Shown here: positions 1-64,000 of the stretch, piece by piece
How the letters are laid out: each line of letters begins with the position of its first letter
How positions within the stretch are numbered: the first letter of the stretch is position 1
DNA from: Clostridia bacterium
GTDB lineage: Bacteria > Bacteroidota > Bacteroidia > Bacteroidales > 4484-276
Direction: 5' to 3'
DNA: 64,000 bases
Assembly: GCA_009928785.1 (NCBI GenBank)
Contig: SABY01000002.1
Coordinates: 10,147 to 74,146, forward strand
The notes under the pieces: model-generated
Told to the model about the DNA's origin: nothing
The model's database searches: none
Seen by the model: only the letters and a program-made list of their open reading frames with translations
Made by a program: the position numbers and the translations under genes

Positions 1-1
1 T

Positions 2-418
2 TTGGTAGAGAAAGCCTCTAATACGCATCTTGATTTTGAAAACGAAATTCGTAAAAAAACGGCTCCCTTCACCGATTATGAAATCGTGTTTACCTCGGTC
101 ATCAAGAAGCAGCGCATCTTCAAAGCACTGGAAGCCGCCAACGAGGCGTATCAAAACAGCCGCCGACGCATAGCCACTTCCAAGCTCAACGACCTCCTGC
201 TTCCCATTATCGAAACCTCGCCGCCTCCTGCTATTAAAGGTAAGTATGTGAAGATAAAATACATCACACAATTGCCAACTAAATTTCCTGCGTTTGCTTT
301 TTATTGCAACTCGCCGCAGTACATTAAGGAGCCTTATACGCGGTTTATGGAAAATACGATTCGCAAGCACTTCGACTTCAAAGGCATCCCGGTGCAAATT
401 TATTTTAGAAATAAATAA
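2..418 (+). CDS. der: GTPase Der/EngA, C-terminal KH-like domain (5' end outside window)
   Basis: ORF is open at the window start. The C-terminal sequence KGKYVKIKYITQLPTKFPAFAFYCNSPQYIKEPYTRFMENTIRKHFDFKGIPVQIYFR matches my memory of the conserved Der C-terminus. Confidence 0.8.
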   Translation: MVEKASNTHLDFENEIRKKTAPFTDYEIVFTSVIKKQRIFKALEAANEAYQNSRRRIATSKLNDLLLPIIETSPPPAIKGKYVKIKYITQLPTKFPAFAFYCNSPQYIKEPYTRFMENTIRKHFDFKGIPVQIYFRNK

Positions 419-433
419 ACCGTCGTCAGTGGT

Positions 434-817
434 ATGTCCGAAGGGGTGAGAATAGATAAATGGCTGTGGGCTGTGCGGGTTTTCAAAACAAGAAGTATGG
501 CCTCAGAGGCTTGTCGCACTGGTAAAGTGACCATTGCCGGTCAACCGGTAAAACCTTCGCGCGACACCAAATTAGGCGACGAAGTGGCAATAAAAATAAG
601 CCCGCAACTAACGCGTACGCTACGCGTGAAGGAACTTTTGCAAAACAGGGTTGCTGCGCGTTTGGTTCCCGAATTTGCCGACGACCTCACTCCTCCCGAA
701 GCATACGAGCATCTCAAAATGATCAGTCAGCTCAACTACGAGCGCCGTGACCGGGGAGCCGGAAGACCTACCAAAAAGGAACGCCGCGACATCGACAGGC
801 TCAAAGAAGAAGAATAA
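434..817 (+). CDS. S4-domain RNA-binding protein, Hsp15/HslR-like
   Basis: N-terminus VRIDKWLWAVRVFKTRSMASEACRTGKVTIAGQPVKPS is a typical S4 (Hsp15-like) motif. The C-terminal tail is basic. Confidence 0.75.
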   Translation: MSEGVRIDKWLWAVRVFKTRSMASEACRTGKVTIAGQPVKPSRDTKLGDEVAIKISPQLTRTLRVKELLQNRVAARLVPEFADDLTPPEAYEHLKMISQLNYERRDRGAGRPTKKERRDIDRLKEEE

Positions 818-1040
818 AGAAAATCCGCAAATGACTATTAAACAAATCACAAATTGAAATAAAGCAAATCACAAATGAATTCCAGTAGCCAATTTTTAAA
901 ATTTCAAGTGGCGCGTCAGTGATTAACATTGCTTATCCGGAGTTTGTATTAATTGATATTTGTAATTTATTTGCTTTTTGAAATTTGCTTTTTGATGTTT
1001 TTTAGTGAACACTGACGCTCATCTACAGGACTTTAGAACT

Positions 1041-2231
1041 ATGCTTACGCAACGACAGCTTTTTTTTGAACATGTGGCGCTACCCTCGCTCTTTCCGATG
1101 GGACTTGAGATAGTTTCGGCGGAAGGCATCTATATGACCAACTCCGATGGAAAACGCTACACCGATCTGGTTTCGGGCGTATGCGTTACCAATCTGGGGC
1201 ATCGCCACCCGGCTATAGTGCAGGCGGTAAAAGAGCAGGTGGACAAATACATGCACCTGATGGTGTATGGCGAGTTTATCCAGTCGCCACAGGTAAAGCT
1301 GGCACATTTGCTTACGCAGATGTTGCCACCGTCGCTCAACTCGGTTTATTTTGTCAATTCGGGCAGCGAAGCGGTGGAGGGCGCGCTAAAGCTTGCCAAA
1401 CGCACCACTGGGCGCTCCCGCCTGGTCGGCTTCCTGGATAGCTATCACGGCGGAACCCACGGCGCTTATAGCATGTTGGGCAACGAACAACTCAAAAACG
1501 CCTATCGCCCGCTGCTGCCCGATATCGAATTTCTTCGTTTTAATAATCACGACGACCTAAAAAGGATAGACCCAAAAACAGCTTGTGTGCTGGCAGAGCC
1601 TGTGCAAGCCGAAGCCGGCATCATCGTGCCCGATCAGGAATATATGGTGGCTTTGCGCCAACGCTGCAACGAAACCGGCACACTGCTGATTTTTGACGAA
1701 ATACAAACGGGCTTTGGCCGCACCGGAAAACTATTTTGTTTCGAACATTACGGCATCGTGCCGGATATCATGTGCCTGGCCAAGGGCATGGGCGGCGGCA
1801 TGCCCATCGGCGCCTTTGTAGCCGACAAAAAGTTGATGCGCGCATTTACCAACAATCCTGATTTTGGTCACATCACCACTTTTGGCGGACATCCTGTGAG
1901 TGCCGCGGCCGCTCTGGCCAACCTGCAAGTGCTTACCGAAAACCCTGAACTGATAGCCGAAGCGGACGAAAAAGGAGCGCTGTTTGAGAGAGTGCTAACT
2001 GCACATCCGGCTGTTATAAAAGTTCGCCGCAAAGGCCTGCTGATGAGCATTGAACTGAAATCGACAGAAACGAATGCCCAAGCCATGAAACTCCTTCTCG
2101 AAGAAGGCCTCATTACCGACCCTTTCTTTTTTATGCCGCAGGCCTTTCGCATAGCACCGCCGCTCATCATCACCCGACAACAGATCGGCGAGAGTATCGA
2201 TAAGATTCTGCAAGTGCTCGACAAATTGTAG
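1041..2231 (+). CDS. class III PLP-dependent aminotransferase (acetylornithine/aspartate aminotransferase family)
   Basis: Motifs FVNSGSEAVEGALKLAKR, FDEIQTGFGRTGK and LAKGMGGGMPIGA. I prefer the ATG at 1041 (MLTQRQLFFEH) over the GTG at 1005 listed in the ORF track. Confidence 0.85.
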   Translation: MLTQRQLFFEHVALPSLFPMGLEIVSAEGIYMTNSDGKRYTDLVSGVCVTNLGHRHPAIVQAVKEQVDKYMHLMVYGEFIQSPQVKLAHLLTQMLPPSLNSVYFVNSGSEAVEGALKLAKRTTGRSRLVGFLDSYHGGTHGAYSMLGNEQLKNAYRPLLPDIEFLRFNNHDDLKRIDPKTACVLAEPVQAEAGIIVPDQEYMVALRQRCNETGTLLIFDEIQTGFGRTGKLFCFEHYGIVPDIMCLAKGMGGGMPIGAFVADKKLMRAFTNNPDFGHITTFGGHPVSAAAALANLQVLTENPELIAEADEKGALFERVLTAHPAVIKVRRKGLLMSIELKSTETNAQAMKLLLEEGLITDPFFFMPQAFRIAPPLIITRQQIGESIDKILQVLDKL

Positions 2232-2308
2232 TGGAATACGCGGCAGAATTTGAGGCTTTATGGCGAACATTTGCAGAACGAACAAAATTGGGCGATTGTG
2301 AAATTCAT

Positions 2309-2567
2309 GGCTCTGATATAAAATTTTGTGGCCATCTGATCACTAACCCCGGCCTTTAGGCCGGAGCCAATAATAGGCAAAAACATTTCAGTAAGCTCTA
2401 TTCCAAATAAATAGAAATGCTATGATGGGTTCATGGAAAGAAATTGATATAAAAATATTGCGGGCTAAAGCCCGCAGGTTTCTGACCGGGCTATCTGACT
2501 CCGCCCTGAAGGGCGGGATTATTGACATGTTGCAGATGAGCTACACACAATAGGTAATATCTGAGCT
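2309..2567 (+). mobile_element. MITE-like / structured repeat element, copy 1
   Basis: About 259 bp and highly similar to 16274-16528. Ends GGCTCTGATAT ... ATATCTGAGCT form an inverted repeat (9 of 11). It is flanked by identical AAATTCAT at 2301-2308 and 2568-2575. Internal GC hairpins: CCGGCC-TTTA-GGCCGG, GCGGGC-TAAA-GCCCGC, CCGCCC-TGAA-GGGCGG. Confidence 0.6.
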
Positions 2568-2654
2568 AAATTCATTGCTGTTGAGTAAAAACCGAAATCT
2601 TATCGACAGCACTAAAACAGTATTTTTGCACCGGAATATTCAAAAATTGAAATT

Positions 2655-3077
2655 ATGAACTGGTTGTTGCCGGCAATACTTACGGCCATATTTTATGGCA
2701 CTTACAACGTCTTTATCAAACTCGCCTCCGGACACATTCATCAGATCGCCGGGGCGCTGATTCTGCAAATCGTAGCAGCGCTGCTGGGAGCCGGCGTGTT
2801 GTTATTTTTAAAAGTAAAAGAAGTTCCGCTCGAAATTTCTTCCCGTGGCGTGTGGTATGCGGTATTGGCGGGAGTATTCGTTGGTCTGGCCGAGATATTT
2901 TCGTTTGTGGTTTTCGCTAAAGGCGTCGATGCCTCTACCGGTATTCCTATCATCATAGGAGGATCGGTGGTGGTAGGAGCTGTGATAGGATTTCTGTTTC
3001 TCAAAGAGTCGCTGCCTCCCACGCAATTGGTCGGACTACTTTTGATAGTGGCAGGCGTGGTTTTGGTATCACGATGA
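2655..3077 (+). CDS. small EamA/DMT-superfamily membrane protein
   Basis: 140 aa, entirely hydrophobic helices, with glycine-rich helix ends (IIIGGSVVVGAVIGFLFLKE) typical of a single EamA domain. Confidence 0.55.
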   Translation: MNWLLPAILTAIFYGTYNVFIKLASGHIHQIAGALILQIVAALLGAGVLLFLKVKEVPLEISSRGVWYAVLAGVFVGLAEIFSFVVFAKGVDASTGIPIIIGGSVVVGAVIGFLFLKESLPPTQLVGLLLIVAGVVLVSR

Positions 3078-3130
3078 AAACAGGTGTAGCTCATCCTAAA
3101 CCAATAGCGCTTCTTGTTGTTACATACAAG

Positions 3131-3321
3131 TATTTCTAAATTCCAATTTCCAAATTCCAATTTCTAACTTCTAAATTCTAATCTCTAACTTCTAACTTCT
3201 AATCTCTAACTTCTAATTTCTAATCTCTAACTTCTAATCTCTAACTTCTAAATTCTAAATTCTAATCTCTAACATCTAACTTCTAACTTCTAACTTCTAA
3301 CCTCTATCCTCTTATTAATAT
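3131..3321. repeat. G-free tract containing about 20 tandem heptamers (TCTAANN), abutting the RND operon start codon
   Basis: No G on the + strand from 3131 to 3321. TCTAA recurs every 7 nt from 3163 to about 3306, preceded by TTCCAA(A)T variants. Confidence 0.9.
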
Positions 3322-4456
3322 GTTAACAAATCGACAATCAGGAATCATTTTTATGATATTCATAGCGCTGCTGCTGGTCACTGCGTGCCACCAGGCCGGC
3401 AACCAAGGCCAGCAGCGTGGTGGCAACAACCAACCCCAACCCTACCCAGTAATAGAAATCCCACGCATGACGCTTACCACCTTCCGCTCGTACCCGGCCA
3501 ACATCGAGGGCATTAGCACCAGCGAAGTACGCGCCAAGGTGCCCGGATATATCACCAATGTTTTGGTGGAAGAAGGCCAGCAAGTGCGCAAAGGACAAGT
3601 ACTTTTTGAGTTGGAAACGCAGTCGCTGTCGGCGGAAGCTGATGCGCTGAAAGCCAATGTGGACGCCGCCCAGCTCGAAGTGGACAAGCTAAAGCCGCTG
3701 GTTGAGCAGGACATCGTAAGCCCTGTGCAATTGCGCACCGCCCAGGCACGGCTGGCACAGGCTGAGAGCAGCTACCAGAGTGCCATAGCCAGCATCGGCT
3801 ACGCCCGCATCAAAAGTCCGGTTGACGGCGTGGTGGGAACTATCCATTACCGCAAAGGTTCGCTGGTAAACGCACAAGACCGGATGCCACTCACACGCGT
3901 ATCGGCCATAGGAAAAGTTTTTGCGCGCTTTGCCATGAATGAAAAGGATTTTCTCACATTTATGAATTCCGCCGACGGCAGCACACTCGATGAAAAAATT
4001 AATAATAAACCAAAAGTGAAGCTGCTGCTTGCCAATGGCATGACGTACAATCATGAAGGCGTCATCGAAACCGTGTCTGGCGACATCGACCCACTTACCG
4101 GTACCGTGTCGTTCCGCGCCACTTTCGACAATCCCGAAGGTTTGCTGCGCGACGGAAGCAGTGGCACCGTGCTGGTTCCGGAATACTTTAAAAATGCCCC
4201 CGTGGTGCCAGCCTTATCTACTTTTGAACAACAAAATAAAACGCTTGTGTATGTTGTAAAAGGCGACACATTGGTGGCGGCTGCTATCGACGTCCTGGCT
4301 GAAGTTGATAAACTCTACGTGATCGGCCAAGGCACAGTGGGCGCCGGTACTATCATCCTGGCCAAAGGCGCCAACAAGCTGCGTCCCGGCACCCGCATCA
4401 TACCGCAGCAGGTGCCCATCGACAGCATCACCCAATCTTTTACAACCGTTTTTTAA
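3320..4456 (+). CDS. RND efflux periplasmic adaptor (membrane fusion protein), lipoprotein
   Basis: Lipobox-like LLLVTAC. Coiled-coil hairpin and beta-barrel regions typical of the HlyD/AcrA family. Lies immediately upstream of the RND pump. Confidence 0.85.
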   Translation: MLTNRQSGIIFMIFIALLLVTACHQAGNQGQQRGGNNQPQPYPVIEIPRMTLTTFRSYPANIEGISTSEVRAKVPGYITNVLVEEGQQVRKGQVLFELETQSLSAEADALKANVDAAQLEVDKLKPLVEQDIVSPVQLRTAQARLAQAESSYQSAIASIGYARIKSPVDGVVGTIHYRKGSLVNAQDRMPLTRVSAIGKVFARFAMNEKDFLTFMNSADGSTLDEKINNKPKVKLLLANGMTYNHEGVIETVSGDIDPLTGTVSFRATFDNPEGLLRDGSSGTVLVPEYFKNAPVVPALSTFEQQNKTLVYVVKGDTLVAAAIDVLAEVDKLYVIGQGTVGAGTIILAKGANKLRPGTRIIPQQVPIDSITQSFTTVF

Positions 4457-4465
4457 AACAAGTCT

Positions 4466-7400
4466 ATGTTAAAATTTTTTATCGACAGGCCGGTTTTCTC
4501 CACCGTCATCAGTATCCTGCTGGTAATTTTGGGATTGTTAGGACTGGAGCGTTTGCCTGTAACACAATATCCCGACATTGCTCCGCCTACGGTGCAGGTG
4601 TCGGCAGGTTATCCGGGCGCCAACGCCGAAACCATCCTTGAAAGTGTTATCATCCCCCTCGAAGAAGAGATCAATGGCGTGGAAGGCATGACCTACATCA
4701 CCTCCAGTGCCAGCAACAACGGGCGCGCCAGCATTCAGGTTTTTTTCGAGCAGGGCTACGATGCCGATATAGCTTCCGTTAATGTGCAAAATCGCGTTTC
4801 GGCGGCCAACTCGGTGCTGCCTGCCGAAGTAATTCGTTCCGGAATCACCGTTTCGAAAAGATTAAACTCCGCGTTGCTTTACGCTGCACTATATTCGTCC
4901 AACCCTGACTACGACGACACGTTTATTCAGAATTATCTTAACATCCATGTCAAACCGGAGCTTCAACGTATCAAAGGCGTTGGCGAAGTAGGCGTTTTTG
5001 GCGGGAAAGATTACGCCATGCGGGTGTGGCTCGACCCGACAAAAATGGCCAACTACGGTTTGATTCCCGCCGACGTGATCAATGCCATCGGCGAGCAAAG
5101 CCTCGAAGCTGCTGCCGGCGCGCTGGGACAAAATGCCGGCGAATCGTTTGAGTATGTCATCAAATACAAAGGGCGTTACAAAACTGCCGAAGAATATCAG
5201 GACATCATCATCCGCGCACTGGGCGATGGACGATATTTGCGTGTAAAAGATGTGGCTACCGTGGAGCTTGATGCTTTTAGCTACAGCACCCTGTCGCAGG
5301 CACTTGGCAATCCATCCATCAGCTTTGGAATTTACCAGACGCCCGGCTCCAACGCACAGGAAATCATTGAGGAAATCCACGAAACGCTACAGGAGCTGCG
5401 CAAAGATTTCCCGGAAGGAATCGACTATGTGGTGAATTACGATACCAATCGTTTTTTGACGGCTTCCATCGGCAAAGTACGCACCACGCTCATCGAAGCT
5501 TTTTTGCTGGTGTTTCTGGTGGTGTTCGTGTTCCTTCAGGATTTCCGTTCTACGCTTATCCCGGCCATAGCCGTTCCGGTGTCGATTATCGGTACCTTCT
5601 TTTTCCTGGGGCTTTTTGGCTATTCCATCAATCTGCTCACACTTTTTGCGCTGGTGCTGGCCATCGGTATTGTGGTGGACGATGCCATTGTGGTGGTGGA
5701 GGCGGTACATGCCAAGCTCGAAGGCGGCGCCACCAGTGCACGCGATGCCAGCGTGAGCGCCATGAACGAGATTTCCGGCGCCATTGTATCCATCACATTG
5801 GTAATGGCCGCCGTTTTTATCCCCATCACTTTCATAAAGGGACCGACGGGAGTTTTTTATGAGCAATTTGGCGTTACGCTTATCATAGCTATCCTCATCT
5901 CCGCCGTAAATGCACTTACACTTAGCCCGGCGCTTAGCGCAATATTTTTGAAACCTCAGCATGAATCCCGGCAAAAGAAAAAATTCCTGCGGCGGTTTTA
6001 TGAATTGTTTAATGCAGGTTTTAATGCAGGAAAAGCAAAATATGGACGCACGCTGGGATTTATAACGCGCCACAAATGGATTGTTCCTGCAGTGCTTATC
6101 ATCGCGGCTGCTTCGATAGTATTTCTCGACAGCAGCCTGCCCAAGGGATTTGTACCAACAGAGGATCGGGGTGTTATTTTTATGAACGGAGAACTGCCGC
6201 TGGCGGCATCGCTCGATCGTTCTTATGAAGTAACGCAGCAGCTTTACGAACGCATCAAAGATATCGAAGGCATCAATTCGGCCACACTCATTGCCGGACG
6301 AAATTTCTTTTCGGGTGCCGGCAGCTCCTACATCATGGGATTTATAAATCTAAAAAACTGGGACGAACGCGAAACCGAGGAAAGCTCTGTGGAAGGCATT
6401 CAGGGGCAATTGTTCCGTGCTGCTGCCTCGCTGAGCGACGCCAAAATCATCTTTTTTACGCCCTCAAGCATTCCCGGCTTTGGCAGTGTGGATGGTTTTG
6501 AGATGCAACTCCTCGACCGCACCTCCGGCGATTTGAAAGACCTCGATGAAACGGCTGGCGCTTTTACCAGAGAATTGATGCAGCAACCCGAAATCGGCTT
6601 TGCCTCCGATCCATTCAGCACCGACTATCCGCAACTACAAATGGAGATAGACGTGGCGCGCGCCAAGGAATCAGGCGTATCGGTGAACGACATCCTACGC
6701 ACCCTGCAAGGTTATGTGGGTGGATATTACACTACAAACTTCAGCCGCTTTGGCAAGCAATTCCGTGTGCAGGTGCAGGCGCTCCCCGAGGACAGGGTGA
6801 ATACCGAAAGTCTCAACAGCATGTTTGTAAAAACCCGCGACGGCAGCATGACGCCGGTGTCGGCATTTGTGACGCTGCAACGCATTTATGGCCCACAAAC
6901 TGTTACCCGCTTCAACCTTTTTAATTCGGTAGCTATTAATGGCACTTCCGCTCCGGGCTACAGCTCCGGCGACGCCATCGATGCCATCCGGCGTGTGGCT
7001 GAACGCTCACTTCCCAACGAATATCAAATAGCTTTCTCCGGTCTTACCCGCGAAGAAATCGCTGCCGGCGGACAGGCCATCCTTATCTTTTTCCTGAGCA
7101 TCTTGTTTGTATATTTCCTTTTGGCGGCGCAATACGAAAGTTACATTCTGCCGTTGGCGGTAATTCTTTCGCTGCCCATAGGGGTGGCCGGAGCTTACGC
7201 CAGCACCTGGATTGCCGGGTTGGAAAACAATATTTATTTTCAAATTGGATTAATAATGCTGGTGGGCTTGTTAGCCAAAAACGCAATCCTCATCGTGGAA
7301 TTTGCGCTGCAGCGACGCCGCCAGGGCATGAGTATCGTCAAGGCAGCCATCGACGGCGCTACGGTGCGTCTGCGCCCCATTTTGATGACTTCGTTTGCTT

Positions 7401-7606
7401 TTATTTTTGGGATGTTGCCGCTGGTATTGGCCGGTGGCGTGGGCGCCCAGGGCAACCGTTCGATAGGCACGGGTGCTGCCGGTGGTTTGTTGGTAGGAAC
7501 CGTTATCGGAATATTGGTGATTCCAACGCTTTTTGTCGCCTTCCAGTGGCTACACGAAAAGCTGGCAAAGAAACCTATGATACAATCTGTAAAAACTGCT
7601 GACTGA
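4466..7606 (+). CDS. RND multidrug efflux permease (AcrB/HAE1 family)
   Basis: 1046 aa with the 12-TM RND layout. N-terminus MLKFFIDRPVFSTVISILLVILG and the motif AIGIVVDDAIVVVE. Confidence 0.95.
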   Translation: MLKFFIDRPVFSTVISILLVILGLLGLERLPVTQYPDIAPPTVQVSAGYPGANAETILESVIIPLEEEINGVEGMTYITSSASNNGRASIQVFFEQGYDADIASVNVQNRVSAANSVLPAEVIRSGITVSKRLNSALLYAALYSSNPDYDDTFIQNYLNIHVKPELQRIKGVGEVGVFGGKDYAMRVWLDPTKMANYGLIPADVINAIGEQSLEAAAGALGQNAGESFEYVIKYKGRYKTAEEYQDIIIRALGDGRYLRVKDVATVELDAFSYSTLSQALGNPSISFGIYQTPGSNAQEIIEEIHETLQELRKDFPEGIDYVVNYDTNRFLTASIGKVRTTLIEAFLLVFLVVFVFLQDFRSTLIPAIAVPVSIIGTFFFLGLFGYSINLLTLFALVLAIGIVVDDAIVVVEAVHAKLEGGATSARDASVSAMNEISGAIVSITLVMAAVFIPITFIKGPTGVFYEQFGVTLIIAILISAVNALTLSPALSAIFLKPQHESRQKKKFLRRFYELFNAGFNAGKAKYGRTLGFITRHKWIVPAVLIIAAASIVFLDSSLPKGFVPTEDRGVIFMNGELPLAASLDRSYEVTQQLYERIKDIEGINSATLIAGRNFFSGAGSSYIMGFINLKNWDERETEESSVEGIQGQLFRAAASLSDAKIIFFTPSSIPGFGSVDGFEMQLLDRTSGDLKDLDETAGAFTRELMQQPEIGFASDPFSTDYPQLQMEIDVARAKESGVSVNDILRTLQGYVGGYYTTNFSRFGKQFRVQVQALPEDRVNTESLNSMFVKTRDGSMTPVSAFVTLQRIYGPQTVTRFNLFNSVAINGTSAPGYSSGDAIDAIRRVAERSLPNEYQIAFSGLTREEIAAGGQAILIFFLSILFVYFLLAAQYESYILPLAVILSLPIGVAGAYASTWIAGLENNIYFQIGLIMLVGLLAKNAILIVEFALQRRRQGMSIVKAAIDGATVRLRPILMTSFAFIFGMLPLVLAGGVGAQGNRSIGTGAAGGLLVGTVIGILVIPTLFVAFQWLHEKLAKKPMIQSVKTAD

Positions 7607-8994
7607 TGAAACGACAGATAACTTTTGGAATAGCAATTTTGGGGTTAATAACGCAGCAGGCCTGTTTTGTGGCGCGCGATTACACACGTCCCGAAATGTT
7701 CGACGAAATGGGTTTCCGCGCCGATACTGCTAACATGGACACGCTTACCATGGCCGCCATAGCGTGGCGCGACTTTTTCAACGACCCCATTTTACAATCT
7801 TACATCGAAGAGGGTTTACAAAACAACCTGGACATACGCACAGCGCTTGCGCAAATAGCTGCTGCCGAAGCCTGGCTGCGACAGGGAAAGGCCGGCAGTC
7901 TGCCCACCCTCAATGCCAATGCTACGGCGTCGCATTTCGAATTTTCAGAAAACGGACAATCACGCGGTGCCGGGTCTGTAAATGTTTTTGAGCTTGGCGC
8001 GGGACTTTCGTGGGAAGCCGACATCTGGGGGAAGATTCGCAGCACGCGCCGGGCTTACCAGGCGCGCTACCTCCAAAGCCAGGCCGCTCACCAGGCCGTA
8101 AAAACCCGACTTATCGCCGGTATCGCCACACTGTATTACGATCTGCTGGCCATCGACGAACAGATGGACATCACCCGGGCCACCATCGAAAACCGCAAAA
8201 GAAGCCTGGCGACAGCCATCGCACTTAAAAATGCCGGACTGGGAACTGAAGCAGACGTAAAGCAAACCGAAGCTCAGCTTTATACCGCACAAGCCATACT
8301 TATCGATTTGCAAAAGCAAGCGCGCCTTTACGAAAGTGCATTGTCAATACTGCTGGGGAGTTCTCCCCGCCCGCTGGCTCGCAGTACTTTCGACGAGCAA
8401 ATTGTAGATACCGTTTTGCTCACCGGTGTGCCGCTGCAACTGCTGGCCAACCGCCCCGACATCTTGGCTGCGGAATACAATCTCATCAATGCTTTTGAAC
8501 TTACCAATGTAGCACGCAGCAACTTCTACCCGTCGCTTACCTTATCGGCAGCGGGAGGATTAGAAAGTCTGGAGCTGCAAAATCTTTTCAGCCTCAACTC
8601 ACTGTTTGCTTCTGTGGTCGGCGGCCTAACGCAGCCCATCCTCAACGGACGGCGCATACGCACCCAATACGAGGTGGCGCAGGCCGAGCAGGAACAGGCG
8701 CGGCTCTATTATCTCAAAACATTCCTCACCGCTACCGCCGAAGTGTCGGATGCGCTTTATTCATTTGACGCTACAACACGCAAAATAGAAGTAAGACAAA
8801 AGGAATACAAGGCATATAATGATGCTGTGCAATACTCGGAAGCACTCGTCAACAATGGCCTGACCAACTATCTGCAGGTGCTCATCGCGCGCGAACGTTC
8901 GCTGGCGAGCAGCCTCACGCTGGCCGAGAACAAAGCCACCCGCCTGAAATATCTGGTGCAGCTTTACGAAGCCTTGGGCGGAGGATGGAAATAG
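7606..8994 (+). CDS. efflux outer membrane factor (TolC/NodT family lipoprotein)
   Basis: The start overlaps the pump stop (ATGA). Signal with QQAC lipobox. Two OEP repeats, ending LYEALGGGWK. Confidence 0.9.
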   Translation: MKRQITFGIAILGLITQQACFVARDYTRPEMFDEMGFRADTANMDTLTMAAIAWRDFFNDPILQSYIEEGLQNNLDIRTALAQIAAAEAWLRQGKAGSLPTLNANATASHFEFSENGQSRGAGSVNVFELGAGLSWEADIWGKIRSTRRAYQARYLQSQAAHQAVKTRLIAGIATLYYDLLAIDEQMDITRATIENRKRSLATAIALKNAGLGTEADVKQTEAQLYTAQAILIDLQKQARLYESALSILLGSSPRPLARSTFDEQIVDTVLLTGVPLQLLANRPDILAAEYNLINAFELTNVARSNFYPSLTLSAAGGLESLELQNLFSLNSLFASVVGGLTQPILNGRRIRTQYEVAQAEQEQARLYYLKTFLTATAEVSDALYSFDATTRKIEVRQKEYKAYNDAVQYSEALVNNGLTNYLQVLIARERSLASSLTLAENKATRLKYLVQLYEALGGGWK

Positions 8995-9093
8995 TGCCAA
9001 TAAATTCCAAACGACAATAATTCAAATCTCAAAGGTGGCGGCAATGAATTCCAACCGCACCAAATGCCAGTTATCTTCTTTGCTGTGATCCGG

Positions 9094-10266
9094 CTATTTT
9101 GCTATTTCCATTTTATAAATAGCTACCTGATAGGGCGCAAGCTCGCCCGATAGCCTGTGGTTTTTAACAGATAAACTATCGGGCCGTTTGGGAAAAAAAT
9201 TAACAGCTTCTCCAGCCACATCGTCGGGCAAAGGTATTTCGTACTGCTGATTATTTTCTGCATCTGCATTTACAGCTATCAGATAAAATGCGCTGTTGTA
9301 GCGCCAGGTAGCATAATATTTAAACTGGTAAATATTATGGTATTCGTGCAATCCATGGAGGATAACATCTTTCCACTCGCTCTGAAGTATCTCGTTTGCT
9401 ACATTTGAAGCAGCCCCAAACACTTCCGGTTGCGTAACGTCGATGGTGGAGTTGTTGTCGTAATCTTTAAAAGTATAATACAAAATCCCTTTCATCCCCG
9501 TGACGAAAGCCAGATAAGTCTGGCAGTCGATGTGGGCAGCAGAAGGATAGGTTTGGTTGTCCCAGTTGTAGGTTTGGGGCGTCGCCATCGGGAAAATATG
9601 TTTCTCGTTACAATCCAAAACAAGATTTCGAAAATAGAAATTAGAGCGGTCGAGATTGTGACCTTCGCCTTGAAGCCCCCACGGATACGACTGCATTAAA
9701 GCTACGTCGGTAAAAGGCAGCATGTAGGGAACGGGAGGCTCAATATCGGCAAAGCTGGTAGTGGTAACCCTGCTATGGTCGAGCGCCATGAGATGGTTTT
9801 TTTGGTTTTCTACTTCCGAAATTTCCATATAGTTGGCATCATCCATCAGATTCCAGGCCACCAAAGCAGCGTGCTGCCTGAAAGTATTAATATACAAGTC
9901 GAACAATTCGGGCGTAACTGATTGCCACAGCAAACCATTCACTACACGCACCTGCTGCGCTTCACACTTTTGTAGAAAGGTTTCGTAATTAGCCAGGTAT
10001 TCTGCTAATTCTTCCGGGCTTTTCAAATAGCTTTCGGCAAAAAGGAAATTAAATCCTCCCGAAGCAATTTGCTCTGCCAGATCGGGATATTCGTCAAAGG
10101 GAATTGCTTCACAATAAAACCCAAACGGAAGGAAAGCCTCGTCGTAAACGATGAGGTTGAGATCGTCATCCACATAACTTATTGTCTGCGTGGCAGCGCT
10201 AAGCGCAAATCCGATTAACAACCAAAACAAACCCATACTTTTACAAATCCTGCCTAACGTTTTCAT
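9094..10266 (-). CDS. secreted hypothetical protein, paralog of 10269-11747 (no T9SS sorting domain)
   Basis: Has a signal peptide. Collinear similarity to the upstream gene (ISYVDDDLNLIVYDEAFLPFGFYCE vs VSYVNDDGNLVVDEEAFLPVGFYCE; ...SPYQVAIYKM in both). Fold unknown; a TIM-barrel hydrolase-like fold is only a guess. Confidence 0.6.
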   Translation of the reverse strand: MKTLGRICKSMGLFWLLIGFALSAATQTISYVDDDLNLIVYDEAFLPFGFYCEAIPFDEYPDLAEQIASGGFNFLFAESYLKSPEELAEYLANYETFLQKCEAQQVRVVNGLLWQSVTPELFDLYINTFRQHAALVAWNLMDDANYMEISEVENQKNHLMALDHSRVTTTSFADIEPPVPYMLPFTDVALMQSYPWGLQGEGHNLDRSNFYFRNLVLDCNEKHIFPMATPQTYNWDNQTYPSAAHIDCQTYLAFVTGMKGILYYTFKDYDNNSTIDVTQPEVFGAASNVANEILQSEWKDVILHGLHEYHNIYQFKYYATWRYNSAFYLIAVNADAENNQQYEIPLPDDVAGEAVNFFPKRPDSLSVKNHRLSGELAPYQVAIYKMEIAK

Positions 10267-10268
10267 GG

Positions 10269-11747
10269 CTAATATTTTATGATTTTAATGGTTTGAATTT
10301 GCTTGCCCGCTTTCGCGGAAATGCTGAGCAGGTAAATGCCATCGGGCAGCGCTACCAGATTTATCGATTCGCCGGGCATTACTTCCGTCAACGCCATTAC
10401 AAGCCTCCCATGCGGATTAAAAACCCTGTAACTAAATTTATTTTCCACACCCGAAATTGAAAACCTTCCTTTTGTCGGATTGGGAATAGCAGTGATTGTT
10501 GCTTTAGTGGCCTGCTTTTGAGCAAAACCGGTATTGATATCCATTTTATAAATAGCAACCTGATACGGTGATAAACTTCCGGTGAGGTGATTGTTAATCA
10601 ATGATAAGCTATCGGGGCGGTAGTCGAAAAGGTTAACCGGCTCACCGATAACATCGTCGGGCAGGGGAATATCGTACGCAAAGCAAATATCCGCGCTGGC
10701 GTTGGCGGCCATTACGTATAAATTATTGTTATATCTCCAGGTGGCATAGTGGCGATACTGACCAATGTTGAAATATTGATGCTCGCCGTGCAGAATAACC
10801 TCCTTTAGTTCACTTTGTAATATTTCTGCGGCAATATCGCAAGCAGCCTGATAAAGCTCCGGCTGTGTAATGTTGATGGTAGAATAGTTGTCGGAATCGA
10901 GAAAGGCATAAAAGAGAATACCTTTGTTACCGGCAATAAAACCCAGATAGCTCTGGCAGTCGAGATGGTCAGCCGATGGATAAGAATTATTTTCCCATGT
11001 ATGCGTCTGCGCTATTATCATTGGAAATACGACTTGATGGGCTGTTGTTTTTTTATGAAAACGGTATCTGTACGCCACCATGTCGAGGTCGGGCGTGCCC
11101 CAGGGATAACCCCACGGTCCCTGATAAAAAATGGAACTTTCCAGATGTTGTATCATATACTGAAAAGGGGGCGTAATCAATTCAAAATCGGCCATGCTTA
11201 TCCTGGTAGTGTCGAGTTGCTGCAATTGCTGCTTTTGCTGTTCCATCACTGCAAGCTCGGCGTAGTTGGCATTAAACAGCAAATTGTAGCCAATCAATGA
11301 CGGGAAGATTTTCAGGGCATTTACATAATCATCAAACCGTGAAGGGTCGTTGAGATATTGTGGCAACACAATGATATTTTTGAGTTTTAAGCCATTGCAT
11401 TGATTGAGAAACATCTCGTAGCTAATGATATCCGGGACGTAAGTTTCGGTAACGATTGTATTAAAACCTCCATCAGCAATATCCTGAGCCAGGGCAGGCC
11501 AGGTATAAAAGTTCATGTATTCGCAATAGAAACCGACAGGCAAAAATGCCTCTTCATCCACCACCAGATTCCCATCATCATTTACATAGCTCACCAGTTG
11601 GCCAAAGGCTGCGCTGCTTAAAATCATCAATACAGCCAAAAATGCCCGGCGCAGCGACAGGAAATTATTACCTGCTGGCAGAGCTTTCGGAGCGCAGAAC
11701 TGACTGTTTTGCGTCAATTTTATAAATAGATTCATATTCTCGGCCAC
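10269..11747 (-). CDS. secreted hypothetical protein with T9SS C-terminal sorting domain
   Basis: Paralog of 9094-10266 plus a C-terminal extension of about 90 aa, IPNPTKGRFSISG...LPDGIYLLSISAKAGKQIQTIKIIKY, typical of a type A Por/T9SS sorting domain. The exact start is uncertain. Confidence 0.7.
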   Translation of the reverse strand: MAENMNLFIKLTQNSQFCAPKALPAGNNFLSLRRAFLAVLMILSSAAFGQLVSYVNDDGNLVVDEEAFLPVGFYCEYMNFYTWPALAQDIADGGFNTIVTETYVPDIISYEMFLNQCNGLKLKNIIVLPQYLNDPSRFDDYVNALKIFPSLIGYNLLFNANYAELAVMEQQKQQLQQLDTTRISMADFELITPPFQYMIQHLESSIFYQGPWGYPWGTPDLDMVAYRYRFHKKTTAHQVVFPMIIAQTHTWENNSYPSADHLDCQSYLGFIAGNKGILFYAFLDSDNYSTINITQPELYQAACDIAAEILQSELKEVILHGEHQYFNIGQYRHYATWRYNNNLYVMAANASADICFAYDIPLPDDVIGEPVNLFDYRPDSLSLINNHLTGSLSPYQVAIYKMDINTGFAQKQATKATITAIPNPTKGRFSISGVENKFSYRVFNPHGRLVMALTEVMPGESINLVALPDGIYLLSISAKAGKQIQTIKIIKY

Positions 11748-12043
11748 TTAAGTAAAATGGCAAAGGTAAGGCATAATTGTGTCGGTAAAAAATAAACCGC
11801 GCAACGCACCGGAAAACGGACATTCAGAATACCTGACCAGTTGATTGTTTTTCAACGAGCCATAATTTCTTTATCCCAATTCACATTGTCGCTAATACAA
11901 GTTTCTACTAAAGAAATATTTACAGATTTTATTTTTGTATTTTCAAGCTGATAAGGATAGTTATTTGGATGGTTTTGGGCGAAGGAATAAAAACCTTATT
12001 TCTAATCCATTAACCTTAGTAGAAAATTTCAACAACTCGTAGC

Positions 12044-12087
12044 AACCTTATTACCTTATCAAATGCCGACAATAAGGTAATAAGGTT
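12044..12087. other. perfect 16-bp inverted repeat (stem-loop) in a long intergenic region
   Basis: AACCTTATTACCTTAT - 12 nt - ATAAGGTAATAAGGTT, read directly from the sequence. Confidence 0.8.
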
Positions 12088-12282
12088 GGGTAATCGTTAT
12101 TAAACCTCGTTCTCTACTAAGTTTTTAGGAAACAGGATAAGGTTTTCAATGTCAAAGACCTCCTCCCACGACTACTCTTGCACTCTTGCCGGAAGAGACC
12201 CTGAGTTTGTTGTTGTCGCCTTTGTTAGGTAATCAAGATTTGTGTGTAAACCCCCGGACATCCGGGGTTAATGATTAATTGG

Positions 12283-13563
12283 CTAAAGACCGATGATGAC
12301 CGGGTCGTCGCCATCTTCTAAGGATATTAATTGCACATCCGCAAAAGTGTTGGGCTGTGCCTGATGCGCCGGAAATTTCACCGGAACGTATAATTCTCCA
12401 TACCCCTGCGCCATGCCATCTTCGATTTTTTCGATTAGTACCCGTTGCCTTTTCCCGATAAGGGATTTGCGAAAGCATCGCTTTTCGGCATCAGCTACTT
12501 GCCGCAACTGCTCGCTGCGATGGGTTTTTTCTTTTTCACTTACGTGATCGGACATGCGCTCGGCGCGGGTATTTTTTCTTACAGAATATTTAAAAGTGTG
12601 AACGTGGCCGAGGTTTAAGTCTTTTACAAGCCGGAGTGTGTCATCAAAATCCTGCTGCGTTTCGCCGGGAAATCCAACTATTATATCTGTGGTAAAATTG
12701 AAAAGCGGATAGCGCGTACGTACCTTCTCTACTATTTGGCGAAAGCCGGCAACGGAATACATGCGCCGCATGGCAAGCAAAATCTTGTCGGAGCCGCTTT
12801 GCAGGCACAGGTGCATGTGGGGGGTAAGTTTGGGATGATCGAAAAGATCGAACAACTTGTCGCCAAAGCCGTCGGGTTCGATGGAGCCGATGCGCAGGCG
12901 AAAGTCGCCAGGCAGCTCCAAAATGCCCGCCACCAGGTCTTCAAAATTCAAACCTTCGGCATTGTATCTCCCAATGTTGACACCGGTGAGCACGATCTCT
13001 TTATAACCAAAATCCACCACGCGGCGGATGTTGTCATAGACCTCCTGCGGTTTGCGGCTGATGGCACGTCCACGCACGCGCGGGATAATGCAAAATGTGC
13101 AGAAGTTGTCGCAGCCATCCTGAATCTTTATCCAGCTACGTGTATGAAAAGTTTCGCGTGCCGGCTCATAATCGAATAGCGCGGCGTCGTAGCTGTCGGG
13201 ATGCACCACCTCGCCTTTGTAGTGGCCGTCGATAAGTTCGAAGATGGAGCTTTTGTGTTCGTTGTCCACAAACCAGGTAACGTTGGGCTGCTGCTGTTCG
13301 AGCTGCTCGCGGTGATTGTTGACCATGCAGCCCGTCACCACCAGCATGGCATCCTGATGTTTTTTGGCTGCCTGGCTAATCACCTGTCGCGACTTGCTGT
13401 CGCTTTGGTTGGTAACGGTGCAGGTGTTGACCACCACCACGTCGGCGGCATCCTCAAAATCGACCACCTGGTAGCCGCTGCTGCTAAAGCGCGATGCCAG
13501 CGAGTCGGTTTCAAATTGATTGAGGCGGCAACCCAGGGTTTTGAAAGCTATTTTTTTCATCAA
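12283..13563 (-). CDS. mtaB: radical-SAM methylthiotransferase, MtaB-like (tRNA ms2t6A)
   Basis: N-terminal UPF0004 domain (IAFKTLGCRLNQFETD), radical SAM CxxxCxxC (CDNFCTFCIIP) and a C-terminal TRAM-like region. Confidence 0.65.
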   Translation of the reverse strand: MMKKIAFKTLGCRLNQFETDSLASRFSSSGYQVVDFEDAADVVVVNTCTVTNQSDSKSRQVISQAAKKHQDAMLVVTGCMVNNHREQLEQQQPNVTWFVDNEHKSSIFELIDGHYKGEVVHPDSYDAALFDYEPARETFHTRSWIKIQDGCDNFCTFCIIPRVRGRAISRKPQEVYDNIRRVVDFGYKEIVLTGVNIGRYNAEGLNFEDLVAGILELPGDFRLRIGSIEPDGFGDKLFDLFDHPKLTPHMHLCLQSGSDKILLAMRRMYSVAGFRQIVEKVRTRYPLFNFTTDIIVGFPGETQQDFDDTLRLVKDLNLGHVHTFKYSVRKNTRAERMSDHVSEKEKTHRSEQLRQVADAEKRCFRKSLIGKRQRVLIEKIEDGMAQGYGELYVPVKFPAHQAQPNTFADVQLISLEDGDDPVIIGL

Positions 13564-13572
13564 ACTATATTG

Positions 13573-13668
13573 TCATCCACAAAAGTCAAGGTCTTTTGTG
13601 TATCGCTTTATTTTTTGCGAGGCTTGGAACATATCGTCCAATAGCAGCCGGGTATCACGTTTAGACAT
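13573..13668 (-). pseudogene. truncated HEPN (DUF86-type) toxin remnant, 31 codons
   Basis: The ATG overlaps the MNT stop (TATGTCTAA). Translation MSKRDTRLLLDDMFQASQKIKRYTKDLDFCG* resembles the N-terminus of DUF86 HEPN proteins. It stops 9 nt before the mtaB start, so the Rx4-6H region is absent. Confidence 0.55.
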
Positions 13669-13951
13669 AAATTAAGTCGGAATTGATAGTTGCTAAATAT
13701 TTTTCTTTAATTCCTCTTTTTGAAACTAAATCAACTTTAAGACCGATAATCTTTTCCAGATCATCGGCCAAATCAACGAACCTGATCCCTATTCTATCTG
13801 AAAACTCTATTAGAATATCCAAATCACTGGAGTCGTTTTGTGTTTTGCGTGTGTATGAACCAAAAATCGTCATTGATTTTATGGGATAGTCACTAAACAA
13901 TCTGTCTTTATGACTATTCAAAATGGTTTTTATTTCTGATAAAGTTTTCAT
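13661..13951 (-). CDS. nucleotidyltransferase-domain protein (MNT/MntA-type antitoxin)
   Basis: 96 aa with the minimal NTase motif FGSYTRKTQNDSSDLDILIEF. Confidence 0.85.
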   Translation of the reverse strand: MKTLSEIKTILNSHKDRLFSDYPIKSMTIFGSYTRKTQNDSSDLDILIEFSDRIGIRFVDLADDLEKIIGLKVDLVSKRGIKEKYLATINSDLIYV

Positions 13952-14013
13952 AATCCAAAAATATCAAAATTTAATCATCCATAAAAATGATTTTTAAAAC
14001 ATTAGCGCATTGC

Positions 14014-15372
14014 CTAATGCCCTTCGCTTAGCACAGCCACCGCCACGCGCTCGCCTTCTACCGAGAAGTCGGTGGCGCTGGTGATAACGATGTCGGTGAA
14101 CTTACCAATGAGTGTTTCTTCGGTGGCGGCAAAGCGGCAAACGATTTTTCCTTCGGTCAATGCCGAAAGAAATCCCGGTTTGCGGTCGTGGCCGGTCACC
14201 AGCACACGATAGCTTTTCCCGACCATATTTGTATTGTGCACCAGCGCATGCTTACGCAAATCGTTGCTCAGCTCGTGGTAGCGGCGGCGCTTGATGTCGG
14301 GCGCGATGTCGTCGGCCCACCGGGAGCTGGCCGCGCCGGGTCGGGGTGAATATTGCGCAATATACGCCATGTTGTATTTAAACTCCTCCATCATGTGGCG
14401 GGTATTTTCATGCTGCTCTTCGGTTTCGCCCGAAAAACCGGTGATGATGTCAGTAAAAATAGTGGCATCGGGAATCATCCGGTGGATCGAGTGAATGATC
14501 TGGCGGTATTTTTCGACCGTATGCTTGCGGTTCATGTGGATGAGCACTTTGTCGTCGCCGCTCTGTACGGGCAAATGAAACTGCCGCGCCAGGCAACGGT
14601 AGCGCGCCACCACTTCCACTACTTCGTCGGTCATGTCGCGCGGGTGTGGCGAGGTGAAGTAAACCCAAAATTCATGTCCCAGGTCCTCCCCCATCCTTCC
14701 CACAGCTTCGAGCAATTGCGGAAACGAAAGCTCCTCGCCTTTTTTATCCAGACCATACGAATTTACATTTTGCCCCAGCAAAGTAATGGATTTATAACCC
14801 TGCTCCACCAGTTGCTGCACTTCATGGATTATCTCGCCGGAAGGACGCGACACTTCACGTCCGCGGGTGTAGGGTACGGCGCAAAAGGTGCAAAATTTAT
14901 CACAGCCATTTTGTATGGGTACAAAAGCCTCGAAGTCGGAGCTGTAGTGGGGCGTGATGCGCCAAAATTCGTCGATGCTGTCGTTGGAAGGCATGCGTTT
15001 CAGATCACCAAATAGCGAGGCTGGCGTCACCACACCATAGTGGCGAATCATCTCCGGCAGCTTTTCCAGCTCGCTCATTCGGAAAACGATGTCGAAGAGT
15101 TTCAGGAATTTCTCCATGTCGGCGGGCAGAATACACCCGGAGATAAAAGTGATGAGGTTGCGGCGGCTCTTCCACTTGTTCCAGCGGGTGATGCGCGAAT
15201 AAACCTTGTCGATGGCCTTTTGGCGCACCGAGCAGGCCAATATCCCCACCAGGTTGGCTTCTTCTTCGTGGTCGGTCCACTGGTAGCCGGTTTGCGTTTC
15301 GATGATGGTGCGCACCCGTTCGCTGTCCGACATATTCATTTGGCATCCGAGGGTTATCAGATGATATTTCAT
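14014..15372 (-). CDS. miaB: radical-SAM methylthiotransferase, MiaB-like
   Basis: HLITLGCQMNMSDSE N-terminal cluster domain, CDKFCTFCAVPYTRG radical SAM motif and a C-terminal TRAM-like domain. The family is certain; the MiaB versus RimO assignment is tentative. Confidence 0.55.
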   Translation of the reverse strand: MKYHLITLGCQMNMSDSERVRTIIETQTGYQWTDHEEEANLVGILACSVRQKAIDKVYSRITRWNKWKSRRNLITFISGCILPADMEKFLKLFDIVFRMSELEKLPEMIRHYGVVTPASLFGDLKRMPSNDSIDEFWRITPHYSSDFEAFVPIQNGCDKFCTFCAVPYTRGREVSRPSGEIIHEVQQLVEQGYKSITLLGQNVNSYGLDKKGEELSFPQLLEAVGRMGEDLGHEFWVYFTSPHPRDMTDEVVEVVARYRCLARQFHLPVQSGDDKVLIHMNRKHTVEKYRQIIHSIHRMIPDATIFTDIITGFSGETEEQHENTRHMMEEFKYNMAYIAQYSPRPGAASSRWADDIAPDIKRRRYHELSNDLRKHALVHNTNMVGKSYRVLVTGHDRKPGFLSALTEGKIVCRFAATEETLIGKFTDIVITSATDFSVEGERVAVAVLSEGH

Positions 15373-15420
15373 TTTATAAAAGTCTAAATATTAAAAAAGA
15401 AATCCATAGCGCACAGGTCA

Positions 15421-16098
15421 TCAGAAATAGACCTCGGCGTGCATGTTTTCGGTAGGCACACCTTTTTGTGCGAGAATCTCAAAAGCTTCATGGATCATTT
15501 TTACGTTGCCGCAAAGGTAATATTGTGTGGTGGTGTCGATGGCCGTCTGGCGCAGATAATCCGTTACACGGCCGTTGAAGTTACTGCTGGTGTCGCCGGT
15601 TGTGCAAAGGATGTAGCGATCGGGGTGGTACTGGTCGCGTTCGTAAGCTTCATTACTATATCTAACGCCGTGCAGCAACGTGTAGTCGAGCTGCGGATAG
15701 CTACGCACGAAGCTGCGGAATGGCGCTATTCCCGTGCCGCTGGCGATAAACACGAAGCGGGCAGTGTTGATTTCGTCGGGTCTTAATGTAAAAAATCCCA
15801 GGGGGCCATCCATCTGAAGTTGCGTGCCGGGCTTGAGTTTTTTCAGGCGGCGGCTTACATCGCCTTCGAGCACCTCTTTGATGAGCACCTCGAAATATTC
15901 GTCGTTCTCGCCACTATAAACCGAATATTCGCGGGCATTGTTTTCGTCTTTTATGCCAAGAATTACATGTTGTCCGGCCAGGAATTCCCGCTGGTGCCGG
16001 TCGAAGCGCAGCACGTAAGCGGCGGGAGTAAGATTCCTGATTTCCTGCACAGTGATGGCTTTGGTGGCGGCAGGTGTGTGAGTTGTCAGTTGCGTCAT
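15421..16098 (-). CDS. FAD/NAD(P)-binding ferredoxin/flavodoxin reductase-like oxidoreductase
   Basis: REYSVYS (RxYS FAD motif) and FIASGTGIAPFRSF (NAD(P) binding). 225 aa, the plant-type FNR-like two-domain size. Confidence 0.75.
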   Translation of the reverse strand: MTQLTTHTPAATKAITVQEIRNLTPAAYVLRFDRHQREFLAGQHVILGIKDENNAREYSVYSGENDEYFEVLIKEVLEGDVSRRLKKLKPGTQLQMDGPLGFFTLRPDEINTARFVFIASGTGIAPFRSFVRSYPQLDYTLLHGVRYSNEAYERDQYHPDRYILCTTGDTSSNFNGRVTDYLRQTAIDTTTQYYLCGNVKMIHEAFEILAQKGVPTENMHAEVYF

Positions 16099-16273
16099 GT
16101 CAAAAGTAAATTCTCAAAATTAATCCTCCTGCAAGGCGGAGTTTTTTTATTAAGAAGGATTAACAGGCGCCAGGCGGGGTTGTTCATCATAATAAAGCGT
16201 CATTCATCAAAGTAAACAACTGAATCTGGTGGCTAAGGTTTGTCAGTTAGATTGCCCAATTTTACTTCGGCAT

Positions 16274-16528
16274 GGCTCTGATATAAAATTTTGGAGCCAG
16301 GCTGTTCACTAACCCCGGCCTTTAGGCCGGGGGTCAAGGCATAAGTATTTCATTGGGCTTTAGCCCAAATTAATAGAATGTTATGTTGAGTTCATGGAAA
16401 GATATTAATGTAAAAGTATTGCGGGCTAAAGCCCGTCGGTTTCTGACAGTACTTTCTGACCCCGCCCTGAAGGGCGGGGTTATTGACATGTTGCAGATAA
16501 ACTACACACAATAAGTAATATCAGAGCC
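16274..16528 (+). mobile_element. MITE-like / structured repeat element, copy 2
   Basis: Perfect 11-bp terminal inverted repeat GGCTCTGATAT ... ATATCAGAGCC. Flanked by TTCGGCAT (16266-16273) and TTCGACAT (16529-16536). Shares the same internal hairpins as copy 1, plus an extra GGGCTTTAGCCC hairpin. Confidence 0.6.
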
Positions 16529-16691
16529 TTCGACATTTAAAAGTTGCTTAATAGCACCGATTTTATGGAAAGCTCGCCGGAGTTTTTAGAATAGAAAACA
16601 ATTAGTGGCAGCGCCTCCAGCCTCTTGCGACCTCATGCTTTCTGCTTTTTTGGATTATCTTTGCAGGAATTTTAAACATAAAGATTTAGAT

Positions 16692-17396
16692 ATGAACATC
16701 ATTGTAACAGGAGCCAGCAGAGGGATTGGTAATGCCCTGGTAAGAAAGTTATCTGCCGATCCTGCACATCATATCATAGCTCTGGCACGCGACGCTGAAA
16801 AGTTGGATGCATTGGCAAAAGCGTGTATCAAAAGCAACAGCGAAGCGCATGTGCACCCTATTGCCTTCGACCTGCTCACACCCGATTATTCCTTTAGCCT
16901 TATACCCAAAATCGTAGAAGTCTTCGATAGCATCGATGTGCTGGTTAATAATGCCGGCCTGTTGATAAAGAAAGATTTTGCAGCGTTTTCCGATGCAGAT
17001 TTTGATGCCTTGATGAACGTCAACGTAAAAAGTGTTTTCAAACTCACGCGGACGTTGCTCTCCTTTTTTGCCCGTCCGTCACACATCGTCAATATTAGCA
17101 GCATGGGCGGCATGCAAGGTACCGCCAAGTTTCCTGGATTGTCGTTATACAGCGCTGCCAAAGGCGCTGTATCAGTGCTCACTGAAGCGCTGGCCGAGGA
17201 GCTGTCCGACAGAGAGATTGCGGTGAACTGTCTGGCTTATGGCGCCGTGCAGACGGAGATGCTTGCACAGGCTTTTCCGGGCTATACGGCGCCGCTCAAC
17301 CCCGATAAGATGGCGGAATTTGTAGCCTGGTTTGCCACCAACGGGCACCATTTTTTTAACGGAAAAATACTCCCGGTTTCTTCATCAACACCCTAA
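16692..17396 (+). CDS. SDR-family oxidoreductase
   Basis: MNIIVTGASRGIGNALV Rossmann motif; NNAG; YSAAK catalytic motif. The ATG at 16692 is preferred to the upstream GTG at 16605. Confidence 0.85.
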   Translation: MNIIVTGASRGIGNALVRKLSADPAHHIIALARDAEKLDALAKACIKSNSEAHVHPIAFDLLTPDYSFSLIPKIVEVFDSIDVLVNNAGLLIKKDFAAFSDADFDALMNVNVKSVFKLTRTLLSFFARPSHIVNISSMGGMQGTAKFPGLSLYSAAKGAVSVLTEALAEELSDREIAVNCLAYGAVQTEMLAQAFPGYTAPLNPDKMAEFVAWFATNGHHFFNGKILPVSSSTP

Positions 17397-17413
17397 AAAT
17401 GTAAATCTGAATA

Positions 17414-17836
17414 ATGGATCACCAGGACATCATAACACACAGCGGCATCATCACACGGCGCGAAGGCGGAACCATTTACGTAAGCATCATAGCTGAGTCG
17501 GCTTGCTCGGCCTGCCATGCCAAAGGTGTCTGCGGCATGTCGGAGATGCAGGAAAAGGTTGTGGAGATAAACGACACCAGTCATACGGAACTTGCCGTGG
17601 GCACTCCTGTGACGGTAGCCATGAAGCGATCCACCGGACTTAAAGCTGTTCTTTACGGATATTTCCTGCCTTTTGTGCTGTTGCTGACAACACTTTTCGT
17701 TGCTTTGGGTTATGTGGATAATGAAGGCAAAGCAGGTTTGCTGGCATTGGCCATTCTGCTGCCCTACTATCTTGGGCTTTACATGCTGCGCGACAAAATG
17801 AAATCAGGATTTGAATTTTCGATACTCGACACATAA
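17414..17836 (+). CDS. RseC/MucC-family (SoxR-reducing system) membrane protein
   Basis: N-terminal cysteine motif ACSACHAKGVCG followed by two TM helices, about 140 aa. Confidence 0.7.
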   Translation: MDHQDIITHSGIITRREGGTIYVSIIAESACSACHAKGVCGMSEMQEKVVEINDTSHTELAVGTPVTVAMKRSTGLKAVLYGYFLPFVLLLTTLFVALGYVDNEGKAGLLALAILLPYYLGLYMLRDKMKSGFEFSILDT

Positions 17837-17871
17837 TTATCAAACTACTTCTTCATTTACACTACAATCAC

Positions 17872-20208
17872 ATGAAACAACTACTCCTTTATTTTTTACT
17901 CCTGGCATTTGTTCCTTCACTTGCGATGGCACAGCAGCCGCTCTCCCCGCACACGGTTCGCAAAGCGGCCTTTGCCGACAAAACTCCGCCCCTGCGCGAA
18001 ATGACCGTAATACTTCCCGGCGAACGCAAACGCGCCTGGAAAGATGGCATCATTAAAAATGAATCGGTGGAGATGCTTCCCAAAAACGAAGCAGGACACC
18101 AACCGGGAACATACGAAAAGCTACAGGAAACAAAAGGCACAATAAAATCGCGCGGCCCAATGGTGAACGTGGACGGCGTGGGCAACGTTAATGGCGTCTA
18201 TCCTCCCGACACCGATGGCGACGTGGGCCCGAATCATTATTTTCAGATGATCAATCTTTCTTTTGCCATCTGGAACAAGAGCGGCACCAAGCTATATGGC
18301 CCTGCCGACAACAGCACGCTGTGGCAAGGATTTATAGGTCCGTGGACTGGCACCAACGACGGCGACCCCATAGTAATTTATGACGAAGATGCCGACCGTT
18401 GGATAGCTTCACAATTTGCCATCCAACTTTCTAATGGCAAAAGCTACGAGCTGGTTGCCGTATCGGCCACAGGCGATCCGCTGGGCGAGTATTATCGTTA
18501 CGCTTTTGAATTTGACGATTTTAATGATTACCCCAAACTAAGCGTGTGGGGCGATGGCTACTACTGCACCTTCAATTTTTTCAGCGGCGGGTTTATCGGT
18601 TCTGGTGTGGCAGCCTTTGAACGCGAAAAAATGCTTGTGGGCGATCCCGATGCCAACATGGTATTTTTTGGATATTTCCAAAACAAATTCAGCCTGCAAC
18701 CCTCCGACTTCGATGGCGACCTGCCGCCCGAAGGCTCTCCGGCCTATATTGCTACAGCCAATATTTTTAATAATAAACAACTGGAGATTTACGAATTTTC
18801 TGTGGATTGGGACGAACCTGCCAATTCAACTTACCAGCTCGGCGTGTCGCTGAATCCGGGATATTTTAATGCAGATGTTGATGGCATCCCGCAACCGGGC
18901 ACCAATGTAAAACTCGATGTGCTGGCGCAGATGCTGATGTTCAGACTTGCTTATCGCAATTTTGGCACCTACGAAACTATGCTGGCCAACCACACGGTAA
19001 AAGTAGGCAACCGTGCCGGCATAAAATGGTACGAGCTGCGCAAAGACAACACCACCGATTGGTACATCTATCAGCAAGGTGTATATGCCCCCGACGACGA
19101 CCTGCACCGCTGGATGGGCAGTATAGCCATGAATGCCGATGGCACCATCGCATTGGGATTTTCGGTGAGTAGCAGCAGCCATTCGCCTTCGATACGTTAT
19201 ACCGGCCGCACCGCCGACGCACCACTGGGTGAAATGAATTTTGAGGAGGTAGAAGCCGTGACCGGAACAGGAAACCAAAGCAGCCTCTCACGCTGGGGCG
19301 ACTACGCCAATATGAGCGTGGACCCGGTTGACGATACCACCTTTTGGTTTACCACCGAATATTGCCGCTCCGGCTGGAAAACCCGCATTATCTCCTTCAA
19401 CTTCGACCCGTTGTTGCCTCCGGTGGCCAATGCCGGCGAAGATGCCTCCGTTTGTCAGGATACGCTCTTCAGGGCTTTTGGCAGCGTTACCAATGCCAAG
19501 AGCCACCTATGGACTAAATCGGGCGACGGCATTTTGCCCAACCCGCAAAATTTATCGGTAGTATATTTTAGAGGTCCCGGCGACCTGGAGAATGGCGAAT
19601 TTTGGCTTACGCTTACAGCCACAGGCTACGGCGAAGGAATGACCGCCTCCGACAGCATCCACGTAGAAATTGTTTACACCGCCATCGTCAATGCCGGCAA
19701 CGACACCACCATACATCTCGAATCAGTTTATCAGGCCGATGCTCAGGCACTCAACTATGAGAACTTGTTGTGGAGCACCGATGGCGACGGCATCTTCAGC
19801 AACGACAGCTCATTGCAAACGATATACACGCCCGGCGAACAAGACAAAATAAACCGCACTGTAGAGCTTACGCTAATGGCCTCGCCCCTATCGCCCTGTT
19901 CTTTCGGCGACAGCGACGACCTGGACCTGGCGCTCGATCCCACAATCGGCATTGCTGTGCCGGGCTTAGAAAATTTTTCAATCAGTCCAAATCCTTCGTC
20001 CGGAAAATTTACCATCACCGCCAGTGGCATCAACCGTAATGCAACCATCAATATTCTGAACAGCTCCGGCGACATCGTTTTTACAGAACACACGCAGTCG
20101 TCCGAATACTCCCGAGCATTCGACCTGCGCTACCAGCCGGCAGGCATTTATCTGGTACAAATCAACACAGGAAAAACTACGCTGGTAGAAAAAGTGCTTA
20201 TCCAATAG
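17872..20208 (+). CDS. large secreted protein of unknown function with T9SS C-terminal sorting domain
   Basis: Has a signal peptide. C-terminus ISPNPSSGKFTITASG...PAGIYLVQINTGKTTLVEKVLIQ is a type A sorting domain. I do not recognise the N-terminal domain. Confidence 0.7.
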   Translation: MKQLLLYFLLLAFVPSLAMAQQPLSPHTVRKAAFADKTPPLREMTVILPGERKRAWKDGIIKNESVEMLPKNEAGHQPGTYEKLQETKGTIKSRGPMVNVDGVGNVNGVYPPDTDGDVGPNHYFQMINLSFAIWNKSGTKLYGPADNSTLWQGFIGPWTGTNDGDPIVIYDEDADRWIASQFAIQLSNGKSYELVAVSATGDPLGEYYRYAFEFDDFNDYPKLSVWGDGYYCTFNFFSGGFIGSGVAAFEREKMLVGDPDANMVFFGYFQNKFSLQPSDFDGDLPPEGSPAYIATANIFNNKQLEIYEFSVDWDEPANSTYQLGVSLNPGYFNADVDGIPQPGTNVKLDVLAQMLMFRLAYRNFGTYETMLANHTVKVGNRAGIKWYELRKDNTTDWYIYQQGVYAPDDDLHRWMGSIAMNADGTIALGFSVSSSSHSPSIRYTGRTADAPLGEMNFEEVEAVTGTGNQSSLSRWGDYANMSVDPVDDTTFWFTTEYCRSGWKTRIISFNFDPLLPPVANAGEDASVCQDTLFRAFGSVTNAKSHLWTKSGDGILPNPQNLSVVYFRGPGDLENGEFWLTLTATGYGEGMTASDSIHVEIVYTAIVNAGNDTTIHLESVYQADAQALNYENLLWSTDGDGIFSNDSSLQTIYTPGEQDKINRTVELTLMASPLSPCSFGDSDDLDLALDPTIGIAVPGLENFSISPNPSSGKFTITASGINRNATINILNSSGDIVFTEHTQSSEYSRAFDLRYQPAGIYLVQINTGKTTLVEKVLIQ

Positions 20209-20281
20209 CGCAAGGCGCGAGATGCAGAGCGCAGTGCGCAAGGCGCAATACAATTCCATTATTACCTGAATTTCCGAAAAC

Positions 20282-20313
20282 AAAAAAGCCTCAGATGACT
20301 GAGGCTTTTTTTT
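20282..20313. terminator. bidirectional rho-independent terminator
   Basis: AAAAAA-GCCTCAG-ATGA-CTGAGGC-TTTTTTTT between the convergent genes 17872-20208 (+) and 20411-20920 (-). Confidence 0.8.
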
Positions 20314-20410
20314 GTTTTGGCGGTATTGCGGCAGAAACGCCCAAATTGGGCGTCTTTTCGGGTTTTGTATTTTCGGGGGGAGCGCTTTTCGCCAAGCGCG
20401 TTGCGTAAAA

Positions 20411-20920
20411 TTACTTAAACTCTTTCTTTAGCATTTTTACCCAGGCGTTGACGCGCTCGGGGGTTTTTTCTTTTTGGTTGTCTTCGTCGATGATCAGGCC
20501 AACGAATTTGCCATCTTTAATTGCCATCGACTTAGCGAAGTCGTAGCCCTCGGTTGGCCATGCACCAACAACTGTAGCTTTTTCGGCCACTGCCTCGTAT
20601 AAGCGTCCGGCGCCATCGGCAAAGCTGTCGGCGGAGGCTTCCTGGTCGCCGAGGCCAAAGATGGCTATCTTTTTTTTCTTTAAATCGGCCTTTTTAAGCT
20701 CAGCAATAAAATCCAGCCAGTCTTCCTGCATCTCACCAATTTCCCAGGTAGGCGTTCCGAGCACCAGGTACGCAAACTTGTTGAGGTCGGCTTTTGAGGC
20801 ATCTTCAACATTTATCACCATACATCGCTCCTGGCCGAAGGCGTTGCAAAGAAGCTCAGCCACCTTTTCGGTGCTCCCCGTTGAGGAGCCGTAGAATATT
20901 CCAATATTTTTTTCCATCAC
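20411..20920 (-). CDS. fldA: long-chain flavodoxin
   Basis: GIFYGSSTGSTEKVAE FMN-phosphate loop; 169 aa; acidic. Confidence 0.9.
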   Translation of the reverse strand: MMEKNIGIFYGSSTGSTEKVAELLCNAFGQERCMVINVEDASKADLNKFAYLVLGTPTWEIGEMQEDWLDFIAELKKADLKKKKIAIFGLGDQEASADSFADGAGRLYEAVAEKATVVGAWPTEGYDFAKSMAIKDGKFVGLIIDEDNQKEKTPERVNAWVKMLKKEFK

Positions 20921-21009
20921 AAATAAATTTTAGTTAATGGCAGTATCGTGCCGACACATTGAGTATCGACGAAAAAACACGTTGTGCGCGGCTTTGTTCA
21001 ACTTCGGTT

Positions 21010-21786
21010 TTATCCAAAGATGCCTTGCATCACACCGCCATCCACGCTCAGGGTCTGGCCGGTGATGTAGCCCGACTGTGGAGAGAGCAGCCACGCAGCC
21101 AGCGAGGCAAATTCTTTGGGATCGCCCATACGGCCAACAGGGATGTGCTGGACGATCTGCTGCTGCGCCTGCTGTTCGCTCACTCCCGATGTTTCGCTAC
21201 GTTTTTTCACCACACGCTTTACGGCCTCGGTTGCGTGATAGCCCGGAGCCATAATATTTACGGTGATACCATCGGCAGCAACTTCCTGAGCCAGCGTTTT
21301 GGCATAACCCACCACCGCCAGACGCAGCGCATTGCTGAGCACCAGATTTTGGATGGGTTGCTTCACCGACACACTTTCGATGAAAACGATGCGCCCGTAG
21401 CCATTCTGACGCATTTGCGGCAACAGCCTGCTCACCAGTTCTATCTTCCATCGCGCTACCGACAGCCAGGCGTCGTCCCACTGTTGCATGGTGGTGTCGG
21501 TGGCAGCGGTAGGCGGCGGGCCGCCGGCATTGAGCATCAGCCCATCAATGTGACGGGAGGCTACCTTTTCTGCTATTTTATCGATGGTTGTACTTTGCGT
21601 AATGTCGCCGCTGATGGTTTCAACTTTTCCTGGAAATTCTTTAGCGAAAGCGACCAGTTTATCGGCATTGCGAGCTATGGCCAGCACGTGTGCCCCTTCG
21701 GCAAGCAGTGCGTGGGCAGTGGCGCCGCCAAAACCAGCGGTAGCGCCACCGACAATGAAAAATTTGTTTTCGAGATTCAGATTCAT
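21010..21786 (-). CDS. SDR-family oxidoreductase
   Basis: FFIVGGATAGFGGATA glycine motif, NAGG, and C-terminus YITGQTLSVDGG. The ATG at 21786 is preferred to the TTG at 21804. Confidence 0.85.
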   Translation of the reverse strand: MNLNLENKFFIVGGATAGFGGATAHALLAEGAHVLAIARNADKLVAFAKEFPGKVETISGDITQSTTIDKIAEKVASRHIDGLMLNAGGPPPTAATDTTMQQWDDAWLSVARWKIELVSRLLPQMRQNGYGRIVFIESVSVKQPIQNLVLSNALRLAVVGYAKTLAQEVAADGITVNIMAPGYHATEAVKRVVKKRSETSGVSEQQAQQQIVQHIPVGRMGDPKEFASLAAWLLSPQSGYITGQTLSVDGGVMQGIFG

Positions 21787-21802
21787 AACTATATTTATAA
21801 CC

Positions 21803-21938
21803 AATCAGTCCGAAGTTCAAGATTAGCAATTGCAAAAAAAGCGTTCAAAATGTTTTGATTATTATTAACAACTGTATGTGCAATTGAGAGTAGGATTGCA
21901 AAACTTGCTGTTCCTTCAGAAGATTTAAATTGTGCCCC
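21803..21938. repeat. 136-bp direct repeat, copy A (pairs with 27772-27907)
   Basis: Hand alignment at a constant offset of 5969 nt gives roughly 100 of 130 identical positions with no gaps until the last few bases. Lies 16 nt upstream of the SDR start. Confidence 0.8.
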
Positions 21939-22025
21939 AATGGCTTTTAAGGTAATCTTATCAAGCAAATAAAAAATGAAAACGCAGGAAAATCATATTC
22001 TTGTCTTTTTCTGAAATGAAATATT

Positions 22026-23318
22026 TTACCAACCTGTCGTATAATCATACCTGTAAATACGGATTGTAGCGCTTTTTCCGGTATTGACCGAATTGTACAT
22101 GATGGAACCATTAAGTTTTAAAAGTGAGTTGGTCGCTGTCGAAATTTCTGAGATGGGCATATCCTGTGGAATTTCAAACCTAAGCTCATGCTGGCCTTTG
22201 CCTTTATAAACCTCATTAAGTGGCACCTCAACTACAACACCGCTTTCTTTCCATTCCAAATTTACTTTGGTAACAGCCACCGGACTATCAAATTTTGAAA
22301 GCAGCGGAATTACACAAACTGCTGATGAAACCAGGTCGCCATTTACGTTACCGCCCTCAATGCGGATGTTTCCGCTAATGACGAGTTCGGCTTTGTTTTC
22401 GGCAACATCAAAATAAAATTCCTTTTCGGCTTTATTGTTGGCGATTGTATATGAAACCTTTATACTATTTCCGGGTTCGGCGTAACATTCGTCATAAAGA
22501 TAGCTTACCTCGCAAACAATTTCGCCCAATTTTCTGTCGCCAATCCTGGCGCAGTTCGAATTGATGACCGGCTTTTTGGCATATCGCACTGCCCTTTCGC
22601 CAATTTTAAGGCTGTAACGTACCAACCCTAATTCGCTGCCTGCATTGGCCACATGTACAGAAGCCAGCAACGCCTTGCTTTTTTCAATACCTGTCTCACA
22701 GGTAGCTTTTCGCTCATCAATAAAAATTCCCAGCAGTTTTCCAAGCTGGCTTTGCGATTGGTTGATTTCTTCGACCGAAGTAAAATCATCCAGCAAATCG
22801 AGGGCTTTGTTCATTTCGGCAGTTAATTGCTCATTTTTTGCGCGGAAATCGGCTACCAATTCTTCTAAATCAAAAGTAGTGAATGGGTATCTCACAAAAT
22901 ATTGATATTTAACTTCTTTGGTTTTTCGGTCGGTTAATTTTTCCCAATAAAAATCATCAACTTTTGCAGCCGAAATCCCCTGAAGATAATCGCGTTTCCC
23001 TGACTGCGTGGTAATAACCTCAGAATAACTTTGATAAAGCTGTGAAAACTTGTCGGCAGTAATTTCCTCACTTTTCGAAACCGAAGAGGCAGAAATATAA
23101 TCAGCCACCGAAGTTACAATCTGGGCTTTAACATTTACCAAAGCGTTAGCTTTTGCATCTTCGATGGTTAGCCCGTTTCCGATGCCAATAATCGAACCGC
23201 GCTCCATGCTCATTGTCCAGTCGGGTTTTTTACCGCTGTCTTCGACAACTTTAAATTGCGCCAGAACTACCGTCGAAAGACAAAGTAGAAACAGGGCGAA
23301 AAGTGATCTTTTTTTCAT
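22026..23318 (-). CDS. secreted/periplasmic hypothetical protein (430 aa), last gene of the five-gene operon
   Basis: Signal peptide MKKRSLFALFLLCLSTVVLAQ. The N-terminal region EDAKANALVNVKAQIVTSVADYI is faintly LPP20-like; no other motif recognised. Confidence 0.6.
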   Translation of the reverse strand: MKKRSLFALFLLCLSTVVLAQFKVVEDSGKKPDWTMSMERGSIIGIGNGLTIEDAKANALVNVKAQIVTSVADYISASSVSKSEEITADKFSQLYQSYSEVITTQSGKRDYLQGISAAKVDDFYWEKLTDRKTKEVKYQYFVRYPFTTFDLEELVADFRAKNEQLTAEMNKALDLLDDFTSVEEINQSQSQLGKLLGIFIDERKATCETGIEKSKALLASVHVANAGSELGLVRYSLKIGERAVRYAKKPVINSNCARIGDRKLGEIVCEVSYLYDECYAEPGNSIKVSYTIANNKAEKEFYFDVAENKAELVISGNIRIEGGNVNGDLVSSAVCVIPLLSKFDSPVAVTKVNLEWKESGVVVEVPLNEVYKGKGQHELRFEIPQDMPISEISTATNSLLKLNGSIMYNSVNTGKSATIRIYRYDYTTGW

Positions 23319-23327
23319 GGTGCGGAA

Positions 23328-24404
23328 TTAATTAGTTATTGGAAGGTTTTTGAATTTGAAGATGTTTTCTTTGATAAAGAATTTGATATACTTCACTTCC
23401 TTCACTTTTGGAAATTCACAAATAAGTTCTGTGTTTACATCGGGAATCAGGGTTGCTTCAATCCAATTGGAGCCTTCTTTTGAGGCAATCTTCATCAGGT
23501 CAATTTTCACCTCATCACCCTTTTCGTTGATGAGCATGGTTTGATATATCCGGTAAATTTTTAAGTCAACATCTTCTTCATTTTTGTTGATGAGTTCAAA
23601 ATACAGTATGGTTTTTACACCTACATTTTTGCCGTTTTTATATCTCAAATACAAATTATCGCCCAGATCAACAGCGTCAAGCGACGAGTAAACCGGGCCA
23701 TCGCCATCGGGCTTGTTACTTTCGGAAGTAACCGCGACTTTGGTTTCGGGCATGTTGGCGCCAATTATCGCAGCAGCTTCGTTGGCATTGTCGAAACACT
23801 CACGGCAAACCGGCGGAACAGAATTTAACAATGCCAGCGCATTGGTGTAATTTTTCTGTGCGGCAAGGCTGTTGGCTCTCGAAATCACGAGGTCGCATTG
23901 TGTGTTATAATATTCGATGATGGCTTCTTTGCCTTTTTCGAGCATCACTTTGTATTTCCCGCTGCGCGGATCAATTTGTTTAAATGCCGAGTTGTAGGCT
24001 GCCGTTTCGGTATTTCCGGCACCTTTGAGGGCTTGCGTCGCAGTGGCATAAACATTTCCGGTGTATCGGTCGGCTATATTTAAAACCAACTCCATGTTGT
24101 AGGTGTACAAAACTGGTGTTGTTGGCGTAACGTCGCTGCTGATAATCATCAGTTCGGGATTCATAATAAAAAGCGGGGCGTCATCCATGGCACTCAATCC
24201 GTTTAAGCCAATCATTTGTCGCATTTTTCCAAGTAACATTTCCTGAGCACCCTGTGGCATTTTCATCAATTCTTCGGGAATAACCGGAGCAATGGCAATT
24301 CTGGCGTTGTCATCACTTTTTCCTGAACTGTTTTGTGCATGAGCAAAGTTGAAAAGCATCAAAGCTATCAAAATGGCCGGCAAAATATTTTTTATCGTTT
24401 TCAT
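23328..24404 (-). CDS. secreted hypothetical protein (358 aa)
   Basis: Signal peptide ...LFNFAHAQ. ARIAIAPVIPEE is faintly CsgG/LpoB-like. Cys cluster QCDLV...PPVCRECF. 9 nt upstream of the next gene. Confidence 0.6.
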   Translation of the reverse strand: MKTIKNILPAILIALMLFNFAHAQNSSGKSDDNARIAIAPVIPEELMKMPQGAQEMLLGKMRQMIGLNGLSAMDDAPLFIMNPELMIISSDVTPTTPVLYTYNMELVLNIADRYTGNVYATATQALKGAGNTETAAYNSAFKQIDPRSGKYKVMLEKGKEAIIEYYNTQCDLVISRANSLAAQKNYTNALALLNSVPPVCRECFDNANEAAAIIGANMPETKVAVTSESNKPDGDGPVYSSLDAVDLGDNLYLRYKNGKNVGVKTILYFELINKNEEDVDLKIYRIYQTMLINEKGDEVKIDLMKIASKEGSNWIEATLIPDVNTELICEFPKVKEVKYIKFFIKENIFKFKNLPITN

Positions 24405-24422
24405 ACTTGTAATTTTTAAAAA

Positions 24423-25391
24423 TTATTTTTCACCAAGAATAAGCCAGGCTTCGCCCAGCCCGCGCTGATAAATTTTCGATTCGATATTAAAAGGTTCGGC
24501 AGCAAGGTACTTCGACAGGTTTGAAGCAAATCTCCGTGTATCCATAGCTGTTTCGCGGTTATTGTTTATAAAAGTCATCGGGATACGAACCTGCTCAAAT
24601 CGCATCATGCTTTCGGTGGCATCCACAGTCGAAAACCTCCCGGAAACGGTGTTTTCGACCATCCAGTTTTCGATGTGAAAACTCAGCATGTCGGTGGTTT
24701 CATTTACATCAAAATCCTGTTCGAGGTCAACATCGGCGTTATCCCAAACCCTTATTACAAGTTTAACTTCACGACCATTTTTAAACATATCGTCAAAAAA
24801 TGTCATCAACTGGCCATTAAAATCATCCATGTGGCTCAGAACGGCTTCTTCGAGCAATAGGTCAACAGAGGCTGATGAAGACGGCGCACCAGCACCTGCC
24901 ACCCCTGCAACTTGTTTGTTTGTGTATGCGTCTAACCCCTTCAGGGTAAAGGTGATGTAATAATTCGGGCCTTGCCGCTTTACGATGAAATCGAGGTCGA
25001 GGATAATATCGGCCTTGGCGGTTCTTTTCAAAATATCAATTGGGGTTTCGTCGATGGCAGCCCCTGAACTTTTGGATTGCAGCATCGAAATTTCGGCGCT
25101 TTCGCTCTCGATACTTTTAAGCGCTTGCTCTAAATCTTTTAACGGGAAACCTCTTTCGGCCATGATTGCACCCATTTTAATCATTACCAGGCGTAGTTCG
25201 TCACTTTGCTGCAAAGCCATTTTGTAATCGGGCAAAACCTGATCTCTTCCGTTGGCATTTACCGTCATGGTGTATCCATTTTGAACGCAGAAATTATCGC
25301 TTGGAACAACCATGATGATTGGTTTTTTGGCCTGACCAAACATCATTATTGCCACCAGGACAAATGCAATCGTAAATATAATTTTCTTCAT
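24423..25391 (-). CDS. secreted hypothetical protein (322 aa)
   Basis: Signal peptide MKKIIFTIAFVLVAIMMFGQA. No recognised domain; possibly a Bacteroidota DUF family, which I cannot verify. Confidence 0.6.
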   Translation of the reverse strand: MKKIIFTIAFVLVAIMMFGQAKKPIIMVVPSDNFCVQNGYTMTVNANGRDQVLPDYKMALQQSDELRLVMIKMGAIMAERGFPLKDLEQALKSIESESAEISMLQSKSSGAAIDETPIDILKRTAKADIILDLDFIVKRQGPNYYITFTLKGLDAYTNKQVAGVAGAGAPSSSASVDLLLEEAVLSHMDDFNGQLMTFFDDMFKNGREVKLVIRVWDNADVDLEQDFDVNETTDMLSFHIENWMVENTVSGRFSTVDATESMMRFEQVRIPMTFINNNRETAMDTRRFASNLSKYLAAEPFNIESKIYQRGLGEAWLILGEK

Positions 25392-25440
25392 ATTTTTTAT
25401 CTTTTAATAGAATAGAACGATTTATGAGTTTTTATCCTGC

Positions 25441-25950
25441 TTAAAATCCGGCATCCATTTTTTTGGCAATTCCCTTTTCTTCGAGGTATTTGCGCAATTG
25501 GTTATAATTTACTGATGCACTGAGTGCCACTTTGTAACCTTTATTCATTTTTACGCGGTCGGCTCCGCCGGGCATACCGTCGGTGGTGCTGTTTACAAAA
25601 CTCAGATACATTCCGCCGGCCTTAAAAAAGTCGTCGAAAAAATCCATGTTTGTTTCATAACCATCAATCGGAAGTATTGAAGGTGTTGGAGCAGCGCCGT
25701 TTCCGCCAGGAACGCCTCTGAAGATAACAGCAGCAACTGCATTTCTCTTGGCCTCGTAAAGAGCATCATCAGCCTTTTTTCCATAACCCCATATTTTTAC
25801 CAGCTTGGTACCATCCTGACCAACGCCAAGACACTGTATCTCATAATTAAATTTGCTATCGTACATAGCTTTGCGCTCTTTACGCGATTGAGCATTTACA
25901 CTTGTAAAGGCAAAAATTGCCAGAAATGCGATGAGTAGTGTTTTGTTCAT
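25441..25950 (-). CDS. small secreted hypothetical protein (169 aa)
   Basis: Signal peptide MNKTLLIAFLAIFAFTSVNAQ. DALYEAKRNAVAAVIF is a faintly LPP20-like helix. Confidence 0.6.
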   Translation of the reverse strand: MNKTLLIAFLAIFAFTSVNAQSRKERKAMYDSKFNYEIQCLGVGQDGTKLVKIWGYGKKADDALYEAKRNAVAAVIFRGVPGGNGAAPTPSILPIDGYETNMDFFDDFFKAGGMYLSFVNSTTDGMPGGADRVKMNKGYKVALSASVNYNQLRKYLEEKGIAKKMDAGF

Positions 25951-25969
25951 AATTTAGATTTTTATAATT

Positions 25970-27625
25970 TTAGAATTCAAGTCGTAAGCCAAACATCAGG
26001 CTCATGCCTGAGCGGTCGGTAAATTGATCGGTCCAGGTAAAATCTTCTGTTACTTTGTCGCCATCTTCTGTTTCGGTATCAACATTGCCAAAGGGAGCAT
26101 AAAAATTAAGATGGCCCATTATCGAAAGATTATGGGTAATATTTATACCTAAGATGCCTCCGCCTTTCATGTAGCTTGTGCTGATGTCTTTGTAATGATC
26201 AGTGCTTGTTGATTCGATTCCATAAGCTGCATAAGGTGTTAATTCGACAATTCTTGCCAAGCGGATTCCTTTTCCAAGTCCAAATGAATATCTTAAGAAA
26301 GTGAAATCATCTTCAGTAAAATAAGTGTCCTCGTACGTTTGGGCATCAAAACCAATATCAGCCATCAGATATAGTGAAGGAACATTTAAAAACATACCGG
26401 CCCTAAACCAAAGCTGGGCATCAAATCCGCCAATGCCGCCTACTTCATAGCCGGCGATCAGCGAAAGTCCGAAATCGTTGCGTTGCTGCATCACCATGCC
26501 CTGGCGCACTGTGCCGCCGTAAACCTGATAAAACTTGCTTTCGCCGCTTGCACCGGTGGCTACACCACGGTTATCGGTAATTTTTCCCGTGGCTCTTACG
26601 ACGGCTTTCCGGTTCTGATCGGCTGTTCCGGTTTTCTCATTCCACACATATTCGTAAACAAAATATCGTTGGTCGCATCTCAGACCCTCTTTTTTACCAA
26701 TTTTCGATCGGATAGGATGCGTCCCCGAAACGTTCATTTTAACACGGAAAGGTTCCAGGTCTTTGTCGATGTTGAATAACGCATCATCGTACATTTGTTT
26801 GACTGCTTCATCTAAAAGCTGGTCGGAAGTTTTAGGGTTTTTCGTGAGCGCATAAATCTCGGTACTCGTTGCCGACATTCCTTGTTTTCCGTAAAATGAG
26901 GATAATGAAAATGAAAGAGTATCGAAAGCTGCAATTTTTGCATCTTTAATATTGGCAGGGTCATCATCAAACGGCCATTGCTCGTAAAAGCGGCTCACAA
27001 CCTCACTGTCGAAATTGAGTTTGTACAGAAAAACATCAAAAGTCGAACTCCAGCCATGTGATGTTTTGTCGTCGCTGTAGATTAATTCTTTTGGTGAGAT
27101 TACAAGGACGTAGGTTTTATTCACCAGCTTTTCGCCTGCGTCAAATAATACTGCTTCGCCTCGTTTGGCTGCACCCGACATCATAACATCCTGGTCGGAA
27201 GCATTGTAAAGCCCGCATTGATGGATATAATCGAGATTAAACATCCCGTCGGGCTGCCTGCTAAACCATTTGGCAATCATTTTTCTACCGATACCTTCCT
27301 TATCGAGATACTTTTTCAGTTCAATTTTTTTTGCGTCATAGCTTAAGTCTTTAAAATTCTTATTTAGTTCGATGGAAATTTCGTTCAGGTTGTGATTGAA
27401 ATACTTGTCGGTGAAGGCAATTTTTTTGGCCGATAAAGCTGCTTTCTCGCTGTTGTTGTCGCCCGGAAAAGTCGTAAAAAACAAGGTAACTGATGGTCTT
27501 GAGTATTCACTTTCAGATTTTTGCGGGTTATCCTGGCCAAACGCATCCTTTGATGACATGCCGTAAGTAAGGAACAGAAAAACAATCCCCAAAACATAAT
27601 GTAATGATGTTTTCATAAAAAGCAT
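25970..27625 (-). CDS. signal-peptide protein with C-terminal outer-membrane beta-barrel (551 aa), first gene of the operon
   Basis: Has a signal peptide. The last ~170 aa show an alternating hydrophobic beta-strand pattern ending FGLRLEF (C-terminal Phe, the outer-membrane protein signature). Confidence 0.65.
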   Translation of the reverse strand: MLFMKTSLHYVLGIVFLFLTYGMSSKDAFGQDNPQKSESEYSRPSVTLFFTTFPGDNNSEKAALSAKKIAFTDKYFNHNLNEISIELNKNFKDLSYDAKKIELKKYLDKEGIGRKMIAKWFSRQPDGMFNLDYIHQCGLYNASDQDVMMSGAAKRGEAVLFDAGEKLVNKTYVLVISPKELIYSDDKTSHGWSSTFDVFLYKLNFDSEVVSRFYEQWPFDDDPANIKDAKIAAFDTLSFSLSSFYGKQGMSATSTEIYALTKNPKTSDQLLDEAVKQMYDDALFNIDKDLEPFRVKMNVSGTHPIRSKIGKKEGLRCDQRYFVYEYVWNEKTGTADQNRKAVVRATGKITDNRGVATGASGESKFYQVYGGTVRQGMVMQQRNDFGLSLIAGYEVGGIGGFDAQLWFRAGMFLNVPSLYLMADIGFDAQTYEDTYFTEDDFTFLRYSFGLGKGIRLARIVELTPYAAYGIESTSTDHYKDISTSYMKGGGILGINITHNLSIMGHLNFYAPFGNVDTETEDGDKVTEDFTWTDQFTDRSGMSLMFGLRLEF

Positions 27626-27771
27626 TTTAGTTAATATTTATCTTTTTTGATTATCAGGACCAAATGGTTTCGCTTAAAACAATGCAAAAACAGCATAGGC
27701 AAAATTAACTTTATTTTAACAGTTGAAAAGATTAAGCTAAAAAAAATGATTTAACATGATTTTTCGTAACT

Positions 27772-27907
27772 AATCCGTCTGAGGTTCAAGTATAGCAATG
27801 GAAGCAAAAGCATTCAAAATGTTTTGACCATTTTTTAACAATTGTATCTGTTATTGAAAGTAGGATTGAAAACCTTTCTGCGCTTTCAAAAGGTTTGAAT
27901 TGCCCGG
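27772..27907. repeat. 136-bp direct repeat, copy B (pairs with 21803-21938)
   Basis: Same alignment as copy A. Lies 146 nt upstream of the operon start at 27625. Confidence 0.8.
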
Positions 27908-28169
27908 ATAATTTTTGTTTTAGAAATATATATCAGCTTTCCAATGTCGGGTATTGTTGATTACAATCAGTTTCCCAACTGCCGGGTCATTTTCGTTGAG
28001 CACTAACAATCAGTGAAATTTTATTTCATTTCAGGACTGATTAGTTTCCTCTATTTTATTAATAAAAAAACAGGGGATGACGCACATAATTGGTATATTA
28101 TCAGCCCAGGTTTCCCTGATGCCTATGCGATCCCCTGTATTTTGTTTTACAACGAAATGATGATGGCGG

Positions 28170-28646
28170 TTATGCCTCGTCGTCCTCGTCTTCTTCTTCC
28201 AAATCCATCATCATACCCCAACTGATGGCTGTAAGCGCACCTTCGTCGAAATAGAAGTCGATGAGAGCATCGTCAAACGAAACACGTTTTTCGTTTTCGT
28301 ACTCTTCGTCTTCCATCATCTCGGTGTCCATGTCCACGTAGTCGTGGTCGTTCATCAGCTTGATGATTTCGGCCTCGTTGAGGTCGAAAAGTTTTTTGCC
28401 GAAGAGGGTAATGCCACGATTTTCGGTCTCGAACTGCGTGAGTACGGGTTCTTCGTCCACTTCAAAGAAAAGCGACAGTTCCATGTCGTCGTAATGATAG
28501 ATCATGCTATCACCCATGTCTTCGTCTTTGATTTCTTCTTTGTCGTCAGGCTCGCCCAATTGGGCAACGATTTGTTTGGGTGTACTACCAAACTCAAGCG
28601 CACCAAATCCCTCCAGTGGCTTAATCTCGAATGACATTTCTTTCAT
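28170..28646 (-). CDS. highly acidic hypothetical protein (158 aa)
   Basis: Long ORF with coding-like composition, D/E-rich, with tail DLEEEDEDDEA. No recognised domain. Confidence 0.5.
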   Translation of the reverse strand: MKEMSFEIKPLEGFGALEFGSTPKQIVAQLGEPDDKEEIKDEDMGDSMIYHYDDMELSLFFEVDEEPVLTQFETENRGITLFGKKLFDLNEAEIIKLMNDHDYVDMDTEMMEDEEYENEKRVSFDDALIDFYFDEGALTAISWGMMMDLEEEDEDDEA

Positions 28647-28669
28647 AATTTGTAATAGTTTTTAATGAA

Positions 28670-29482
28670 TTATTTTAATGGTGAATTTGGTTCGTGCAAA
28701 AAATGCCTGAAAACCATTTTGTTGAGAAAATGCGGTACAAATTTATTAAGATAAACGATTGCCTTGCCCTGGGCTGTGAGGATAATATTGTTTTTGCGTT
28801 TGTAAATGGCGCGTGCAATTTTATGGGCAACTGTGGTGGCGCTCATGAGTTTGTTTTCGTTGAGTGGCGATTCGCCTTGTCGGGAGCCATCGGCTGCCAA
28901 GGCCACATTCCGGATGTTGGAACTGGTAAAACCCGGACAGGCTATGAGAACATGTACGTTGGTGTGTAGGTTTTCGATGCGTATTACTTCCATCAGTCCC
29001 TGTATGGCGAATTTGGAGGCAGAGTAACCGGTGCGTCCCGGCAGCCCTTTGTAACCCGCCACCGACGATACTGCTACCAGCGAACCCTGCGAAGCTTGCA
29101 GATGTGGCAGTGCGTATTTGGAACAATAGGCTGTTCCCCAAAAGTTGACATCCATAACTTGCTTTAGCACGTCGATGTCCACATCCTGAAAAAGTGCGCG
29201 CATAGAAATACCCGCATTGTTGATAATCACGTCGATTTTTCCATACTTATCAATGGCAGCCTGTATTAGATTTTGGCAGTCGGTTTCGCGGCTCACGTCG
29301 GTAGCCACAGCAAGCATGTGTTGGCCTTTTTGGTGCAGTGATGTTTGCATTTGCTGAAGTTTGGCTGTATTGCGTGCGGCGGCTACCACGCGTGCACCCT
29401 GACCGGCAAATTCGATCACCAGCGCCTCCCCTATTCCTGAAGAGGCTCCCGTTATCACAACAACTTGGTCTTTAAAATTCAT
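28670..29482 (-). CDS. SDR-family oxidoreductase
   Basis: VVVITGASSGIGEAL, NNAGI and YSASKFA motifs; 270 aa. Confidence 0.9.
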   Translation of the reverse strand: MNFKDQVVVITGASSGIGEALVIEFAGQGARVVAAARNTAKLQQMQTSLHQKGQHMLAVATDVSRETDCQNLIQAAIDKYGKIDVIINNAGISMRALFQDVDIDVLKQVMDVNFWGTAYCSKYALPHLQASQGSLVAVSSVAGYKGLPGRTGYSASKFAIQGLMEVIRIENLHTNVHVLIACPGFTSSNIRNVALAADGSRQGESPLNENKLMSATTVAHKIARAIYKRKNNIILTAQGKAIVYLNKFVPHFLNKMVFRHFLHEPNSPLK

Positions 29483-29582
29483 GATTGCGAAAACAACGTT
29501 ACAAACTGCATCTAATTTTACCTAGTGAAAAACTATTATCAAAAAACACTTTATTTGCCTTCTTCGTCATTTGCCCGGCAAG

Positions 29583-29936
29583 ACTACCAATTACTACCAA
29601 TTACCACCAATTACCCCCAATTATCATCAATTACTACCAATTACCACCAATTACCCCCAATTATCATCAATTACTACCAATTACTACCAATTACTACCAA
29701 TTACTAAATTACCACCAATTACCACCAATTACCACCAATTACCATCAATTACCATCAATTACAACAAATTACTACCAATTACAACAAATTACCACCAATT
29801 ACCATCAATTACCATCAATTACAACAAATTACCACCAATTACAACAAATTACCACCAATTACTACCAATTACCACCAATTACCACCAATTACTACCAATT
29901 ACTACCAATTACTACCAATTACAAACCAACAACCCC
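29583..29936. repeat. G-free tract of about 35 tandem 10-bp units (CCAATTAC[CT]A and variants)
   Basis: No G on the + strand across 354 nt. AATT recurs every 10 bp, with one 3-bp phase slip near 29705. Confidence 0.95.
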
Positions 29937-29940
29937 GTGT

Positions 29941-32862
29941 CTAATTCCCGCCCAGGGTTTTGTCGGCTTGCTGCTGTGCGTCAGCTTTTATTTTGTCGGC
30001 CTGGCGACGGGCAGCATTCATAATATTATCTGAATTTTTCTGAGCTTCTTTCACCAGATTATCGGCGGTATCGTCGGCTTGGGCCAGCAGGCTTTTGATG
30101 GTAGCTTTGGCGGCAACCTCGGCAAGCGGTCCGTTCTTTTTGGCTTCAGCCATAAGTTTGTCGGCTTGTTTGCGGGCCTCTTCTTTGGCCTTTTCGGCAC
30201 TTTGGCGCGCGGTAGCCATCAGTGCGTCGGCTTGTTTCTGCGCATCAGCAATAACTTTTTGCGCCTGCTTGTCGGCATCGTCAATAATCTTTTGTGCCTT
30301 GGCTCTGGCTTCAACTTTGCCCTCTTCCAGTTTCTGACGCGCTTCCTGTTCGAGTTTTTCTTTTTGTCGCTGCAATTCTTCGAATGCTTTATTTTTCAAA
30401 TCATCCACCATCGATTTTCCGGAGCCATCGCCCGGAAAAAGTCTTACGACCGGGTCAGTTAGTGTTCCGCCAATGTTGGCCTTTACTGTAACAGTTTCGC
30501 CCAGGCTAAAGTTGGTTCCCACCTTGTTGGCTTCCTTCACCAGGTTGTCGAGGATGTCGTTGGCTGCACCGCCAAATTTGGCGCGCGGAATTGTCAGAAT
30601 CATGTCGTAGCTTATGGTTTCATCCAACGCTGTCCAGCCGCCGACGCTGGCGTTGATGTCGGCATATTTGATATCAAAAGGTTCTACAAGCAATTTCCCG
30701 TCGATAAATTCAAATGAAATATCTACCGGTCCCATCAGCAATCGCTTTAGGTCGGGCATTTTGAGCAGGTCGGCTAATTTGTTAAAGGTGTTTACATTTT
30801 GGATGGTGATGGTGGTAGTTTGCAGGCTTCCTTTTCCGTTGAGGCTGCTGTAAATGGGCATCATTTCTTTGTCGAGCAAAGTAGTCATGTTGAAGTTGGT
30901 GGTAAATCTGCCCTCTGTTTTTTCGGCTATGGGAGTAAACTTTTCGATGGTGCCAAAGCTTTTGTAAGCCGACTGGATGTCGATGTCAGCAATGCGCATG
31001 TCGAGCTGAGCTTGTGGCCGTGCGGGGTTTTTCGCATCGTACTTTCCTGACAGGTTTGCCGTCCCCTCCAAAACGCCCATGTTGAGATTGTCGAGCGTGA
31101 TGGCTTGATTGGCCACTACCATCTTTCCGTTAACATTCGTCAGTTCCAAATTATCATAAATCACTTTATCGAAATGTGTAGTAAGCGTGAAGTCGATATT
31201 GGCGGGAACCTCGATAACGCCCATCGAAGCGGTATCTGCCGTGGGCGGAGATTGTGCAGGATTAGCAGATTCAGTGGCCGGAGCAGAAGTATCGGCGGGC
31301 ATCAGATCGGTGATGTTAAGATACGCCGACTTAAGGTCGAGCTGTCCCAGGAGCGTTCCGTCGGAAAGGACGTAGGGCAAAAAGTTCTCGATGCGTCCGG
31401 TAGCCGAAAAATCGTTGCGGCCAATATTCATAGCAAAATTGACCAAATCGAGATAGGCCGGCGAAAAGTTGAGCTGTGCGCTGGTGATATGCACCGGCTC
31501 TGTGAGATATTCGGTTGGATATTTAAAATCCTTCATCAGCAGCGAACCGATGAATTTAAAATCATCATAACGTTCATTTTCGATAGCCGACATCGCGCCC
31601 TCAAAAGAAACATCGGCTGTGACGGTTCCGCTAAGCGATTCGGTTTCCTGGAGCGGATACACCTCGCCAATGCGCGACAAATCGGCTTCGCCTTCGATGG
31701 CTCCTTTTAGGTGCAGGTCGCTCATTGGATTTTTAATAAAAAGATTAGCTGAAATTGCGTTGCCAGCCATCACCAGGTCGAAACGGGAAACATCGACGGT
31801 AAGATTGTCGAAGTCGCCGCCGGGGAAGTTGATGCGCGTGTCGATATTTACATCGCGCACGGCCTGCGGCAGGTCTGGATATTGGAAGAAGCCATCCTTC
31901 ACTTCCAGATTGACAGCAAAAGCAGGATAATCCGTTTCGGTGTACATTCCTTTCACGTTGCCGTTGATAGCCAGGGTACCGGAGGTTTTCAAGCCGTCGA
32001 AATTGTTGCTGTAGATTGCCGGCACCATCGAAAGGAAGTTTTTGAATTCCGATTTTTGGGATGCAAAGGTCAGCATCAGGTTCATATCGCCATTATCCTG
32101 CATTCCCACTGAGCCATCAAAGCCAATAAACAATTGATTGAGGCGCAATTGGTTTTCCTTTAAAGTGTAGATGCTGTTGGCCAAATCGGCATCGATTCTG
32201 GCATCCAACACCGCCTCCACATTGCGAAGATATTTTACACCATCATAAATTACAGTTACATGTTCGATGCTTGTGTAGGTATTTAATGAAGTGAAATCGA
32301 GCGTAAAATCGCCGGACATTTTAAAATCGACGCCATCAAGCAGGGCATAGGTGGTAAGGCTTTCGTCGTTGTAAATGATGCGCCCTTTATTGATGGTCAC
32401 ATTTTGCAATTCGATGACGAAAGCCGCAGAAGGTTCTTCACCAGCAGGTTCGGGTGCAGGTTCAGAAGGTAGCGCTATGTCGTAGTTGGCGATTCCCTCT
32501 TTAGTTACCAGCACATTTATTAATGGTTCGTTGATGTGTACTTTGCGCAACTTATAGTTTTCGCCTTTGATTACGCTCATCAGGTCGAGTGTAAGATCAA
32601 ATTGAGGAATCCACGCCAGCGTATCGCCCTCGAAAGGCGCTTTATTAGCCACCGAGAGTCCTTCGAGACGGAAGTTGAAGTTGGGAAAACTTCTGAATAA
32701 CGATAGGCTAAAGTCGGTGAAATCCACCTGGGCATTCACATTTTTATTAATCTCCACTTTTACTTTTTCCACGATCTGGTCGCGGAAAAAATAAGGAATG
32801 GCCACCATTGCAAGGATTATCACTAAAAAAATGATTCCGATAATTTTAAGAAATAGTTTCAT
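29941..32862 (-). CDS. AsmA-family protein with N-terminal membrane anchor and C-terminal K/A/Q/D-rich coiled-coil tail
   Basis: N-terminal TM MKLFLKIIGIIFLVIILAMVAIPYFF. The long beta-rich body is typical of AsmA-like proteins. The tail has repeated ADKQA/AQKQAD-type motifs. Confidence 0.7.
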   Translation of the reverse strand: MKLFLKIIGIIFLVIILAMVAIPYFFRDQIVEKVKVEINKNVNAQVDFTDFSLSLFRSFPNFNFRLEGLSVANKAPFEGDTLAWIPQFDLTLDLMSVIKGENYKLRKVHINEPLINVLVTKEGIANYDIALPSEPAPEPAGEEPSAAFVIELQNVTINKGRIIYNDESLTTYALLDGVDFKMSGDFTLDFTSLNTYTSIEHVTVIYDGVKYLRNVEAVLDARIDADLANSIYTLKENQLRLNQLFIGFDGSVGMQDNGDMNLMLTFASQKSEFKNFLSMVPAIYSNNFDGLKTSGTLAINGNVKGMYTETDYPAFAVNLEVKDGFFQYPDLPQAVRDVNIDTRINFPGGDFDNLTVDVSRFDLVMAGNAISANLFIKNPMSDLHLKGAIEGEADLSRIGEVYPLQETESLSGTVTADVSFEGAMSAIENERYDDFKFIGSLLMKDFKYPTEYLTEPVHITSAQLNFSPAYLDLVNFAMNIGRNDFSATGRIENFLPYVLSDGTLLGQLDLKSAYLNITDLMPADTSAPATESANPAQSPPTADTASMGVIEVPANIDFTLTTHFDKVIYDNLELTNVNGKMVVANQAITLDNLNMGVLEGTANLSGKYDAKNPARPQAQLDMRIADIDIQSAYKSFGTIEKFTPIAEKTEGRFTTNFNMTTLLDKEMMPIYSSLNGKGSLQTTTITIQNVNTFNKLADLLKMPDLKRLLMGPVDISFEFIDGKLLVEPFDIKYADINASVGGWTALDETISYDMILTIPRAKFGGAANDILDNLVKEANKVGTNFSLGETVTVKANIGGTLTDPVVRLFPGDGSGKSMVDDLKNKAFEELQRQKEKLEQEARQKLEEGKVEARAKAQKIIDDADKQAQKVIADAQKQADALMATARQSAEKAKEEARKQADKLMAEAKKNGPLAEVAAKATIKSLLAQADDTADNLVKEAQKNSDNIMNAARRQADKIKADAQQQADKTLGGN

Positions 32863-32878
32863 GACGTTTTATTTTTAA

Positions 32879-33976
32879 TCAATTATTTTTAAGTCGAAAA
32901 GATTCATAGACCAAATTTCTAAGATAAAAATCGGCGATTACCAGTGCTGCCATTGCTTCCACCACTGGTACCGCCCGTGGCACCACGCAGGGATCGTGAC
33001 GGCCGGTAACGGATATTTGCATCTCCCGGCCGCTTTTGTCCACCGTCGTTTGTTGCCGTGCAATGCTCGCCGGCGGCTTAAAGGCCACCCGAAAATTGAT
33101 GGGCTGCCCGTTGGAAATTCCACCCTGGATACCTCCGGAGTGGTTGGTGCGCGTAGTGATTGCGTTGTTTTCAACCACAAAAGCGTCGTTATGTTCAGAG
33201 CCTTTGCGCAAAGCAGCGGCAAAGCCCTCTCCCACCTCAAAACCTTTGGCTGCATTTATGCCCATCATGGCCGATGCCAGTGCAGCACTGAGTTTGTTAT
33301 AGACAGGCTCGCCCAATCCGGCGAGAACCCCTGAAATGGTGCAAGCCACCACACCACCCACCGAATCGCCGTGCTCGATGAGTTCTTCGAGGAGTTTTTT
33401 CATTTGCAAAGCAGCAACTGCATCAGGGCACCGCGTGGGATCTGCGTCCACAATTGCCTGGGTTATGTTTGGAAATTGCTCATTTGTAGTAATATTTCCA
33501 ATCTGATGGGTATAGGCCAGCACCTGAATCCCCAGTGGTTTTAACAGATGCATGGCAAAAGCGCCTGCTGCCACACGCACCAGCGTTTCGCGCGCCGAAG
33601 AACGTCCGCCGCCCCGTAGGTCTGCATGTCCATATTTTTTGTCGTACGTATAATCAGCATGAGAAGGCCGATAAATATTGGAAAAGGCGTCGTAATCAGC
33701 GCTGCGCTGGTCGCTGTTGCGGATGATGAAAGCAATGGGCGATCCTGTGGTTTTGTTTTGAAAAATGCCGGAAAGAACTTCAATTTTATCTGCTTCACGC
33801 CGCTGGCTCACGACGGCAGACTGGCCGGGCTTGCGCCGATTGAGATATTGCTGCACAACATCCAGGTAGATGGTGACGCCGGGAGGAAACCCGTCGATAA
33901 CGCCGCCCATGGCTGTGCCGTGTGATTCGCCAAAGCTGGTGATGCGTAATATTTCTCCGAAACTGTTTGAGGCCAT
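32879..33976 (-). CDS. aroC: chorismate synthase
   Basis: FGESHG..., GGGRSSARET and GRHDPCV motifs; 365 aa. Confidence 0.95.
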   Translation of the reverse strand: MASNSFGEILRITSFGESHGTAMGGVIDGFPPGVTIYLDVVQQYLNRRKPGQSAVVSQRREADKIEVLSGIFQNKTTGSPIAFIIRNSDQRSADYDAFSNIYRPSHADYTYDKKYGHADLRGGGRSSARETLVRVAAGAFAMHLLKPLGIQVLAYTHQIGNITTNEQFPNITQAIVDADPTRCPDAVAALQMKKLLEELIEHGDSVGGVVACTISGVLAGLGEPVYNKLSAALASAMMGINAAKGFEVGEGFAAALRKGSEHNDAFVVENNAITTRTNHSGGIQGGISNGQPINFRVAFKPPASIARQQTTVDKSGREMQISVTGRHDPCVVPRAVPVVEAMAALVIADFYLRNLVYESFRLKNN

Positions 33977-34144
33977 AGCGTTTGGTAATTCCCAATAATA
34001 AAAAACAACAGCAAAGGTCGGTGTTTATAGTGTTACAAAAAGTTAATTGACAAAAAAGATGATAGAAGTTAGAGGTGAGAATTGAGGAAATCCATAGCCC
34101 AGGCATTTATGCCTGGGATTAAAATGATTGAAATGAAGGGTTGT

Positions 34145-34189
34145 CAAAAACCCCCGGTGGAATTGGTGTTACAATCTTACCGGGGGTTT
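34145..34189 (-). terminator. rho-independent terminator of the DUF349 gene
   Basis: 11-bp stem AAACCCCCGGT / ACCGGGGGTTT, followed on the minus strand by TTTTTG. Lies 25 nt past the stop at 34214. Confidence 0.7.
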
Positions 34190-34213
34190 GATTATGATGC
34201 TGCTAAAGAGCTG

Positions 34214-36781
34214 TTATGCGTCGTTAAGCAGTTTGAGTTTAGATTCGAGAACTTGCAGTTCTTCTTTGGCCTTATTGATTTTCTTTTCAAACTCATCTTT
34301 AAATAAGTTGGCCTTTTTGCTGTCGGCCAGGAAACCAATGTTGTTTTCCCACACGTGGATGTCGTCGCGCAGGGTGTTGATTTTTCCCTGTATGAAAATG
34401 CGCTCTCTGGAAAGTGTTCGCTGTGCATCGGGCGCCTCTTTTACTGACTCCATGCGGCTGCGGTAAGACGACAGCGAAATCTCGCGGTTGCTGATGTTGA
34501 GCTTGTCGAGTTGTTTGTTTACGATGTTTCTGAAAGCATTCTGCAACCGGTCTTTGTCTTTGAAAGGCACATGGCCAATGTCGGTCCACTGACGCTGGAA
34601 GTCTTTGAGTTTGTTGAGGTTTTCTGATTTATCTTCACCAAATTCGGTTTCCTCAAGCAGCTTTATAAGTTCCTCTTTGCGGCGCAGGTTTTCGCCTTCG
34701 TCCTCACGAATGCTGCCAAAATGTTTGGTTTTGGTGTTGAAAAAGGCGTCGCAGGCAGCGCGGAAACGTCTCCATATTTTGTCAGCGTTTTTGCGTGGTA
34801 CCGGGCCTATCTCTTTCCACTCTTTCTGCATGTCGATAAGCTCGCGGGTGGTTTGCTTCCAATCAGTGCTTTCGCTGAGCGCTTCGGCACGCACACAAAG
34901 ATCAAGTTTTTGATTGTAGTTGTTGATTTGCTGATCTTTGAGTTTTCCAAAATACTCTTTCTTTTCGCTGAAGAAGTTGTCCATGGCGGTGCGGAAGCGC
35001 TCCCATACTTCGTCGTTCTGCCGTTTGGCAGCGGGACCCATGGTTTTCCAAACTTTGAAAAGCTCATTGAATTGATGGGTTTTTTGCTGCCATTGTTTCA
35101 GCGATTCAACCTGACCTTCGAGTAACTGCTCGGCTTTTTCGCACAGCGCTACTTTTTGCTGGTAGTTGATGTCGTGCTGATCTTCCATCAGCTTATAATG
35201 ATCGCGCCGACGCTGATTGATTTTGTCGGTAGTAGATTTGAAACGTTCCCAGATTTCTTCGTTTTTGTCGGCTGGCACCGGCCCCACCTCTTTCCACTGT
35301 TCGTGGAGTCGTTGTAGTACTTTGAACGATCGGATGATGGACGATTCGAGCAAAAGCTCCTCGGCGCGTTCGCAAAGCTCAATCTTTTGTTCCAGGTTTT
35401 TCTTCAGGTCCAGGTCTTTTAGCTCTTTGTTGATCTTTACTTTATCAAAGAACTTTTCCACCAGGAAATGATAGTTCTGCCACAAATTGTTTACTTCGGC
35501 TTTGGGCACTATTCCCAGCGATTTCCATTCTTCCTGCAAGGCGCGGAAATCGTCGTAAGTCTTTTTGAGGGTTTCTTCAGAAGCGATAAGTTCTTTCAGC
35601 TCATCAAGTATCTGTTGCTTGCGCGCAAGGTTTTGATGTTTCTGTACCTCAAGCTGATCAAGATATACACTTCGTTTTTGTTTGTAAATGGCAAAAAGAC
35701 CATCAAATTTTTCCTGGAGCGCATCGTGCAACTGCTCAGGTTGTTTGTCGGCAACTTCCTCCCCACTCTCTTCACCCTCTTCATGTTCGGTGGTGGCAAG
35801 GCTTTGCTGAATTTGATCTTCTTTGTGGGCTTTTGTTTTTTTGATAAAAGCGACTTTTATCAAAGCTACCTTCGATTTTATCTCGTTCACGTCGTCGGCA
35901 GCCACCAGTTTTTCAAGTTGATCGATAAGCTCCTCGCGTGATAATTCTTCGTAGTTGGTAATCTCATCCTCGTCGTGATCCTCCTCTTCATCTTCTTCTT
36001 CGTCATGGGTTTTCTCCAGTACTTTGTCGGCAGTTTTTGCTGATGCAACTGCTGTTAGTTGCGCCCCTGGGTCAACCTCCGCTTCGGTTTCAGTTTCAGC
36101 AGCAACTTCCGGCTCTTTAGCAGCTTCGGCTTTGCTTTCGATCTCAGTTTCAGCAGCAACTTCCGGCTCTTTAGCAGCTTCGGTTTTGCTTTCTGGCTCT
36201 GTTTCAGCAGCAACTTCCGGCTCTTTGGCGGCTTCGGTTTTGCTTTCTGGCTCTGTTTCTGCAGCAACTTCCGGATCAGCAACAGCTTCGGGTTCCACGG
36301 GAGATTTTGTTTCGGCCTCAGCCAATGCTTCGATTGGTTTTTCTTCAACGATTTCCAAAACTGGTTCAGCGGCTGGTTCTTCCGTTTTCGCGGCGTCATC
36401 GGGAGTAAACTCAGTTGATGCATCCACCGTGGCAGGCTCAGTTTCGCCTTGCGGAGTAGCTGCCGTTTCGATAGCAGGCACTTCCCCGGCTACTCTTTTC
36501 TCTACTGCTGATGCAATCAATTCGACACCTCTTTCAGCTTGAACTTCAGGGGTAGCATCAATTTGCTTTTCATCGCTGATTCCGCTTTCAGCAGCCTCTT
36601 CATCCAGTGGTGGTTTTGCTTGCGCAACGGTGCTTTGGGTTTGTTCGTCGGTAGATTCCTGAACCTGATCTACTGTTTGATGGGTTTCTTGCTGTGGTTG
36701 GTCGGCCTGGAGCGTCTTCTCATCCTGCGTCCCGTTTTGGGATTCATCAGGAATTTGATTGGTTTGATCTTTTGTTTCCAT
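34214..36781 (-). CDS. DUF349 repeat protein with acidic repetitive N-terminus
   Basis: Multiple repeats of the W..F......F type (EEWKSLGIVPKAEVNNLWQNYHFLVEKFF, EVWERFRTAMDNFF, KIWRRFRAACDAFF). The N-terminal third is E/A/T/P-rich. Confidence 0.8.
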   Translation of the reverse strand: METKDQTNQIPDESQNGTQDEKTLQADQPQQETHQTVDQVQESTDEQTQSTVAQAKPPLDEEAAESGISDEKQIDATPEVQAERGVELIASAVEKRVAGEVPAIETAATPQGETEPATVDASTEFTPDDAAKTEEPAAEPVLEIVEEKPIEALAEAETKSPVEPEAVADPEVAAETEPESKTEAAKEPEVAAETEPESKTEAAKEPEVAAETEIESKAEAAKEPEVAAETETEAEVDPGAQLTAVASAKTADKVLEKTHDEEEDEEEDHDEDEITNYEELSREELIDQLEKLVAADDVNEIKSKVALIKVAFIKKTKAHKEDQIQQSLATTEHEEGEESGEEVADKQPEQLHDALQEKFDGLFAIYKQKRSVYLDQLEVQKHQNLARKQQILDELKELIASEETLKKTYDDFRALQEEWKSLGIVPKAEVNNLWQNYHFLVEKFFDKVKINKELKDLDLKKNLEQKIELCERAEELLLESSIIRSFKVLQRLHEQWKEVGPVPADKNEEIWERFKSTTDKINQRRRDHYKLMEDQHDINYQQKVALCEKAEQLLEGQVESLKQWQQKTHQFNELFKVWKTMGPAAKRQNDEVWERFRTAMDNFFSEKKEYFGKLKDQQINNYNQKLDLCVRAEALSESTDWKQTTRELIDMQKEWKEIGPVPRKNADKIWRRFRAACDAFFNTKTKHFGSIREDEGENLRRKEELIKLLEETEFGEDKSENLNKLKDFQRQWTDIGHVPFKDKDRLQNAFRNIVNKQLDKLNISNREISLSSYRSRMESVKEAPDAQRTLSRERIFIQGKINTLRDDIHVWENNIGFLADSKKANLFKDEFEKKINKAKEELQVLESKLKLLNDA
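36090..36275. repeat. in-frame 54-bp tandem repeats (about 3.4 copies) inside the DUF349 gene
   Basis: Encodes EVAAETEPESKTEAAKEP x3 plus a partial copy. The nucleotide units are nearly identical. Confidence 0.85.
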
Positions 36782-37143
36782 TAACTAAAGAAATTTTGTC
36801 GTACGTAACGTTTTGTTTTTACAGTATTCCGGTTTTTATACTGAAATAAAAACCTGATAATTAGATGTCTTTTTTTAAAAAAATGAGTGCAAAAATAGCA
36901 TTTATTCGATGGCAGAATCATTCGGCAGAATTTTAACTTTTACCGCCTGCCACCGGGCAACAAACTGCGCACATGAATCTACGATTTGTAGAGTTTTTTA
37001 TCCACAATTCATTCATAGTTTCAAGCGGTGGTTTCGATAGAAATCCAACGCCAATCGGCATTACCCATATTCAATATTTCCGCCCAACCAAGTTGGCACA
37101 TTTTTAAAGCATAAGTGATGTTGAAATAAATAAAATTTGAATT

Positions 37144-37356
37144 ATGCGTAAGGCAGGATTTGTAATGTTGTTTTTGGGGATTGTTGGTGTAGCCGTATTC
37201 GGTATTCAAACACTAAGCCATGCCGAAAATTTTTCTTTTTTGGGAATTATGATCGGGCGTGATGTGGCTGGGGATATGCCATTGATATTAAGCGCGCTGT
37301 TGCTGGTAGCAGGCATTTTAATATTGAAACTTATCAAACCATCCTTAAATAAATAA
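37144..37356 (+). CDS. small two-helix membrane protein (hypothetical)
   Basis: 70-aa ORF with two hydrophobic helices. Weak support only. Confidence 0.3.
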   Translation: MRKAGFVMLFLGIVGVAVFGIQTLSHAENFSFLGIMIGRDVAGDMPLILSALLLVAGILILKLIKPSLNK

Positions 37357-37381
37357 CCAAACCTTTTTAAAACCTAAAATT

Positions 37382-37633
37382 ATGGCAAAAAATCATGGAT
37401 CACAAATCAAAGACGACAAGCAATACGAAGCGCTCAGAGACGAGGGCTATAGTAAAGAAAAGTCGGCCAGAATAGCAAACACACCACGCAAAGAAGCCGG
37501 CCGCAAAGGTGGCGAACATGGCAAATACGAAGACTGGTCAAAACAGGAACTTTACGACAAAGCCAAAGATATTGGCATCAAAGGGCGCTCGGAGATGAGC
37601 AAAGATGAGCTAATAAAGGCGCTGCGGAAATAG
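37382..37633 (+). CDS. small basic protein with C-terminal Rho-N/SAP-like motif
   Basis: WSKQELYDKAKDIGIKGRSEMSKDELIKALRK resembles the Rho termination factor N-terminal (SAP-like) helix-extended-helix. Confidence 0.55.
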   Translation: MAKNHGSQIKDDKQYEALRDEGYSKEKSARIANTPRKEAGRKGGEHGKYEDWSKQELYDKAKDIGIKGRSEMSKDELIKALRK

Positions 37634-37670
37634 GTCATCTTCTTCATCGAGGTAATGTTATTTGAGCTGA

Positions 37671-37725
37671 AAAATGATGTGACTGAGTAGATTTCCATTT
37701 GCTCATTACATCATTTTTGTTTTTC
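37671..37725. terminator. bidirectional terminator hairpin
   Basis: AAAATGATGT...ACATCATTTT 10-bp stem extended by TGAG/CTCA, flanked by an A-run and a T-run. Lies between convergent genes. Confidence 0.65.
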
Positions 37726-37765
37726 GTAAAGTCTTTACAGTTGCCCTACTGTATGCGCAATGGTT

Positions 37766-38254
37766 TTAAAAAAAGAAGACATTACTTTGTTTGGATTTTT
37801 TACCTTTAACAACGGGCAAACCAAGTGTAATCCAACAATGCATGCCACCGCGGTAGTAGAGGATTTTGTCGGCGGGATAACCATTTTTGAGTAAAGTACG
37901 AATGGCTTTGGGCGACTGCGGACACTGTGGCCCGTTGCAGAAAAATATTGCCGGACGGGTTTCGTCGAGATGATCTTTTAGCTCAGCGATGCGATCGTGT
38001 GGCAGATTAACAGAGCCGGGGATGGTGGTCTCAACAAAGAAATCAGCGGTGCGGGCGTCGATAATCTGCCCGCCTAAATCCTGAAAGCGGCTCACAGTGA
38101 GTTCGTCAACGGTTTGCACCCCTTCAGCAACTTGCATAGGTTGTATTTCGCCCCAGGTGGTATCAACCTCCACTCGTGTCGGATTGTTGAGTACCGGCTT
38201 CGGGATCATTTGCACCTTGTTGCTTTTGGGAACGCGTTTTTCCTTGATATCCAT
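37766..38254 (-). CDS. rhodanese-domain protein
   Basis: IDARTADFF...IFFCNGPQCPQSPKA active-site loop and YRGGMHCW. Confidence 0.75.
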   Translation of the reverse strand: MDIKEKRVPKSNKVQMIPKPVLNNPTRVEVDTTWGEIQPMQVAEGVQTVDELTVSRFQDLGGQIIDARTADFFVETTIPGSVNLPHDRIAELKDHLDETRPAIFFCNGPQCPQSPKAIRTLLKNGYPADKILYYRGGMHCWITLGLPVVKGKKSKQSNVFFF

Positions 38255-38273
38255 AACTTATTATTTTATGTTT

Positions 38274-38630
38274 TTAAACACTTCGTTTAATGGTCGTTTC
38301 ATTACCCGTGTCTTCAAAATTGTCAGGCTCGCCGGGGATCCCTTTTATGGATGAGGTGCTGTGCTCAAGCGCTGTGGGGTCTTTGTGAAGACGCGGCTCA
38401 AGATATTTTTCTTTCTCACTGTTGAACTCGCTCTGTGTGATTTCGCCACGGCGGTAGCGGTCTTTGAGTTCGTCGAGTGTTGATTTGCCATCGGGGCCGC
38501 GACCCTTGCCTCGTGGGCGCAGCCGGGTGATCATCACTATTATTCCCACCACTATGGCGAGGCCAAGCAGCCAGGCCCACAGCATATCGAGATTGTATGC
38601 GCCGTTTTCGTTCAGCATTAAAAATATCAT
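38274..38630 (-). CDS. SHOCT-domain membrane protein
   Basis: N-terminal TM helix, then LDELKDRYRRGEITQSEFNSEKEKYL (SHOCT motif). Confidence 0.7.
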   Translation of the reverse strand: MIFLMLNENGAYNLDMLWAWLLGLAIVVGIIVMITRLRPRGKGRGPDGKSTLDELKDRYRRGEITQSEFNSEKEKYLEPRLHKDPTALEHSTSSIKGIPGEPDNFEDTGNETTIKRSV

Positions 38631-38875
38631 TGTCCTTGGTTTAATAAAGTTTGATTTTTAAAAAAAATAGAATCGTATTGTTTGTATTGAAATTATTATT
38701 CCAATTCATTGCTGTAACTTGTTTTGATTAGGAATAGCACGCTGCTGCCGCTAAAATGGATTATCCATCAAGAATAGTTGGATCATGCGATGGGTAGATA
38801 CCTACACAAATTTGTTGCTGCGCTTCCACGAACAAATCAGATACACAGATGGAGCTTCGTGGAAATAACCGCAAC

Positions 38876-39772
38876 TTAGCATCCGGGGTCACAGCCTTCG
38901 CTGATGTCGTGCAGCTCAATTTGAAAAGTAGTATGGCCAATACCGAAATGATCTTTCAGCTCTTGCTGTAGGTTACTGATAAAGGAATCATCATAGCCTG
39001 CGGGCATTATAAGATGTGCGGTAAGTGCAACCGCTGTGGTACTCATGGCCCAGATGTGCAGATCGTGAATATCCATCACTCCCTTCTGATCCAGGAGGAA
39101 ATTGCGGACATCCTCCAGATTAATATGCCGGGGCACTGCGTCGAGTGCCAGATCGATAGAATCGGTAAACAGGCGCCAGGTGCTCCAAAGCACCACGACG
39201 ATGATCATAAAACTAATGAGCGGATCAATCCACATTATCCCCGTAAGGGTAATGAGCAAACCGGCTATTACCACCCCCACCGAAACGCCGGCATCGGCAG
39301 CCATGTGCAAAAAAGCTCCCCTTATATTTAGGTCGTCCTTTTGACCTTTGATAAAGAGCAACGCGGTGAGGGTGTTGATGACCACGCCAACGCCAGCCAC
39401 CCACATCACCTGAACGGAAGCCACCGGCTCAGGATTCCTGATACTTCCGATTGCGTCCCAGCCAATGGCAGCCATGGCACCAAAGAGCAGCAGGGCGTTG
39501 AGAATGGAAACCAGGATGGTGGTTTTGCGCAAGCCGTAAGTATATTTTCCTTTTGGACGACGCGTAGCCAGCCAGGTGGCCAGCCAGGCAAAAACCAGGC
39601 TCAGCACATCGCTGGCATTGTGCACCGCATCGGCAAGCAGCGCCGACGAATTGGCCAGCAAACCATAGATAACTTCCACAGCAACGAAACCAACATTGAG
39701 CGCAATGCCAATGGCAAAGGCGCGCCCGTGTGATACGGTAGCAGGATGTGCGTGTGAATGATTGTGCGACAT
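38876..39772 (-). CDS. cation diffusion facilitator transporter (CzcD/ZitB-like)
   Basis: His-rich N-terminus MSHNHSHAH, six TM helices with the LADAVHNASD and HMAADAGVS metal-site motifs, and a C-terminal cytoplasmic domain. Confidence 0.9.
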   Translation of the reverse strand: MSHNHSHAHPATVSHGRAFAIGIALNVGFVAVEVIYGLLANSSALLADAVHNASDVLSLVFAWLATWLATRRPKGKYTYGLRKTTILVSILNALLLFGAMAAIGWDAIGSIRNPEPVASVQVMWVAGVGVVINTLTALLFIKGQKDDLNIRGAFLHMAADAGVSVGVVIAGLLITLTGIMWIDPLISFMIIVVVLWSTWRLFTDSIDLALDAVPRHINLEDVRNFLLDQKGVMDIHDLHIWAMSTTAVALTAHLIMPAGYDDSFISNLQQELKDHFGIGHTTFQIELHDISEGCDPGC

Positions 39773-39881
39773 GGGGCAAAGATAATTCGTTGGCGGTAAA
39801 ACAACGGTAGCATGAAAAGGTTTTGATGGATTTGGTCGAAAAGCATTACTTTTAGCCGTTTATTTCTTATCGAAAAGCGTT

Positions 39882-41492
39882 ATGATCCGTTTGTTATTTC
39901 TATTAATTTCATCCATAATTTTTGTATCGATATCTCTTTACAGCCAGCCGAACGATACATTGTTGCTGCAACTCGATAAGATGATTTTGCAAAAAGAAAA
40001 CTTTAGAAACCAAAAATACCACCAGATCGGTCAACTCAAAAGCCAGCTTACCGAAGCCCGTCTCACTAAAGATTTGGAACAGGAATACCAATTATGTCAG
40101 CAGCTTTTTGATGAGTATGGCTCCTTTATCTACGACTCGGCATTTCATTATGCCATGTGTATGCAGGAGCTGGCGCATGCTTCCGGGCAACCCGAAAAAA
40201 TAGTGACCGCGCGCCTCAACATGAGTTTTGTTTTGCTTTCGTCGGGGATGTTTCGCGAAGCACTCGACACACTCCGAAGCATCGATCCGGGCTATCTCAC
40301 CAACGATCAACAGGTGACCTGGTACAACCATCAGGCACGCGCCAACTACGATATGGCGGAATATGCCAGCGACCCTTATTTTACACCAAATTACACCTCG
40401 CGTGGCAATGCCTTTATCCGCAAAGCCATTGCTGCTGCCGACTCGGCTACTTATCGCAAATGGGTGCTGATGGCTCTGCTCAACCTCAACAAGGGAAAAA
40501 TTGACAGCGCCCGTTTTTTTTACCACAAAGTGCTCGATCAGTTCGAAATCAGCACACACGAAAAAGCGATGATTTACGCCAGCCTGGCCATCCTCGACCT
40601 TAAAGAAACCGATACCTCAGCAGCCATCGGCAACCTGGCACGCAGCGCAATGAGCGACATCCGGGCCGTGGTGACCGAAACCATTGCTTTGCGCAATCTG
40701 GCCACTTTGCTTTATCGCCAGGGCAATATGCTGCAGGCATACAATTACATCCTCGATGCCAACAACGACGCAGGTTTCTATGGCGCCCGCCAACGTACTT
40801 TCCAAATTTCGGAAGTGCTTCCCCTGATAGAAGGCGAAAAATTGAAACTTACCGAAAACCAAAACCAACAACTCCAGCTTTATGTAATCTTTTTGGCAAT
40901 ACTTGCCGCACTGGTTCTGGCTTCGCTGTTGGTGATCATCAACCAGCTCGTCAAATTGCGCAAAGCACGCGAAACCATTTTACAGGCCAACCTTAATTTG
41001 AAAGCCCTCAACGAAACTTTGAGCGAAGCCAACAAAATCAAAGAAGAATACATTGCGTATTATTTCAATATCAGCACCACCTACGTCGATAAGCTTGAAT
41101 TGCTACGCGACAGCCTGCAGCGCAACATCGACAACCGGCGCTACGAAAACCTGCAACAGGCCGTGGATAAGCTGAATATTAAAAAAGAAAGACTATTACT
41201 TTTTCAGAATTTCGACAAGATTTTCCTAAGCATCTTCCCTGATTTCGTCGAAGGTTTCAACGCACTGTTCAAACCCGAAGACCAGGTAGAGCTTACCGAA
41301 GACGGCGCCATGAACACCGATCTGCGCATCTTTGCACTCATCCGCATGGGCATTACCGAGAATGAGGCCATCGCCAAAATCCTCAACTTTTCTATCAACA
41401 CCATTTATTCGTATAAGAATCGCATCAAAACGCGGTCGATCGTCACCAACAACGAATTTGAGGACTACATCATGGCCATCCGATCAGTTTAG
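39882..41492 (+). CDS. TPR-like / single-TM / C-terminal HTH regulator (DUF6377-like)
   Basis: Signal-like N-terminus, helical repeat region, TM LYVIFLAILAALVLASLLVII, and C-terminal HTH LRIFALIRMGITENEAIAKILNFSINTIYSYKNRIK. Confidence 0.6.
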   Translation: MIRLLFLLISSIIFVSISLYSQPNDTLLLQLDKMILQKENFRNQKYHQIGQLKSQLTEARLTKDLEQEYQLCQQLFDEYGSFIYDSAFHYAMCMQELAHASGQPEKIVTARLNMSFVLLSSGMFREALDTLRSIDPGYLTNDQQVTWYNHQARANYDMAEYASDPYFTPNYTSRGNAFIRKAIAAADSATYRKWVLMALLNLNKGKIDSARFFYHKVLDQFEISTHEKAMIYASLAILDLKETDTSAAIGNLARSAMSDIRAVVTETIALRNLATLLYRQGNMLQAYNYILDANNDAGFYGARQRTFQISEVLPLIEGEKLKLTENQNQQLQLYVIFLAILAALVLASLLVIINQLVKLRKARETILQANLNLKALNETLSEANKIKEEYIAYYFNISTTYVDKLELLRDSLQRNIDNRRYENLQQAVDKLNIKKERLLLFQNFDKIFLSIFPDFVEGFNALFKPEDQVELTEDGAMNTDLRIFALIRMGITENEAIAKILNFSINTIYSYKNRIKTRSIVTNNEFEDYIMAIRSV

Positions 41493-41496
41493 ATTT

Positions 41497-41572
41497 ACGA
41501 TTTTGGATTGACGATTTTGGATTGACGATTTCGGATTAACGATTTTGGATTGACGATTTTGGATTTTGGAAT
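41497..41572. repeat. 14-bp tandem repeat (ACGATTTTGGATTG), about 5 copies
   Basis: Read directly; begins 5 nt after the stop of 39882-41492. Confidence 0.9.
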
Positions 41573-41576
41573 GTAG

Positions 41577-41621
41577 AGACGCACAGCCTGCCCCGCCCCA
41601 GCGGGCGACGTGCGTCTTTTT
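41577..41621 (+). terminator. candidate rho-independent terminator
   Basis: AGACGCAC ... GTGCGTCT stem with an inner CCGC/GCGG stem, followed by TTTTT. Confidence 0.5.
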
Positions 41622-41722
41622 CCCCACGCCAGTGTGATTTTAATTTCCACGGACATGCGTCTATTTTTTCACGCCAGTGTGGTTTTTATTTTTAAATAAG
41701 GCATAGGGAAGGTTTTTAAGTC

Positions 41723-43804
41723 CTATTTCGGATATTCTATGCGGATATGATAGATATTCATCAGTTTCTTTTTCAGAATTTTCTTCACTTTATTAATGTC
41801 GCGCAGGGTGATGTTGGAATTGATAAACTGATCGGTTTCCATCTGTTTGTTGATGATGTTTTCGACCAGATTGTCGATGGTCACCTCGTCGATAATTTTC
41901 AAACTGCGTGAAGCAGCTTCCACCGAGTCCGACATCATCACCACGCTGGTTTCTTTGCTAAAAGGAATCGGCCCCGGATAGGTAAAGCGGCGCGGATCGA
42001 CTTTTTCATCGGGATTATCTTTTTGCTGCATGGCATAGAAATATCCTACTTTGCTCGTTCCGTGGTGGGTGCGGATAAAGTCGATGATCTGCTCCGGCAG
42101 TTTGGCTTTTTTAGCTTTTTCGATACCATCGATTACATGATCGATGATGATGCGGGCACTCTCTTCGTAGGTGAGTTCGTCGTGGGGATTAACACCCGTT
42201 ACCTGATTTTCGATAAAATACATCGGGTGATTCATTTTACCAATGTCGTGGTACAGCGCCCCAGTGCGCGTTATCAGCGCGTCGCCGCCAATTTCGTAAA
42301 TACATTCTTCGGCCAGATTGGCTACCTGCAGCGAGTGCTGAAAAGTTCCCGGCGCGCGCATGCTCAGCTCGCGCAGCAATTTACTATTGGTATCCGAAAG
42401 CTCCAAAAGCGTAACATCCGTCACCAGCGAAAACATACGCTCGAATAGATAAATGAGCGGGTAAGCTACCAGAATGAGCAATGCGCTGCCGCCAAACATG
42501 GCATAATCCACCGGACGAATCGTGGAGAAATTCCCTTCCTGAATAAGATTAAGGCCTGTATAAATTGCCGAATACGACAGGAAAACCACGATGGCTGTAA
42601 AGAGAAACTGGGATCGCTTTTGCAAATTGACAATACTAAATATGGTGATGATGCCAGCGATTAGTTCCATAAAAAGAAACTGAAAACTATTGGGAACCAG
42701 AAACCCGATGAGTATAATCATGATGAGATAAACGTAGAGCGCCAGCCGCGTATCGAAAAATACGCGTATGAGTATGGTGCCAATACACAAGGGCACCAGA
42801 TAGATAAACTGCGGATCGATGCGTAGCGCCACGCTGGTGAGAAATACCATGAGAATGAGCACCAGCAATATCAGGATTACCTTTTTGTTGTCGCGCAATA
42901 TGTCGCGGCGGAAGAAATAGAGAAAAAACACCAGCACCATCAGCGAGATGGCCACCAGCAGCACCTGTCCGGCAAGGATCAGATAATAGTTGCTGTCTTG
43001 CCCCAGCCGCGCCTCAAACTCTTGTCGCAGCGATTCGAGTACCTGAAACTTCGCTTTGTTGATGAGTTCTCCTTTTGAAATAATACGCTCGCCCTCTTGC
43101 ACCATGCCGCGTGTGGATGAAATCTGATTCAGATAATTCTGAAGTTCTTTCTGCGTCATCGATTCGTTGAACGAAACGTTTTGCGTCATCGTTTCTTCGA
43201 GTAATTGCTTGAGCAGCTCTTTGTCCACACCTTCCGATTGCGCCAGCATATTTTTAATTTTTTCGTATGCCGAATGGATATTGTAGAGATCGCCCAGGCG
43301 CACCTTCTCGGCGGTGTTGTTGATGATAAGGGTAATCAGATAGTCGGGTGGCTTATTTTCGATGGCAGGGATGGTTTGGACAATGCCCCGGTTGAGCGTG
43401 GATGAAAGAATTTTTAAACCGCGTTCGAGCGAAGCCTCCTTGAGATTCTTGTTGGTAGCAGACGGGCCGTACTTCAATGCCCAGTAATTGTTGAAATTGT
43501 CGATAAATTCGGTGCGGATGGTTTCGCTTTTCTGGATGTTAAAATCGAAAAATAGCTCGCGATTGGCCATTATTTCGTTGCGTTCCTTTTCGGCTTCTTC
43601 GGGAGCTTTCAGTATCGGGAAGTCGAAAGGCGCTATCAGATCGTCGTGCTGCCAGGGACGCCCTTTGGCGTATTCGTATTTAAACTTGGCCTCTTTCGGA
43701 AAAAAAGAAACCAATATCACCAGGCTCACCAGAAAAAGAAAAACCTTGTAAAAAATAGAATAATGCTGACTGAGAAATTCCCAGATTCTGTTCATGGTCA
43801 TCAA
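41723..43804 (-). CDS. 7TM-receptor HD/HDIG phosphohydrolase (PgpH/YqfF-like)
   Basis: N-terminal extracellular domain, seven TM helices and a C-terminal HD domain (HSLQVANLAE...ALYHDIGK...HHG). Confidence 0.8.
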   Translation of the reverse strand: MMTMNRIWEFLSQHYSIFYKVFLFLVSLVILVSFFPKEAKFKYEYAKGRPWQHDDLIAPFDFPILKAPEEAEKERNEIMANRELFFDFNIQKSETIRTEFIDNFNNYWALKYGPSATNKNLKEASLERGLKILSSTLNRGIVQTIPAIENKPPDYLITLIINNTAEKVRLGDLYNIHSAYEKIKNMLAQSEGVDKELLKQLLEETMTQNVSFNESMTQKELQNYLNQISSTRGMVQEGERIISKGELINKAKFQVLESLRQEFEARLGQDSNYYLILAGQVLLVAISLMVLVFFLYFFRRDILRDNKKVILILLVLILMVFLTSVALRIDPQFIYLVPLCIGTILIRVFFDTRLALYVYLIMIILIGFLVPNSFQFLFMELIAGIITIFSIVNLQKRSQFLFTAIVVFLSYSAIYTGLNLIQEGNFSTIRPVDYAMFGGSALLILVAYPLIYLFERMFSLVTDVTLLELSDTNSKLLRELSMRAPGTFQHSLQVANLAEECIYEIGGDALITRTGALYHDIGKMNHPMYFIENQVTGVNPHDELTYEESARIIIDHVIDGIEKAKKAKLPEQIIDFIRTHHGTSKVGYFYAMQQKDNPDEKVDPRRFTYPGPIPFSKETSVVMMSDSVEAASRSLKIIDEVTIDNLVENIINKQMETDQFINSNITLRDINKVKKILKKKLMNIYHIRIEYPK

Positions 43805-43941
43805 AAATTTGAAGCGAAAGTAATTTATTTTTCGCCTTTCGGAAAATTACCCGACACCTTTTCGGTTTAGTGCAATAAGTTTTGCATGGGTTGAACGCTT
43901 ATTGCCGCATAATTGTTAACATTGCCAAAAAAAAATATCGT

Positions 43942-44730
43942 ATGGAAACTTATGGATTTTGCAATTTGAGCTGTGTGCCTTTGCGCGCCGCTGCCAGCCA
44001 TCAGAGCGAGATGGTGAGCCAGTTGCTTTTTGGCGAAACCTTTGAAATTCTGGGCAACGAAGGCGCCTGGTTGGCGGTGCAATGCAGCCACGACGACTAC
44101 CAGGGATTTATTGATGAGCGACAATGTTTGCTGATCTCTGACAAAGATTACCAGCATTTGCAGCAAGCCCACAACCAATACGCCGGCACTGTGAATAATT
44201 ATGCCACAGACCAGGCCGACAATCGTATCGAAATTTTCCCGGCGGCAAATATGCGGGGCTTTCGCAATGGCAAATTAGTGTTGGGAGCCACTACCTTTTC
44301 CTATGATCATCCGTTACAAAAGCCTTTGCCTAATGCCGCAGGTGCAGAAGTAATAAAATCTGCGCGCCTCTATCTCAATGCACCATACTTGTGGGGTGGC
44401 CGCACCACAGCAGGCATCGACTGCTCGGGGCTTACGCAAAATTCTTTTAATCAAAATGGAATAGCGCTTCAGCGGGATGCCTCCATGCAGGCTACTCAGG
44501 GCAAAACTATTCATCTTATTTGGGAAGCTAAATGTGGCGACCTGGCTTTTTTCGACAACACCGACGGACAGATAACCCACGTGGGAATTATCACCGGCGA
44601 AGGCACCATCATTCATGCTTCCGGTTTTGTCCGCATCGACGAAATAGACCACCAGGGCATCTTCGACAGCAAAACCCGAAAATACACCCACAACCTGAGA
44701 ACCATCAAGCGGCTGATTGACGAAGGGTAA
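43942..44730 (+). CDS. NlpC/P60 (C40) peptidase with N-terminal SH3-like domain
   Basis: YLWGGRTTAGIDCSGL catalytic Cys motif and HVGII His motif. The ATG at 43942 (METYGFC...) is preferred to 43882. Confidence 0.85.
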   Translation: METYGFCNLSCVPLRAAASHQSEMVSQLLFGETFEILGNEGAWLAVQCSHDDYQGFIDERQCLLISDKDYQHLQQAHNQYAGTVNNYATDQADNRIEIFPAANMRGFRNGKLVLGATTFSYDHPLQKPLPNAAGAEVIKSARLYLNAPYLWGGRTTAGIDCSGLTQNSFNQNGIALQRDASMQATQGKTIHLIWEAKCGDLAFFDNTDGQITHVGIITGEGTIIHASGFVRIDEIDHQGIFDSKTRKYTHNLRTIKRLIDEG

Positions 44731-44911
44731 GTTTGTTTGTTGTTTGTTGTTTGTTGTTTGTTTCCCGAATCGCTGCGCTCTCGGGATTTCCCCGATGGGT
44801 CGGGGCAGGCAGCTGCGCTCAAGTTTGTTGTTCGTTGTTCGTTGTTTGTTGTTTGTTGTTTTTTGTTTGTTGTTTCCCGTATCGCGGCGCACCAGCGTTT
44901 TGCATCTCAAG
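44731..44911. repeat. two tandem composite units: GTT-rich tract followed by TTTCCCG[A/T]ATCGC...CTCAAG
   Basis: (GTTTGTT)n blocks at 44731-44763 and 44823-44875, each followed by a GC-rich segment containing short hairpins (TCCCGA/TCGGGA, CCCCGA/TCGGGG). Confidence 0.8.
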
Positions 44912-45005
44912 CAGTTCAAAATTTATTAAATCGTTTTAATATCACTATTTCATTAAAAGGTTTATTTTTGTGCCGTTTTTTAAATCACATTAATAATACA
45001 ATCAA

Positions 45006-45353
45006 ATGATACTTCAAACAAATTTACAACACGTCACCTCTGCCGATCAATTTCAAAAAATTCTGACTGAAAATAGCAATGTAATGATTTGCTGTGGGCG
45101 CATGGGGCCGATGTGCATTCCCGTGTATCAAACCATGAAAAAGATAGAAGGCGAATATGATCACGTAGCTTTATATGATTTTCTTTTTGATCATCCCGAT
45201 GCACATCTTATCAAAAATCTGCCCGAATGCGCCGGCTTTATGGGATTACCTTTCACTGTTTACTACAAAAATGGCGAAGTAACTGCGGCCACCACCGGCA
45301 TGCAAAATGAGGGGCAGATTCGTCAGGTGCTCGATGCACAATTTGGCGGGTAG
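45006..45353 (+). CDS. thioredoxin-fold protein with atypical active-site region
   Basis: 115 aa with thioredoxin-like layout, but CCGRMGPMC where WCGPC is expected. Confidence 0.6.
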   Translation: MILQTNLQHVTSADQFQKILTENSNVMICCGRMGPMCIPVYQTMKKIEGEYDHVALYDFLFDHPDAHLIKNLPECAGFMGLPFTVYYKNGEVTAATTGMQNEGQIRQVLDAQFGG

Positions 45354-45461
45354 GAATATTAATTGTAAACAGCCTGACGGAAGTTCCGTATGGGTTATCC
45401 CATGATGCCGGCAGATGGAGTTTCTTGTCTGCCAACTTACCAGGATGTTCCGGTGAGAAAG

Positions 45462-46067
45462 CTATTTCTGCTCTATCTCTACTTTGCGTAAATCTGTAAA
45501 GCGCTGCTGTACTTTTTCTGAGAATTTTTGCCTTACGGCGAAAGTAAGACGGCAGGTCATCTGGAAGTCCTGCGCCACAATTTCCAAATCTTCTTCTTTG
45601 ATGATACGCATCACATCGTTCATATCGGCGTAGTCGAATTTTACTTCAAACGTATCTTTGATGATGCGCGTCACAATTTCGTTGTTGGCGATGGCGTCGG
45701 CAGCGGCAAATTTGTAAGCGTTGATAAGACCGCGCACGCCGAGTTTGATGCCGCCAAAATAGCGCACCACCACGATGAGGCTGTTGGTAAGCTCATTGGA
45801 AAGCAGTTGGCCGTGGATGGGTTTTCCGGCGGTGCCCGAAGGCTCACCGTCGTCGTTGGCACGGTACTCGTCCTGGTGGTGGCCCAGAATCCAGGCGTAG
45901 CAGTGATGGCGCGCGTCGTAATAATGTTTGCGCAGCAGCTCCAGCTCCTCTTTTATTTCGGCCTCGCTTTGCACCGGCAGCGCATGCGCTATAAAACGGC
46001 TGCCTTTGTCTTTGAAGCTGCCTTCCGATTTTCGGCTAAAGGTTCTGTATGTATCTTTTATTTCCAT
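45462..46067 (-). CDS. yigZ: IMPACT/YigZ-family protein
   Basis: KGSRFIAHALPVQSEAEI...ARHHCYAW...DDGEPSGTAG motifs and a C-terminal DUF1949-like domain. Confidence 0.85.
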   Translation of the reverse strand: MEIKDTYRTFSRKSEGSFKDKGSRFIAHALPVQSEAEIKEELELLRKHYYDARHHCYAWILGHHQDEYRANDDGEPSGTAGKPIHGQLLSNELTNSLIVVVRYFGGIKLGVRGLINAYKFAAADAIANNEIVTRIIKDTFEVKFDYADMNDVMRIIKEEDLEIVAQDFQMTCRLTFAVRQKFSEKVQQRFTDLRKVEIEQK

Positions 46068-46132
46068 GATGAAACCTGGGAGTACTGTTTTTCAGCGTGT
46101 TTTAAAAATTCATTCATAAATGCAAATGTATC

Positions 46133-46819
46133 CTATTCAAAACCTTTTAGCAGGTCAGGGCGGCGGGTTTTGGTTTTCTCGATGGCTTTCTCCATCGACC
46201 ACTGGTAGATGGCTTTTTCGTTTCCCGACAAAAGTATTTCCGGAACCTTCCAGCCGTTGTAATCCGCCGGGCGTGTGTAAACCGGCGGGCTAAGCAAATC
46301 ATCCTGAAAAGAATCGGAGAGCGCCGAAGTTTCGTCGCCCAGCACGCCGGGGATAAGCCGCACGATGCTGTCAGTGACTACGGCTGCTGCCAGCTCGCCA
46401 CCCGAAAGCACATAGTCGCCGATGGAAATTTCGAGGGTGATGTAATGCTCGCGCAGCCGCTCATCGATGCCTTTGTAATGTCCGCACAGCAAGATGATGT
46501 TTTGAAATGTAGAAAGCCGGTTGGCGGTGGGCTGATCGAAGAGCTGGCCGTCGGGCGTAAGAAAAATCACCTCGTCGTAATCCCGCTCGCCGCGGAGTTT
46601 ATCTATCAGGTCGGCGATGGGTTGAATGGCCATCACCATGCCAGCGCCGTGGCCATAAGCATAATCATCTACACGCCGGTGCTTGTCGCGGGAGTAGTCG
46701 CGGATGTTGTGGATAAGGATTTCGGCCAGCCCCTTGTTCTTTGCCCGCTTGATGATGGAGTGATCGAACGGGCCGGCAAAAATCTCCGGAAAGATGGTAA
46801 GTATGTCGATGCGCATCAC
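46133..46819 (-). CDS. trmD: tRNA (guanine37-N1)-methyltransferase
   Basis: [12 protein letters not shown]..., [14 protein letters not shown] and [18 protein letters not shown] motifs. Confidence 0.95.
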
Positions 46820-47132
46820 AGTTCAGTTTTGAAATGGTTAATGCGCTGAATTTCGTTTGATCTCCCGCTGCAGGATTTGATCTGTAACTTCATAAACCGG
46901 CTGCTGTGCGTTTTAAAATTTTGCATCATCCGGCAAAAGTAGCAAAAACGCGTCTTTGGAGCGGGAGGAGATTATTCTTGGAGGAGTGGTTTGGGGAGTA
47001 ATAGGTGGCAGAATGGTTAGTTGCCGTTTTTAAAGTACTTTCATTTAAGGTTTCAAGAAAACTAGAGTGGGCTACAACCCTTGATTTCACCACTGAACCG
47101 GCTAATATTTTATACATTGTTGCCAGTAGTGC

Positions 47133-48092
47133 TTATTCGAACATATTAAAATCTAACACTCTGTCTTCATAAATACTCGAGGCTGATTCTTGAAATATTT
47201 TATTAATACTTTTCTCTCGCGGTTTAATTTTTTTGGTGTAAAAACTTTCTGAACACGCCCACATTTCAGACCTACAAAGTAATAAATCATTCAGTTTTTT
47301 AAATAATGTATCTTCATCACAATCAAAAAAAGACTGAACAAAACCTCCGCAATTCGATTTATGTTCTTTCAGATAACCCACTATTAAAACATTCCCATCT
47401 TCAATTGGGAAAAATGAAATAAATATATCTGTTAAAATTTCGTAGTCTTTACCTGTTGACTGAATTTGATTCTTTCTTTCACTTGTAGTTTCATAGGTAA
47501 AATGTGAGGCAAGACAAATTTCACAATGTTTAGTATATTTAAATTTAAAGACGAAATTTTGAGTGTTACTATTTAAGTCTGATTCAATTTTTCCCTGATA
47601 ATATTCAATATCTTTAATCCCAACTCTTTGCTGCTTGTCCAAATCATCAATTAACTCAATGTCAATTTCTCCTGACAATATTCTAGATTCTTTTTGATAT
47701 TTATACCAATCTAATAATATCTCTTTCTTAACTTTTTCATTTAATAATGTTCGATACGCAAAAAGTAATTGGCTTTTATAATTTTCAAAATCTATTTCAA
47801 AATCTTCAATCGGAGAAAATATGTTTTTGTCATGTACTGTACAAAAACCTTTAAAAGAAAAGGCCTGGTTAATACCGACTCGTTTAAAATGGAATAAGTC
47901 GGTTTTAAAGAAATCAGATTCTGAGATTCGAATATGACCATTTTCTGCTATCTCATTCAGGATTCCATTTTTCTGTAATACATGCGAATTTATAGCTTGC
48001 TCATTACAATTTTTCACATTACATATTCTCTGTTTTGCAGAAGCTCTTCTAAATGTTTTATTAAGAACCTCTTGTATTTGCTTGCTTTTCAT
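47133..48092 (-). CDS. hypothetical Cys/His-rich protein (319 aa) downstream of the helicase-PLD gene
   Basis: AT-rich ORF co-directional with 48264-51443. Motifs CNVKNCNEQAINSHVL and GFCTVHD; no family recognised. An alternative upstream start is at 48182. Confidence 0.55.
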   Translation of the reverse strand: MKSKQIQEVLNKTFRRASAKQRICNVKNCNEQAINSHVLQKNGILNEIAENGHIRISESDFFKTDLFHFKRVGINQAFSFKGFCTVHDKNIFSPIEDFEIDFENYKSQLLFAYRTLLNEKVKKEILLDWYKYQKESRILSGEIDIELIDDLDKQQRVGIKDIEYYQGKIESDLNSNTQNFVFKFKYTKHCEICLASHFTYETTSERKNQIQSTGKDYEILTDIFISFFPIEDGNVLIVGYLKEHKSNCGGFVQSFFDCDEDTLFKKLNDLLLCRSEMWACSESFYTKKIKPREKSINKIFQESASSIYEDRVLDFNMFE

Positions 48093-48263
48093 TATTATAT
48101 TTTTGCCTATCATTACTACCAACGGATGTATCTGTATGTCCAATAAGGAATTCTCACCTAAATTACATACGAAGTATTGCACTTCAATTTATTGTTTTCC
48201 TGTCCTAAATAGCACGAACTCCCAACTTGCGAGTAAATGTTGTTATGCGCATACTCTTCTCTT

Positions 48264-51200
48264 CTATTTTGGCTTCCACCATGCATTTCTCCTATTAGAA
48301 TATTTATAACCTCGCATTTTAACCGAACTCCAAAGTAACTTTTCTGATTCCCACTGTCTGCCTGCCGTTTCATTGTCAAATAGGTCTAATGCAGTTTCGG
48401 TTGTTGGCGTATTTGTATTATTTATTCTGGCTGGCCGTCTTGGGGGATTTGGATTTCTTCTTGCCTGGCGTCTTTCCAATTCTTCCAAAGCCTTAATTCT
48501 AATGTCGGCTGTAAATCTGCAATTAGGATAACCTGAACATCCATAAAATGACCTGCCGTAATAATTCTTGGGGCGGATAAAGTTTATCTTGTCCAACTTT
48601 TTACATTCAGGGCAAAACTCACCATTTAGATTAGGATTGTAAAGTAATTCTTCTAAGTCAAACCTTTTAAACAATTCTTTCACTGTGTTTTCTCCCTCAA
48701 ATCGCTTCATGTATTCTTTCCTGCTGTTGTGACTCAAAATATTTAAGCTACCAGACCATTCGATTTTCCTGTCAATTATCGCAATTTTTTCGTGCATTCC
48801 ATCTCGAAACTTAACAGTGACACCCATTTCTTTCAATTTTGAAACCACTTCTGTTGCGCCTTTTAACTGAAGTCGGTCATTGGGAGAGAGGGTTATTACG
48901 GAAATTCGGATTCCCTTTGAAAGCAACTGTGAAAACTTCATTTGAAGTTTTCCTAACCTATCACTTGTGAGATAAGGAGAAAAAATTATCAATTCGGAAT
49001 TTGCTTTTGCCAAATCGTTATGGAACGCCACCCAAAAATCAATGTCGTCATAATTAGAACCGATGTTCTCTGGACTATCTTCAAGTGAATTGAGTTTGGC
49101 TGCCCAATAATCAAAATTTTCGTCACGCAAATCAGCAATGATTTCAGTTGAACTGATTTCCTTTCCTTTTTCAATGATGTGATCCAGCACATCAATGAAA
49201 AAAGTATTTCTTTCAAAAGATTTCTTGATGTATTTGTGGTTTGCAACAACAAACAATTTTGTTTTCGCTCTTGTCAAAGCAACATTGATAAGTAGTTTAG
49301 CACTTTCGGTGTTGTTGTACTCATTTATCATTGACCATTTCTTTGCTCCTTCTCCTTCAACACTATCAAAAATTATTGCTGTCTCTTCACCTCCCTGAAA
49401 ACTGTGAATAGTGTTTACTCTTATTATAGCTTTTTCGTTTTTTTTATTTTTATCAATCAGCCCTTTGTCCTCTGCAATTTTCAGAATAAGTCGTGCCTGA
49501 CTTCTGTATGGTGTAATTATTCCGATGGATTCGTTTTGTTCAAATGACTTTGATAATTTTTCAGCAAGTGAAACGCAAATCAAAGCACTAATAAGATTAA
49601 ATCTGCCGCGAGCCTCTAACTGACTGCACCAAGGATTATGAATTGAAGTGTCAATGAGACAAACTGCTGAATTACCTGCAACGCTGTCGTATTTAATTTT
49701 GCTTTTTACGGATTCATCATCTTCAAGTCGGTTTTCGTAAATTCTTTTGTTTACTATTTCCGAAATGTGTGGGTGCATTCTGTATTGTATGTAAAGTGGT
49801 TGCACTCTTTTTTCCGCTTGGCTTATTTCAGAAATATGCAGTTCATCAAATATGCTTCTGCCTAACCATTTCTTTGCAAGTTCATCATCAGAAATGCATA
49901 TAGGTGGAAGCTGTTTGAAGTCGCCTACAATTGTAATTCCCTTTTTGATTTTTGAAGCTGCCCAATAGAGCATAGGCATTGGAGCCATGCTCACCTCATC
50001 AACAAGCAAGATATCAAATTCAACATTCTCAATCTCCTTGGAAATGTAGGATTTAGTTAAAGTGGTTGCAACGAGTTTTGCATCTTTCAGAACCTGGATT
50101 TTTATTTCCTCAAGAGCCTTGTTGATTTCATTCAACCGGATTTGCAATTGCCTTACCTTATTGTCAAACTCATTTACTTCACTTTGAATTTCTGAAAGTG
50201 ATTTGCCAACTTTAGAAAGCTGTTTTGATAATTCAGCTTCGCTTTTCCTATACGTTGTTGCAAGTGTATGAGCATTTTGATTGGCTTGCGTTAATTTTTT
50301 CTCAAGGTTTTTAAGTTGATTTGTCCAGTCAGATAGATTTAAGTTAGCAATTTCAAGATATGCTTCAATCCTACAAGGAGCAAGTCCTAAAAGTATTCGT
50401 TTTAAAACTCCTGAATTCTGTGCCTTAATTAATTCTTTCTGCAGCTCTGATATTCGCTTTTGAGTTTGAGAAATGTCATATTTTAATGGGTTTGCTAGTA
50501 AAAAAAGAGCTAGTTGTTCAGCTCCTAAATTTGATAGCTGTGAATTTATCTTGCCCATTTCGAGATTCAGATTTATAATGTCGTCGTTAGTTTGTTTTGC
50601 TTCTTTGATATTTTCAAGCCTACTATTCAATTCCTGTTTTTCTTCTAAAAGATATTTTGATTTGAACTCGGCAATCTTGTCAATCATTACCAAAGTGCAA
50701 TCTTCCTGTTCATATTTATCACTCATTTCAGGTTTTGGAGTTCCTAACCTTAACAGTTGCCCTTCTTTGTAATAAGTTTTTCTCATTTGACCCGCTACTT
50801 TCAAAAGTGCTTGGTCAACAGCATTGTTTGAATGTGATAAGAGTAAAACCTTTCTGCCTAAGTTCAAATGACTTTCAATTGCTTTAGCAATCGTTTGAGT
50901 TTTTCCTGTTCCAGGTGGCCCCCAAATTATCGAAAGGAAATCGTTGATTGAAGATTCAACTGCTTTATGTTGATATGGATTCGGGTGGTCTTTTCCGTTG
51001 ATAGAATATGATGTGCTGAAATTCCCTCCATCAATTTGAGAACGGTCGTCTTGAAATAACTTGTTGCTGTTTTCAAATCGGCTTTGAGTGTTTAGGTTGT
51101 CCTCATATTTCTTTTTTAATCGTTCAAGCAAATACCAAGTGTTAGTTTTAATTTTTGCAATCGGAATTCTTTCTCCTAATTTCTGCTTGATAGAAATTTG

Positions 51201-51443
51201 AACCTGTAGTCCTGTTACGGAAATAATGTCGCAATCATATTCTTTGCCGTTTACTTCAATGTTGGCTGGCGTGTCGTCAAGGGCAACCAGAAAACTTTCA
51301 AGAGTAAATTGATAAATAAAAAGGTCAAGAGTGTGTCTAATCAGCTCTCCATTATAAACTGTTGCAATATTGCCGCCTATCCCATTTTGGAGGACCTCAA
51401 TTTCAATTGCTAAAGCATCTATGAATTCATTTACAATGGCCAT
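48264..51443 (-). CDS. SF1 (Upf1/DNA2-like) helicase fused to a PLD-family nuclease and a topoisomerase-type C4 zinc ribbon (Mokosh type II-like)
   Basis: Helicase motifs: Walker A IWGPPGTGKTQT; LLVDEVSM; GDFKQLPP; QYRMHPHI; TPYRSQ; HSFQGGE; NVALTRAK. HKD motif GMHEKIAIIDRKIEWSGSLNILSH. Zinc ribbon CPECKK...YGCSGYPNC. Confidence 0.85.
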   Translation of the reverse strand: MAIVNEFIDALAIEIEVLQNGIGGNIATVYNGELIRHTLDLFIYQFTLESFLVALDDTPANIEVNGKEYDCDIISVTGLQVQISIKQKLGERIPIAKIKTNTWYLLERLKKKYEDNLNTQSRFENSNKLFQDDRSQIDGGNFSTSYSINGKDHPNPYQHKAVESSINDFLSIIWGPPGTGKTQTIAKAIESHLNLGRKVLLLSHSNNAVDQALLKVAGQMRKTYYKEGQLLRLGTPKPEMSDKYEQEDCTLVMIDKIAEFKSKYLLEEKQELNSRLENIKEAKQTNDDIINLNLEMGKINSQLSNLGAEQLALFLLANPLKYDISQTQKRISELQKELIKAQNSGVLKRILLGLAPCRIEAYLEIANLNLSDWTNQLKNLEKKLTQANQNAHTLATTYRKSEAELSKQLSKVGKSLSEIQSEVNEFDNKVRQLQIRLNEINKALEEIKIQVLKDAKLVATTLTKSYISKEIENVEFDILLVDEVSMAPMPMLYWAASKIKKGITIVGDFKQLPPICISDDELAKKWLGRSIFDELHISEISQAEKRVQPLYIQYRMHPHISEIVNKRIYENRLEDDESVKSKIKYDSVAGNSAVCLIDTSIHNPWCSQLEARGRFNLISALICVSLAEKLSKSFEQNESIGIITPYRSQARLILKIAEDKGLIDKNKKNEKAIIRVNTIHSFQGGEETAIIFDSVEGEGAKKWSMINEYNNTESAKLLINVALTRAKTKLFVVANHKYIKKSFERNTFFIDVLDHIIEKGKEISSTEIIADLRDENFDYWAAKLNSLEDSPENIGSNYDDIDFWVAFHNDLAKANSELIIFSPYLTSDRLGKLQMKFSQLLSKGIRISVITLSPNDRLQLKGATEVVSKLKEMGVTVKFRDGMHEKIAIIDRKIEWSGSLNILSHNSRKEYMKRFEGENTVKELFKRFDLEELLYNPNLNGEFCPECKKLDKINFIRPKNYYGRSFYGCSGYPNCRFTADIRIKALEELERRQARRNPNPPRRPARINNTNTPTTETALDLFDNETAGRQWESEKLLWSSVKMRGYKYSNRRNAWWKPK

Positions 51444-51594
51444 GTTTTGTCAGTTATTTTGAACTTGTTCCGTACTTTAAAGAGTTGTAGCGTTTTACAA
51501 TACAAACCGGTTAGGTTTTCGAGCGCGTCTGTATCCACAGTTGGGAAAGTTGATTTCAAAATCTAAGTCCCGCAAACCACCGCATTGCACGTGC

Positions 51595-52074
51595 TTAATG
51601 TGTGTGTTGTGGTTTCGTGGTTTTGCTTTTCCTGGATTCGCCAACATTATAGAGAAACTCCGGGGCGAAATCTGCTCCATTTTCCCATTCAATCGTAAAT
51701 GGATTTAATTTGAAGTTTTTGAAATACTCTTCGTTTTTTAAAGGAACAAACATTCCGCCCCATAATTGATCTTGAAAGTCAATGACTTTAGTTTTTCCGT
51801 CATTAAATCGGAATTCGATTTTGTATCCTTCAATGTATTTTGCGCAGATTACTTTTATTGGATAGATTTCTTGTCTTACACTTTCTACTTCTTCTGTTAT
51901 AGTTTTTAGATCAAGGTCTTTTGTTTTAAATGTCTTTAGTAAACGAGACAATTTTGTATCAATAGCCTCTTTTTCCAATTCTTTGGTCAACATAATTTTT
52001 TGTTGCCGTGGAAGCTGCTTAACCACCGAAAGGATTTGCTCAAACGTAATATCTATTTGCAATGCTGTTTTCAT
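51595..52074 (-). CDS. antitoxin-like N-terminal region fused to a DUF2442-like domain
   Basis: N-terminus ITFEQILSVVKQLPRQQKIMLTKELEKE...ITEEVESVRQEIY resembles small addiction-module antidote-like proteins. The C-terminal half YKIEFRFNDGKTKVIDF...IEWENGADFAPEFLY is DUF2442-like. Confidence 0.55.
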   Translation of the reverse strand: MKTALQIDITFEQILSVVKQLPRQQKIMLTKELEKEAIDTKLSRLLKTFKTKDLDLKTITEEVESVRQEIYPIKVICAKYIEGYKIEFRFNDGKTKVIDFQDQLWGGMFVPLKNEEYFKNFKLNPFTIEWENGADFAPEFLYNVGESRKSKTTKPQHTH

Positions 52075-52312
52075 CTTTCAAGCTGTTTTTATTGTTTCGC
52101 AAATTTAAAAAATAATCATTGTAGTCCGCAATTTTATTCATGTGTTCACCTCGTTGGGAAACACACTTTTTTATAAGTCAAAAGTTGTTCATGGTATTTT
52201 TACGAATTGAAGGTCGGCTGTTTTTGACCAGACTACTTTTCGTTTAGCCTTTCTATATTTCGTTTATCCTTCCGGCAATTCTTACTTGATATCATATTTT
52301 AAAATACTACCA

Positions 52313-53686
52313 TCACTCCTTCACCCAAATAGTTTTAATATTAACAAACTCCTTGATGCCGTAATGCGAAAGCTCGCGGCCGTAGCCGGAGTTTTTGATG
52401 CCGCCAAAAGGCAGGCGGGGATCGGATTTTGTCATCCCGTTGATGAACACACCGCCCGACTCGATCTGCCGCGCCAACTGCTGCGCCTTTTCGATGTCGC
52501 GGCTCCAGAGGCTGCCGCCCAGTCCGTATTGGCTGTTGTTGGCAAGCAGGATGGCGTGTTCTTCGCTGTCGGCTTTTATCACCGCCATCACCGGGCCGAA
52601 AGTTTCTTCATCAAACAGCGGCATTCCGGCCGTAACGTCCGTAACTACAGCCGGAGCAAAATAAAATCCTTTTCGCTTTAGCGGATGTCCGCCCATGCGT
52701 AGTTTGGCGCCCATGCGCACCGATTTGTCTATTTGCTGCTGCAATGCGTCCATCAGGTCGGCGCGTGCCAGGGGGCCATAGTCGATGTGGTCAGTGGCGG
52801 GATCGCCGGTTTTCAGAGTTTCCATTTTGTGGATGGCGCGCGCCACAAAATCGTCGTAAACTTCTTTGGCCACGATAAAACGCTTGGCGGCAATGCAACT
52901 CTGGCCAGTGTTGATCATGCGGGCAGTTACGGCTGTTTCGACACATTTTTCCATATCGGCATCAGCCAAAACAATGAAGGCGTCGGAGCCGCCAAGTTCC
53001 AGCACGGTTTTTTTGAGCAGGCGTCCGCAGGTGGCGGCTACTTTGCTTCCGGCATGTTCGCTGCCGGTAAGTGTTGCAGCGCGGATGTTCCGGTGTTGTA
53101 ATATCTCCTCCACTTTGTCGGAACCCACCAGAAGCGTACGAAACAGATTTTCCGGGGCACCGGCCTGCTCAAAAACTGACTCTATGGCCAGTGCGCAGCC
53201 GCTTACGTTGGAAGCGTGTTTGAGCACCCCCGCATTGCCAGCCATGAGCGCCGGAGCGGCAAAACGGAATACCTGCCAAAACGGAAAATTCCAGGGCATT
53301 ACGGCCAGCACCACCCCTATCGGCTCAAAAGAAACAAAGCTCCGTGAAGCATCGCTGGCGATGGTTTCGTCTGCAAGAATCTTTGCTGCATTTTCGGCGT
53401 AATAGCGGCACACCCACGCGCACTTTTCTATCTCGGAGCGCGCCTCGCTTAGCGGCTTGCCCATTTCGTTGGTCATCAGCAGCGCCAGCTCATCCCGGCG
53501 TTTCTCTAAAACATCGGCCACGCGCAGCATCAACTCCGAGCGGTGATCTATGGTGGTGGTTTTCCAATGATTCCAAGCCTCGTAAACCTGATCGACGATC
53601 CGGTTGCATTGTTCGATAGTGTAGGGTTCGTATTCGAGAATGAGCGCTTCGGTGGAAGGATTGATACTTTTCATAATGGTTTTCAA
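52313..53686 (-). CDS. NAD(P)-dependent aldehyde dehydrogenase (succinate-semialdehyde dehydrogenase-like)
   Basis: VLELGGSDAFIV and NTGQSCIAAKRF (catalytic Cys) motifs; 457 aa. Confidence 0.9.
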   Translation of the reverse strand: MKTIMKSINPSTEALILEYEPYTIEQCNRIVDQVYEAWNHWKTTTIDHRSELMLRVADVLEKRRDELALLMTNEMGKPLSEARSEIEKCAWVCRYYAENAAKILADETIASDASRSFVSFEPIGVVLAVMPWNFPFWQVFRFAAPALMAGNAGVLKHASNVSGCALAIESVFEQAGAPENLFRTLLVGSDKVEEILQHRNIRAATLTGSEHAGSKVAATCGRLLKKTVLELGGSDAFIVLADADMEKCVETAVTARMINTGQSCIAAKRFIVAKEVYDDFVARAIHKMETLKTGDPATDHIDYGPLARADLMDALQQQIDKSVRMGAKLRMGGHPLKRKGFYFAPAVVTDVTAGMPLFDEETFGPVMAVIKADSEEHAILLANNSQYGLGGSLWSRDIEKAQQLARQIESGGVFINGMTKSDPRLPFGGIKNSGYGRELSHYGIKEFVNIKTIWVKE

Positions 53687-53731
53687 ATTATTTTTGCGAA
53701 TTTACAATTTCCCATTAATCCGCCAACAATT

Positions 53732-54394
53732 TTGAAACGGACAAAGCCCATAGATTTCACAATCGTCAAAGCCATCGTCTGGGACTGGAACGGCACACTG
53801 CTCGACGATACCGCCATGAGCCTTAGCGCCATGAACCAGATGCTCGCCAGACGCCAGCTCCCGCTGCTGAGCCAGGAGCGCTACCGCGAAATTTTTACGT
53901 TTCCGGTGCGCGATTATTACGAAAAAGCAGGTTTGTTTTTTAATGAAAAAGACTGGGATACTGTGGCAATGGAATTTATAGAAAACTACAAGGCTCTGCT
54001 TCCCGGCTGCGGCATCCATAGCGGCACCAGCCAAATTATCGGATATTTACAGACCCGTGGCTACCGCCAATTTATCCTTTCGGCCATGCAGCAGCAGTTG
54101 CTTCTGGCCTCTGTGGAAGCGTGTCTGGATGCCAAATATTTTGAAAGTATCAATGGATTAAACGATCACTATGCGCACAGCAAAGAGGAAAATGCTCAGC
54201 AGTTGGTGACTAAAAGCGGATTGCTGGCTAACGAGCTTTTGATGATTGGCGACACGCTGCACGACTGCGAAGTGGCCATGAGTGCCGGCATGCAATGTAT
54301 CTTGTTTTCGGGTGGGCACCATGCCGCTCACCGGTTACGGGCCAGCGGAACGTTGGTGATTGACAGGCTGGAAAGACTTACGGAATTGCTTTGA
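53732..54394 (+). CDS. HAD-superfamily hydrolase (phosphoglycolate phosphatase-like)
   Basis: Motif I IVWDWNGTLLDD; SAM... motif II; GDTLHD motif IV. The only in-frame start after the convergent ALDH gene is the TTG at 53732. The ORF-track start at 53543 would overlap the ALDH gene. Confidence 0.65.
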   Translation: MKRTKPIDFTIVKAIVWDWNGTLLDDTAMSLSAMNQMLARRQLPLLSQERYREIFTFPVRDYYEKAGLFFNEKDWDTVAMEFIENYKALLPGCGIHSGTSQIIGYLQTRGYRQFILSAMQQQLLLASVEACLDAKYFESINGLNDHYAHSKEENAQQLVTKSGLLANELLMIGDTLHDCEVAMSAGMQCILFSGGHHAAHRLRASGTLVIDRLERLTELL

Positions 54395-54419
54395 GATTTT
54401 AGAAACACATCATTCACTC

Positions 54420-54645
54420 CTACGCCAGTTTCACAAAGTTACCCTCAAATTTAACATTGAAGTTTATTTCAGCTTGCAATGCTTTGAAAACGCTGATGAT
54501 GGTATCGACGGTAGCGCTGTTAGCACTTCTTTCAAGTTTTGAAATTTGCGCTTTCTGATATCTGGTAAAAACGGCCACTCCCTGAGTCCCCTTCTCACTT
54601 CTTTGTCAGGCGACGGAAAGAATGCAAACATACAGACCGCTGCAT
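54420..54645 (-). pseudogene. XRE-family HTH gene, apparently frameshifted
   Basis: Frame A runs from the ATG at 54645: MQRSVCLHSFRRLTKK*. The adjacent frame continues SEKGTQGVAVFTRYQKAQISKLERSANSATVDTIISVFKALQAEINFNVKFEGNFVKLA*. Joined, they read like a ~74-aa HTH_3 protein. The total length of 226 nt is not a multiple of 3. Confidence 0.4.
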
Positions 54646-54657
54646 TGGCTGGTTCAA

Positions 54658-55431
54658 TTATCTCGCATCGCCATCACCCTCAATATCGATTGGCTCATAA
54701 TTTTCGGAAGGCAGCTCAATCATCACTTCCTGCCCGGTTTTCACACCATTTACAAAATGCTCTATGCGTTCCACCTCACCGCTTTCGATGTAATAGACCC
54801 AAGCGCCGGTTTTAAGTCCGTGGTTGTATTTGCCGGCAGCGCGCACTTTGCCGTTGGGCTGGTAAAAAGTGATGGTGTCGTTCAGGGTGTCGTTTACAAA
54901 AAGGCCTTTGGTTTTCAGTTTCCCATCTTTAAAATACTGAATCCATTCGCCATCTTTTAAGCCGCTGTCGTAGTGGAGGATTTCTGCCGTATCACCATTT
55001 TGATAAAAAACAAAGAAGTCGCCTTGCAGCGTGTCGTTGACGTAATTTTCGGTGGTGAGCAGTTGGCCGTATTGGTCGTAATATTTCCATTCACCAGTTT
55101 TCAACCGGTTGAGATAAGTGCCTTCGGATTGTACTACTCCGCCGGGATGAAATGATGTGGTCGCAGCCCGTGTTCCGCTGTCGCTCATCAGTTGCCGCAC
55201 TTTTATACGTGCTGCATCGTCATAATAAATAAACTCGCCCACCGGCACATCATCCACAAACTGTCCATGGTAGATCAGCCGCCCGGAGGCATCTGATTTT
55301 TTCCAGACACCCTGCCGGCGTCCCTGCGCGTCGGTTTGGTTGAGTGTGTCGCTGTGCTGCGCTTTGGCCTGAAAGCTCCAGACAAACACTATGCACATCA
55401 TCAGCAAAAGGGTTTTCATTTTCTTTCTCAT
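54658..55431 (-). CDS. MORN-variant / YwqK-family repeat protein, secreted
   Basis: Signal peptide, then repeated G.W..Y...G motifs (GEWKYYDQYGQL, DGEWIQYFKDGKL, TGAWVYYIESGEV). Confidence 0.75.
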   Translation of the reverse strand: MRKKMKTLLLMMCIVFVWSFQAKAQHSDTLNQTDAQGRRQGVWKKSDASGRLIYHGQFVDDVPVGEFIYYDDAARIKVRQLMSDSGTRAATTSFHPGGVVQSEGTYLNRLKTGEWKYYDQYGQLLTTENYVNDTLQGDFFVFYQNGDTAEILHYDSGLKDGEWIQYFKDGKLKTKGLFVNDTLNDTITFYQPNGKVRAAGKYNHGLKTGAWVYYIESGEVERIEHFVNGVKTGQEVMIELPSENYEPIDIEGDGDAR

Positions 55432-55570
55432 ATAATTAAGCGGGAAATTCTTACGCTATAAAAAAGTGTTATTTTTCTTGACTGCACCAAAACAACGGAA
55501 AAAATTGGTCATTATTTAGTACAAAAAACCAAAGCACTACTTTTGCAAAAATACTACACGATCAAAACCA

Positions 55571-56191
55571 GTGAATAATTACTCATCCAAACTCCTCGAA
55601 AACGCTGTTGACGAGCTTTCGCGCCTGCCGGGCATCGGTCGTCGCACGGCGCTGCGCCTGGCGCTGCACCTGCTGGGCGAAGAAACAAGCACCGTAGAAG
55701 CGCTGGCCAACGCATTGACCACGCTTCGCAGCGAAATAAAATATTGCCGCACCTGCCACAACCTCTCCGACAGCGAATTGTGCGACATCTGCCGCGACAC
55801 CCGCCGCAACCGCGAAATCATCTGCGTGGTTGAGGACGTCCGCGACGTGATGGCCATCGAAAAAACCAGCCAGTACCGCGGCTTATATCACGTGCTGGGC
55901 GGCATCATCTCACCCATGGACGGCATCGGTCCCAAAGACCTCACCATCGACAACCTGGTGGAACGGCTTCGCAGCGACGAAGCGAAAGAGGTGATTTTTG
56001 CGCTGGCAGCCACCATCGAAGGCGACACCACCAATTATTATTTGTACAAACAAATTAAGGATTTTGATGTAAAGGTAACCACCATTGCGCGTGGTGTGTC
56101 GGTAGGCGATGAACTGGAATATGCTGACGAGGTTACGCTGGGACGCTCTATTATTACACGCTTCCCCTACGAAAATGCCATGGCGCGCTGA
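55571..56191 (+). CDS. recR: recombination protein RecR
   Basis: [17 protein letters not shown] HhH motif, [16 protein letters not shown] zinc finger and a Toprim region. GTG start. Confidence 0.9.
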
Positions 56192-56261
56192 TGGATTATT
56201 AACTCTATCTTTTTTTACCACGCAAGGGAACCAAGGGCACGAACGCTAAAAATCTTTTTTC

Positions 56262-56650
56262 CTATTTTTCCTCTGTGTCGCCGTGCCTCCGTGGTTTATG
56301 CTTTTGTTTTCCACCACAAAATATTTCTTCTGTGTCGCTGTGCCTCCGTGGTTTATTCTTTGCTTTTCACCACAAAATATTTCCTCTGTGTCGCTGTGTC
56401 TCCGTGGTTTATTCTTTGCTTTTCACCACAAAATATTTCCTCTGTGTCGCCGTGTCTCCGTGGTTTATGCTTTTGTTTTTCACCACAAAATATTTCCTCT
56501 GTGTCGCTGTGCCTCCGTGGTTTATTCTTTGCTTTTCACCACAAAATATTTCCCCTGTGTCGCTGTGTGTCCGTGGTTTATGCTTTTGCTTTTCACCACA
56601 AAATATTTCCTCTGTGACGCCGTGTCTCCGTGGTTCATTCTTGTTTTTCT
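56262..56650. repeat. tandem array of about 7 units of 56-57 bp
   Basis: CTGTGTCG recurs at 56273, 56330, 56386, 56442, 56499 and 56555, with CTGTGACG at 56612. Units are about 90% identical over their whole length, in two alternating sub-variants (TATGCTTTTGTTTT vs TATTCTTTGCTTTT). Confidence 0.9.
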
Positions 56651-56934
56651 ACAGCGCTCCCCTGATACACTTCTTCGGCTTCGCTGGCACGCAACGCTTC
56701 TTCAAAAAGATCGAGCTGGTTGGGTGAGATAAACAACCGCGGCGCCGCTTGTTCGTCGGGAAGAGCCAGGTAGTCTTCGATGGCTCTTTTGATGAGCTTT
56801 ATCCGGGTCAATCCCTGCGCCTTGCAGTGTTTGTCGAGCGACTTTTTTTGCAACCGTCCGAGCTTAAAGGTAATGGTGCTGAATTTATGCGGAGCTTGTT
56901 TTTTCTGTTTTCGGCGCGCCATAGTTTTGATCAT
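56635..56934 (-). CDS. ribbon-helix-helix (CopG-like) small protein
   Basis: FSTITFKLGRLQKKSLDKHCKAQGLTRIKLIKRAIEDYL fits a beta-strand plus two-helix RHH pattern. Start at 56934 or 56922. Confidence 0.5.
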   Translation of the reverse strand: MIKTMARRKQKKQAPHKFSTITFKLGRLQKKSLDKHCKAQGLTRIKLIKRAIEDYLALPDEQAAPRLFISPNQLDLFEEALRASEAEEVYQGSAVEKQE

Positions 56935-57099
56935 TTTATTTCGGCCATAAAAGTAGAAAAACCACAAGCACCCCGGCAAAATGCCTGATAATTATTATCC
57001 ACAATTGGCTTTTTTTGTTAACAAAATGAAATTACAATAACTATGAGTGGCGATAGGTGTTGCACTCGGGTATTTTTTATTCACCAACAACACACTAAT

Positions 57100-58032
57100 A
57101 TGTCTTTCATTTTTCGTCTGTTTCTTATTTTCTCCATTACTATTTTTATTAATAACCAAACTCAACTTAGGGCGCAGGGCTGTAGCGATGCGGGCGTTTG
57201 CACCGCCGGAATTATGACCGGCGAAACTTCCAATTCCTCCGCTAACAACAAATTCTACCTTGAACCAGGCATCCATTTGGCCGGTGGCGACGATGGCACC
57301 CAAATTATATCAGCAATGCTTGAGGCGGCTTATGCCATTTCACCGCGTTCGTTGTTGCAGGTCAAAATTCCGTATCACATCATCAGCGGAAATCTGGGAA
57401 AGACTTCCGGAATCGGCGATATAACTGTAACGTTCAGCTACCATCAGAAAACCGAAACACAGCATCAATTTGGCTACTTTGCCGGTTTTCGTCTGGCTAC
57501 CGGCAAAACGAATCTGCAGGACGATGGACTTTCGTTGCCAATGGTATATCAAACCGGACTGGGAACTACCGACCTTTTGCTGGGTGCGCGCTGGGACTAT
57601 CTCGGATGGGCTGCCTCGCTGGGCTATCAGCAGCCGCTGGCGCAAAACAATGAGAACGAGTTTTTGCAGTCGCGATGGGAGGACAATCCGGATGTGATAC
57701 ATTACCACGATTCCCGTCAGATAGAGCGGAGTGCGGATATTGTTGCCAGAATTGAAAAGACAATTCCTGTTGCTGATTTTGCCTTTACCGGCGGACTGGT
57801 GCCCATTTACCACCTTGCACAAGATAGTTTTCTTGAGGACAATGATGTGCGTACCGAAATTGAAGGCTCCGATGGTTTAACGCTGAATGTAGCAATTCAA
57901 GCGCGTTACGCTGCCGGAGAGCGCTTACAGATAAAGGCTTTTTACGGGTCGCCACTTATCACCCGCGACGTGCAGCCTGCCGGGCTGGCGCGAAGCTATG
58001 TGGCAGGGCTTTCAGTAGGCTTTAGTTTTTAA
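57100..58032 (+). CDS. outer-membrane beta-barrel protein (Phenol_MetA_deg-like, tentative)
   Basis: Signal peptide MSFIFRLFLIFSITIFINNQTQLRAQG, alternating beta pattern and terminal GLSVGFSF. Confidence 0.45.
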   Translation: MSFIFRLFLIFSITIFINNQTQLRAQGCSDAGVCTAGIMTGETSNSSANNKFYLEPGIHLAGGDDGTQIISAMLEAAYAISPRSLLQVKIPYHIISGNLGKTSGIGDITVTFSYHQKTETQHQFGYFAGFRLATGKTNLQDDGLSLPMVYQTGLGTTDLLLGARWDYLGWAASLGYQQPLAQNNENEFLQSRWEDNPDVIHYHDSRQIERSADIVARIEKTIPVADFAFTGGLVPIYHLAQDSFLEDNDVRTEIEGSDGLTLNVAIQARYAAGERLQIKAFYGSPLITRDVQPAGLARSYVAGLSVGFSF

Positions 58033-58048
58033 TCCTGTTTGCAGTGAA

Positions 58049-58084
58049 GTTCGCTGCTTTGCAGCGGAACGCTTGGATTTTTTG
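58049..58084 (+). terminator. candidate terminator hairpin
   Basis: GTTCGCTGC-TTT-GCAGCGGAAC (one bulge), followed 6 nt later by TTTTTT. Confidence 0.4.
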
Positions 58085-58144
58085 ACCTGAATAGCCGGGA
58101 AAACTTATCGAGGCAATTTCGTTATTAATGGTCGCCATATTTTT

Positions 58145-58726
58145 TCAAGAAAATATTTCATTTCTTCGAAAGCACTTCTCCATGTGGTCGTTTACCATCC
58201 CCACCGCCTGCAGGTGCGCATAAATGGTGATGGCTCCAAGAAATTTGAAGCCTCTTTTTTTGAGGTCTTTGGCAAAGTCCTCGGCTTCTTTGATTTTTAC
58301 GGGTAAGTCTTTTGCATCTTTAATGGTATGATGAATTTGCCGATTACCGATAAACTGCCAGGAGTAGCCGGCAAATGAGCCAAATTCCTTCTGCACTTCA
58401 AGGAAACACCGGGCATTGTTGATGGCAGCCATAATTTTCGCTTTGTTTCTGATAATTCCTACATCGTCCATTAAACGCTGCACCTCTTTGTCGCCAAATT
58501 TTGCCACTACTTCGGGATCGAAATTGGCAAATGCTTTTCGATAATTTTCGCGCCGGCTCAGTATTAGGCGCCACGACAGTCCGGCCTGTGCACTTTCGAG
58601 TACAAGAAACTCAAACAATTTCCGGTCATCTCTGGTCGGAACGCCCCATTCGTTATCGTGATAGGTTTGCATCAGCGCATCGCCTTGCGCCCAGGTGCAG
58701 CGCTGTTTGTTTTGTGTTTCACTCAT
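58145..58726 (-). CDS. tag: DNA-3-methyladenine glycosylase I
   Basis: YHDNEWGVP, ESAQAGLSW and the C-terminal Zn-site residues; 193 aa. Confidence 0.9.
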   Translation of the reverse strand: MSETQNKQRCTWAQGDALMQTYHDNEWGVPTRDDRKLFEFLVLESAQAGLSWRLILSRRENYRKAFANFDPEVVAKFGDKEVQRLMDDVGIIRNKAKIMAAINNARCFLEVQKEFGSFAGYSWQFIGNRQIHHTIKDAKDLPVKIKEAEDFAKDLKKRGFKFLGAITIYAHLQAVGMVNDHMEKCFRRNEIFS

Positions 58727-58749
58727 AGCATCGGTTTTTCGGGTTTTTC

Positions 58750-60141
58750 TTAAATCCCCGCCATGGATTTGATTTCGTCGATAACGCTTTTTGCCAGCGC
58801 CGTTGCCTTTTCTGCTGATGTACTTTCGGCATAGATGCGGATGATCGGCTCGGTGTTGGATTTACGCAAATGCACCCATTCCTTATCAAAATCCACTTTT
58901 ACGCCGTCGATGGTAGTAACGCGTTCATGGCCATAGCTGTCGGCCACTTTTTTCAAAACATCGTCAACATCCAGCGCAGGCGACAATTCGATTTTATTTT
59001 TAGAAATAAAATAGGCAGGATACCGCTTGCGGATTTCGGTGGGTGTAGCTTTTTGTTTGGCCATGAAAGTAAGGAAAAGCGAAATGCCCACCAGCGCGTC
59101 GCGACCATAATGCGCCGCAGGATAAATGATGCCACCGTTGCCTTCACCGCCAATTACAGCGTGGGTTTTCTTCATCAGCTCCACCACATTCACCTCGCCC
59201 ACCGCCGAAGCCTGGTAGCTTCCGCCCGCCGCAACAGTAATATCGCGCAAAGCCCGCGACGACGACAGGTTGCTCACCGTATTGCCGGGCGTGTGGCTTA
59301 AAACCCAATCGGCAACAGCCACCAGCGTATATTCTTCGCCAAACATTTCGCCGTCTTCACAAATGATGGCGAGCCTGTCCACGTCGGGGTCCACCACAAA
59401 GCCTACATCATAATTGCCTTCCCGCAATACTTTGGCAATTTCGGTGAGATTTTCGGGCAAAGGTTCGGGATTGTGCGGGAAATCTCCATCAGGATCGCAA
59501 TAGATTTTTTTGATCTCTTTCACGCCAAGTGCCTCCAGCAATGCGGGAATGGCTATACCTCCGGTAGAATTTACGGCATCCACAGCAACTTTAAAATTTG
59601 CTTTTCGTATAGCCTCCACATCCACCAGGTCGAGAGCCAGCACCTGCCGTATGTGCTCGTCGATGGTGTCGATGCGCTCGATGAGAGTTCCCACGGCAGT
59701 GGCCTCGGCAAATTGGATTTCATCGGAATCGGCAAGCCGCAGAATTTCTTCACCATCGGCAGCCGAGAGAAATTCGCCGCGATGGTTGAGCAACTTCAGC
59801 GCATTCCACTGTTTCGGATTGTGGCTTGCAGTGATGATGATGCCACCATCAGCTTTTATATTAATAACCGAAACCTCCACAGTAGGCGTGGTAGAGAGTC
59901 CCGTATCGATTACCTCCACGCCCATCGCCATCAGGGTGCCGGTTACTAATTTATTGACCATAGCGCCGGAGATGCGGGCATCGCGTCCAACAACCATGGT
60001 GAGGCGTTCGGTATCGCTCTGCTGCCGTATGAAATGGGCGTAAGCCGCCGTAAATCGTACAATATCCAACGGTGTGAGCGCAGTGCCTGCCGCCCCGCCA
60101 ATGGTGCCGCGGATACCTGAAATGCTTTTGATAAGTGCCAT
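58750..60141 (-). CDS. glmM: phosphoglucosamine mutase
   Basis: Start MALIKSISGIRGTIGG and active site ITASHNPKQWNALK. The ORF-track extension to 60501 is read-through upstream of the real ATG at 60141. Confidence 0.85.
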   Translation of the reverse strand: MALIKSISGIRGTIGGAAGTALTPLDIVRFTAAYAHFIRQQSDTERLTMVVGRDARISGAMVNKLVTGTLMAMGVEVIDTGLSTTPTVEVSVINIKADGGIIITASHNPKQWNALKLLNHRGEFLSAADGEEILRLADSDEIQFAEATAVGTLIERIDTIDEHIRQVLALDLVDVEAIRKANFKVAVDAVNSTGGIAIPALLEALGVKEIKKIYCDPDGDFPHNPEPLPENLTEIAKVLREGNYDVGFVVDPDVDRLAIICEDGEMFGEEYTLVAVADWVLSHTPGNTVSNLSSSRALRDITVAAGGSYQASAVGEVNVVELMKKTHAVIGGEGNGGIIYPAAHYGRDALVGISLFLTFMAKQKATPTEIRKRYPAYFISKNKIELSPALDVDDVLKKVADSYGHERVTTIDGVKVDFDKEWVHLRKSNTEPIIRIYAESTSAEKATALAKSVIDEIKSMAGI

Positions 60142-60204
60142 AATTACTTTTTTTGCAAAAGTAAAATTATCGCTAATTTTGCCGGGTTTATTAAATAAAG
60201 TATT

Positions 60205-61617
60205 ATGACAGAAGATTTTGATCCTTTCAACCATGATGTGAACGACCTGGTCGGCAAGTTTGATGAAATGATCAGGCAGAACAAGATGTATTTTTTTGAT
60301 GTTGAGGAATTTGAAGAAATTATAGATTTTTATCTCGAACAAAATATTACCAAAAAAGCACGCAAGGCCATCGACTATGCCATGCGGCAGCATCCTTCGT
60401 CCACAGTATTCATGTTGCGCAAAGCCCAATATTATGCTGATGTAAACAACACCATCAAAGCGCTGGACATCCTGCACAAACTTGAGCTGCTGGAGCCGCA
60501 AAATCCAGAGATATTAGCAACCAAAGGCGCCGTTTACAGTCAACTGAAGCTCTACAAAGAAGCCATCGGTGAATACGAAAAGGCCATCCTATATTCCGAC
60601 GACAAAGATGATCTCTATACCCGCATAGCTTTTGAATACGAAGAAATTAAAGACTACAATCAAGCCATTGATTATCTGGTAAAGGCGTTGGAGTTTAATC
60701 CCGAAAACCAGGCGGTGATTTATGAGCTGGCATTTTGTTTTGAACTGGCCGGTCGTGAGGAGGAATGCCTTGCTTTTTTTGGAGATTTTCTTGATAAAAA
60801 CCCATACTCAGATATTGCCTGGTTTAATCTGGGCATTGCCTATTCCAACAAACAGCTCTACGAAAAAGCTATTGATGCTTATGAATTTGTAATCGCCATT
60901 TCGCCCGATTTTTCGTCGGCATATTTCAACAAAGCCAACGCTTTGGCCAATCTGGAGCGTTACCAGGAAGCAATTGCCTATTATCTGGAGACCCTGGAGA
61001 TGGAAACCCCCGACGGGATGACCTATTATTACATTGGCGAGTGCTACGAAAAACTGGATGATTTGGAAAATGCCTACAGCAGCTACCGCACCGCCGCCCG
61101 GCTCGAACCAGCGGTTTCGGATGTGTGGGTAGGACTGGCAATAATTTCTGACCGCACCGGCAATGGAAAAGCCGCGCTGAAATACATCCGGAAGGCAGTT
61201 TCGCTTGAAGAGGGCAATCTCGATTACCTGCTGATATATGCCGACCTATGTGCCCGCTACGACCAAATTGACGAAGCCATAAAACAATATCACCTGGCCA
61301 TCCACCGCGAGCCGGAACATCCCGACGTGTGGCTCGAATTTTCGGGTATGTGGTATAATTTACAGAATGTAAATGAAGCCATCGAGGTGATTATGCGTGG
61401 CATCGAAGCACAACCCTCCGCCGCTGAGCACTACTATCGTCTGGCTGGCTATCTGGCGCATAAAGGCCGCACCAAAGAAGCCTATCAGAATTTTGAAACT
61501 GCGCTGCACATCGACGCCACAACGTACGAGCAATTCTTCGAGTTTTTCCCGGAATTTAAGCAAGACGTTCAATTTTATAATCTTATCGATCAATACAAGA
61601 AAAATACAGGCGCATGA
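60205..61617 (+). CDS. tetratricopeptide (TPR) repeat protein
   Basis: Repeated A..Y..A/L...P 34-residue pattern throughout; 470 aa. Confidence 0.8.
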   Translation: MTEDFDPFNHDVNDLVGKFDEMIRQNKMYFFDVEEFEEIIDFYLEQNITKKARKAIDYAMRQHPSSTVFMLRKAQYYADVNNTIKALDILHKLELLEPQNPEILATKGAVYSQLKLYKEAIGEYEKAILYSDDKDDLYTRIAFEYEEIKDYNQAIDYLVKALEFNPENQAVIYELAFCFELAGREEECLAFFGDFLDKNPYSDIAWFNLGIAYSNKQLYEKAIDAYEFVIAISPDFSSAYFNKANALANLERYQEAIAYYLETLEMETPDGMTYYYIGECYEKLDDLENAYSSYRTAARLEPAVSDVWVGLAIISDRTGNGKAALKYIRKAVSLEEGNLDYLLIYADLCARYDQIDEAIKQYHLAIHREPEHPDVWLEFSGMWYNLQNVNEAIEVIMRGIEAQPSAAEHYYRLAGYLAHKGRTKEAYQNFETALHIDATTYEQFFEFFPEFKQDVQFYNLIDQYKKNTGA

Positions 61618-62525
61618 TAAAATACCTCACCCTGGTGATCAAAGGCATGGCCATGGGCGCTGCCGATGTGGTACCGGGGGTTAGCGGCGGAACGATAGCC
61701 TTTATTACCGGCATCTACGAAGAACTGATCTTCTCGATCAAAAGCATCAATTATCAAAGTTTAAAACTTCTCGTCCGGGGCAAAGTCGCTGCCTTCTGGA
61801 AAGCCATCAATGGCACTTTTCTGGTGAGCATCGTTGTGGGCATCGGCATAAGCATCCTATCGCTGGCGCGGCTGCTTACATTCATTCTCATCAATTACCC
61901 GGAACTTATCTGGTCGTTTTTCTTTGGACTCATCGTTGCTTCGGCCATTTATGTAGCCAAACAAATAAAGGTGTGGAGTGCACCAACCTGGATTTCGCTC
62001 ATCGCGGGCGTGGTGGTTGCTTACGTCATCACCGAAATCACCCCCGCCGAAACCACCAACGCCTGGTGGTTTATTTTCCTTTCGGGCGCCATTGCCATTT
62101 GTGCCATGATATTGCCCGGAATCTCCGGCAGCTTTATCCTGCTGTTGCTCGGGAAATACACCTACATCATTGGCGCTGTGGGCGAATTAAAAATCGGCAT
62201 CCTGGCTATTTTTCTCGCCGGCGCCGTAGTGGGTATTGTTTCGTTTTCGAATGTGTTGGCTTTTTTATTAAAAAAATATCATCACCAAACCATTGCGCTG
62301 CTGGCGGGATTTATGGTTGGCTCGCTCAATAAGGTGTGGCCCTGGAAAAACAACATCGAGATGTTCACCGACCGACATGGCATAATAAAACCGCTGGTGC
62401 AGGAAAATGTGCTCCCCCATAATTTCCAGGGCGATCCGCATCTTTATGGCGCTATTGCGCTGGCCATTATAGGCTTTGTGCTGATATTTGCCATCGAATG
62501 GCTTGCCACCCGCCGCAAAGTATGA
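61614..62525 (+). CDS. DUF368-family membrane protein
   Basis: GMAMGAADVVPGVSGGTIAFITGIYEEL and ILPGISGSFILLLLG motifs; polytopic. Confidence 0.8.
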   Translation: MIKYLTLVIKGMAMGAADVVPGVSGGTIAFITGIYEELIFSIKSINYQSLKLLVRGKVAAFWKAINGTFLVSIVVGIGISILSLARLLTFILINYPELIWSFFFGLIVASAIYVAKQIKVWSAPTWISLIAGVVVAYVITEITPAETTNAWWFIFLSGAIAICAMILPGISGSFILLLLGKYTYIIGAVGELKIGILAIFLAGAVVGIVSFSNVLAFLLKKYHHQTIALLAGFMVGSLNKVWPWKNNIEMFTDRHGIIKPLVQENVLPHNFQGDPHLYGAIALAIIGFVLIFAIEWLATRRKV

Positions 62526-63262
62526 AGACCTATGCCCTTATCGGAAAAACGCTGACGCACTCGTTTTCGAAGGCTTTTTTTGATGAAAAAATCCTGCGCG
62601 AAAATATTACCGGTTGCCGGTATCTCTTGGTTCCATTGCCTTCCATAGATGGGCTGGTTCCGTTCATAAAATCCAATCCTGACCTGCAGGGTTTCAACGT
62701 AACCGTTCCCTACAAAGAAGCAATACTGCCGTTGCTATATGCCGTAGATCCCGTGGCGGGCGAAGTGGGTGCCGTTAATACAATTGTGATAAAACGTCAT
62801 CAGAAATCCATCTGGCTCAAAGGCTACAATACCGATGTTTTTGGATTTGAAAATAGTTGTATCGGATTACGCCATGCTCAGCGCGCTTTGATCCTTGGAT
62901 CGGGTGGCGCGGCAAAAGCTGCCGGTTTTGTCTTACGAAAAAACGGAATCGACTATCTGACGGTTTCACGAAATCCAAAAAATAATGATGAAATCGCTTA
63001 TCGCGATGTGGATGCTGAACTACTTAACCGGCACAAGTTAATTATCAACACCACGCCATTGGGTATGTTTCCGGATGTGAAATCTTATCCTCCCCTGCCC
63101 TATCAGCAGTTAAGCCGGCATCACATTCTTTTTGATATGATTTACAATCCTGCCGAAACCGAATTTCTGAAAAGAGGAAAAGCCGCCGGAGCCGCCACAC
63201 AAAATGGTTTGCAAATGCTCGCCCTTCAAGCCGAAAAGGCCTGGGAGATATGGAATAGCTGA
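62522..63262 (+). CDS. aroE: shikimate dehydrogenase
   Basis: MKTYALIGKTLTHSFS..., NVTVPYK, NTD and GSGGAAKA motifs. The ATG overlaps the upstream stop (ATGA). Confidence 0.85.
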   Translation: MKTYALIGKTLTHSFSKAFFDEKILRENITGCRYLLVPLPSIDGLVPFIKSNPDLQGFNVTVPYKEAILPLLYAVDPVAGEVGAVNTIVIKRHQKSIWLKGYNTDVFGFENSCIGLRHAQRALILGSGGAAKAAGFVLRKNGIDYLTVSRNPKNNDEIAYRDVDAELLNRHKLIINTTPLGMFPDVKSYPPLPYQQLSRHHILFDMIYNPAETEFLKRGKAAGAATQNGLQMLALQAEKAWEIWNS

Positions 63263-63320
63263 GGCAAAACAATTTCACGTAAAGCATTGTTAGATAAGCT
63301 AACTGCAAAAACTTCTAACC

Positions 63321-64000
63321 ATGAAAAATTCCCTTCAGCTTCTCGCCATACTTTCCGTTTTCTTTTTATTAAAAACATCTCCTGCCAGCAGCCAGGTAAT
63401 GGTGGGCAATACCCAACTCGATACCACCACGATTATTACCGGACTCGACATTCCGTGGGAAATACAATATGGCGCCGACGGCTGGCTTTGGGTAACGGAA
63501 CGCTACGGCAGGGTGAGCCGTATCCATCCCGAAACAGGCGAGCAGATTGTAGTGCTCGACCATACTTCCGTAGTTTCGCAGCAAGGCGAATCGGGTATGT
63601 TGGGAATGGCCTTGCATCCCGACTTCCCTTCTGATAGTCGCGTTTACATCGTTTACACCTATAATAATAATGGAATAAAGGAACGGCTGTCGTATTTTAC
63701 CTACAACGGACAAAATCTCACCAACGAAACCATCCTCATCGAAGGCATCGCAGGCAACAGCACGCACGACGGCAGCAGGCTACTCTTTATGCCCGATGGC
63801 AAATTGATGATGACCACCGGCGATGCACAAAACCAGTCGTTGCCACAAAATCCCGGCAGTTTGTCGGGCAAAGTTTTGCGCATCAACACCGACGGAAGCA
63901 TTCCTGCCGACAACCCCACGCCGGGGAGCTACGTTTATTCGATAGGTCATCGCAATGCGCAGGGGCTTGCCTTATCTGCTGATGGAACCATACTTTACAG
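63321..64000 (+). CDS. PQQ-dependent sugar (glucose/sorbosone) dehydrogenase, 3' end outside window
   Basis: My own translation from the ATG at 63321: MKNSLQLLAILSVFFLL...GLDIPWEIQYGADGWLWVTERYGRVSRI...GESGMLGMALHPDF...HDGSRLLFMPDGKL...GKVLRINTDGSIPADNP...IGHRNAQGLA. Open to the window end, hence missing from the ORF track. Confidence 0.8.
   Translation, partial: MKNSLQLLAILSVFFLLKTSPASSQVMVGNTQLDTTTIITGLDIPWEIQYGADGWLWVTERYGRVSRIHPETGEQIVVLDHTSVVSQQGESGMLGMALHPDFPSDSRVYIVYTYNNNGIKERLSYFTYNGQNLTNETILIEGIAGNSTHDGSRLLFMPDGKLMMTTGDAQNQSLPQNPGSLSGKVLRINTDGSIPADNPTPGSYVYSIGHRNAQGLALSADGTILY

Follow-up and report, generated by a model that had tools for sequence, protein, structure and literature searches.

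The two diverged direct repeats that bracket a five-gene cassette in the window (the whole stretch of DNA analyzed, 64 kb) are probably homologous segments of the left and right arms that terminate a 6,252-bp nonautonomous, composite-type transposon (positions 21797 to 28048). Both repeats are situated inside an insertion that is delimited by comparison with empty sites in related genomes, and we therefore read them as arms of a transposon and not as att sites or a duplicated target. What had been an unexplained repeat pair becomes a delimited mobile element with junctions placed to the base pair, an empty site, inverted ends, and a target-site duplication (TSD). The element, the features described within it, and the hairpin beside it are all read on the minus strand.

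Empty sites and limits of the insertion

Three related lineages carry neither the cassette nor any trace of the repeat, and their SDR258 proteins are 98% (L012), 88% (L013), and 86% (L014 to L017) identical to that of the window. In L012 to L017 the genes for AsmA, SDR270, a 158-aa product, SDR258, and flavodoxin are adjacent with no cassette among them, and ∼120 nt separate the 158-aa gene from the SDR gene. The window is otherwise colinear with these empty-site relatives from about 7.7 to 39 kb. The 6,252 bp are a presence/absence polymorphism: L012 to L017 lack them, retain an intact empty site, and are colinear with the window on both sides of it.

BLAST alignments of the window flanks stop at 28049 on one side and 21796 on the other; in L014 the two share 8 nt (9991 to 9998), and the empty site there holds AAATAGAG a single time. 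In the window, the left copy of this octamer (AAATAGAG read on the minus strand, 28049 to 28056) precedes the element, and the right copy (AAATATAG, 21789 to 21796, identical to the left one at 7/8 positions) follows it, 2 nt upstream of the SDR ATG. The junction print-out accordingly reads TTATTAATA-AAATAGAG-[element]-AAATATAG-TTATG, compared with TTATTAATAAAATAGAGTTATG in L014 and L017. The true duplicated junction is this imperfect 8-bp TSD, which lies outside the repeats, and the duplication plus 2 nt places the element 10 nt from the start codon of SDR258, a dehydrogenase gene. L011, an independent assembly that is 100% identical, confirms the right junction. A further independent contig, L020 (99.8% identical), starts at 27768, which is the boundary between arm and cargo, and a contig break at this point may hint at repeated sequence.

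These comparisons split the first proposal of the earlier note, namely, that the repeats are att-like or duplicated junctions left by insertion of the cassette upstream of the SDR gene. The cassette was indeed inserted there, L012 to L017 being empty, but the repeats are not relics of the junctions, as both lie within the inserted DNA. Nor did a genome with a single repeat copy and no cassette appear among the empty-site relatives L012 to L017, which carry neither.

Directly outside the element, adjoining the insertion point, is a native hairpin followed by a T7 run (28063 to 28138; fold energy, −34 kcal/mol; z = −3.4) that is nearly invariant in the relatives. The insertion separates SDR258 from this strongly conserved terminator-like hairpin.

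The repeat pair

Copy A (21798 to 21932) and copy B (27767 to 27902) are in direct orientation and are identical at 107 of 136 columns (78.7%) of a local alignment that contains one 1-nt gap. The same pair was recovered by MAFFT, by a repeat-family search (families D7 and D8), and by nhmmer. The alignment score of 125 is far above those of shuffled sequences (n = 300; mean, 21.5; standard deviation, 2.7; maximum, 35), and the 136-bp repeats that the earlier note had placed at 21803 to 21938 and 27772 to 27907 are real, with its hand count of ∼100 identities in 130 positions borne out by the formal alignment. Their limits lie 5 nt farther toward the SDR gene than had been given, at 21798 and 27767. 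The constant offset of 5969 between the copies applies to the first half; past a 1-nt indel in mid-repeat the offset is 5970, so that the alignment is not ungapped until the last few bases, as had been claimed. The distances to the neighboring genes agree with those reported before: copy A ends 11 to 16 nt from the SDR ATG at 21786 (16 nt in the original count), and copy B lies about 141 to 147 nt from the ATG at 27625 (146 nt in the original count).

The lower G+C content that had been noticed in the cassette is also real, at 41.9% compared with 55.5% for the SDR gene (21010 to 21786); the region 28170 to 29482 has 46.8%, and the whole window has 46.0%. For the entire 6,252-bp element the value is 40.8%, versus 46% for the window. 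A gene block of lower G+C bracketed by direct repeats would suit a site-specific recombinase moving an integrative island, with the repeats as attL and attR, or else homologous recombination as the source of the repeats, yet we consider this very improbable. The copies are 79% identical and have no long identical core, the longest block common to both being 15 nt, and the empty site in L012 to L017 shows no similarity to either of them. Copy B, moreover, lies 141 nt inside the left junction. No integrase or recombinase domain was found in the element, whose five products are all signal-peptide proteins, and the inverted ends and the 8-bp duplication point to transposition.

The repeat is located in the 5′ region of two transcription units, as would be expected of a structured RNA (leader, riboswitch, or small RNA gene), and a small coding gene is a related possibility. 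We give these explanations next to no weight. There was no Rfam match at the gathering threshold in the whole window or at an E value up to 5 in the region 21700 to 28250, the fold energies of the copies on both strands were no better than those of shuffles (z, −0.9 to +0.5), and the repeat is absent from orthologous leaders. When the sequences were read directly, no frame was open in both copies.

With an nhmmer profile built from both copies, the copy number in the 64-kb window is 2, with no third copy. The only match to this profile among the fetched loci was a gapped one in L001 (E = 0.025), which was dismissed on reading the alignment. We also scanned GTDB representatives, JGI metagenomes, and IMG/VR, collections that do not include the host genome, for patterns requiring exact matches to 18 to 22 specified bases. 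The pattern TCAAAATGTTTTGA-N26-35-GTAGGATT matched once in the GTDB representatives and three times in the JGI metagenomes; none of these sequences aligns to the repeat outside the pattern, and all 4 matches are therefore attributed to chance. IMG/VR had no exact match to this pattern or to the end-motif pattern, and the left arm had no blastn match among PLSDB plasmids. Exact-protein look-up, intended to extend beyond the window or to find other insertion sites, recovered nothing but short contigs from the same or a sister strain.

Ends and arms of the element

The element ends in 15-nt imperfect terminal inverted repeats, GAAACTAATCAGTCC at the left end (28034 to 28048) and GGACTGATTGGTTAT, on the minus strand, at the right end (21797 to 21811), the latter located by end-motif search and in the junction print-out. 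They match at 12/15 positions in inverted orientation (chance, about 2e−5) and sit exactly at the junctions that the empty site had independently defined. With up to 2 mismatches allowed, the motif AACYAATCAGTCC is confined to the two element ends and the inner end of copy B, and it was found nowhere else in the window or the fetched loci.

The left arm (27766 to 28048) is a 283-bp MITE-like unit with inverted ends of its own (inverted repeat I7; 27768 to 27779 versus 28035 to 28046, 11/12 matches). Copy B forms its inner, right-hand half, and the part unique to this arm (about 27903 to 28033) holds additional copies of the end motif ACTGATTGT. The string ACTGATTRKT occurs 3 times, always within the arms, versus 0.33 occurrences expected. 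The right arm is copy A, which reaches the element terminus; it has the right inverted end only, without the left inverted repeat, and has 136 nt in common with the left arm. Copy A has the appearance of an arm unit that has been truncated. Because the left inverted repeat is missing here and 136 nt are shared, an origin from two MITE copies is one of two possible histories of the arms. A spacer (21933 to 22025) separates copy A from the last cargo gene and resembles neither the left arm nor the cassette homologues.

The other history is a single nonautonomous transposon that always had one pair of ends; the 136-bp subterminal segment, end motif included, would have been duplicated within it, and copy B would be an internal duplicate of the right end. 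The missing left inverted repeat of the right arm and the direct orientation of the repeats would both fit, as would the fact that two copies are known and that no independent solo copies were found in the window, the GTDB representatives, or the JGI metagenomes. We nevertheless think it rather unlikely, given that the end motif of copy B is at 27766, where homology to repeat-free cassette relatives starts (27762), and that copy B and the left end together make up a compact unit with inverted repeats. An end motif at the cargo boundary and a compact 283-bp unit fit an independent small element inserted beside the cargo. A single element would also need an old duplication, carried along since, to account for the 21% divergence.

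In the composite-type model that we favor, the left arm (28048 to 27766) would be a complete MITE-like unit with copy B as its inner half, and the right arm would be a truncated copy of a similar unit, consisting of copy A and ending in the right terminal inverted repeat. The five-gene cell-envelope cassette lies between them, together with a promoter region of its own. No transposase is encoded inside the element, as the five open reading frame products lack transposase domains, and we infer that a transposase supplied in trans, presumably of the DDE type, recognizes the outermost inverted repeats. Arms and cargo would have moved as one unit, the target being an A/T-rich site that lies 2 nt before the SDR258 start codon and directly after the conserved terminator-like hairpin, with duplication of 8 bp of the target. 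The arms were already ∼21% diverged at that time: with L012 the flanks share 96 to 98% identity, whereas the two arms share 79%, which puts the divergence of the arms before the insertion. The shared 136-bp module would carry a putative outward-facing promoter of the Bacteroidota type, TTTG-N20-TAnnCTTG.

Cargo cassette

The cargo (22026 to 27625) comprises five genes with products of 551 (probably 548), 169, 322 (DUF6175), 358, and 430 aa; for the first gene, the start conserved in homologues is at 27616, compared with the ATG at 27625. An N-terminal signal peptide is present in all five products. The first is an OmpX/OmpA-like barrel protein, its small outer-membrane beta-barrel being C-terminal, and the DUF6175 protein and the other three are exported. 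Searches of the cargo proteins against NCBIfam, PADLOC, relaxed Pfam, and PDB sequences returned only DUF6175 and subthreshold LPP20-like matches.

The identical five-gene order is found in L001, L002, L005, and L006 and in the P0004 contig (the last taken from a gene listing, without DNA), while in L003 and L004 the contig ends within the cassette. Homology of the cargo to L001 and L002 (nearest relative, 87% nucleotide identity) spans exactly 27762 to 22025, beginning in L001 4 nt past the end of copy B and the left arm. The cassette homologues L001 to L006 lack the repeat, and no analogous bracketing repeats were found around those of L001, L003, and L005. At least in this uncultured Bacteroidota lineage, it appears that a five-gene envelope cassette can travel as the cargo of a transposon.

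Promoter-like motifs in the repeat copies

By motif matching, TTTG-N20-TAnnCTTG is kept in both copies and points at the downstream genes. In copy B (TTTG-N20-TATACTTG, 27787 to 27818) it faces the cassette, and in copy A (TTTG-N20-TAATCTTG, 21818 to 21849) it faces the SDR gene, with the putative −7 box ∼39 nt upstream of the SDR ATG. The −7 box of the repeat has C at the fifth position, where the consensus (TAnnTTTG) has T; a motif survey of this window showed TAnnTTTG to be enriched ∼4-fold in front of genes. Scanning for the sigma-70 consensus tells nothing in Bacteroidota. Since the promoter-like motif faces both downstream units, an outward-promoter role of the repeat copies is plausible, and the motif in copy A may now drive the SDR258-flavodoxin genes, which are cut off from the upstream operon.

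The cassette has a −7 box of its own, TAATTTTG (27700 to 27707), identified from alignment A3, the homology limits, and the motif survey. It lies within a 137-nt upstream region common to cassette homologues without the repeat, and the orthologous cassettes have in common a conserved upstream region that includes a TAnnTTTG box. Because the cassette's own box is the better one, expression of the cassette does not require copy B.

The second proposal of the earlier note, a shared promoter or leader module, is possible but does not account for the existence of the repeat, as the module is absent upstream of the cassette orthologues L001 to L006 and the SDR258 orthologues L012 to L017. Another reading is that the repeat is kept mainly as a shared regulatory module (promoter plus operator) that places the cassette and the SDR-flavodoxin genes under joint control, its mobile origin being incidental; the conserved palindrome TCAAAA-TG-TTTTGA would be the operator candidate. 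We hold this to be possible but doubtful. It would explain why the same motif faces both downstream units and why the longest stretches without a difference between the copies fall on the −33 element/palindrome and the −7 region, and SDR258, having lost its native upstream context by the insertion, needed a new promoter. However, orthologous cassettes and orthologous SDR genes do without the module, the cassette retains its own conserved TAATTTTG box, and with two copies only, conservation is inseparable from common descent.

Relation to known elements

In classical composite transposons such as Tn5 and Tn10, the arms are complete, transposase-encoding insertion sequences, usually in inverted orientation. 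The element described here resembles them in having two related arms around a cargo, outer ends that would be the ones used, and an 8- to 9-bp TSD around the whole unit. In contrast to theirs, its arms are noncoding, 136 to 283 bp long, and directly oriented.

The element also resembles MITE-flanked composite transposons, in that transposase-free cargo lies between directly oriented copies of a small element with terminal inverted repeats, a TSD surrounds the whole unit only, and mobilization in trans is presumed. Examples that have been reviewed are Acinetobacter class 1 integrons with identical MITEs on both sides and other MITE-mobilized cargo (PMC10969869). Unlike the identical MITEs of those integrons, the arms here share only 79% identity, and the right arm, which has the right inverted end only, is cut down to 136 nt; a cell-envelope operon takes the place of the resistance integron as cargo, and the host belongs to an uncultured Bacteroidota lineage. 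A further difference from MITE-flanked composites is that no extra arm copies and no cognate transposase were seen in the window and the collections scanned.

Elements with outward promoters include those of the IS1380 family, which activate cfiA in Bacteroides fragilis. Among MITEs, outward-facing promoters are found in the Correia elements of Neisseria, MITEAba12, and BrickBuilt of Porphyromonas (PMC10969869). The present element is similar in that its terminus carries promoter-like boxes directed into the adjacent host gene, with copy A ∼11 nt from the SDR258 start, and differs in that its motif, recognized here as a motif match, is one position off the TAnnTTTG consensus. MITE-flanked cargo mobilization and MITE-borne promoters are both documented (PMC10969869), so that the present case leaves current concepts unchanged.

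More speculatively, the arms might belong to a MITE/IS family of uncultured Bacteroidota that has not been described before, characterized by an 8-bp TSD and GAAACTAATCAGTCC ends, in which the right half of the arm is a portable outward promoter and paired copies move operons; we put this forward as a conjecture that is more apt to fail than to hold. If it were true, paired arms would capture and move whole operons, here an envelope cassette including DUF6175, and insertions would resupply a promoter to the host gene that they cut off and so be nonpolar by design. The SDR258 locus offers a natural test case of a mobile-element terminus replacing the upstream region of a host gene.

Evidence for an insertion upstream of an SDR gene

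The two direct repeats reported to bracket a five-gene cassette (22026-27625, minus strand) are genuine. Every gene in this region is encoded on the minus strand. Local alignment of both whole intergenic regions returned a single block, 21798-21932 (copy A) against 27767-27902 (copy B), with 107 of 136 columns identical and one 1-nt gap; its score was 125, compared with 21.5 ± 2.7 (maximum, 35) for 300 shuffles. Long identity runs were also seen with MAFFT, and the repeat finder recovered the pair as families D7 and D8, at offsets of 5970 and 5969. An nhmmer profile built from the pair found no third copy in the 64-kb window. The repeat had no Rfam match at curated thresholds or at E values up to 5, its fold stability was at shuffle level on both strands of both copies (z between -0.9 and +0.5), and no reading frame was open across copies A and B when the sequences were read. 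The lower G+C content suspected for the cassette was borne out (41.9%, versus 55.5% for the SDR gene at 21010-21786, here SDR258, and 46.0% for the window).

Homologues of the SDR258 protein led us to six relatives' contigs from three related lineages (protein identity, 98% in L012, 88% in L013, and 86% in L014 to L017). All carry the gene order AsmA-like, SDR270, 158-aa protein, SDR258, flavodoxin, and Por_Secre_tail protein, with about 115 to 125 nt between the 158-aa gene and SDR258 and no cassette. By BLAST, the part of the window between about 7.7 and 39 kb was colinear with these contigs save for one block, the flank alignments ending at 28049 and 21796. These flanks overlap by exactly 8 nt in L014 (9991-9998), and the window therefore contains a 6,252-bp insertion (21797-28048; 40.8% G+C). 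The filled junctions read ...TTATTAATA AAATAGAG [gaaactaatcagtcc ... ggactgattggttat] AAATATAG TTATG..., and the empty junction in L014 and L017 reads ...TTATTAATAAAATAGAGTTATG.... The insertion is surrounded by an 8-bp target duplication (7 of 8 positions identical), the right-hand copy of which ends 2 nt before the SDR258 ATG.

The earlier note had proposed, as one of two alternatives, that the repeats are att-like or duplicated junctions left by insertion of the cassette. Insertion upstream of the SDR gene stands, given the cassette-free relatives and the 8-bp duplication. However, neither alignment nor BLAST found any repeat similarity in the empty-site spacer at the relatives' loci; the repeats are not att sites or duplicated target but arms of the element itself.

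The host flanks were 96 to 98% identical between the window and insertion-free L012, and the two arms differed at 21% of positions. Barring precise loss of the element in three lineages, insertion took place after the split from L012, and the arms had by then already diverged; this insertion event did not create the repeats. Contigs of the same or a sister strain came from two other sequencing runs. One (L011) was 100% identical to 22267-20792, covering copy A and the right junction. The other (L020) was 99.8% identical to 27768-24233 and starts within 2 nt of the arm/cargo boundary. A break at that point is expected if the arm is repeated or polymorphic, but it amounts to no more than a hint, since the contig simply breaks inside a gene at its other end.

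Element ends, arms, and likely mechanism

The termini, fixed independently by the empty-site comparison, match each other in inverted orientation at 12 of 15 positions (chance, about 2e-5 at the element's base composition). With up to 2 mismatches, the core motif AACYAATCAGTCC occurs in three places in the window: both termini and the inner end of copy B (27768-27780). Since the end motif lies both there and at the left terminus, the left 283 bp (28048-27766) form a compact, MITE-like unit, of which copy B is the inner half. This unit has its own inverted repeats (11 of 12; family I7) and carries the end motif in extra copies; the three matches to ACTGATTRKT in the window all fall within the arms (expected, 0.33). 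Copy A makes up the final 135 nt of the element and terminates in the right inverted repeat. The 92-nt spacer that separates copy A from the cargo genes resembles nothing else and has no left-end motif, for which reason the right arm looks like a truncated copy of the arm unit.

Because the arms are directly oriented, the insertion ends in inverted repeats, the target duplication surrounds the whole unit, and there is no internal transposase, the insertion is most likely a non-autonomous, MITE-armed composite transposon. Its outermost ends were presumably the substrate of a transposase encoded elsewhere. Several DDE families (IS256, ISL3, IS1595, IS66, and ISAs1) typically produce an 8-bp duplication. 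No further arm copies or transposase were found in the window or in scans of two large collections by exact match to 22 specified bases, collections that did not hold the host genome (the window's own contig was not returned). With two copies only, the element may have arisen either from two MITE insertions around the cassette or from one element and an internal duplication. The same arrangement, with cargo between directly oriented small elements with inverted ends, is documented for MITE-flanked integrons and other MITE-mobilized cargo (PMC10969869). The element is thus of a known kind, here as a clean example in an uncultured Bacteroidota lineage.

The cassette as cargo

In other genomes, the first cassette protein has homologues encoded within the same five-gene cassette but in quite different neighborhoods; the repeat is absent from all of those loci, as is any other bracketing repeat. 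The nearest cassettes (L001 and L002) share 87% DNA identity with the window over exactly 27762-22025, which begins 4 nt past the end of copy B and closes with the last gene's stop codon. Upstream of the cassette, 137 nt are common to the window, L001, L003, and L005 and include a conserved TAATTTTG/TATTTTTG box at 27700-27707, which is the Bacteroidota -7 consensus, TAnnTTTG. Of 44 crude gene calls in the window, 13 have that consensus in the 150 nt upstream (about 3.4 expected). Conservation of this region and its -7 box in repeat-free homologues indicates that the cassette came with its own promoter region and that copy B is an adjacent addition. In the genome with the closest cassette homologue, the cassette is followed at about 1.5 kb, past an ABC-2 membrane gene, by genes of the GmrSD-like (DUF262/DUF1524-type) and MmeI/Eco57I-like restriction-modification kinds (L001, 11472-16005; L002, 7947-12134), placing that copy near a defense-gene region.

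All five cargo products start with signal peptides. A curated family could be assigned to the third alone (DUF6175); NCBIfam and PADLOC gave no match to the cargo proteins, and relaxed Pfam yielded only a subthreshold LPP20-like match for the last. As modeled with AlphaFold (mean pLDDT, 86.9; pTM, 0.81), the first protein has a small C-terminal beta-barrel with structural matches to OmpX, Ail, OmpA, and a Thermus outer-membrane protein. FlgT, a basal-body protein, likewise ranked near the top (E = 3.5e-6), though its TM-score was low (0.18) and its rmsd high (12.6 Å). The cargo is thus predicted to be an outer-membrane or envelope module. A defense or resistance cassette found no support in any library searched.

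Native upstream sequence of SDR258 and a possible promoter role

The native sequence upstream of SDR258 (28138-28063, minus strand) is a stable hairpin of roughly 75 nt followed by T7 (-34 kcal/mol; z = -3.4); it separates the 158-aa gene from the insertion point. In insertion-free genomes, about 20 nt lie between its end and the SDR258 start, and hairpin and T7 hardly vary among relatives, although the flanking genes there are only 84 to 89% identical. Rfam gave no match to 28063-28138, which could be a conserved terminator, an attenuator, or a new cis-regulatory RNA, with no covariation to judge by. The insertion severed SDR258 from this sequence, so that an outward promoter borne by the element would be of consequence.

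There is precedent for promoters carried by MITEs (PMC10969869). TTTG-N20-TA(AT/TA)CTTG lies on the gene strand in both copies (21818-21849 and 27787-27818), which account for two of its three matches in the window. The invariant blocks of the repeat fall on both boxes and on a palindrome, TCAAAA-TG-TTTTGA, overlapping the -33 element; the -7 box of copy A is about 39 nt upstream of the SDR258 ATG. From this motif evidence, the arms possibly carry a putative outward promoter. It is equally simple that SDR258 transcripts come from read-through of the cassette. A shared promoter or leader module, the earlier note's second idea, survives only as a possible secondary function of the arms but not as the basis of the repeats, which belong to the element and are missing from cassette homologues.

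Other repeats and indels in the window

A second repeat pair (2320-2566 and 16286-16527; 82 to 87% identical) is built of several short G+C-rich hairpins, e.g., CCGGCCTTTAGGCCGG, and resembles a REP/BIME-like or small mobile intergenic element. In L013 and L014, a roughly 122-nt homologue of it lies elsewhere, between the two radical-SAM genes and in the opposite orientation. The radical-SAM (UPF0004) gene spacer is about 475 nt in the window (13561-14036) versus about 113 nt in L013 (13457-13569), where the hairpin-cluster repeat lies within it; the difference is a further small indel or rearrangement with respect to the relatives. Between SDR270 and the AsmA-like gene, 29586-29922 comprises about 34 tandem copies of a 10-nt unit (ACCAATTACC; 86% matches), an array that appears variable because parts of the interval fail to align to L013 (about 29653-29866) and L014 (about 29546-29941). 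More tandem arrays lie at 3104-3341 (period, about 7/14 nt), 36029-36294 (54 nt), and 56264-56699 (56 to 57 nt).

Follow-up and report, generated by a model that had tools for sequence, protein, structure and literature searches.

A conserved five-gene operon of Bacteroidia that may encode an outer-membrane-anchored periplasmic scaffold

PelC, a lipoprotein of the outer membrane, forms the dodecameric ring of the Pel exopolysaccharide exporter and works together with a porin, PelB, and a polysaccharide synthase. The CsgG ring is a 9-mer, compared with the 12-mer of PelC, and the structures 4UV2 and 4UV3 are those of the curli CsgG nonamer. For LpoB and GNA1162 we know of no large rings. LpoB spans the periplasm by long disordered linkers, and to our knowledge the Bacteroidota have neither LpoA nor LpoB. 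That the Bacteroidia are non-flagellated is well established. In the Vibrio flagellar H-ring, FlgT is arranged with C26 and FlgP/FlgO with C58 symmetry (bioRxiv 10.64898/2025.12.02.691832). In the basal disk of Campylobacter and Helicobacter, FlgP polymerises as concentric rings beneath the outer membrane; FlgP, Lpp20 and FlgT have an SHS2-like fold in common, and those proteins of this fold that form rings tend to carry an insertion behind the SHS2 helix (PMC12222027). A CsgG/DUF4810/GNA1162-like cluster is required for PNAG and Cup pili in A. baumannii, and the Caulobacter holdfast is anchored by HfaABD (bioRxiv 10.1101/2021.05.19.444899). Here we compare with these systems an operon found in a Bacteroidales DNA stretch of 64,000 nucleotides, called the window below.

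Layout and conservation of the operon

Five ORFs of 551, 169, 322, 358 and 430 aa, termed g1 to g5, lie on the minus strand of the window. The intergenic gaps calculated from their coordinates are 19, 49, 18 and 9 nt from g1 to g5; these lengths and gaps had been given in an earlier sequence-only reading and agreed exactly with the ORF list. The arrangement is well beyond chance, since the identical order recurs across 84 loci of different families. The order g1-g2-g3-g4 is kept in essentially all related loci, where the median gaps are 27-52 nt. Among the 60 complete loci, g2, g3 and g4 were each found in all 60 and g1 in 58. As g5 was present in 39 of the 60, it is an accessory component. 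The operon is conserved in hundreds of Bacteroidia species, and its flanking genes are unrelated and vary between loci. The survey that the sequence-only reading had proposed therefore found the genes strictly co-conserved across Bacteroidia with changing flanks. No neighbour or machine gene was consistently linked across the 84 loci; ExbB/ExbD genes lie upstream in one lineage only, at about 11 related loci.

Profile searches, also proposed earlier, placed none of the five proteins in a characterised family, and g3 alone received a name, DUF6175. Scans with Pfam and NCBIfam detected no enzyme, ATPase or T9SS sorting domain in g1-g5, as had been claimed by eye, and no T9SS or gliding family. 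That the scan can detect Por_Secre_tail is evident from the adjacent gene at 17872-20208, which carries this domain; its occurrence in a neighbouring gene indicates that the host has a T9SS. The operon proteins gave no defence-protein match, and no inner-membrane part was found in the five-gene system. Neither sequence paralogy among the components nor a sequence-profile link among the N-terminal regions of g1, g3 and g4 and the g2 protein was detectable.

Two direct repeats flank the operon on the minus strand, an upstream copy of about 136 nt (27767..27902) and a downstream copy (21798..21932) between g5 and an SDR gene (21010-21804), whose first codons it overlaps. The copies are 79% identical over 136 nt (blastn, E 3e-27), and the 84 related loci were found to contain neither of them. 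Promoters of Bacteroidota have a -33/-7 consensus, and a sigma-70 promoter scan is not applicable to them. The upstream repeat, which lies about 140-280 nt 5' of the g1 start, holds the motifs TTTG ... TAtaCTTG. Because these resemble the Bacteroidota consensus, the repeat is likely to be the promoter region of the operon.

The barrel protein and its exported partners

The first gene, g1, occupies 25970..27625 on the minus strand. Its homologues and a 548-aa gene call (P0001) suggest that the true start is the second methionine (MKTSL..., 27616). An SPI signal (residues 1-30) is followed in the AF2 model (pLDDT 89, pTM 0.83) by a FlgT/TolB-N-like alpha/beta domain with a helical insertion (residues ~40-290), a small beta domain (~296-381) and an OmpX/OmpA-like 8-stranded outer-membrane beta-barrel (~387-551; 25973..26467, minus strand). 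The barrel strands are modelled at 387-396, 400-408, 418-430, 440-452, 460-473, 478-495, 500-519 and 540-550. In Foldseek, the best match of the model was FlgT (3w1e, E 1.2e-6), and the barrels of TtoA, Ail, OmpX, OmpA-TM and NspA followed with target TM values of 0.5-0.65. No match to g1 was obtained in Pfam or NCBIfam; its family comprises 1591 clusters at 50% identity. The protein ends in FGLRLEF. Of 85 homologues, at least 90% likewise have a C-terminal Phe, so that F551 is nearly invariant. The C-terminal barrel with a Phe end that had been recognised by eye is thus borne out by the eight modelled strands, the Foldseek barrels and the conserved Phe. According to the model, this barrel is the membrane anchor of the system. 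Since the N-terminus of an 8-stranded barrel is on the periplasmic side, a barrel at the C-terminus would place the FlgT-like N-terminal domains of g1 in the periplasm, directly below the outer membrane.

The hydrophobic N-termini of the five proteins end in ...DAFGQ (g1), ...VNAQ (g2), ...MFGQA (g3), ...FAHAQ (g4) and ...VVLAQ (g5). Such segments had been noted on every protein, and they proved to be of the SPI type with a Gln end across the families; a lipobox occurs in almost no member of the g1-g5 families. By these predicted SPI-type signals, all five proteins are shown to be exported by Sec. Conserved Cys pairs in g4 and g5 are consistent with an oxidising compartment. Because the partners of g1 have neither a lipid anchor nor a T9SS CTD, and the barrel N-terminus faces the periplasm, their most likely location is the periplasm and not the cell surface. 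Of the "periplasmic or surface partners" proposed earlier, the periplasmic location was kept and the surface location given up.

The g2 gene (25441..25950, minus strand) encodes 169 aa with an SPI signal and gave no Pfam or PDB sequence match. By its secondary structure in the model of a fused homologue, it is a small alpha/beta protein of the order beta-beta-alpha-beta ... beta-beta-alpha. Fusion of g2 with g3 into one polypeptide was seen in about 52 protein clusters and at the loci L002, L047, L054, L070 and L081. g2 is an obligate partner of g3, and their fusion in many species shows them, on genomic grounds, to form a functional unit.

The 322-aa g3 protein (24423..25391, minus strand; SPI signal) matches DUF6175 over its full length (PF19672, E 5.6e-110). 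It is the only component with a family name, and no mention of DUF6175 was found in the literature searched. It is also the component most conserved, with identities across families of 44-78% (about 60%), 66 invariant columns and at least 5939 clusters at 90% identity, a degree of conservation in keeping with many interfaces acting on the subunit. The N-domain, which is CsgG/GNA1162/PelC/LpoB/FlgT-like, carries a conserved insertion (E-[ST]-P-[IV]-D loop) and is followed by another alpha/beta domain, the C-domain. Foldseek was run on the AF2 model of the g2-g3 fused homologue (pLDDT 83.7), and the matches fell mainly in the g3 part. The best was FlgT (E 3e-6), together with the LPHT ring (8z5n), CsgG (5e-5), GNA1162 (1.3e-4), the LpoB C-domain (4q6l, 4.6e-3), PelC and DUF330 (E ~1e-2 to 1e-3, target TM ~0.4-0.5). 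All of these are outer-membrane-proximal proteins and mostly ring formers. The models show for g3 and the g1 N-terminus a predicted alpha/beta fold common to FlgT, CsgG, GNA1162, PelC, LpoB and DUF330, a likeness at the domain level only, as low TM-scores (0.18-0.35) were reached against the multi-domain FlgT and CsgG. Judged by the order of their secondary-structure elements, g1 and g3 each contain an insertion of the kind that goes with ring formation, behind the SHS2 helix. The matched folds belong to the common small alpha/beta folds.

The g4 protein (23328..24404, minus strand; 358 aa, SPI signal) is predicted to consist of an N-terminal alpha/beta part (RIAIAPV...), central TPR-like helices and a variable beta-rich C-terminal domain. 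The TPR-like ARM_TT21 is matched by 8 of 27 family members (best E 8e-6), and the conserved C170 and C203 lie in the helical region. This C-terminal domain takes the form of a discoidin (F5/8 type C) domain in some lineages: the long g4 paralogues of L042, L056 and L064 exceed the Pfam threshold for F5_F8_type_C. The g5 protein (22026..23318, minus strand; 430 aa, SPI signal) begins with an LPP20-like domain (PF02169; residues ~32-100, 23019-23225, minus strand), after which come a predicted helical part and a predicted beta-rich C-terminal region carrying the invariant pair C256 and C278. The window protein itself scored under the Pfam threshold of 25.9 bits for LPP20 (15.1 bits, E 0.033), and 10 of 23 family members match PF02169 (best E 4e-5). 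Many genomes also carry an accessory LPP20-like lipoprotein, whose family aligned to g5 with an hhalign probability of 90-91%. The LPP20-like hint given earlier thus applies to g5 and was not demonstrated for g2. The CsgG/LpoB-like start, which had been seen by eye on g4, has its demonstrated counterpart in the fusion model, chiefly in g3, and likeness to FlgT was demonstrated for the N-terminus of g1; overall, the folds suggested by eye held largely at the fold level, and their assignment to individual proteins was partly wrong.

A scaffold model and its alternatives

We consider it moderately probable, by analogy, that the operon is a self-contained envelope module of the Bacteroidia, an outer-membrane-anchored periplasmic protein scaffold that is probably oligomeric. 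The best reading is a non-flagellar system of the FlgT/FlgP/FlgO and CsgG/PelC kind. An envelope multiprotein assembly with an outer-membrane anchor had already been proposed, and the co-conservation, the g2-g3 fusion and the profile searches agree with it; the assembly itself we infer. Because most solved structures with a matching fold oligomerise as rings below the outer membrane, the subunits may build up a homo- and hetero-oligomeric structure, either stacked or concentric, with the g1 barrel as its nucleus. The g2/g3 layer would be the conserved core and g4 with g5 the distal layer. The variable beta-sandwich/discoidin-type C-terminal domains of g4/g5 are putative ligand-binding parts, and the ligand would most plausibly be a glycan, for instance peptidoglycan or a polysaccharide that is periplasmic or exported. 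Lacking an energy source, an enzyme and any inner-membrane part, the module would act as a passive scaffold, tether or platform and not as a motor or transporter.

An unlikely but arguable alternative is an apparatus for polymer export or anchoring, analogous to the CsgG/HfaB-type "curli-like" clusters or PelC, in which g3 would form a CsgG/PelC-like ring that funnels an exopolysaccharide or amyloid, or anchors it, at the outer membrane, with g4/g5 as the polymer-binding parts. The fusion-model matches to CsgG, GNA1162/DUF799 and PelC would fit, as would the carbohydrate-binding-type discoidin domain on some g4 paralogues and the widespread occurrence of CsgG/DUF4810/GNA1162-like clusters (bioRxiv 10.1101/2021.05.19.444899). 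However, a Pfam CsgG match is absent, and where CsgG has its transmembrane hairpins, g3 has a polar helix-loop-helix (SKSSGAAIDETPID) instead of amphipathic strands. The sole membrane element, the 8-stranded barrel, is too narrow for a polymer, and genes for a glycosyltransferase, polymerase, amyloid subunit or porin are not consistently adjacent.

We rank lower, as improbable, an accessory collar that would surround a different machine spanning the outer membrane, for example the T9SS, the gliding apparatus, a pilus or a TonB-dependent complex. Its role would be like that of the flagellar H-ring or basal disk, but it would be encoded apart from its machine. Machine genes are not consistently linked across the 84 loci and the ExbBD linkage is limited to the few related loci mentioned, although ExbB/ExbD upstream in one lineage, the T9SS of the host, the LPP20/FlgP-like domains and the best structural matches of both models, FlgT and the LPHT ring, all point towards a collar. 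The five proteins themselves match no T9SS or gliding family.

Five independent periplasmic proteins that are merely co-transcribed (e.g. stress or binding proteins), without a common structure, are very unlikely: the components are not detectable paralogues, but their co-occurrence is strict, their order is fixed across families with changing flanks, the g2-g3 fusion is recurrent and their common fold repertoire is typical of hetero-oligomeric envelope rings. Least likely of all is a regulator that is tethered to the outer membrane and controls how peptidoglycan is synthesised or remodelled, a functional LpoA/LpoB analogue whose LpoB-like domain and TPR-like protein (g4) would reach periplasmic enzymes from the outer membrane, where g1 is anchored, because LpoB was matched less well than FlgT, CsgG and GNA1162, known Lpo activators need far fewer than five large components, PBP or cell-wall genes are not linked, and long disordered linkers are absent, the pLDDT being high throughout the g1 and fusion models.

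Comparison with known systems

The outer-membrane-anchored scaffold that we favour resembles the Vibrio flagellar H-ring (FlgT, FlgP, FlgO; 3W1E, 8Z5N) in the FlgT match of both models and in the LPP20/FlgP-like domain of g5 and the accessory lipoprotein. Both would consist of several small co-encoded secreted alpha/beta proteins on the inner face of the outer membrane, and neither has an enzyme or energy source. In contrast to the H-ring, which is anchored by N-terminal lipidation, the anchor of the operon is an 8-stranded barrel fused to a FlgT-like protein. DUF6175, g2 and g4 have no H-ring counterpart, and the TM-scores are low (0.18-0.26). No flagellar genes were found near the operon, and its proteins did not match FlgT_N/M/C, FlgO or FlgP in Pfam. 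The basal disk of Campylobacter and Helicobacter (FlgP, FlgQ) and H. pylori Lpp20 are similar in the LPP20-family (SHS2-like) domain at the g5 N-terminus and in the accessory lipoprotein, whereas g5 is four times larger, is not a lipoprotein and has no flagellar context.

The CsgG/HfaB "curli-like" clusters (GNA1162 DUF799, DUF4810 lipoproteins) are likewise compact operons of secreted outer-membrane-proximal proteins, widespread and functionally obscure, and the fusion model matches CsgG and GNA1162. Those clusters occur in Proteobacteria, whereas the operon is limited to Bacteroidia, differs in gene number and architecture, and encodes proteins without Pfam membership in CsgG or DUF799, without lipoboxes and without CsgG-type transmembrane hairpins. 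PelC (5T10, 5T11, 9H80) and DUF330/XCC0632 (2IQI), which form rings below the outer membrane, have a single-domain alpha/beta fold like the DUF6175 N-domain; these matches are, however, weaker than those to FlgT and CsgG, and the operon has no linked porin or polysaccharide synthase. With OmpX, Ail, OmpA-TM and NspA, g1 has in common its C-terminal 165 residues, modelled as an 8-stranded barrel with a terminal Phe, although it matches neither OMP_b-brl nor OmpA in Pfam. As the g1 barrel stands C-terminal to a large periplasmic protein, the domain order of OmpA is reversed.

The operon and the export of its products

The operon consists of five genes on the minus strand, named g1 to g5 from its 5' end: g1 (25970-27625, 551 aa), g2 (25441-25950, 169 aa), g3 (24423-25391, 322 aa), g4 (23328-24404, 358 aa) and g5 (22026-23318, 430 aa), with intergenic gaps of 19, 49, 18 and 9 nt. 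For g1, the homologues and the gene call of the collection (548 aa) suggest that the true start is the second methionine (27616). All five proteins have hydrophobic N-termini that stop just before or at a glutamine (DAFG-Q in g1, VNA-Q in g2, MFG-QA in g3, AHA-Q in g4 and VLA-Q in g5). Since a glutamine at +1 is common after SPI cleavage sites in Bacteroidota, these N-termini fit SPI cleavage, and we conclude that all five proteins are exported. No lipobox was found in g1-g5, and a lipoprotein complex was rejected for this reason.

Pfam and NCBIfam scans found no enzyme, ATPase or T9SS sorting domain in g1-g5; the NCBIfam hits were noise at the level of signal peptides, e.g. BamP with an E value of 0.04. 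The ORF listing and these scans confirmed the sequence-only reading, which had proposed the five reading frames, their signal-like segments ending at a glutamine and the lack of such domains. An identity as T9SS cargo was rejected because neither the Por_Secre_tail nor the TIGR04183 C-terminal sorting domain was present in g1-g5. Por_Secre_tail was detected in the neighbouring gene at 17872-20208, indicating that the host has a T9SS and that the scan was able to detect the tag. An anti-phage defence system was rejected since PADLOC had no match for the operon proteins.

Co-inheritance of the operon across Bacteroidia

The homologues of g1 are full-length, unnamed proteins of Bacteroidia metagenome-assembled genomes, and in three distant examples the gene order was identical in unrelated surroundings. 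When the alignment of DUF6175, the family of g3, was scanned against one genome per GTDB species, relatives turned up in no fewer than 508 species-representative genomes, a figure that reads as at least 508. The best 80 of these belong to Lentimicrobiaceae, Prolixibacteraceae, Paludibacter, Salinivirgaceae, Rikenellaceae, Muribaculaceae, Prevotellaceae and Marinilabiliales, and the closest among the matches listed were Lentimicrobiaceae loci with 86-91% identity, which makes Lentimicrobiaceae the probable origin of the window. Many carrier genomes come from rumen, digester, freshwater and groundwater samples.

The five proteins of the window were compared by jackhmmer with all ORFs of 84 related loci, and the components were counted over the 60 loci with sufficient flanking DNA. 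Each of g2, g3 and g4 was present in all 60 loci, g1 in 58 and g5 in 39. The order g1-g2-g3-g4(-g5) was constant and always on one strand, with median gaps of 27-52 nt; a duplicated g1, g2 or g4 occurred in some loci. Among the 84 loci, conservation of the flanking genes was confined to single lineages, and none of the window's own neighbour genes recurred beside the operon elsewhere. Since order and co-occurrence are kept while the flanks change, the operon is a real, self-contained and co-inherited module, and the grouping made from the single sequence holds elsewhere. In five loci g2 and g3 were fused as one polypeptide of about 474 aa, and the fusion was found in about 52 protein clusters, which argues for a direct interaction of g2 and g3. 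The DUF6175 family comprises at least 5939 clusters at 90% identity and the g1 family 1591 clusters at 50% identity (E<=1e-3).

In the window, the operon is bracketed by a direct repeat of about 136 nt (27767-27902 and 21798-21932, minus strand; 79% identity, blastn E 3e-27), its copies lying upstream of g1 and of the SDR gene that follows g5. Both copies hold TTTG...TAnnCTTG motifs that resemble Bacteroidota promoters, and the repeat was absent from all 84 related loci. The G+C content of the operon is 41.9% versus 46.3% for the rest of the window; in other genomes it lies at or slightly above that of the flanks. The lower G+C content and the bracketing repeat hint that the operon may have been relocated or acquired with a duplication of the promoter, which leaves the main conclusion unaffected. 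A scan for sigma-70 promoters and terminators was uninformative (19 found versus 15 expected), and such a scan does not suit Bacteroidota.

About 540 nt upstream of g1, a very acidic protein of 158 aa without signal peptide is encoded on the minus strand (28170-28646); it matched no significant Pfam family and was not found beside the operon in other genomes. At 29586-29922, about 34 copies of the 10-bp unit ACCAATTACC stand in tandem (86% matches), with another SDR gene on one side (28670-29482) and the 3' end of an AsmA-family gene on the other (29941-32862); this repeat gives rise to spurious 'TTNYHQLPPI' plus-strand ORFs. The region 48001-52000 has a G+C content of 0.35-0.36, compared to about 0.46 for the window, and a strong negative AT skew.

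Predicted folds and accessory components

The AlphaFold2 model of g1, built on an alignment of 85 sequences (pLDDT 89, pTM 0.83), comprised an alpha/beta domain with a helical insertion (residues ~40-290), a small beta domain (~296-381) and eight long C-terminal strands (387-550, pLDDT >90). The top Foldseek match in the PDB was FlgT, the Vibrio flagellar H-ring protein (3W1E, E 1.2e-6), followed by the 8-stranded barrels TtoA, Ail, OmpX, OmpA-TM and NspA with a target TM of 0.5-0.65. The C-terminus reads FGLRLEF, and F551 is nearly invariant among the homologues. With its eight modelled strands and the C-terminal aromatic residue, g1 shows the features of an 8-stranded OmpX/OmpA-like outer-membrane barrel, as had been read from the sequence; no sequence HMM matched the barrel. 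The model shows the barrel as the predicted membrane anchor. The established topology of 8-stranded barrels has both termini on the periplasmic side, which puts the FlgT-like part of g1 beneath the outer membrane. Where long g1 homologues are extended at the N-terminus, the extensions contained no informative domain except one CarboxypepD_reg.

Profile searches placed none of the operon proteins in a well-characterised family and named only g3, which is a full-length member of DUF6175 (PF19672, 367.5 bits with a cut-off of 23, E 5.6e-110, profile positions 1-293 of 293); its homologues also carry PF19672. Searches of all PDB chains with g1 and g3 (phmmer) and with the family profiles of g2, g4 and g5 gave nothing meaningful. 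g2 and g3 were modelled by AlphaFold2 as the natural fusion P0234, which is 53% identical to the g3 of the window in its DUF6175 part (pLDDT 83.7, pTM 0.68). FlgT was again the top Foldseek match (E 3.3e-6), and further matches were the LPHT ring (cryo-EM, 8Z5N), CsgG (E 5e-5), GNA1162/DUF799, XCC0632/DUF330, HpaA, LpoB and PelC. These are all outer-membrane-proximal periplasmic proteins and most of them form rings. With a TM of 0.18-0.35 to multi-domain targets, the likeness of the fold is at the domain level only. g3 is extremely conserved, in keeping with a subunit that has many interfaces.

g5 scored 15.1 bits against LPP20 (PF02169 / IPR024952; cut-off 25.9, E 0.033, residues 32-100), and 10 of the 23 members of its family matched LPP20 at E<0.1, the best at 4e-5. 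By these profile matches g5 is LPP20-like and stands outside the curated LPP20 family. Its signal ends in VVLA-Q and lacks the N-terminal lipobox cysteine of LPP20 lipoproteins, as do the signals of 50 of 54 family members. Of the LPP20-like resemblances noted by eye, the one for g5 was thus supported; g2 had no LPP20 match. The middle of g4 is TPR-like in 8 of 27 family members, and its C-terminal domain varies between lineages. In three loci, long g4 paralogues of about 500 aa (L042:8997-10511, L056:8997-10499 and L064:4737-6257) have, at their C-terminal end, an F5/8 type C (discoidin) domain above the Pfam threshold; a second, short g4 copy is also present in L042 and L056. The discoidin domain suggests that the distal end of g4 may bind a ligand or glycan. 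The C-terminal parts of both proteins, variable in g4 and beta-rich in g5, resemble ligand-binding ends, plausibly for a glycan. Both proteins also have conserved cysteine pairs, in line with an extracytoplasmic location.

Profile-profile comparison detected no sequence paralogy among g1N, g2, g3N and g4N, and hhalign found none among the five families with or without signal peptides; a g2-g5 match (78% probability) was rejected because the signal peptides drove the score. The sole paralogy found by hhalign (90-91%) was between the LPP20-like N-terminus of g5 and an accessory lipoprotein of about 190 aa, encoded in 35 loci between g4 and g5 or adjoining the operon (L041:10054-10638, L048:10005-10589 and 33 other loci). 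It has a lipobox (...SC[GK]) in 31 of the 35 and may be the source of the lipid anchor that is absent from the window's version. In 13 loci of four lineages, a secreted protein of about 880 aa accompanies this lipoprotein and the operon in varying arrangement (L021:2708-5347, minus strand; L011:5372-8002, L074:13014-15671 and 10 more). Its repeats are propeller-like (CylK, E 3e-10), and its 'YSDCEDRS...PxHV...DxT' motif, in which Cys416/His443/Asp470 is invariant, resembles that of transglutaminase-like or cysteine-peptidase-like proteins, the Pfam hint being marginal. Among the proteins linked to the operon, it alone is a candidate enzyme. Neither protein is encoded within the 64-kb window. 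A gene for a SiaC-family regulatory phosphoprotein (PF09345, E 2e-33) lies just 3' of g5 on the opposite strand in 12 loci (L059:12110-12490, minus strand, and 11 others), and asparaginase-like and ExbB/ExbD-like genes lie upstream of the operon in about 11 loci, a set overlapping the SiaC loci. These linkages are probably lineage-specific synteny.

A proposed scaffold under the outer membrane and its relation to known systems

By analogy with the FlgT, FlgP and FlgO systems, the operon proteins would form an oligomer under the outer membrane, probably with the shape of a ring or disc. FlgT assembles as a 26-mer, and the lipoproteins FlgP and FlgO as rings of 58 subunits (bioRxiv 10.64898/2025.12.02.691832). 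The concentric rings of the basal disk are made of FlgP; FlgP, Lpp20 and FlgT have an SHS2-like fold in common, and an insertion that follows the SHS2 helix is correlated with the formation of rings (PMC12222027). In our models, g1 and g3 both have an insertion at a comparable place, judged by the order of secondary structures. The envelope-resident assembly with an outer-membrane anchor that had been proposed from the sequence is supported by these results and sharpened to the fold level. Since the operon has no energy source, enzyme or inner-membrane partner, we lean modestly towards a passive scaffold or tether as its product.

Alternatively, the operon might export or anchor a polymer, like the CsgG/HfaB or PelC systems, and Foldseek pairs the model of the g2-g3 fusion with CsgG, which has an alpha/beta core fold, at a probability of 1.0 but with a target TM of only ~0.32 and an rmsd of ~13 A, a likeness at the domain level only. 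However, none of the five proteins matched the CsgG HMM (PF03783) at E<=1. The CsgG protomer has two amphipathic beta-hairpins that form a transmembrane barrel and a lipid anchor, whereas g3 has neither; its insertion is polar and modelled as helix-loop-helix. A CsgG-type channel was rejected because g3 lacks the transmembrane hairpins. The proteins might instead form a collar for another envelope machine. As to FlgT itself, which has a three-domain fold, it is the top match for both g1 and the g2-g3 fusion, but with a TM of 0.18-0.26; no FlgT_N/M/C HMM matched the operon proteins in Pfam and NCBIfam. Flagellar genes were absent both from the ORFs inspected next to the operon and from the neighbours that recur in the 84 loci. 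The operon might also encode an Lpo-like regulator of the cell wall, in agreement with the LpoB match of the fusion. Lastly, the five proteins might form no assembly at all; the co-inheritance and the g2-g3 fusion speak against this.

A more far-reaching form of the scaffold is tentative and in our view rather doubtful: the operon could encode an unrecognised, Bacteroidia-wide and free-standing multi-ring or disc-like envelope nanostructure, a non-flagellar relative of the H-ring and basal disk with a role of its own. Its building blocks would be SHS2/LPP20-like and FlgT/CsgG-like modules, the very ones that were taken up by flagellated bacteria into the H-ring and basal disk, and it would possibly represent an ancestral type of outer-membrane scaffold that was exapted into these motor accessories. 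Its role would lie in outer-membrane mechanics, cell-wall spacing or glycan anchoring in Bacteroidia of gut, rumen and sediment.

Only one of the five operon proteins has a DUF number, and the g1 family, with about 1600 clusters at 50% identity, has no Pfam model. DUF6175 was not mentioned in the literature searched, and no description of the operon was found in targeted literature searches. If the product is a structural outer-membrane scaffold, it would be a new component of the poorly understood Bacteroidota envelope, which to our knowledge lacks Braun's lipoprotein and Lpo activators, and a non-flagellar comparison point for the evolution of the flagellar H-ring and basal-disk proteins. 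In its way of working, the system would resemble sub-outer-membrane assemblies of the H-ring/basal-disk and CsgG/PelC class, but it is a member of none of those families, having no HMM membership. In contrast to that class, it stands in no flagellar or polysaccharide-synthesis gene context, and g1-g5 have no lipid anchors; here, a fused integral barrel would serve as the anchor.

Follow-up and report, generated by a model that had tools for sequence, protein, structure and literature searches.

Two anti-phage systems, each working as a single gene, are the closest described relatives of the genes considered here. Type II Mokosh (MkoC; E. coli YjhR-type; Millman et al. 2022) is one polypeptide in which a COG1112/Upf1-like SF1 helicase is followed by a PLD nuclease with an intact HKD motif, and in the E. 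coli systems used to define the type, Walker A and PLD mutants lose defence (10.1101/2022.05.11.491447). The pairing of a helicase with a PLD protein has been noted both for Mokosh and for the piRNA pathway (10.1101/2022.12.12.520048). Rugutis (pUCCL633_059, Lactococcus plasmid; Grafakou et al. 2024; Mosterd et al. 2025) is a validated single-gene lactococcal Abi-like system whose confidently predicted fold has no neighbour in the PDB (PMC11381338), and it turns toxic on meeting the phage terminase large subunit (PMC12184496). In the window analysed here, a stretch of 64,000 nucleotides, an AT-rich interval between two core genes carries three genes, two of which resemble these systems:

46133 to 46819, minus strand: trmD, flanking core gene (PF01746, 1e-59)
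46820 to 52312, no strand: entire span separating the core genes trmD and ALDH, with the AT-rich island proper from about 46960 to 52312
47133 to 48092, minus strand: ORF C, Rugutis-like single-gene anti-phage protein without the SEC-C motif, 319 aa (hhalign, BLASTP)
48264 to 51443, minus strand: ORF B, type II Mokosh-like protein, 1059 aa (Pfam AAA_11, AAA_12, PLDc_2, Zn_ribbon_Top1)
51595 to 52074, minus strand: ORF A, in-frame fusion of two antitoxins, 159 aa (NCBIfam VapB15, Pfam DUF2442)
52313 to 53686, minus strand: aldehyde dehydrogenase (ALDH), flanking core gene (PF00171, 7e-142)

The layout described in the initial annotation was recovered throughout: a drop in GC over about 5 kb, three co-directional minus-strand ORFs at the coordinates listed, core genes on both flanks, and no integrase, tRNA or flanking direct repeat. 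Its two base counts were exact on recounting (15 G+C at 49201-49260 and 34 at 46501-46560). GC runs at 0.28-0.38 over about 47.0 to 52.2 kb compared to 0.45-0.57 in the flanks, and is 0.346 in the island (46960-52200) compared to 0.470 in the remainder of the window. The mean GC of 1-kb segments in the island is 3.2 standard deviations below the mean outside, and the lowest-GC 5-kb stretch in the window begins at 47201 (0.344; the lowest outside the island is 0.41). GC3 is 0.22 in ORF C, 0.32 in ORF B and 0.31 in ORF A, against 0.68 in trmD and 0.63 in ALDH. A tRNA search of the whole window found none, flanking direct repeats at the edges of the island or of the exchanged block described below were not above chance, a domain search found no integrase domain in ORFs A, B and C, and no Rfam family matched over 44-55 kb. 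None of the marks of a site-specific integrative island (an integrase or recombinase, a tRNA or other att target, and direct repeats) was thus found, which makes homologous recombination the likely route of insertion.

In the two nearest relatives found, ALDH adjoins trmD and the block is absent, with a gap of 310 bp in one (L009) and 8 bp in the other (L010); in L011 a different gene of normal GC occupies the same spot. Sister contigs have the same locus with an extra ParE gene and one or two HigB-like (Gp49)/HTH_3 (HigBA-like) toxin-antitoxin (TA) modules, and the window retains a short remnant:

52202 to 52269, minus strand: scar of a deleted parD-like/parE toxin-antitoxin module, 68 bp, 95.6% identical to L165 4943-5010

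The matching segment of L165 covers the end of an 80-aa gene and the start of a ParE gene (ParE_toxin, 29.1 bits against a cutoff of 23). The proposal that the island was acquired horizontally is upheld by foreign composition and, in the synteny comparison suggested as its check, by adjacency of ALDH and trmD in the closest relatives. The 5-kb AT-rich block is genuine: it is a small defence island of horizontal origin, with two defence-type genes along with antitoxin remnants, at a locus that varies among close relatives in the manner of a defence island or variable hotspot. Based on the comparisons presented here, we consider it probable that the island consists of two independent single-gene anti-phage systems, one Mokosh-II-like and one Rugutis-like, plus a toxin-less fused antitoxin, in a recombination-driven hotspot with a layered history. 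Under this model, the ALDH-trmD interval would serve as a site of recombination-driven turnover of accessory genes, filled here by a 5.2-kb AT-rich island of three independent pieces, and the island would have been assembled in layers, with ParE and HigBA-like modules kept by sister lineages and lost from this genome.

The helicase-nuclease fusion that had been proposed for the island is ORF B, in which an Upf1-like SF1 helicase and a PLD nuclease are arranged as follows:

aa 1-135, minus strand: N-terminal helix and beta-barrel (N-terminal model and Foldseek search)
aa 155-740, nt 49224-50981, minus strand: Upf1-like SF1 helicase, with a coiled-coil insertion at about aa 260-455
aa 810-929, nt 48657-49016, minus strand: PLD nuclease with HKD motif (PLDc_2, 4e-10)
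aa 942-980, nt 48504-48620, minus strand: four-Cys Top1-type Zn ribbon (Zn_ribbon_Top1), followed by a basic C-terminal tail

As in type II Mokosh, one gene, here an ORF of 1059 aa, encodes both activities, with a COG1112/Upf1-like helicase whose ATPase motifs are intact lying N-terminal to a PLD-family nuclease with an HxK(x)4D active site. Invariant helicase motifs include Walker A/B, GPPGTGKT, DExS, QYRMHP and NVAxTRA, and H884, K886, D891 and GSLN are invariant in 16 relatives. Sequence matches in the PDB are Upf1/NAM7 (8e-25), DNA2, IGHMBP2 and Sen1. Among PADLOC profiles the best match is MkoA (1e-60, helicase part), with MkoC matching at 3.4e-32 across profile positions 777-1109 of 1136 (about 29%), and the protein aligns collinearly with E. 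coli YjhR, starting at helicase motif V and continuing through the PLD domain (E 6e-16, 26% identity), where the HKD motifs align. The full-length architecture is kept in more than 100 relatives across phyla. In other genomes the gene is solitary, and some of these copies lie in defence islands: the neighbours are MTase+MutH, NucS/EVE and SLFN_AlbA_2 in L161, and HsdR+HNH in L120. ORF B also resembles type II Mokosh in being a stand-alone gene of variable or defence regions.

Differences from the described proteins are also evident. ORF B is shorter (1059 aa, about 122 kDa, compared to about 132-138 kDa for EcMokosh II) and has an insertion of about 200 aa forming a coiled coil in RecA1, a C-terminal four-Cys Top1-type Zn ribbon and a basic Trp-rich tail, all three of which are absent from the Mokosh description (10.1101/2022.05.11.491447). 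In eukaryotes, Upf1, IGHMBP2 and MOV10L1 represent the same helicase family, including the 1B barrel and stalk (Foldseek 2xzo, 4b3g), and Zucchini (PLD6) is a single-HKD PLD partner, but this resemblance is at the domain level only: ORF B is a bacterial protein that fuses both activities, and it does not imply a small-RNA pathway. Judged from its sequence, the domain logic of ORF B is that of type II Mokosh. It would be a single-protein system in which a complete Upf1-like 5'-3' SF1 helicase (1B barrel, stalk helices, two RecA domains and the long coiled-coil insertion) is linked to a PLD nuclease with one HKD motif and to a Top1-type zinc ribbon. Mokosh suggests a mode of action by analogy: the ATPase/helicase may engage phage RNA or replication intermediates, which the PLD domain would cut.

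ORF C, which the initial annotation had called an unknown partner, proved to be a Rugutis homolog rather than a partner. Its homologs favour a start at the ATG at 48092 (319 aa) over the GTG further upstream at 48182. The family profile aligned with Rugutis (pUCCL633A, 359 aa) over 271 columns (hhalign probability 99.1%, E 4e-19), BLASTP gave 36% identity (E 4e-14), tblastn matched pUCCL633A, and homology to pUCCL633_059 extends over the whole core; PADLOC-DB 2023 has no model for ORF C, and the link to Rugutis is one of profile and pairwise homology at 21-36% identity. Both proteins share the invariant residues C, C, H, Q, C-x2-HD, E, R and E-x3-K, a conserved Cys/His/Asp/Glu cluster that suggests ORF C is a metal-dependent enzyme. 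The AF2 model is confident (pLDDT 92.8) and, as for Rugutis, has no fold neighbour in PDB or BFVD. Likeness extends to genetic setting, as both are single genes of about 320-360 aa carried as solitary accessory cargo on plasmids and in islands. Five independent contexts and three plasmids showed homologs of ORF C alone or next to unrelated genes; these homologs lie between housekeeping genes, in defence-like islands, or on plasmids beside IS elements, VapBC or AbiH, and elsewhere, too, they are AT-rich relative to their flanks.

What separates ORF C from Rugutis is the N-terminal SEC-C zinc knuckle, the sole annotated motif of Rugutis, found at aa 5-30 in that protein and two plasmid relatives. 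SEC-C (PF02810) had no match in ORF C or in 34+36 family members, and the segment is missing in the alignment. The hosts also differ, being Bacteroidota-like for ORF C and Lactococcus for Rugutis. The Rugutis-core family is very large, comprising about 4,100 clusters at 50% identity, and has no Pfam, NCBIfam, PHROG or PADLOC-2023 model. ORF C is a SEC-C-less Rugutis homolog: the homology is demonstrated, and its trigger and effector chemistry are inferred. With ORF B related to type II Mokosh and ORF C to Rugutis, the expectation of defence-related content holds.

For ORF A, antitoxin homology stood and membership in a module did not, as the protein is a fusion of two antitoxins that has lost both toxins:

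aa 1-71, nt 51862-52074, minus strand: VapB15-like part (VapB15, 105.6 bits against a cutoff of 80, aa 6-71)
aa 72-159, nt 51595-51861, minus strand: DUF2442 part (42 bits against 23.9, aa 78-143)
52100 to 52107, minus strand: candidate Bacteroidota -7 promoter element (TAAATTTG), placed 26 nt ahead of the ORF A start codon (pattern search)

The halves meet between ...VRQEIY and PIKVI..., and each is 75-90% identical to free-standing antitoxins of the VapB15 or DUF2442 (DhiA-like) families encoded beside PIN_3 or DUF4160 toxin genes; a free-standing homolog of the VapB15 half (P0236) has an overlapping PIN_3 gene, and one of the DUF2442 half (P0175) has a DUF4160 gene. In ORF A, by contrast, both are joined in one polypeptide with neither cognate toxin gene present: no PIN toxin gene follows, as it would in VapBC, and no DUF4160 ORF precedes, as it would in a DhiT/DhiA-like pair. 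The fusion occurs only in this lineage, all homologs outside it being half-length, and is under purifying selection (dN/dS 0.16 compared to a sister contig). Most simply, ORF A would have arisen by deletion of vapC (PIN) and a DUF4160 toxin gene lying between the antitoxins, and would now be an orphan antitoxin or regulator. The -7 motif was found 66 times over the window compared to 54 expected, barely above chance, and its presence upstream of ORF A is weak evidence for a promoter.

Sequence conservation across the locus is uneven, and one segment stands apart:

46960 to 51556, no strand: recently exchanged block that takes in ORF B and ORF C, the intergenic sequence preceding ORF B and 173 nt past ORF C, with 99.8% identity to sister contigs

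The block has eight mismatches in about 4.6 kb. Across eight sister contigs, which come from several samples, identity is 99.8-99.9% for ORF B and ORF C and 89-95% for ORF A, while sequence flanking the block (ORF A, trmD, ALDH) differs from the window by 4-11% (trmD is 95.5% identical in nucleotides to a sister contig and ALDH 91.6% to L165), which argues for recent transfer of the block. Against a sister contig, ORF B has a dS of 0.0015 and ORF C one of 0.0057, compared to 0.14 for trmD, 0.30 for ORF A and 0.14-0.45 for neighbours overall. Diverged lineages would have swapped the ORF B-ORF C segment very recently, with homologous recombination acting through the flanks.

Movement together leaves room for functional coupling, as ORF B and ORF C travel in one 4.6-kb block without a consensus promoter element of their own (a pattern search found no TAnnTTTG upstream of either). 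One possibility is a cooperating two-gene cassette, transferred and transcribed together, in which, for example, the Rugutis-like protein senses or regulates and the helicase-PLD protein executes; the genes are co-directional, and both, with their 171-bp spacer and the sequence upstream of ORF B, form a single sharp-edged 99.8%-identical unit in eight sister contigs. We regard this as unlikely. No ORF C-family gene lay beside other ORF B relatives at about 70 loci, including relatives at 60-79% identity, and ORF C homologs at 33-63% identity had no helicase-PLD neighbour. For both Rugutis and type II Mokosh, one gene suffices (PMC11381338; 10.1101/2022.05.11.491447), and one recombination tract over two adjacent genes explains the co-transfer. 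An extended form, in which a SEC-C-less Rugutis-type protein and a Zn-ribbon Mokosh-type protein make up a co-transcribed, co-transferred sense/execute unit and the upstream double-antitoxin fusion acts as a broad anti-addiction or regulatory module, appears improbable on present sequence evidence.

It is similarly improbable that the locus has no defensive function, with ORF B an accessory helicase-nuclease for RNA/DNA processing or repair, and with ORF C and ORF A carried along in a variable region as unrelated passengers. Some ORF B relatives do stand alone among housekeeping genes (L160, L089-L093), and Upf1-like helicases and PLD nucleases have non-immune roles too, but the distribution is patchy, with the block missing from the nearest relatives, composition is foreign here and elsewhere, transfer was recent, TA modules and other defence genes lie nearby, and homologous systems have been validated by experiment (10.1101/2022.05.11.491447; PMC11381338; PMC12184496).

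A single defence system of three genes in which ORF A serves as antitoxin or regulator, the co-functional module of the initial annotation, is largely refuted already and very hard to credit: the genes are co-directional, closely spaced and AT-rich, and the sole promoter-like -7 element precedes ORF A, but the ORF A fusion is restricted to this lineage, its halves belong to VapBC and DUF4160/DUF2442 pairs, its lower identity to sister contigs indicates a separate history, and its 4-nt overlap with an upstream ParE gene there makes it a member of a TA operon. The proposed test of co-occurrence also spoke against it: none of the three families neighbours either of the others outside this lineage at the inspected loci, and other relatives of ORF B or ORF C have no VapB- or DUF2442-like gene next to them (about 8-12 independent contexts per family, the closest homologs, at 82% identity for ORF B and 70-76% for ORF C, not being among them).

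The reading of two independent single-gene systems plus a decayed antitoxin does not overturn current views; the locus is ordinary, a typical hotspot for defence genes in which known systems are represented by divergent members, and a well-resolved example of one. It brings Mokosh II and Rugutis, both little understood, together in an uncultured Bacteroidota-type genome, away from their original hosts. The defence cassette provides a case of very recent exchange (dS of about 0.002-0.006 compared to 0.14-0.45 in neighbours), and ORF A a case of TA decay that leaves a selected, toxin-less double antitoxin. In the Rugutis-core family, the SEC-C motif is dispensable, and the conserved residues C24, C29, H37, Q40, C84, H87, D88, E96, R114, E119 and K123 of ORF C are candidates for mutagenesis. 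If ORF B and ORF C did prove to be a sense/execute unit, they would represent a new composite system built from known single-gene parts.

The stretch between trmD and the aldehyde dehydrogenase (ALDH) gene is occupied by an AT-rich block that is an insertion at a variable spot. Sliding GC falls from 0.45-0.57 outside to 0.28-0.38 within approximately 47.0-52.2 kb, the island as a whole has a GC of 0.346 versus 0.470 for the remaining window, and the lowest-GC 5-kb stretch of the window lies inside it (0.344; the next lowest elsewhere is 0.41). The codons follow the same pattern: GC3 is 0.22 (ORF C), 0.31 (ORF A), and 0.32 (ORF B) in the island but 0.63 (ALDH) and 0.68 (trmD) in the flanking genes. 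The sharp drop in composition described in the initial annotation is therefore real, its counts of 15 and 34 G+C in 60 nt were exact when recounted, and the three minus-strand ORFs and ordinary core genes on either side are present as follows.

46133-46819, minus strand: trmD, core gene bordering the island
47133-48092, minus strand: ORF C, 319 aa
48264-51443, minus strand: ORF B, 1059 aa
51595-52074, minus strand: ORF A, 159 aa
52313-53686, minus strand: ALDH, core gene bordering the island

Exact-protein look-ups with the trmD and ALDH products of the window returned no match, probably owing to different start-codon calls. They were replaced by a metagenome scan using trmD, which returned 80 loci; ALDH lay upstream of trmD only in the 3 closest (trmD 79-84% identical). 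Two of these relatives have the trmD-ALDH arrangement without the block, with gaps of 310 bp (locus L009) and 8 bp (L010), and in the third (L011) a 645-aa gene with genome-typical GC occupies the position of the island. The window contains no tRNA, an Rfam search gave no match, and flanking direct repeats were not above chance; att-like repeats, tRNAs, noncoding RNAs, and terminators at the edges of the island and of the recently exchanged block within it likewise yielded nothing above chance.

The initial annotation read the block as a horizontally acquired island carrying a three-gene anti-phage module. The island and its defense content hold, but the module does not: ORF A, ORF B, and ORF C are no conserved module, and in the relatives inspected the three genes were not found together outside this arrangement. 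Relatives of ORF B at 60-79% identity stand alone, one adjoining an IS256-like transposase and another lying between pheT and other genes, while a further relative sits in a defense island with MTase plus MutH-like, NucS/EVE, and SLFN_AlbA_2 genes. A scan of reference-genome contigs for ORF B mostly picked up the generic Walker A pattern and produced relatives of only 22-34% identity, useful solely as negative controls for co-occurrence; by tblastn and profile, none of these 67 had an ORF A- or ORF C-type neighbor, and one adjoins HsdR and an HNH_2 gene. Relatives of ORF C also occur without the other two, whether solitary between gnd and an HU-like gene, next to a PIN_4 gene, in a polysaccharide locus beside a DUF2971 gene (L004), in an island with reverse transcriptase, SocA/Panacea, and ApeA-HEPN genes, or on plasmids adjoining IS elements, VapBC, and AbiH. 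At other loci, too, both the ORF B and ORF C families are AT-rich compared to their flanks. DUF2971 is the domain of the lactococcal Aristaios anti-phage system. In L004 (8001-9939) the DUF2971 gene directly follows the ORF C homolog, its Pfam match being flagged as weak, and Rugutis-like and Aristaios-type single-gene systems appear to be neighbors in this polysaccharide synthesis locus.

We class ORF B as a divergent type II Mokosh-like protein. Type II Mokosh is defined by a single gene in which a PLD nuclease follows a COG1112 helicase, and defense needs both active sites (10.1101/2022.05.11.491447). ORF B satisfies this domain definition, with AAA_11/AAA_12 at residues 155-736 and PLDc_2 at 810-929, and PADLOC matched it to MkoA (1e-60, helicase part) and MkoC (3e-32, residues 554-913). 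It differs in matching only part of the MkoC profile and in its coiled-coil insertion (~200 aa), its Zn ribbon (residues 942-980, a sub-threshold Pfam match to Zn_ribbon_Top1), and its basic tail. The alignment of residues 640-933 to E. coli YjhR is collinear and extends through the HKD motif. The fused Mokosh protein studied in 10.1101/2022.12.12.520048 is YjhR; both copies of its gene that were inspected in E. coli, from K-12 MG1655 and from strain AVS0226, are truncated. More than 100 full-length relatives of approximately 1000-1070 aa retain the architecture of ORF B in Bacteroidota, Chlorobi, Calditrichota, KSB1, Deinococcota, and archaea. Across an alignment of 16 relatives, there is no variation in Walker A and B, motifs III-VI, the H884-x-K886-x4-D891...GSLN signature, or three cysteines of the Zn ribbon (C944, C969, and C975); most also keep the fourth, C947 of the CPxC pair.

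The solved structures closest to ORF B by sequence are Upf1/NAM7, DNA2, IGHMBP2, and Sen1. Its N-terminal 135 aa are predicted to form a helix, a six-stranded barrel, and two helices (pLDDT 85.8), and because the longest Foldseek alignments of this model are with Upf1 and IGHMBP2, the segment is taken to be the 1B barrel and stalk of the family itself and not a foreign sensor domain. At the other end of the protein, residues ~1022-1059 (nt 48264-48380) hold a conserved motif, W-E-S...W-S-S...PGY-x-Y-S-x-K-K-N-A-W-W-K, that has no family match, is found in 10 of the 16 aligned relatives (all at least 44% identical except Thorarchaeota protein P0116), and is missing in more distant ones. Distant relatives from Bacillus, Peribacillus, and Cellulosilyticum (L098-L102) match residues 1-780, the N-terminal barrel and helicase, and the match stops before the PLD domain; the family may therefore include variants whose C-terminal effector is different or absent. 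Among viral contigs, neither ORF B nor ORF C had a close relative.

ORF C had no match in Pfam, NCBIfam, PHROGs, or PADLOC-2023, 70 of its relatives had none in Pfam, NCBIfam, PHROGs, or PADLOC, and a PDB profile search found nothing. The predicted model is confident (pLDDT 92.8), and comparison with PDB and BFVD gave no fold neighbor. An exhaustive profile search expanded the family to 4,126 clusters at E ≤ 1e-3. The CxxC...H...N...CxxH pattern of the N-terminal Cys/His segment had suggested an HNH or His-Me finger; this idea was rejected, as Pfam gave no support in ten members of the family even at E = 10 and no fold matched.

The identity of the family came from plasmids, where tblastn found distant relatives labeled "SEC-C domain-containing protein," one of them a 359-aa CDS of Lactococcus plasmid pUCCL633A. 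We take this CDS to be Rugutis because the source strain and plasmid name pUCCL633, the length of 359 aa, and the N-terminal SEC-C motif agree. Rugutis (pUCCL633_059), an Abi-like system of one gene, has been validated, and its fold is predicted confidently without a PDB match (PMC11381338), as is that of ORF C. [quoted passage not shown] The ORF C family profile aligned with Rugutis over 271 columns, the whole core (probability 99.1%, E = 4e-19), BLASTP gave 36% identity (E = 4e-14), and C24, C29, H37, Q40, C84, H87, D88, E96, R114, E119, and K123 are invariant in the ORF C family and the Rugutis group. Judged by these matches, ORF C is a Rugutis homolog, although one without the SEC-C motif that is a feature of Rugutis. 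A literature search on "SEC-C domain-containing protein" and defense found nothing direct, and the link to Rugutis was reached through a review. In RefSeq, Rugutis and its plasmid relatives (L209-L211: pUCCL633A, pShin-10, and pHDC14-2.74K) bear only that label, and the ~300-aa core common to Rugutis and ~4,100 clusters is not described by any model of Pfam, NCBIfam, PHROG, or PADLOC-2023.

ORF A is, from its domain matches, a fusion of two antitoxins: residues 6-71 pass NCBIfam VapB15, residues 78-143 pass Pfam DUF2442, and at the junction (...VRQEIY followed by PIKVI...) a near-complete VapB15 is joined to DUF2442 from its third residue. Homologs outside the lineage are half-length, either ~90-aa DUF2442 or ~90-aa VapB15-like proteins, with the exception of P0262 (159 aa, 78% identical, the alignment covering just 32% of the query). 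Where the halves stand free, one DUF2442 homolog sits after a DUF4160 gene, and the gene of one VapB15-like homolog overlaps a PIN_3 gene that comes after it. The simplest origin would be a tandem vapB-vapC-DUF4160-DUF2442 array that lost vapC and the DUF4160 gene by deletion. Compared to the sister lineage, dN/dS is 0.16 at a dS of 0.30, a ratio indicating that the fusion is not decaying.

The trmD-ORF C-ORF B-ORF A arrangement recurs in ten contigs of other samples, and comparison with these sister contigs reveals a layered, dynamic history of the locus.

Nucleotide identity of the window to the sister contigs, by segment
yigZ-like gene: about 90%
trmD: 95.5%
Next 173 nt past ORF C: 100%
ORF C: 99.8-99.9%
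B-C spacer: 100%
ORF B: 99.9%
A-B spacer: 89%
ORF A: 89-95%
ALDH: 91.6%

Synonymous divergence agrees (dS is 0.0015 in ORF B and 0.0057 in ORF C versus 0.14 in trmD and 0.30 in ORF A). Lineages otherwise 4-11% diverged have therefore traded a 4.6-kb block (46960-51556) very recently. Given no integrase, tRNA, or edge repeats, homologous recombination via the conserved flanks is the likely route. A 63-aa ORF between ORF C and trmD (46926-47117, minus strand), called as a gene in the sister contigs and lacking a Pfam match, crosses the boundary of the 99.8%-identical block and is possibly spurious.

In the sister contigs, ORF A and a ParE gene upstream of it share 4 nt, and ahead of ParE are an 80-aa gene, one or two Gp49 (HigB-like)/HTH_3 pairs, and two unknown genes; of the 80-aa gene/ParE junction, the window retains just a 68-bp scar (52202-52269). 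The Gp49/HTH_3 pair is present twice in tandem in L165 (2502-4281) and once in L166, L170, and L171, so the copy number of this toxin-antitoxin module varies among samples. Between the HigBA-like modules and the ParE module, the sister contigs also have a duplicate of 95 nt from the ALDH 3' end (L165 4565-4659 versus window 52408-52502, 88% identical), a sign that sequence was inserted or replaced on the ALDH side of the hotspot at an earlier time.

Elsewhere in the window, a 551-aa ORF (25970-27625, minus strand) with no Pfam match at E ≤ 1e-5 lies in the second-lowest GC patch (1-kb GC of 0.36-0.38, ~26.7-27.8 kb) and may be further foreign cargo. Two short intergenic arrays of a 7-nt tandem repeat (TTGTTTG/GTTTGTT; 4 and 7.6 copies) occupy 44731-44875, downstream of a 282-aa ORF at 43882-44730.

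The most likely reading is that ORF B and ORF C are two independent single-gene immune proteins side by side. From its family, ORF B would be an ATP-driven Upf1-type translocase that delivers or licenses its PLD nuclease on phage nucleic acid. The Zn ribbon would contribute nucleic acid binding, and the single HKD motif would probably require dimerization, perhaps via the coiled coil. By homology, ORF C would be a Rugutis-type protein that arrests the cell once a late phage protein activates it. More speculatively, ORF A may be a maintained orphan double antitoxin that buffers incoming VapC/DUF4160 toxins or serves in regulation. The only -7-type promoter element of the island, a candidate, lies upstream of ORF A, which faintly suggests that read-through transcription of all three genes could occur. 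The locus is an ordinary kind of defense hotspot, with divergent variants of two known single-gene systems.
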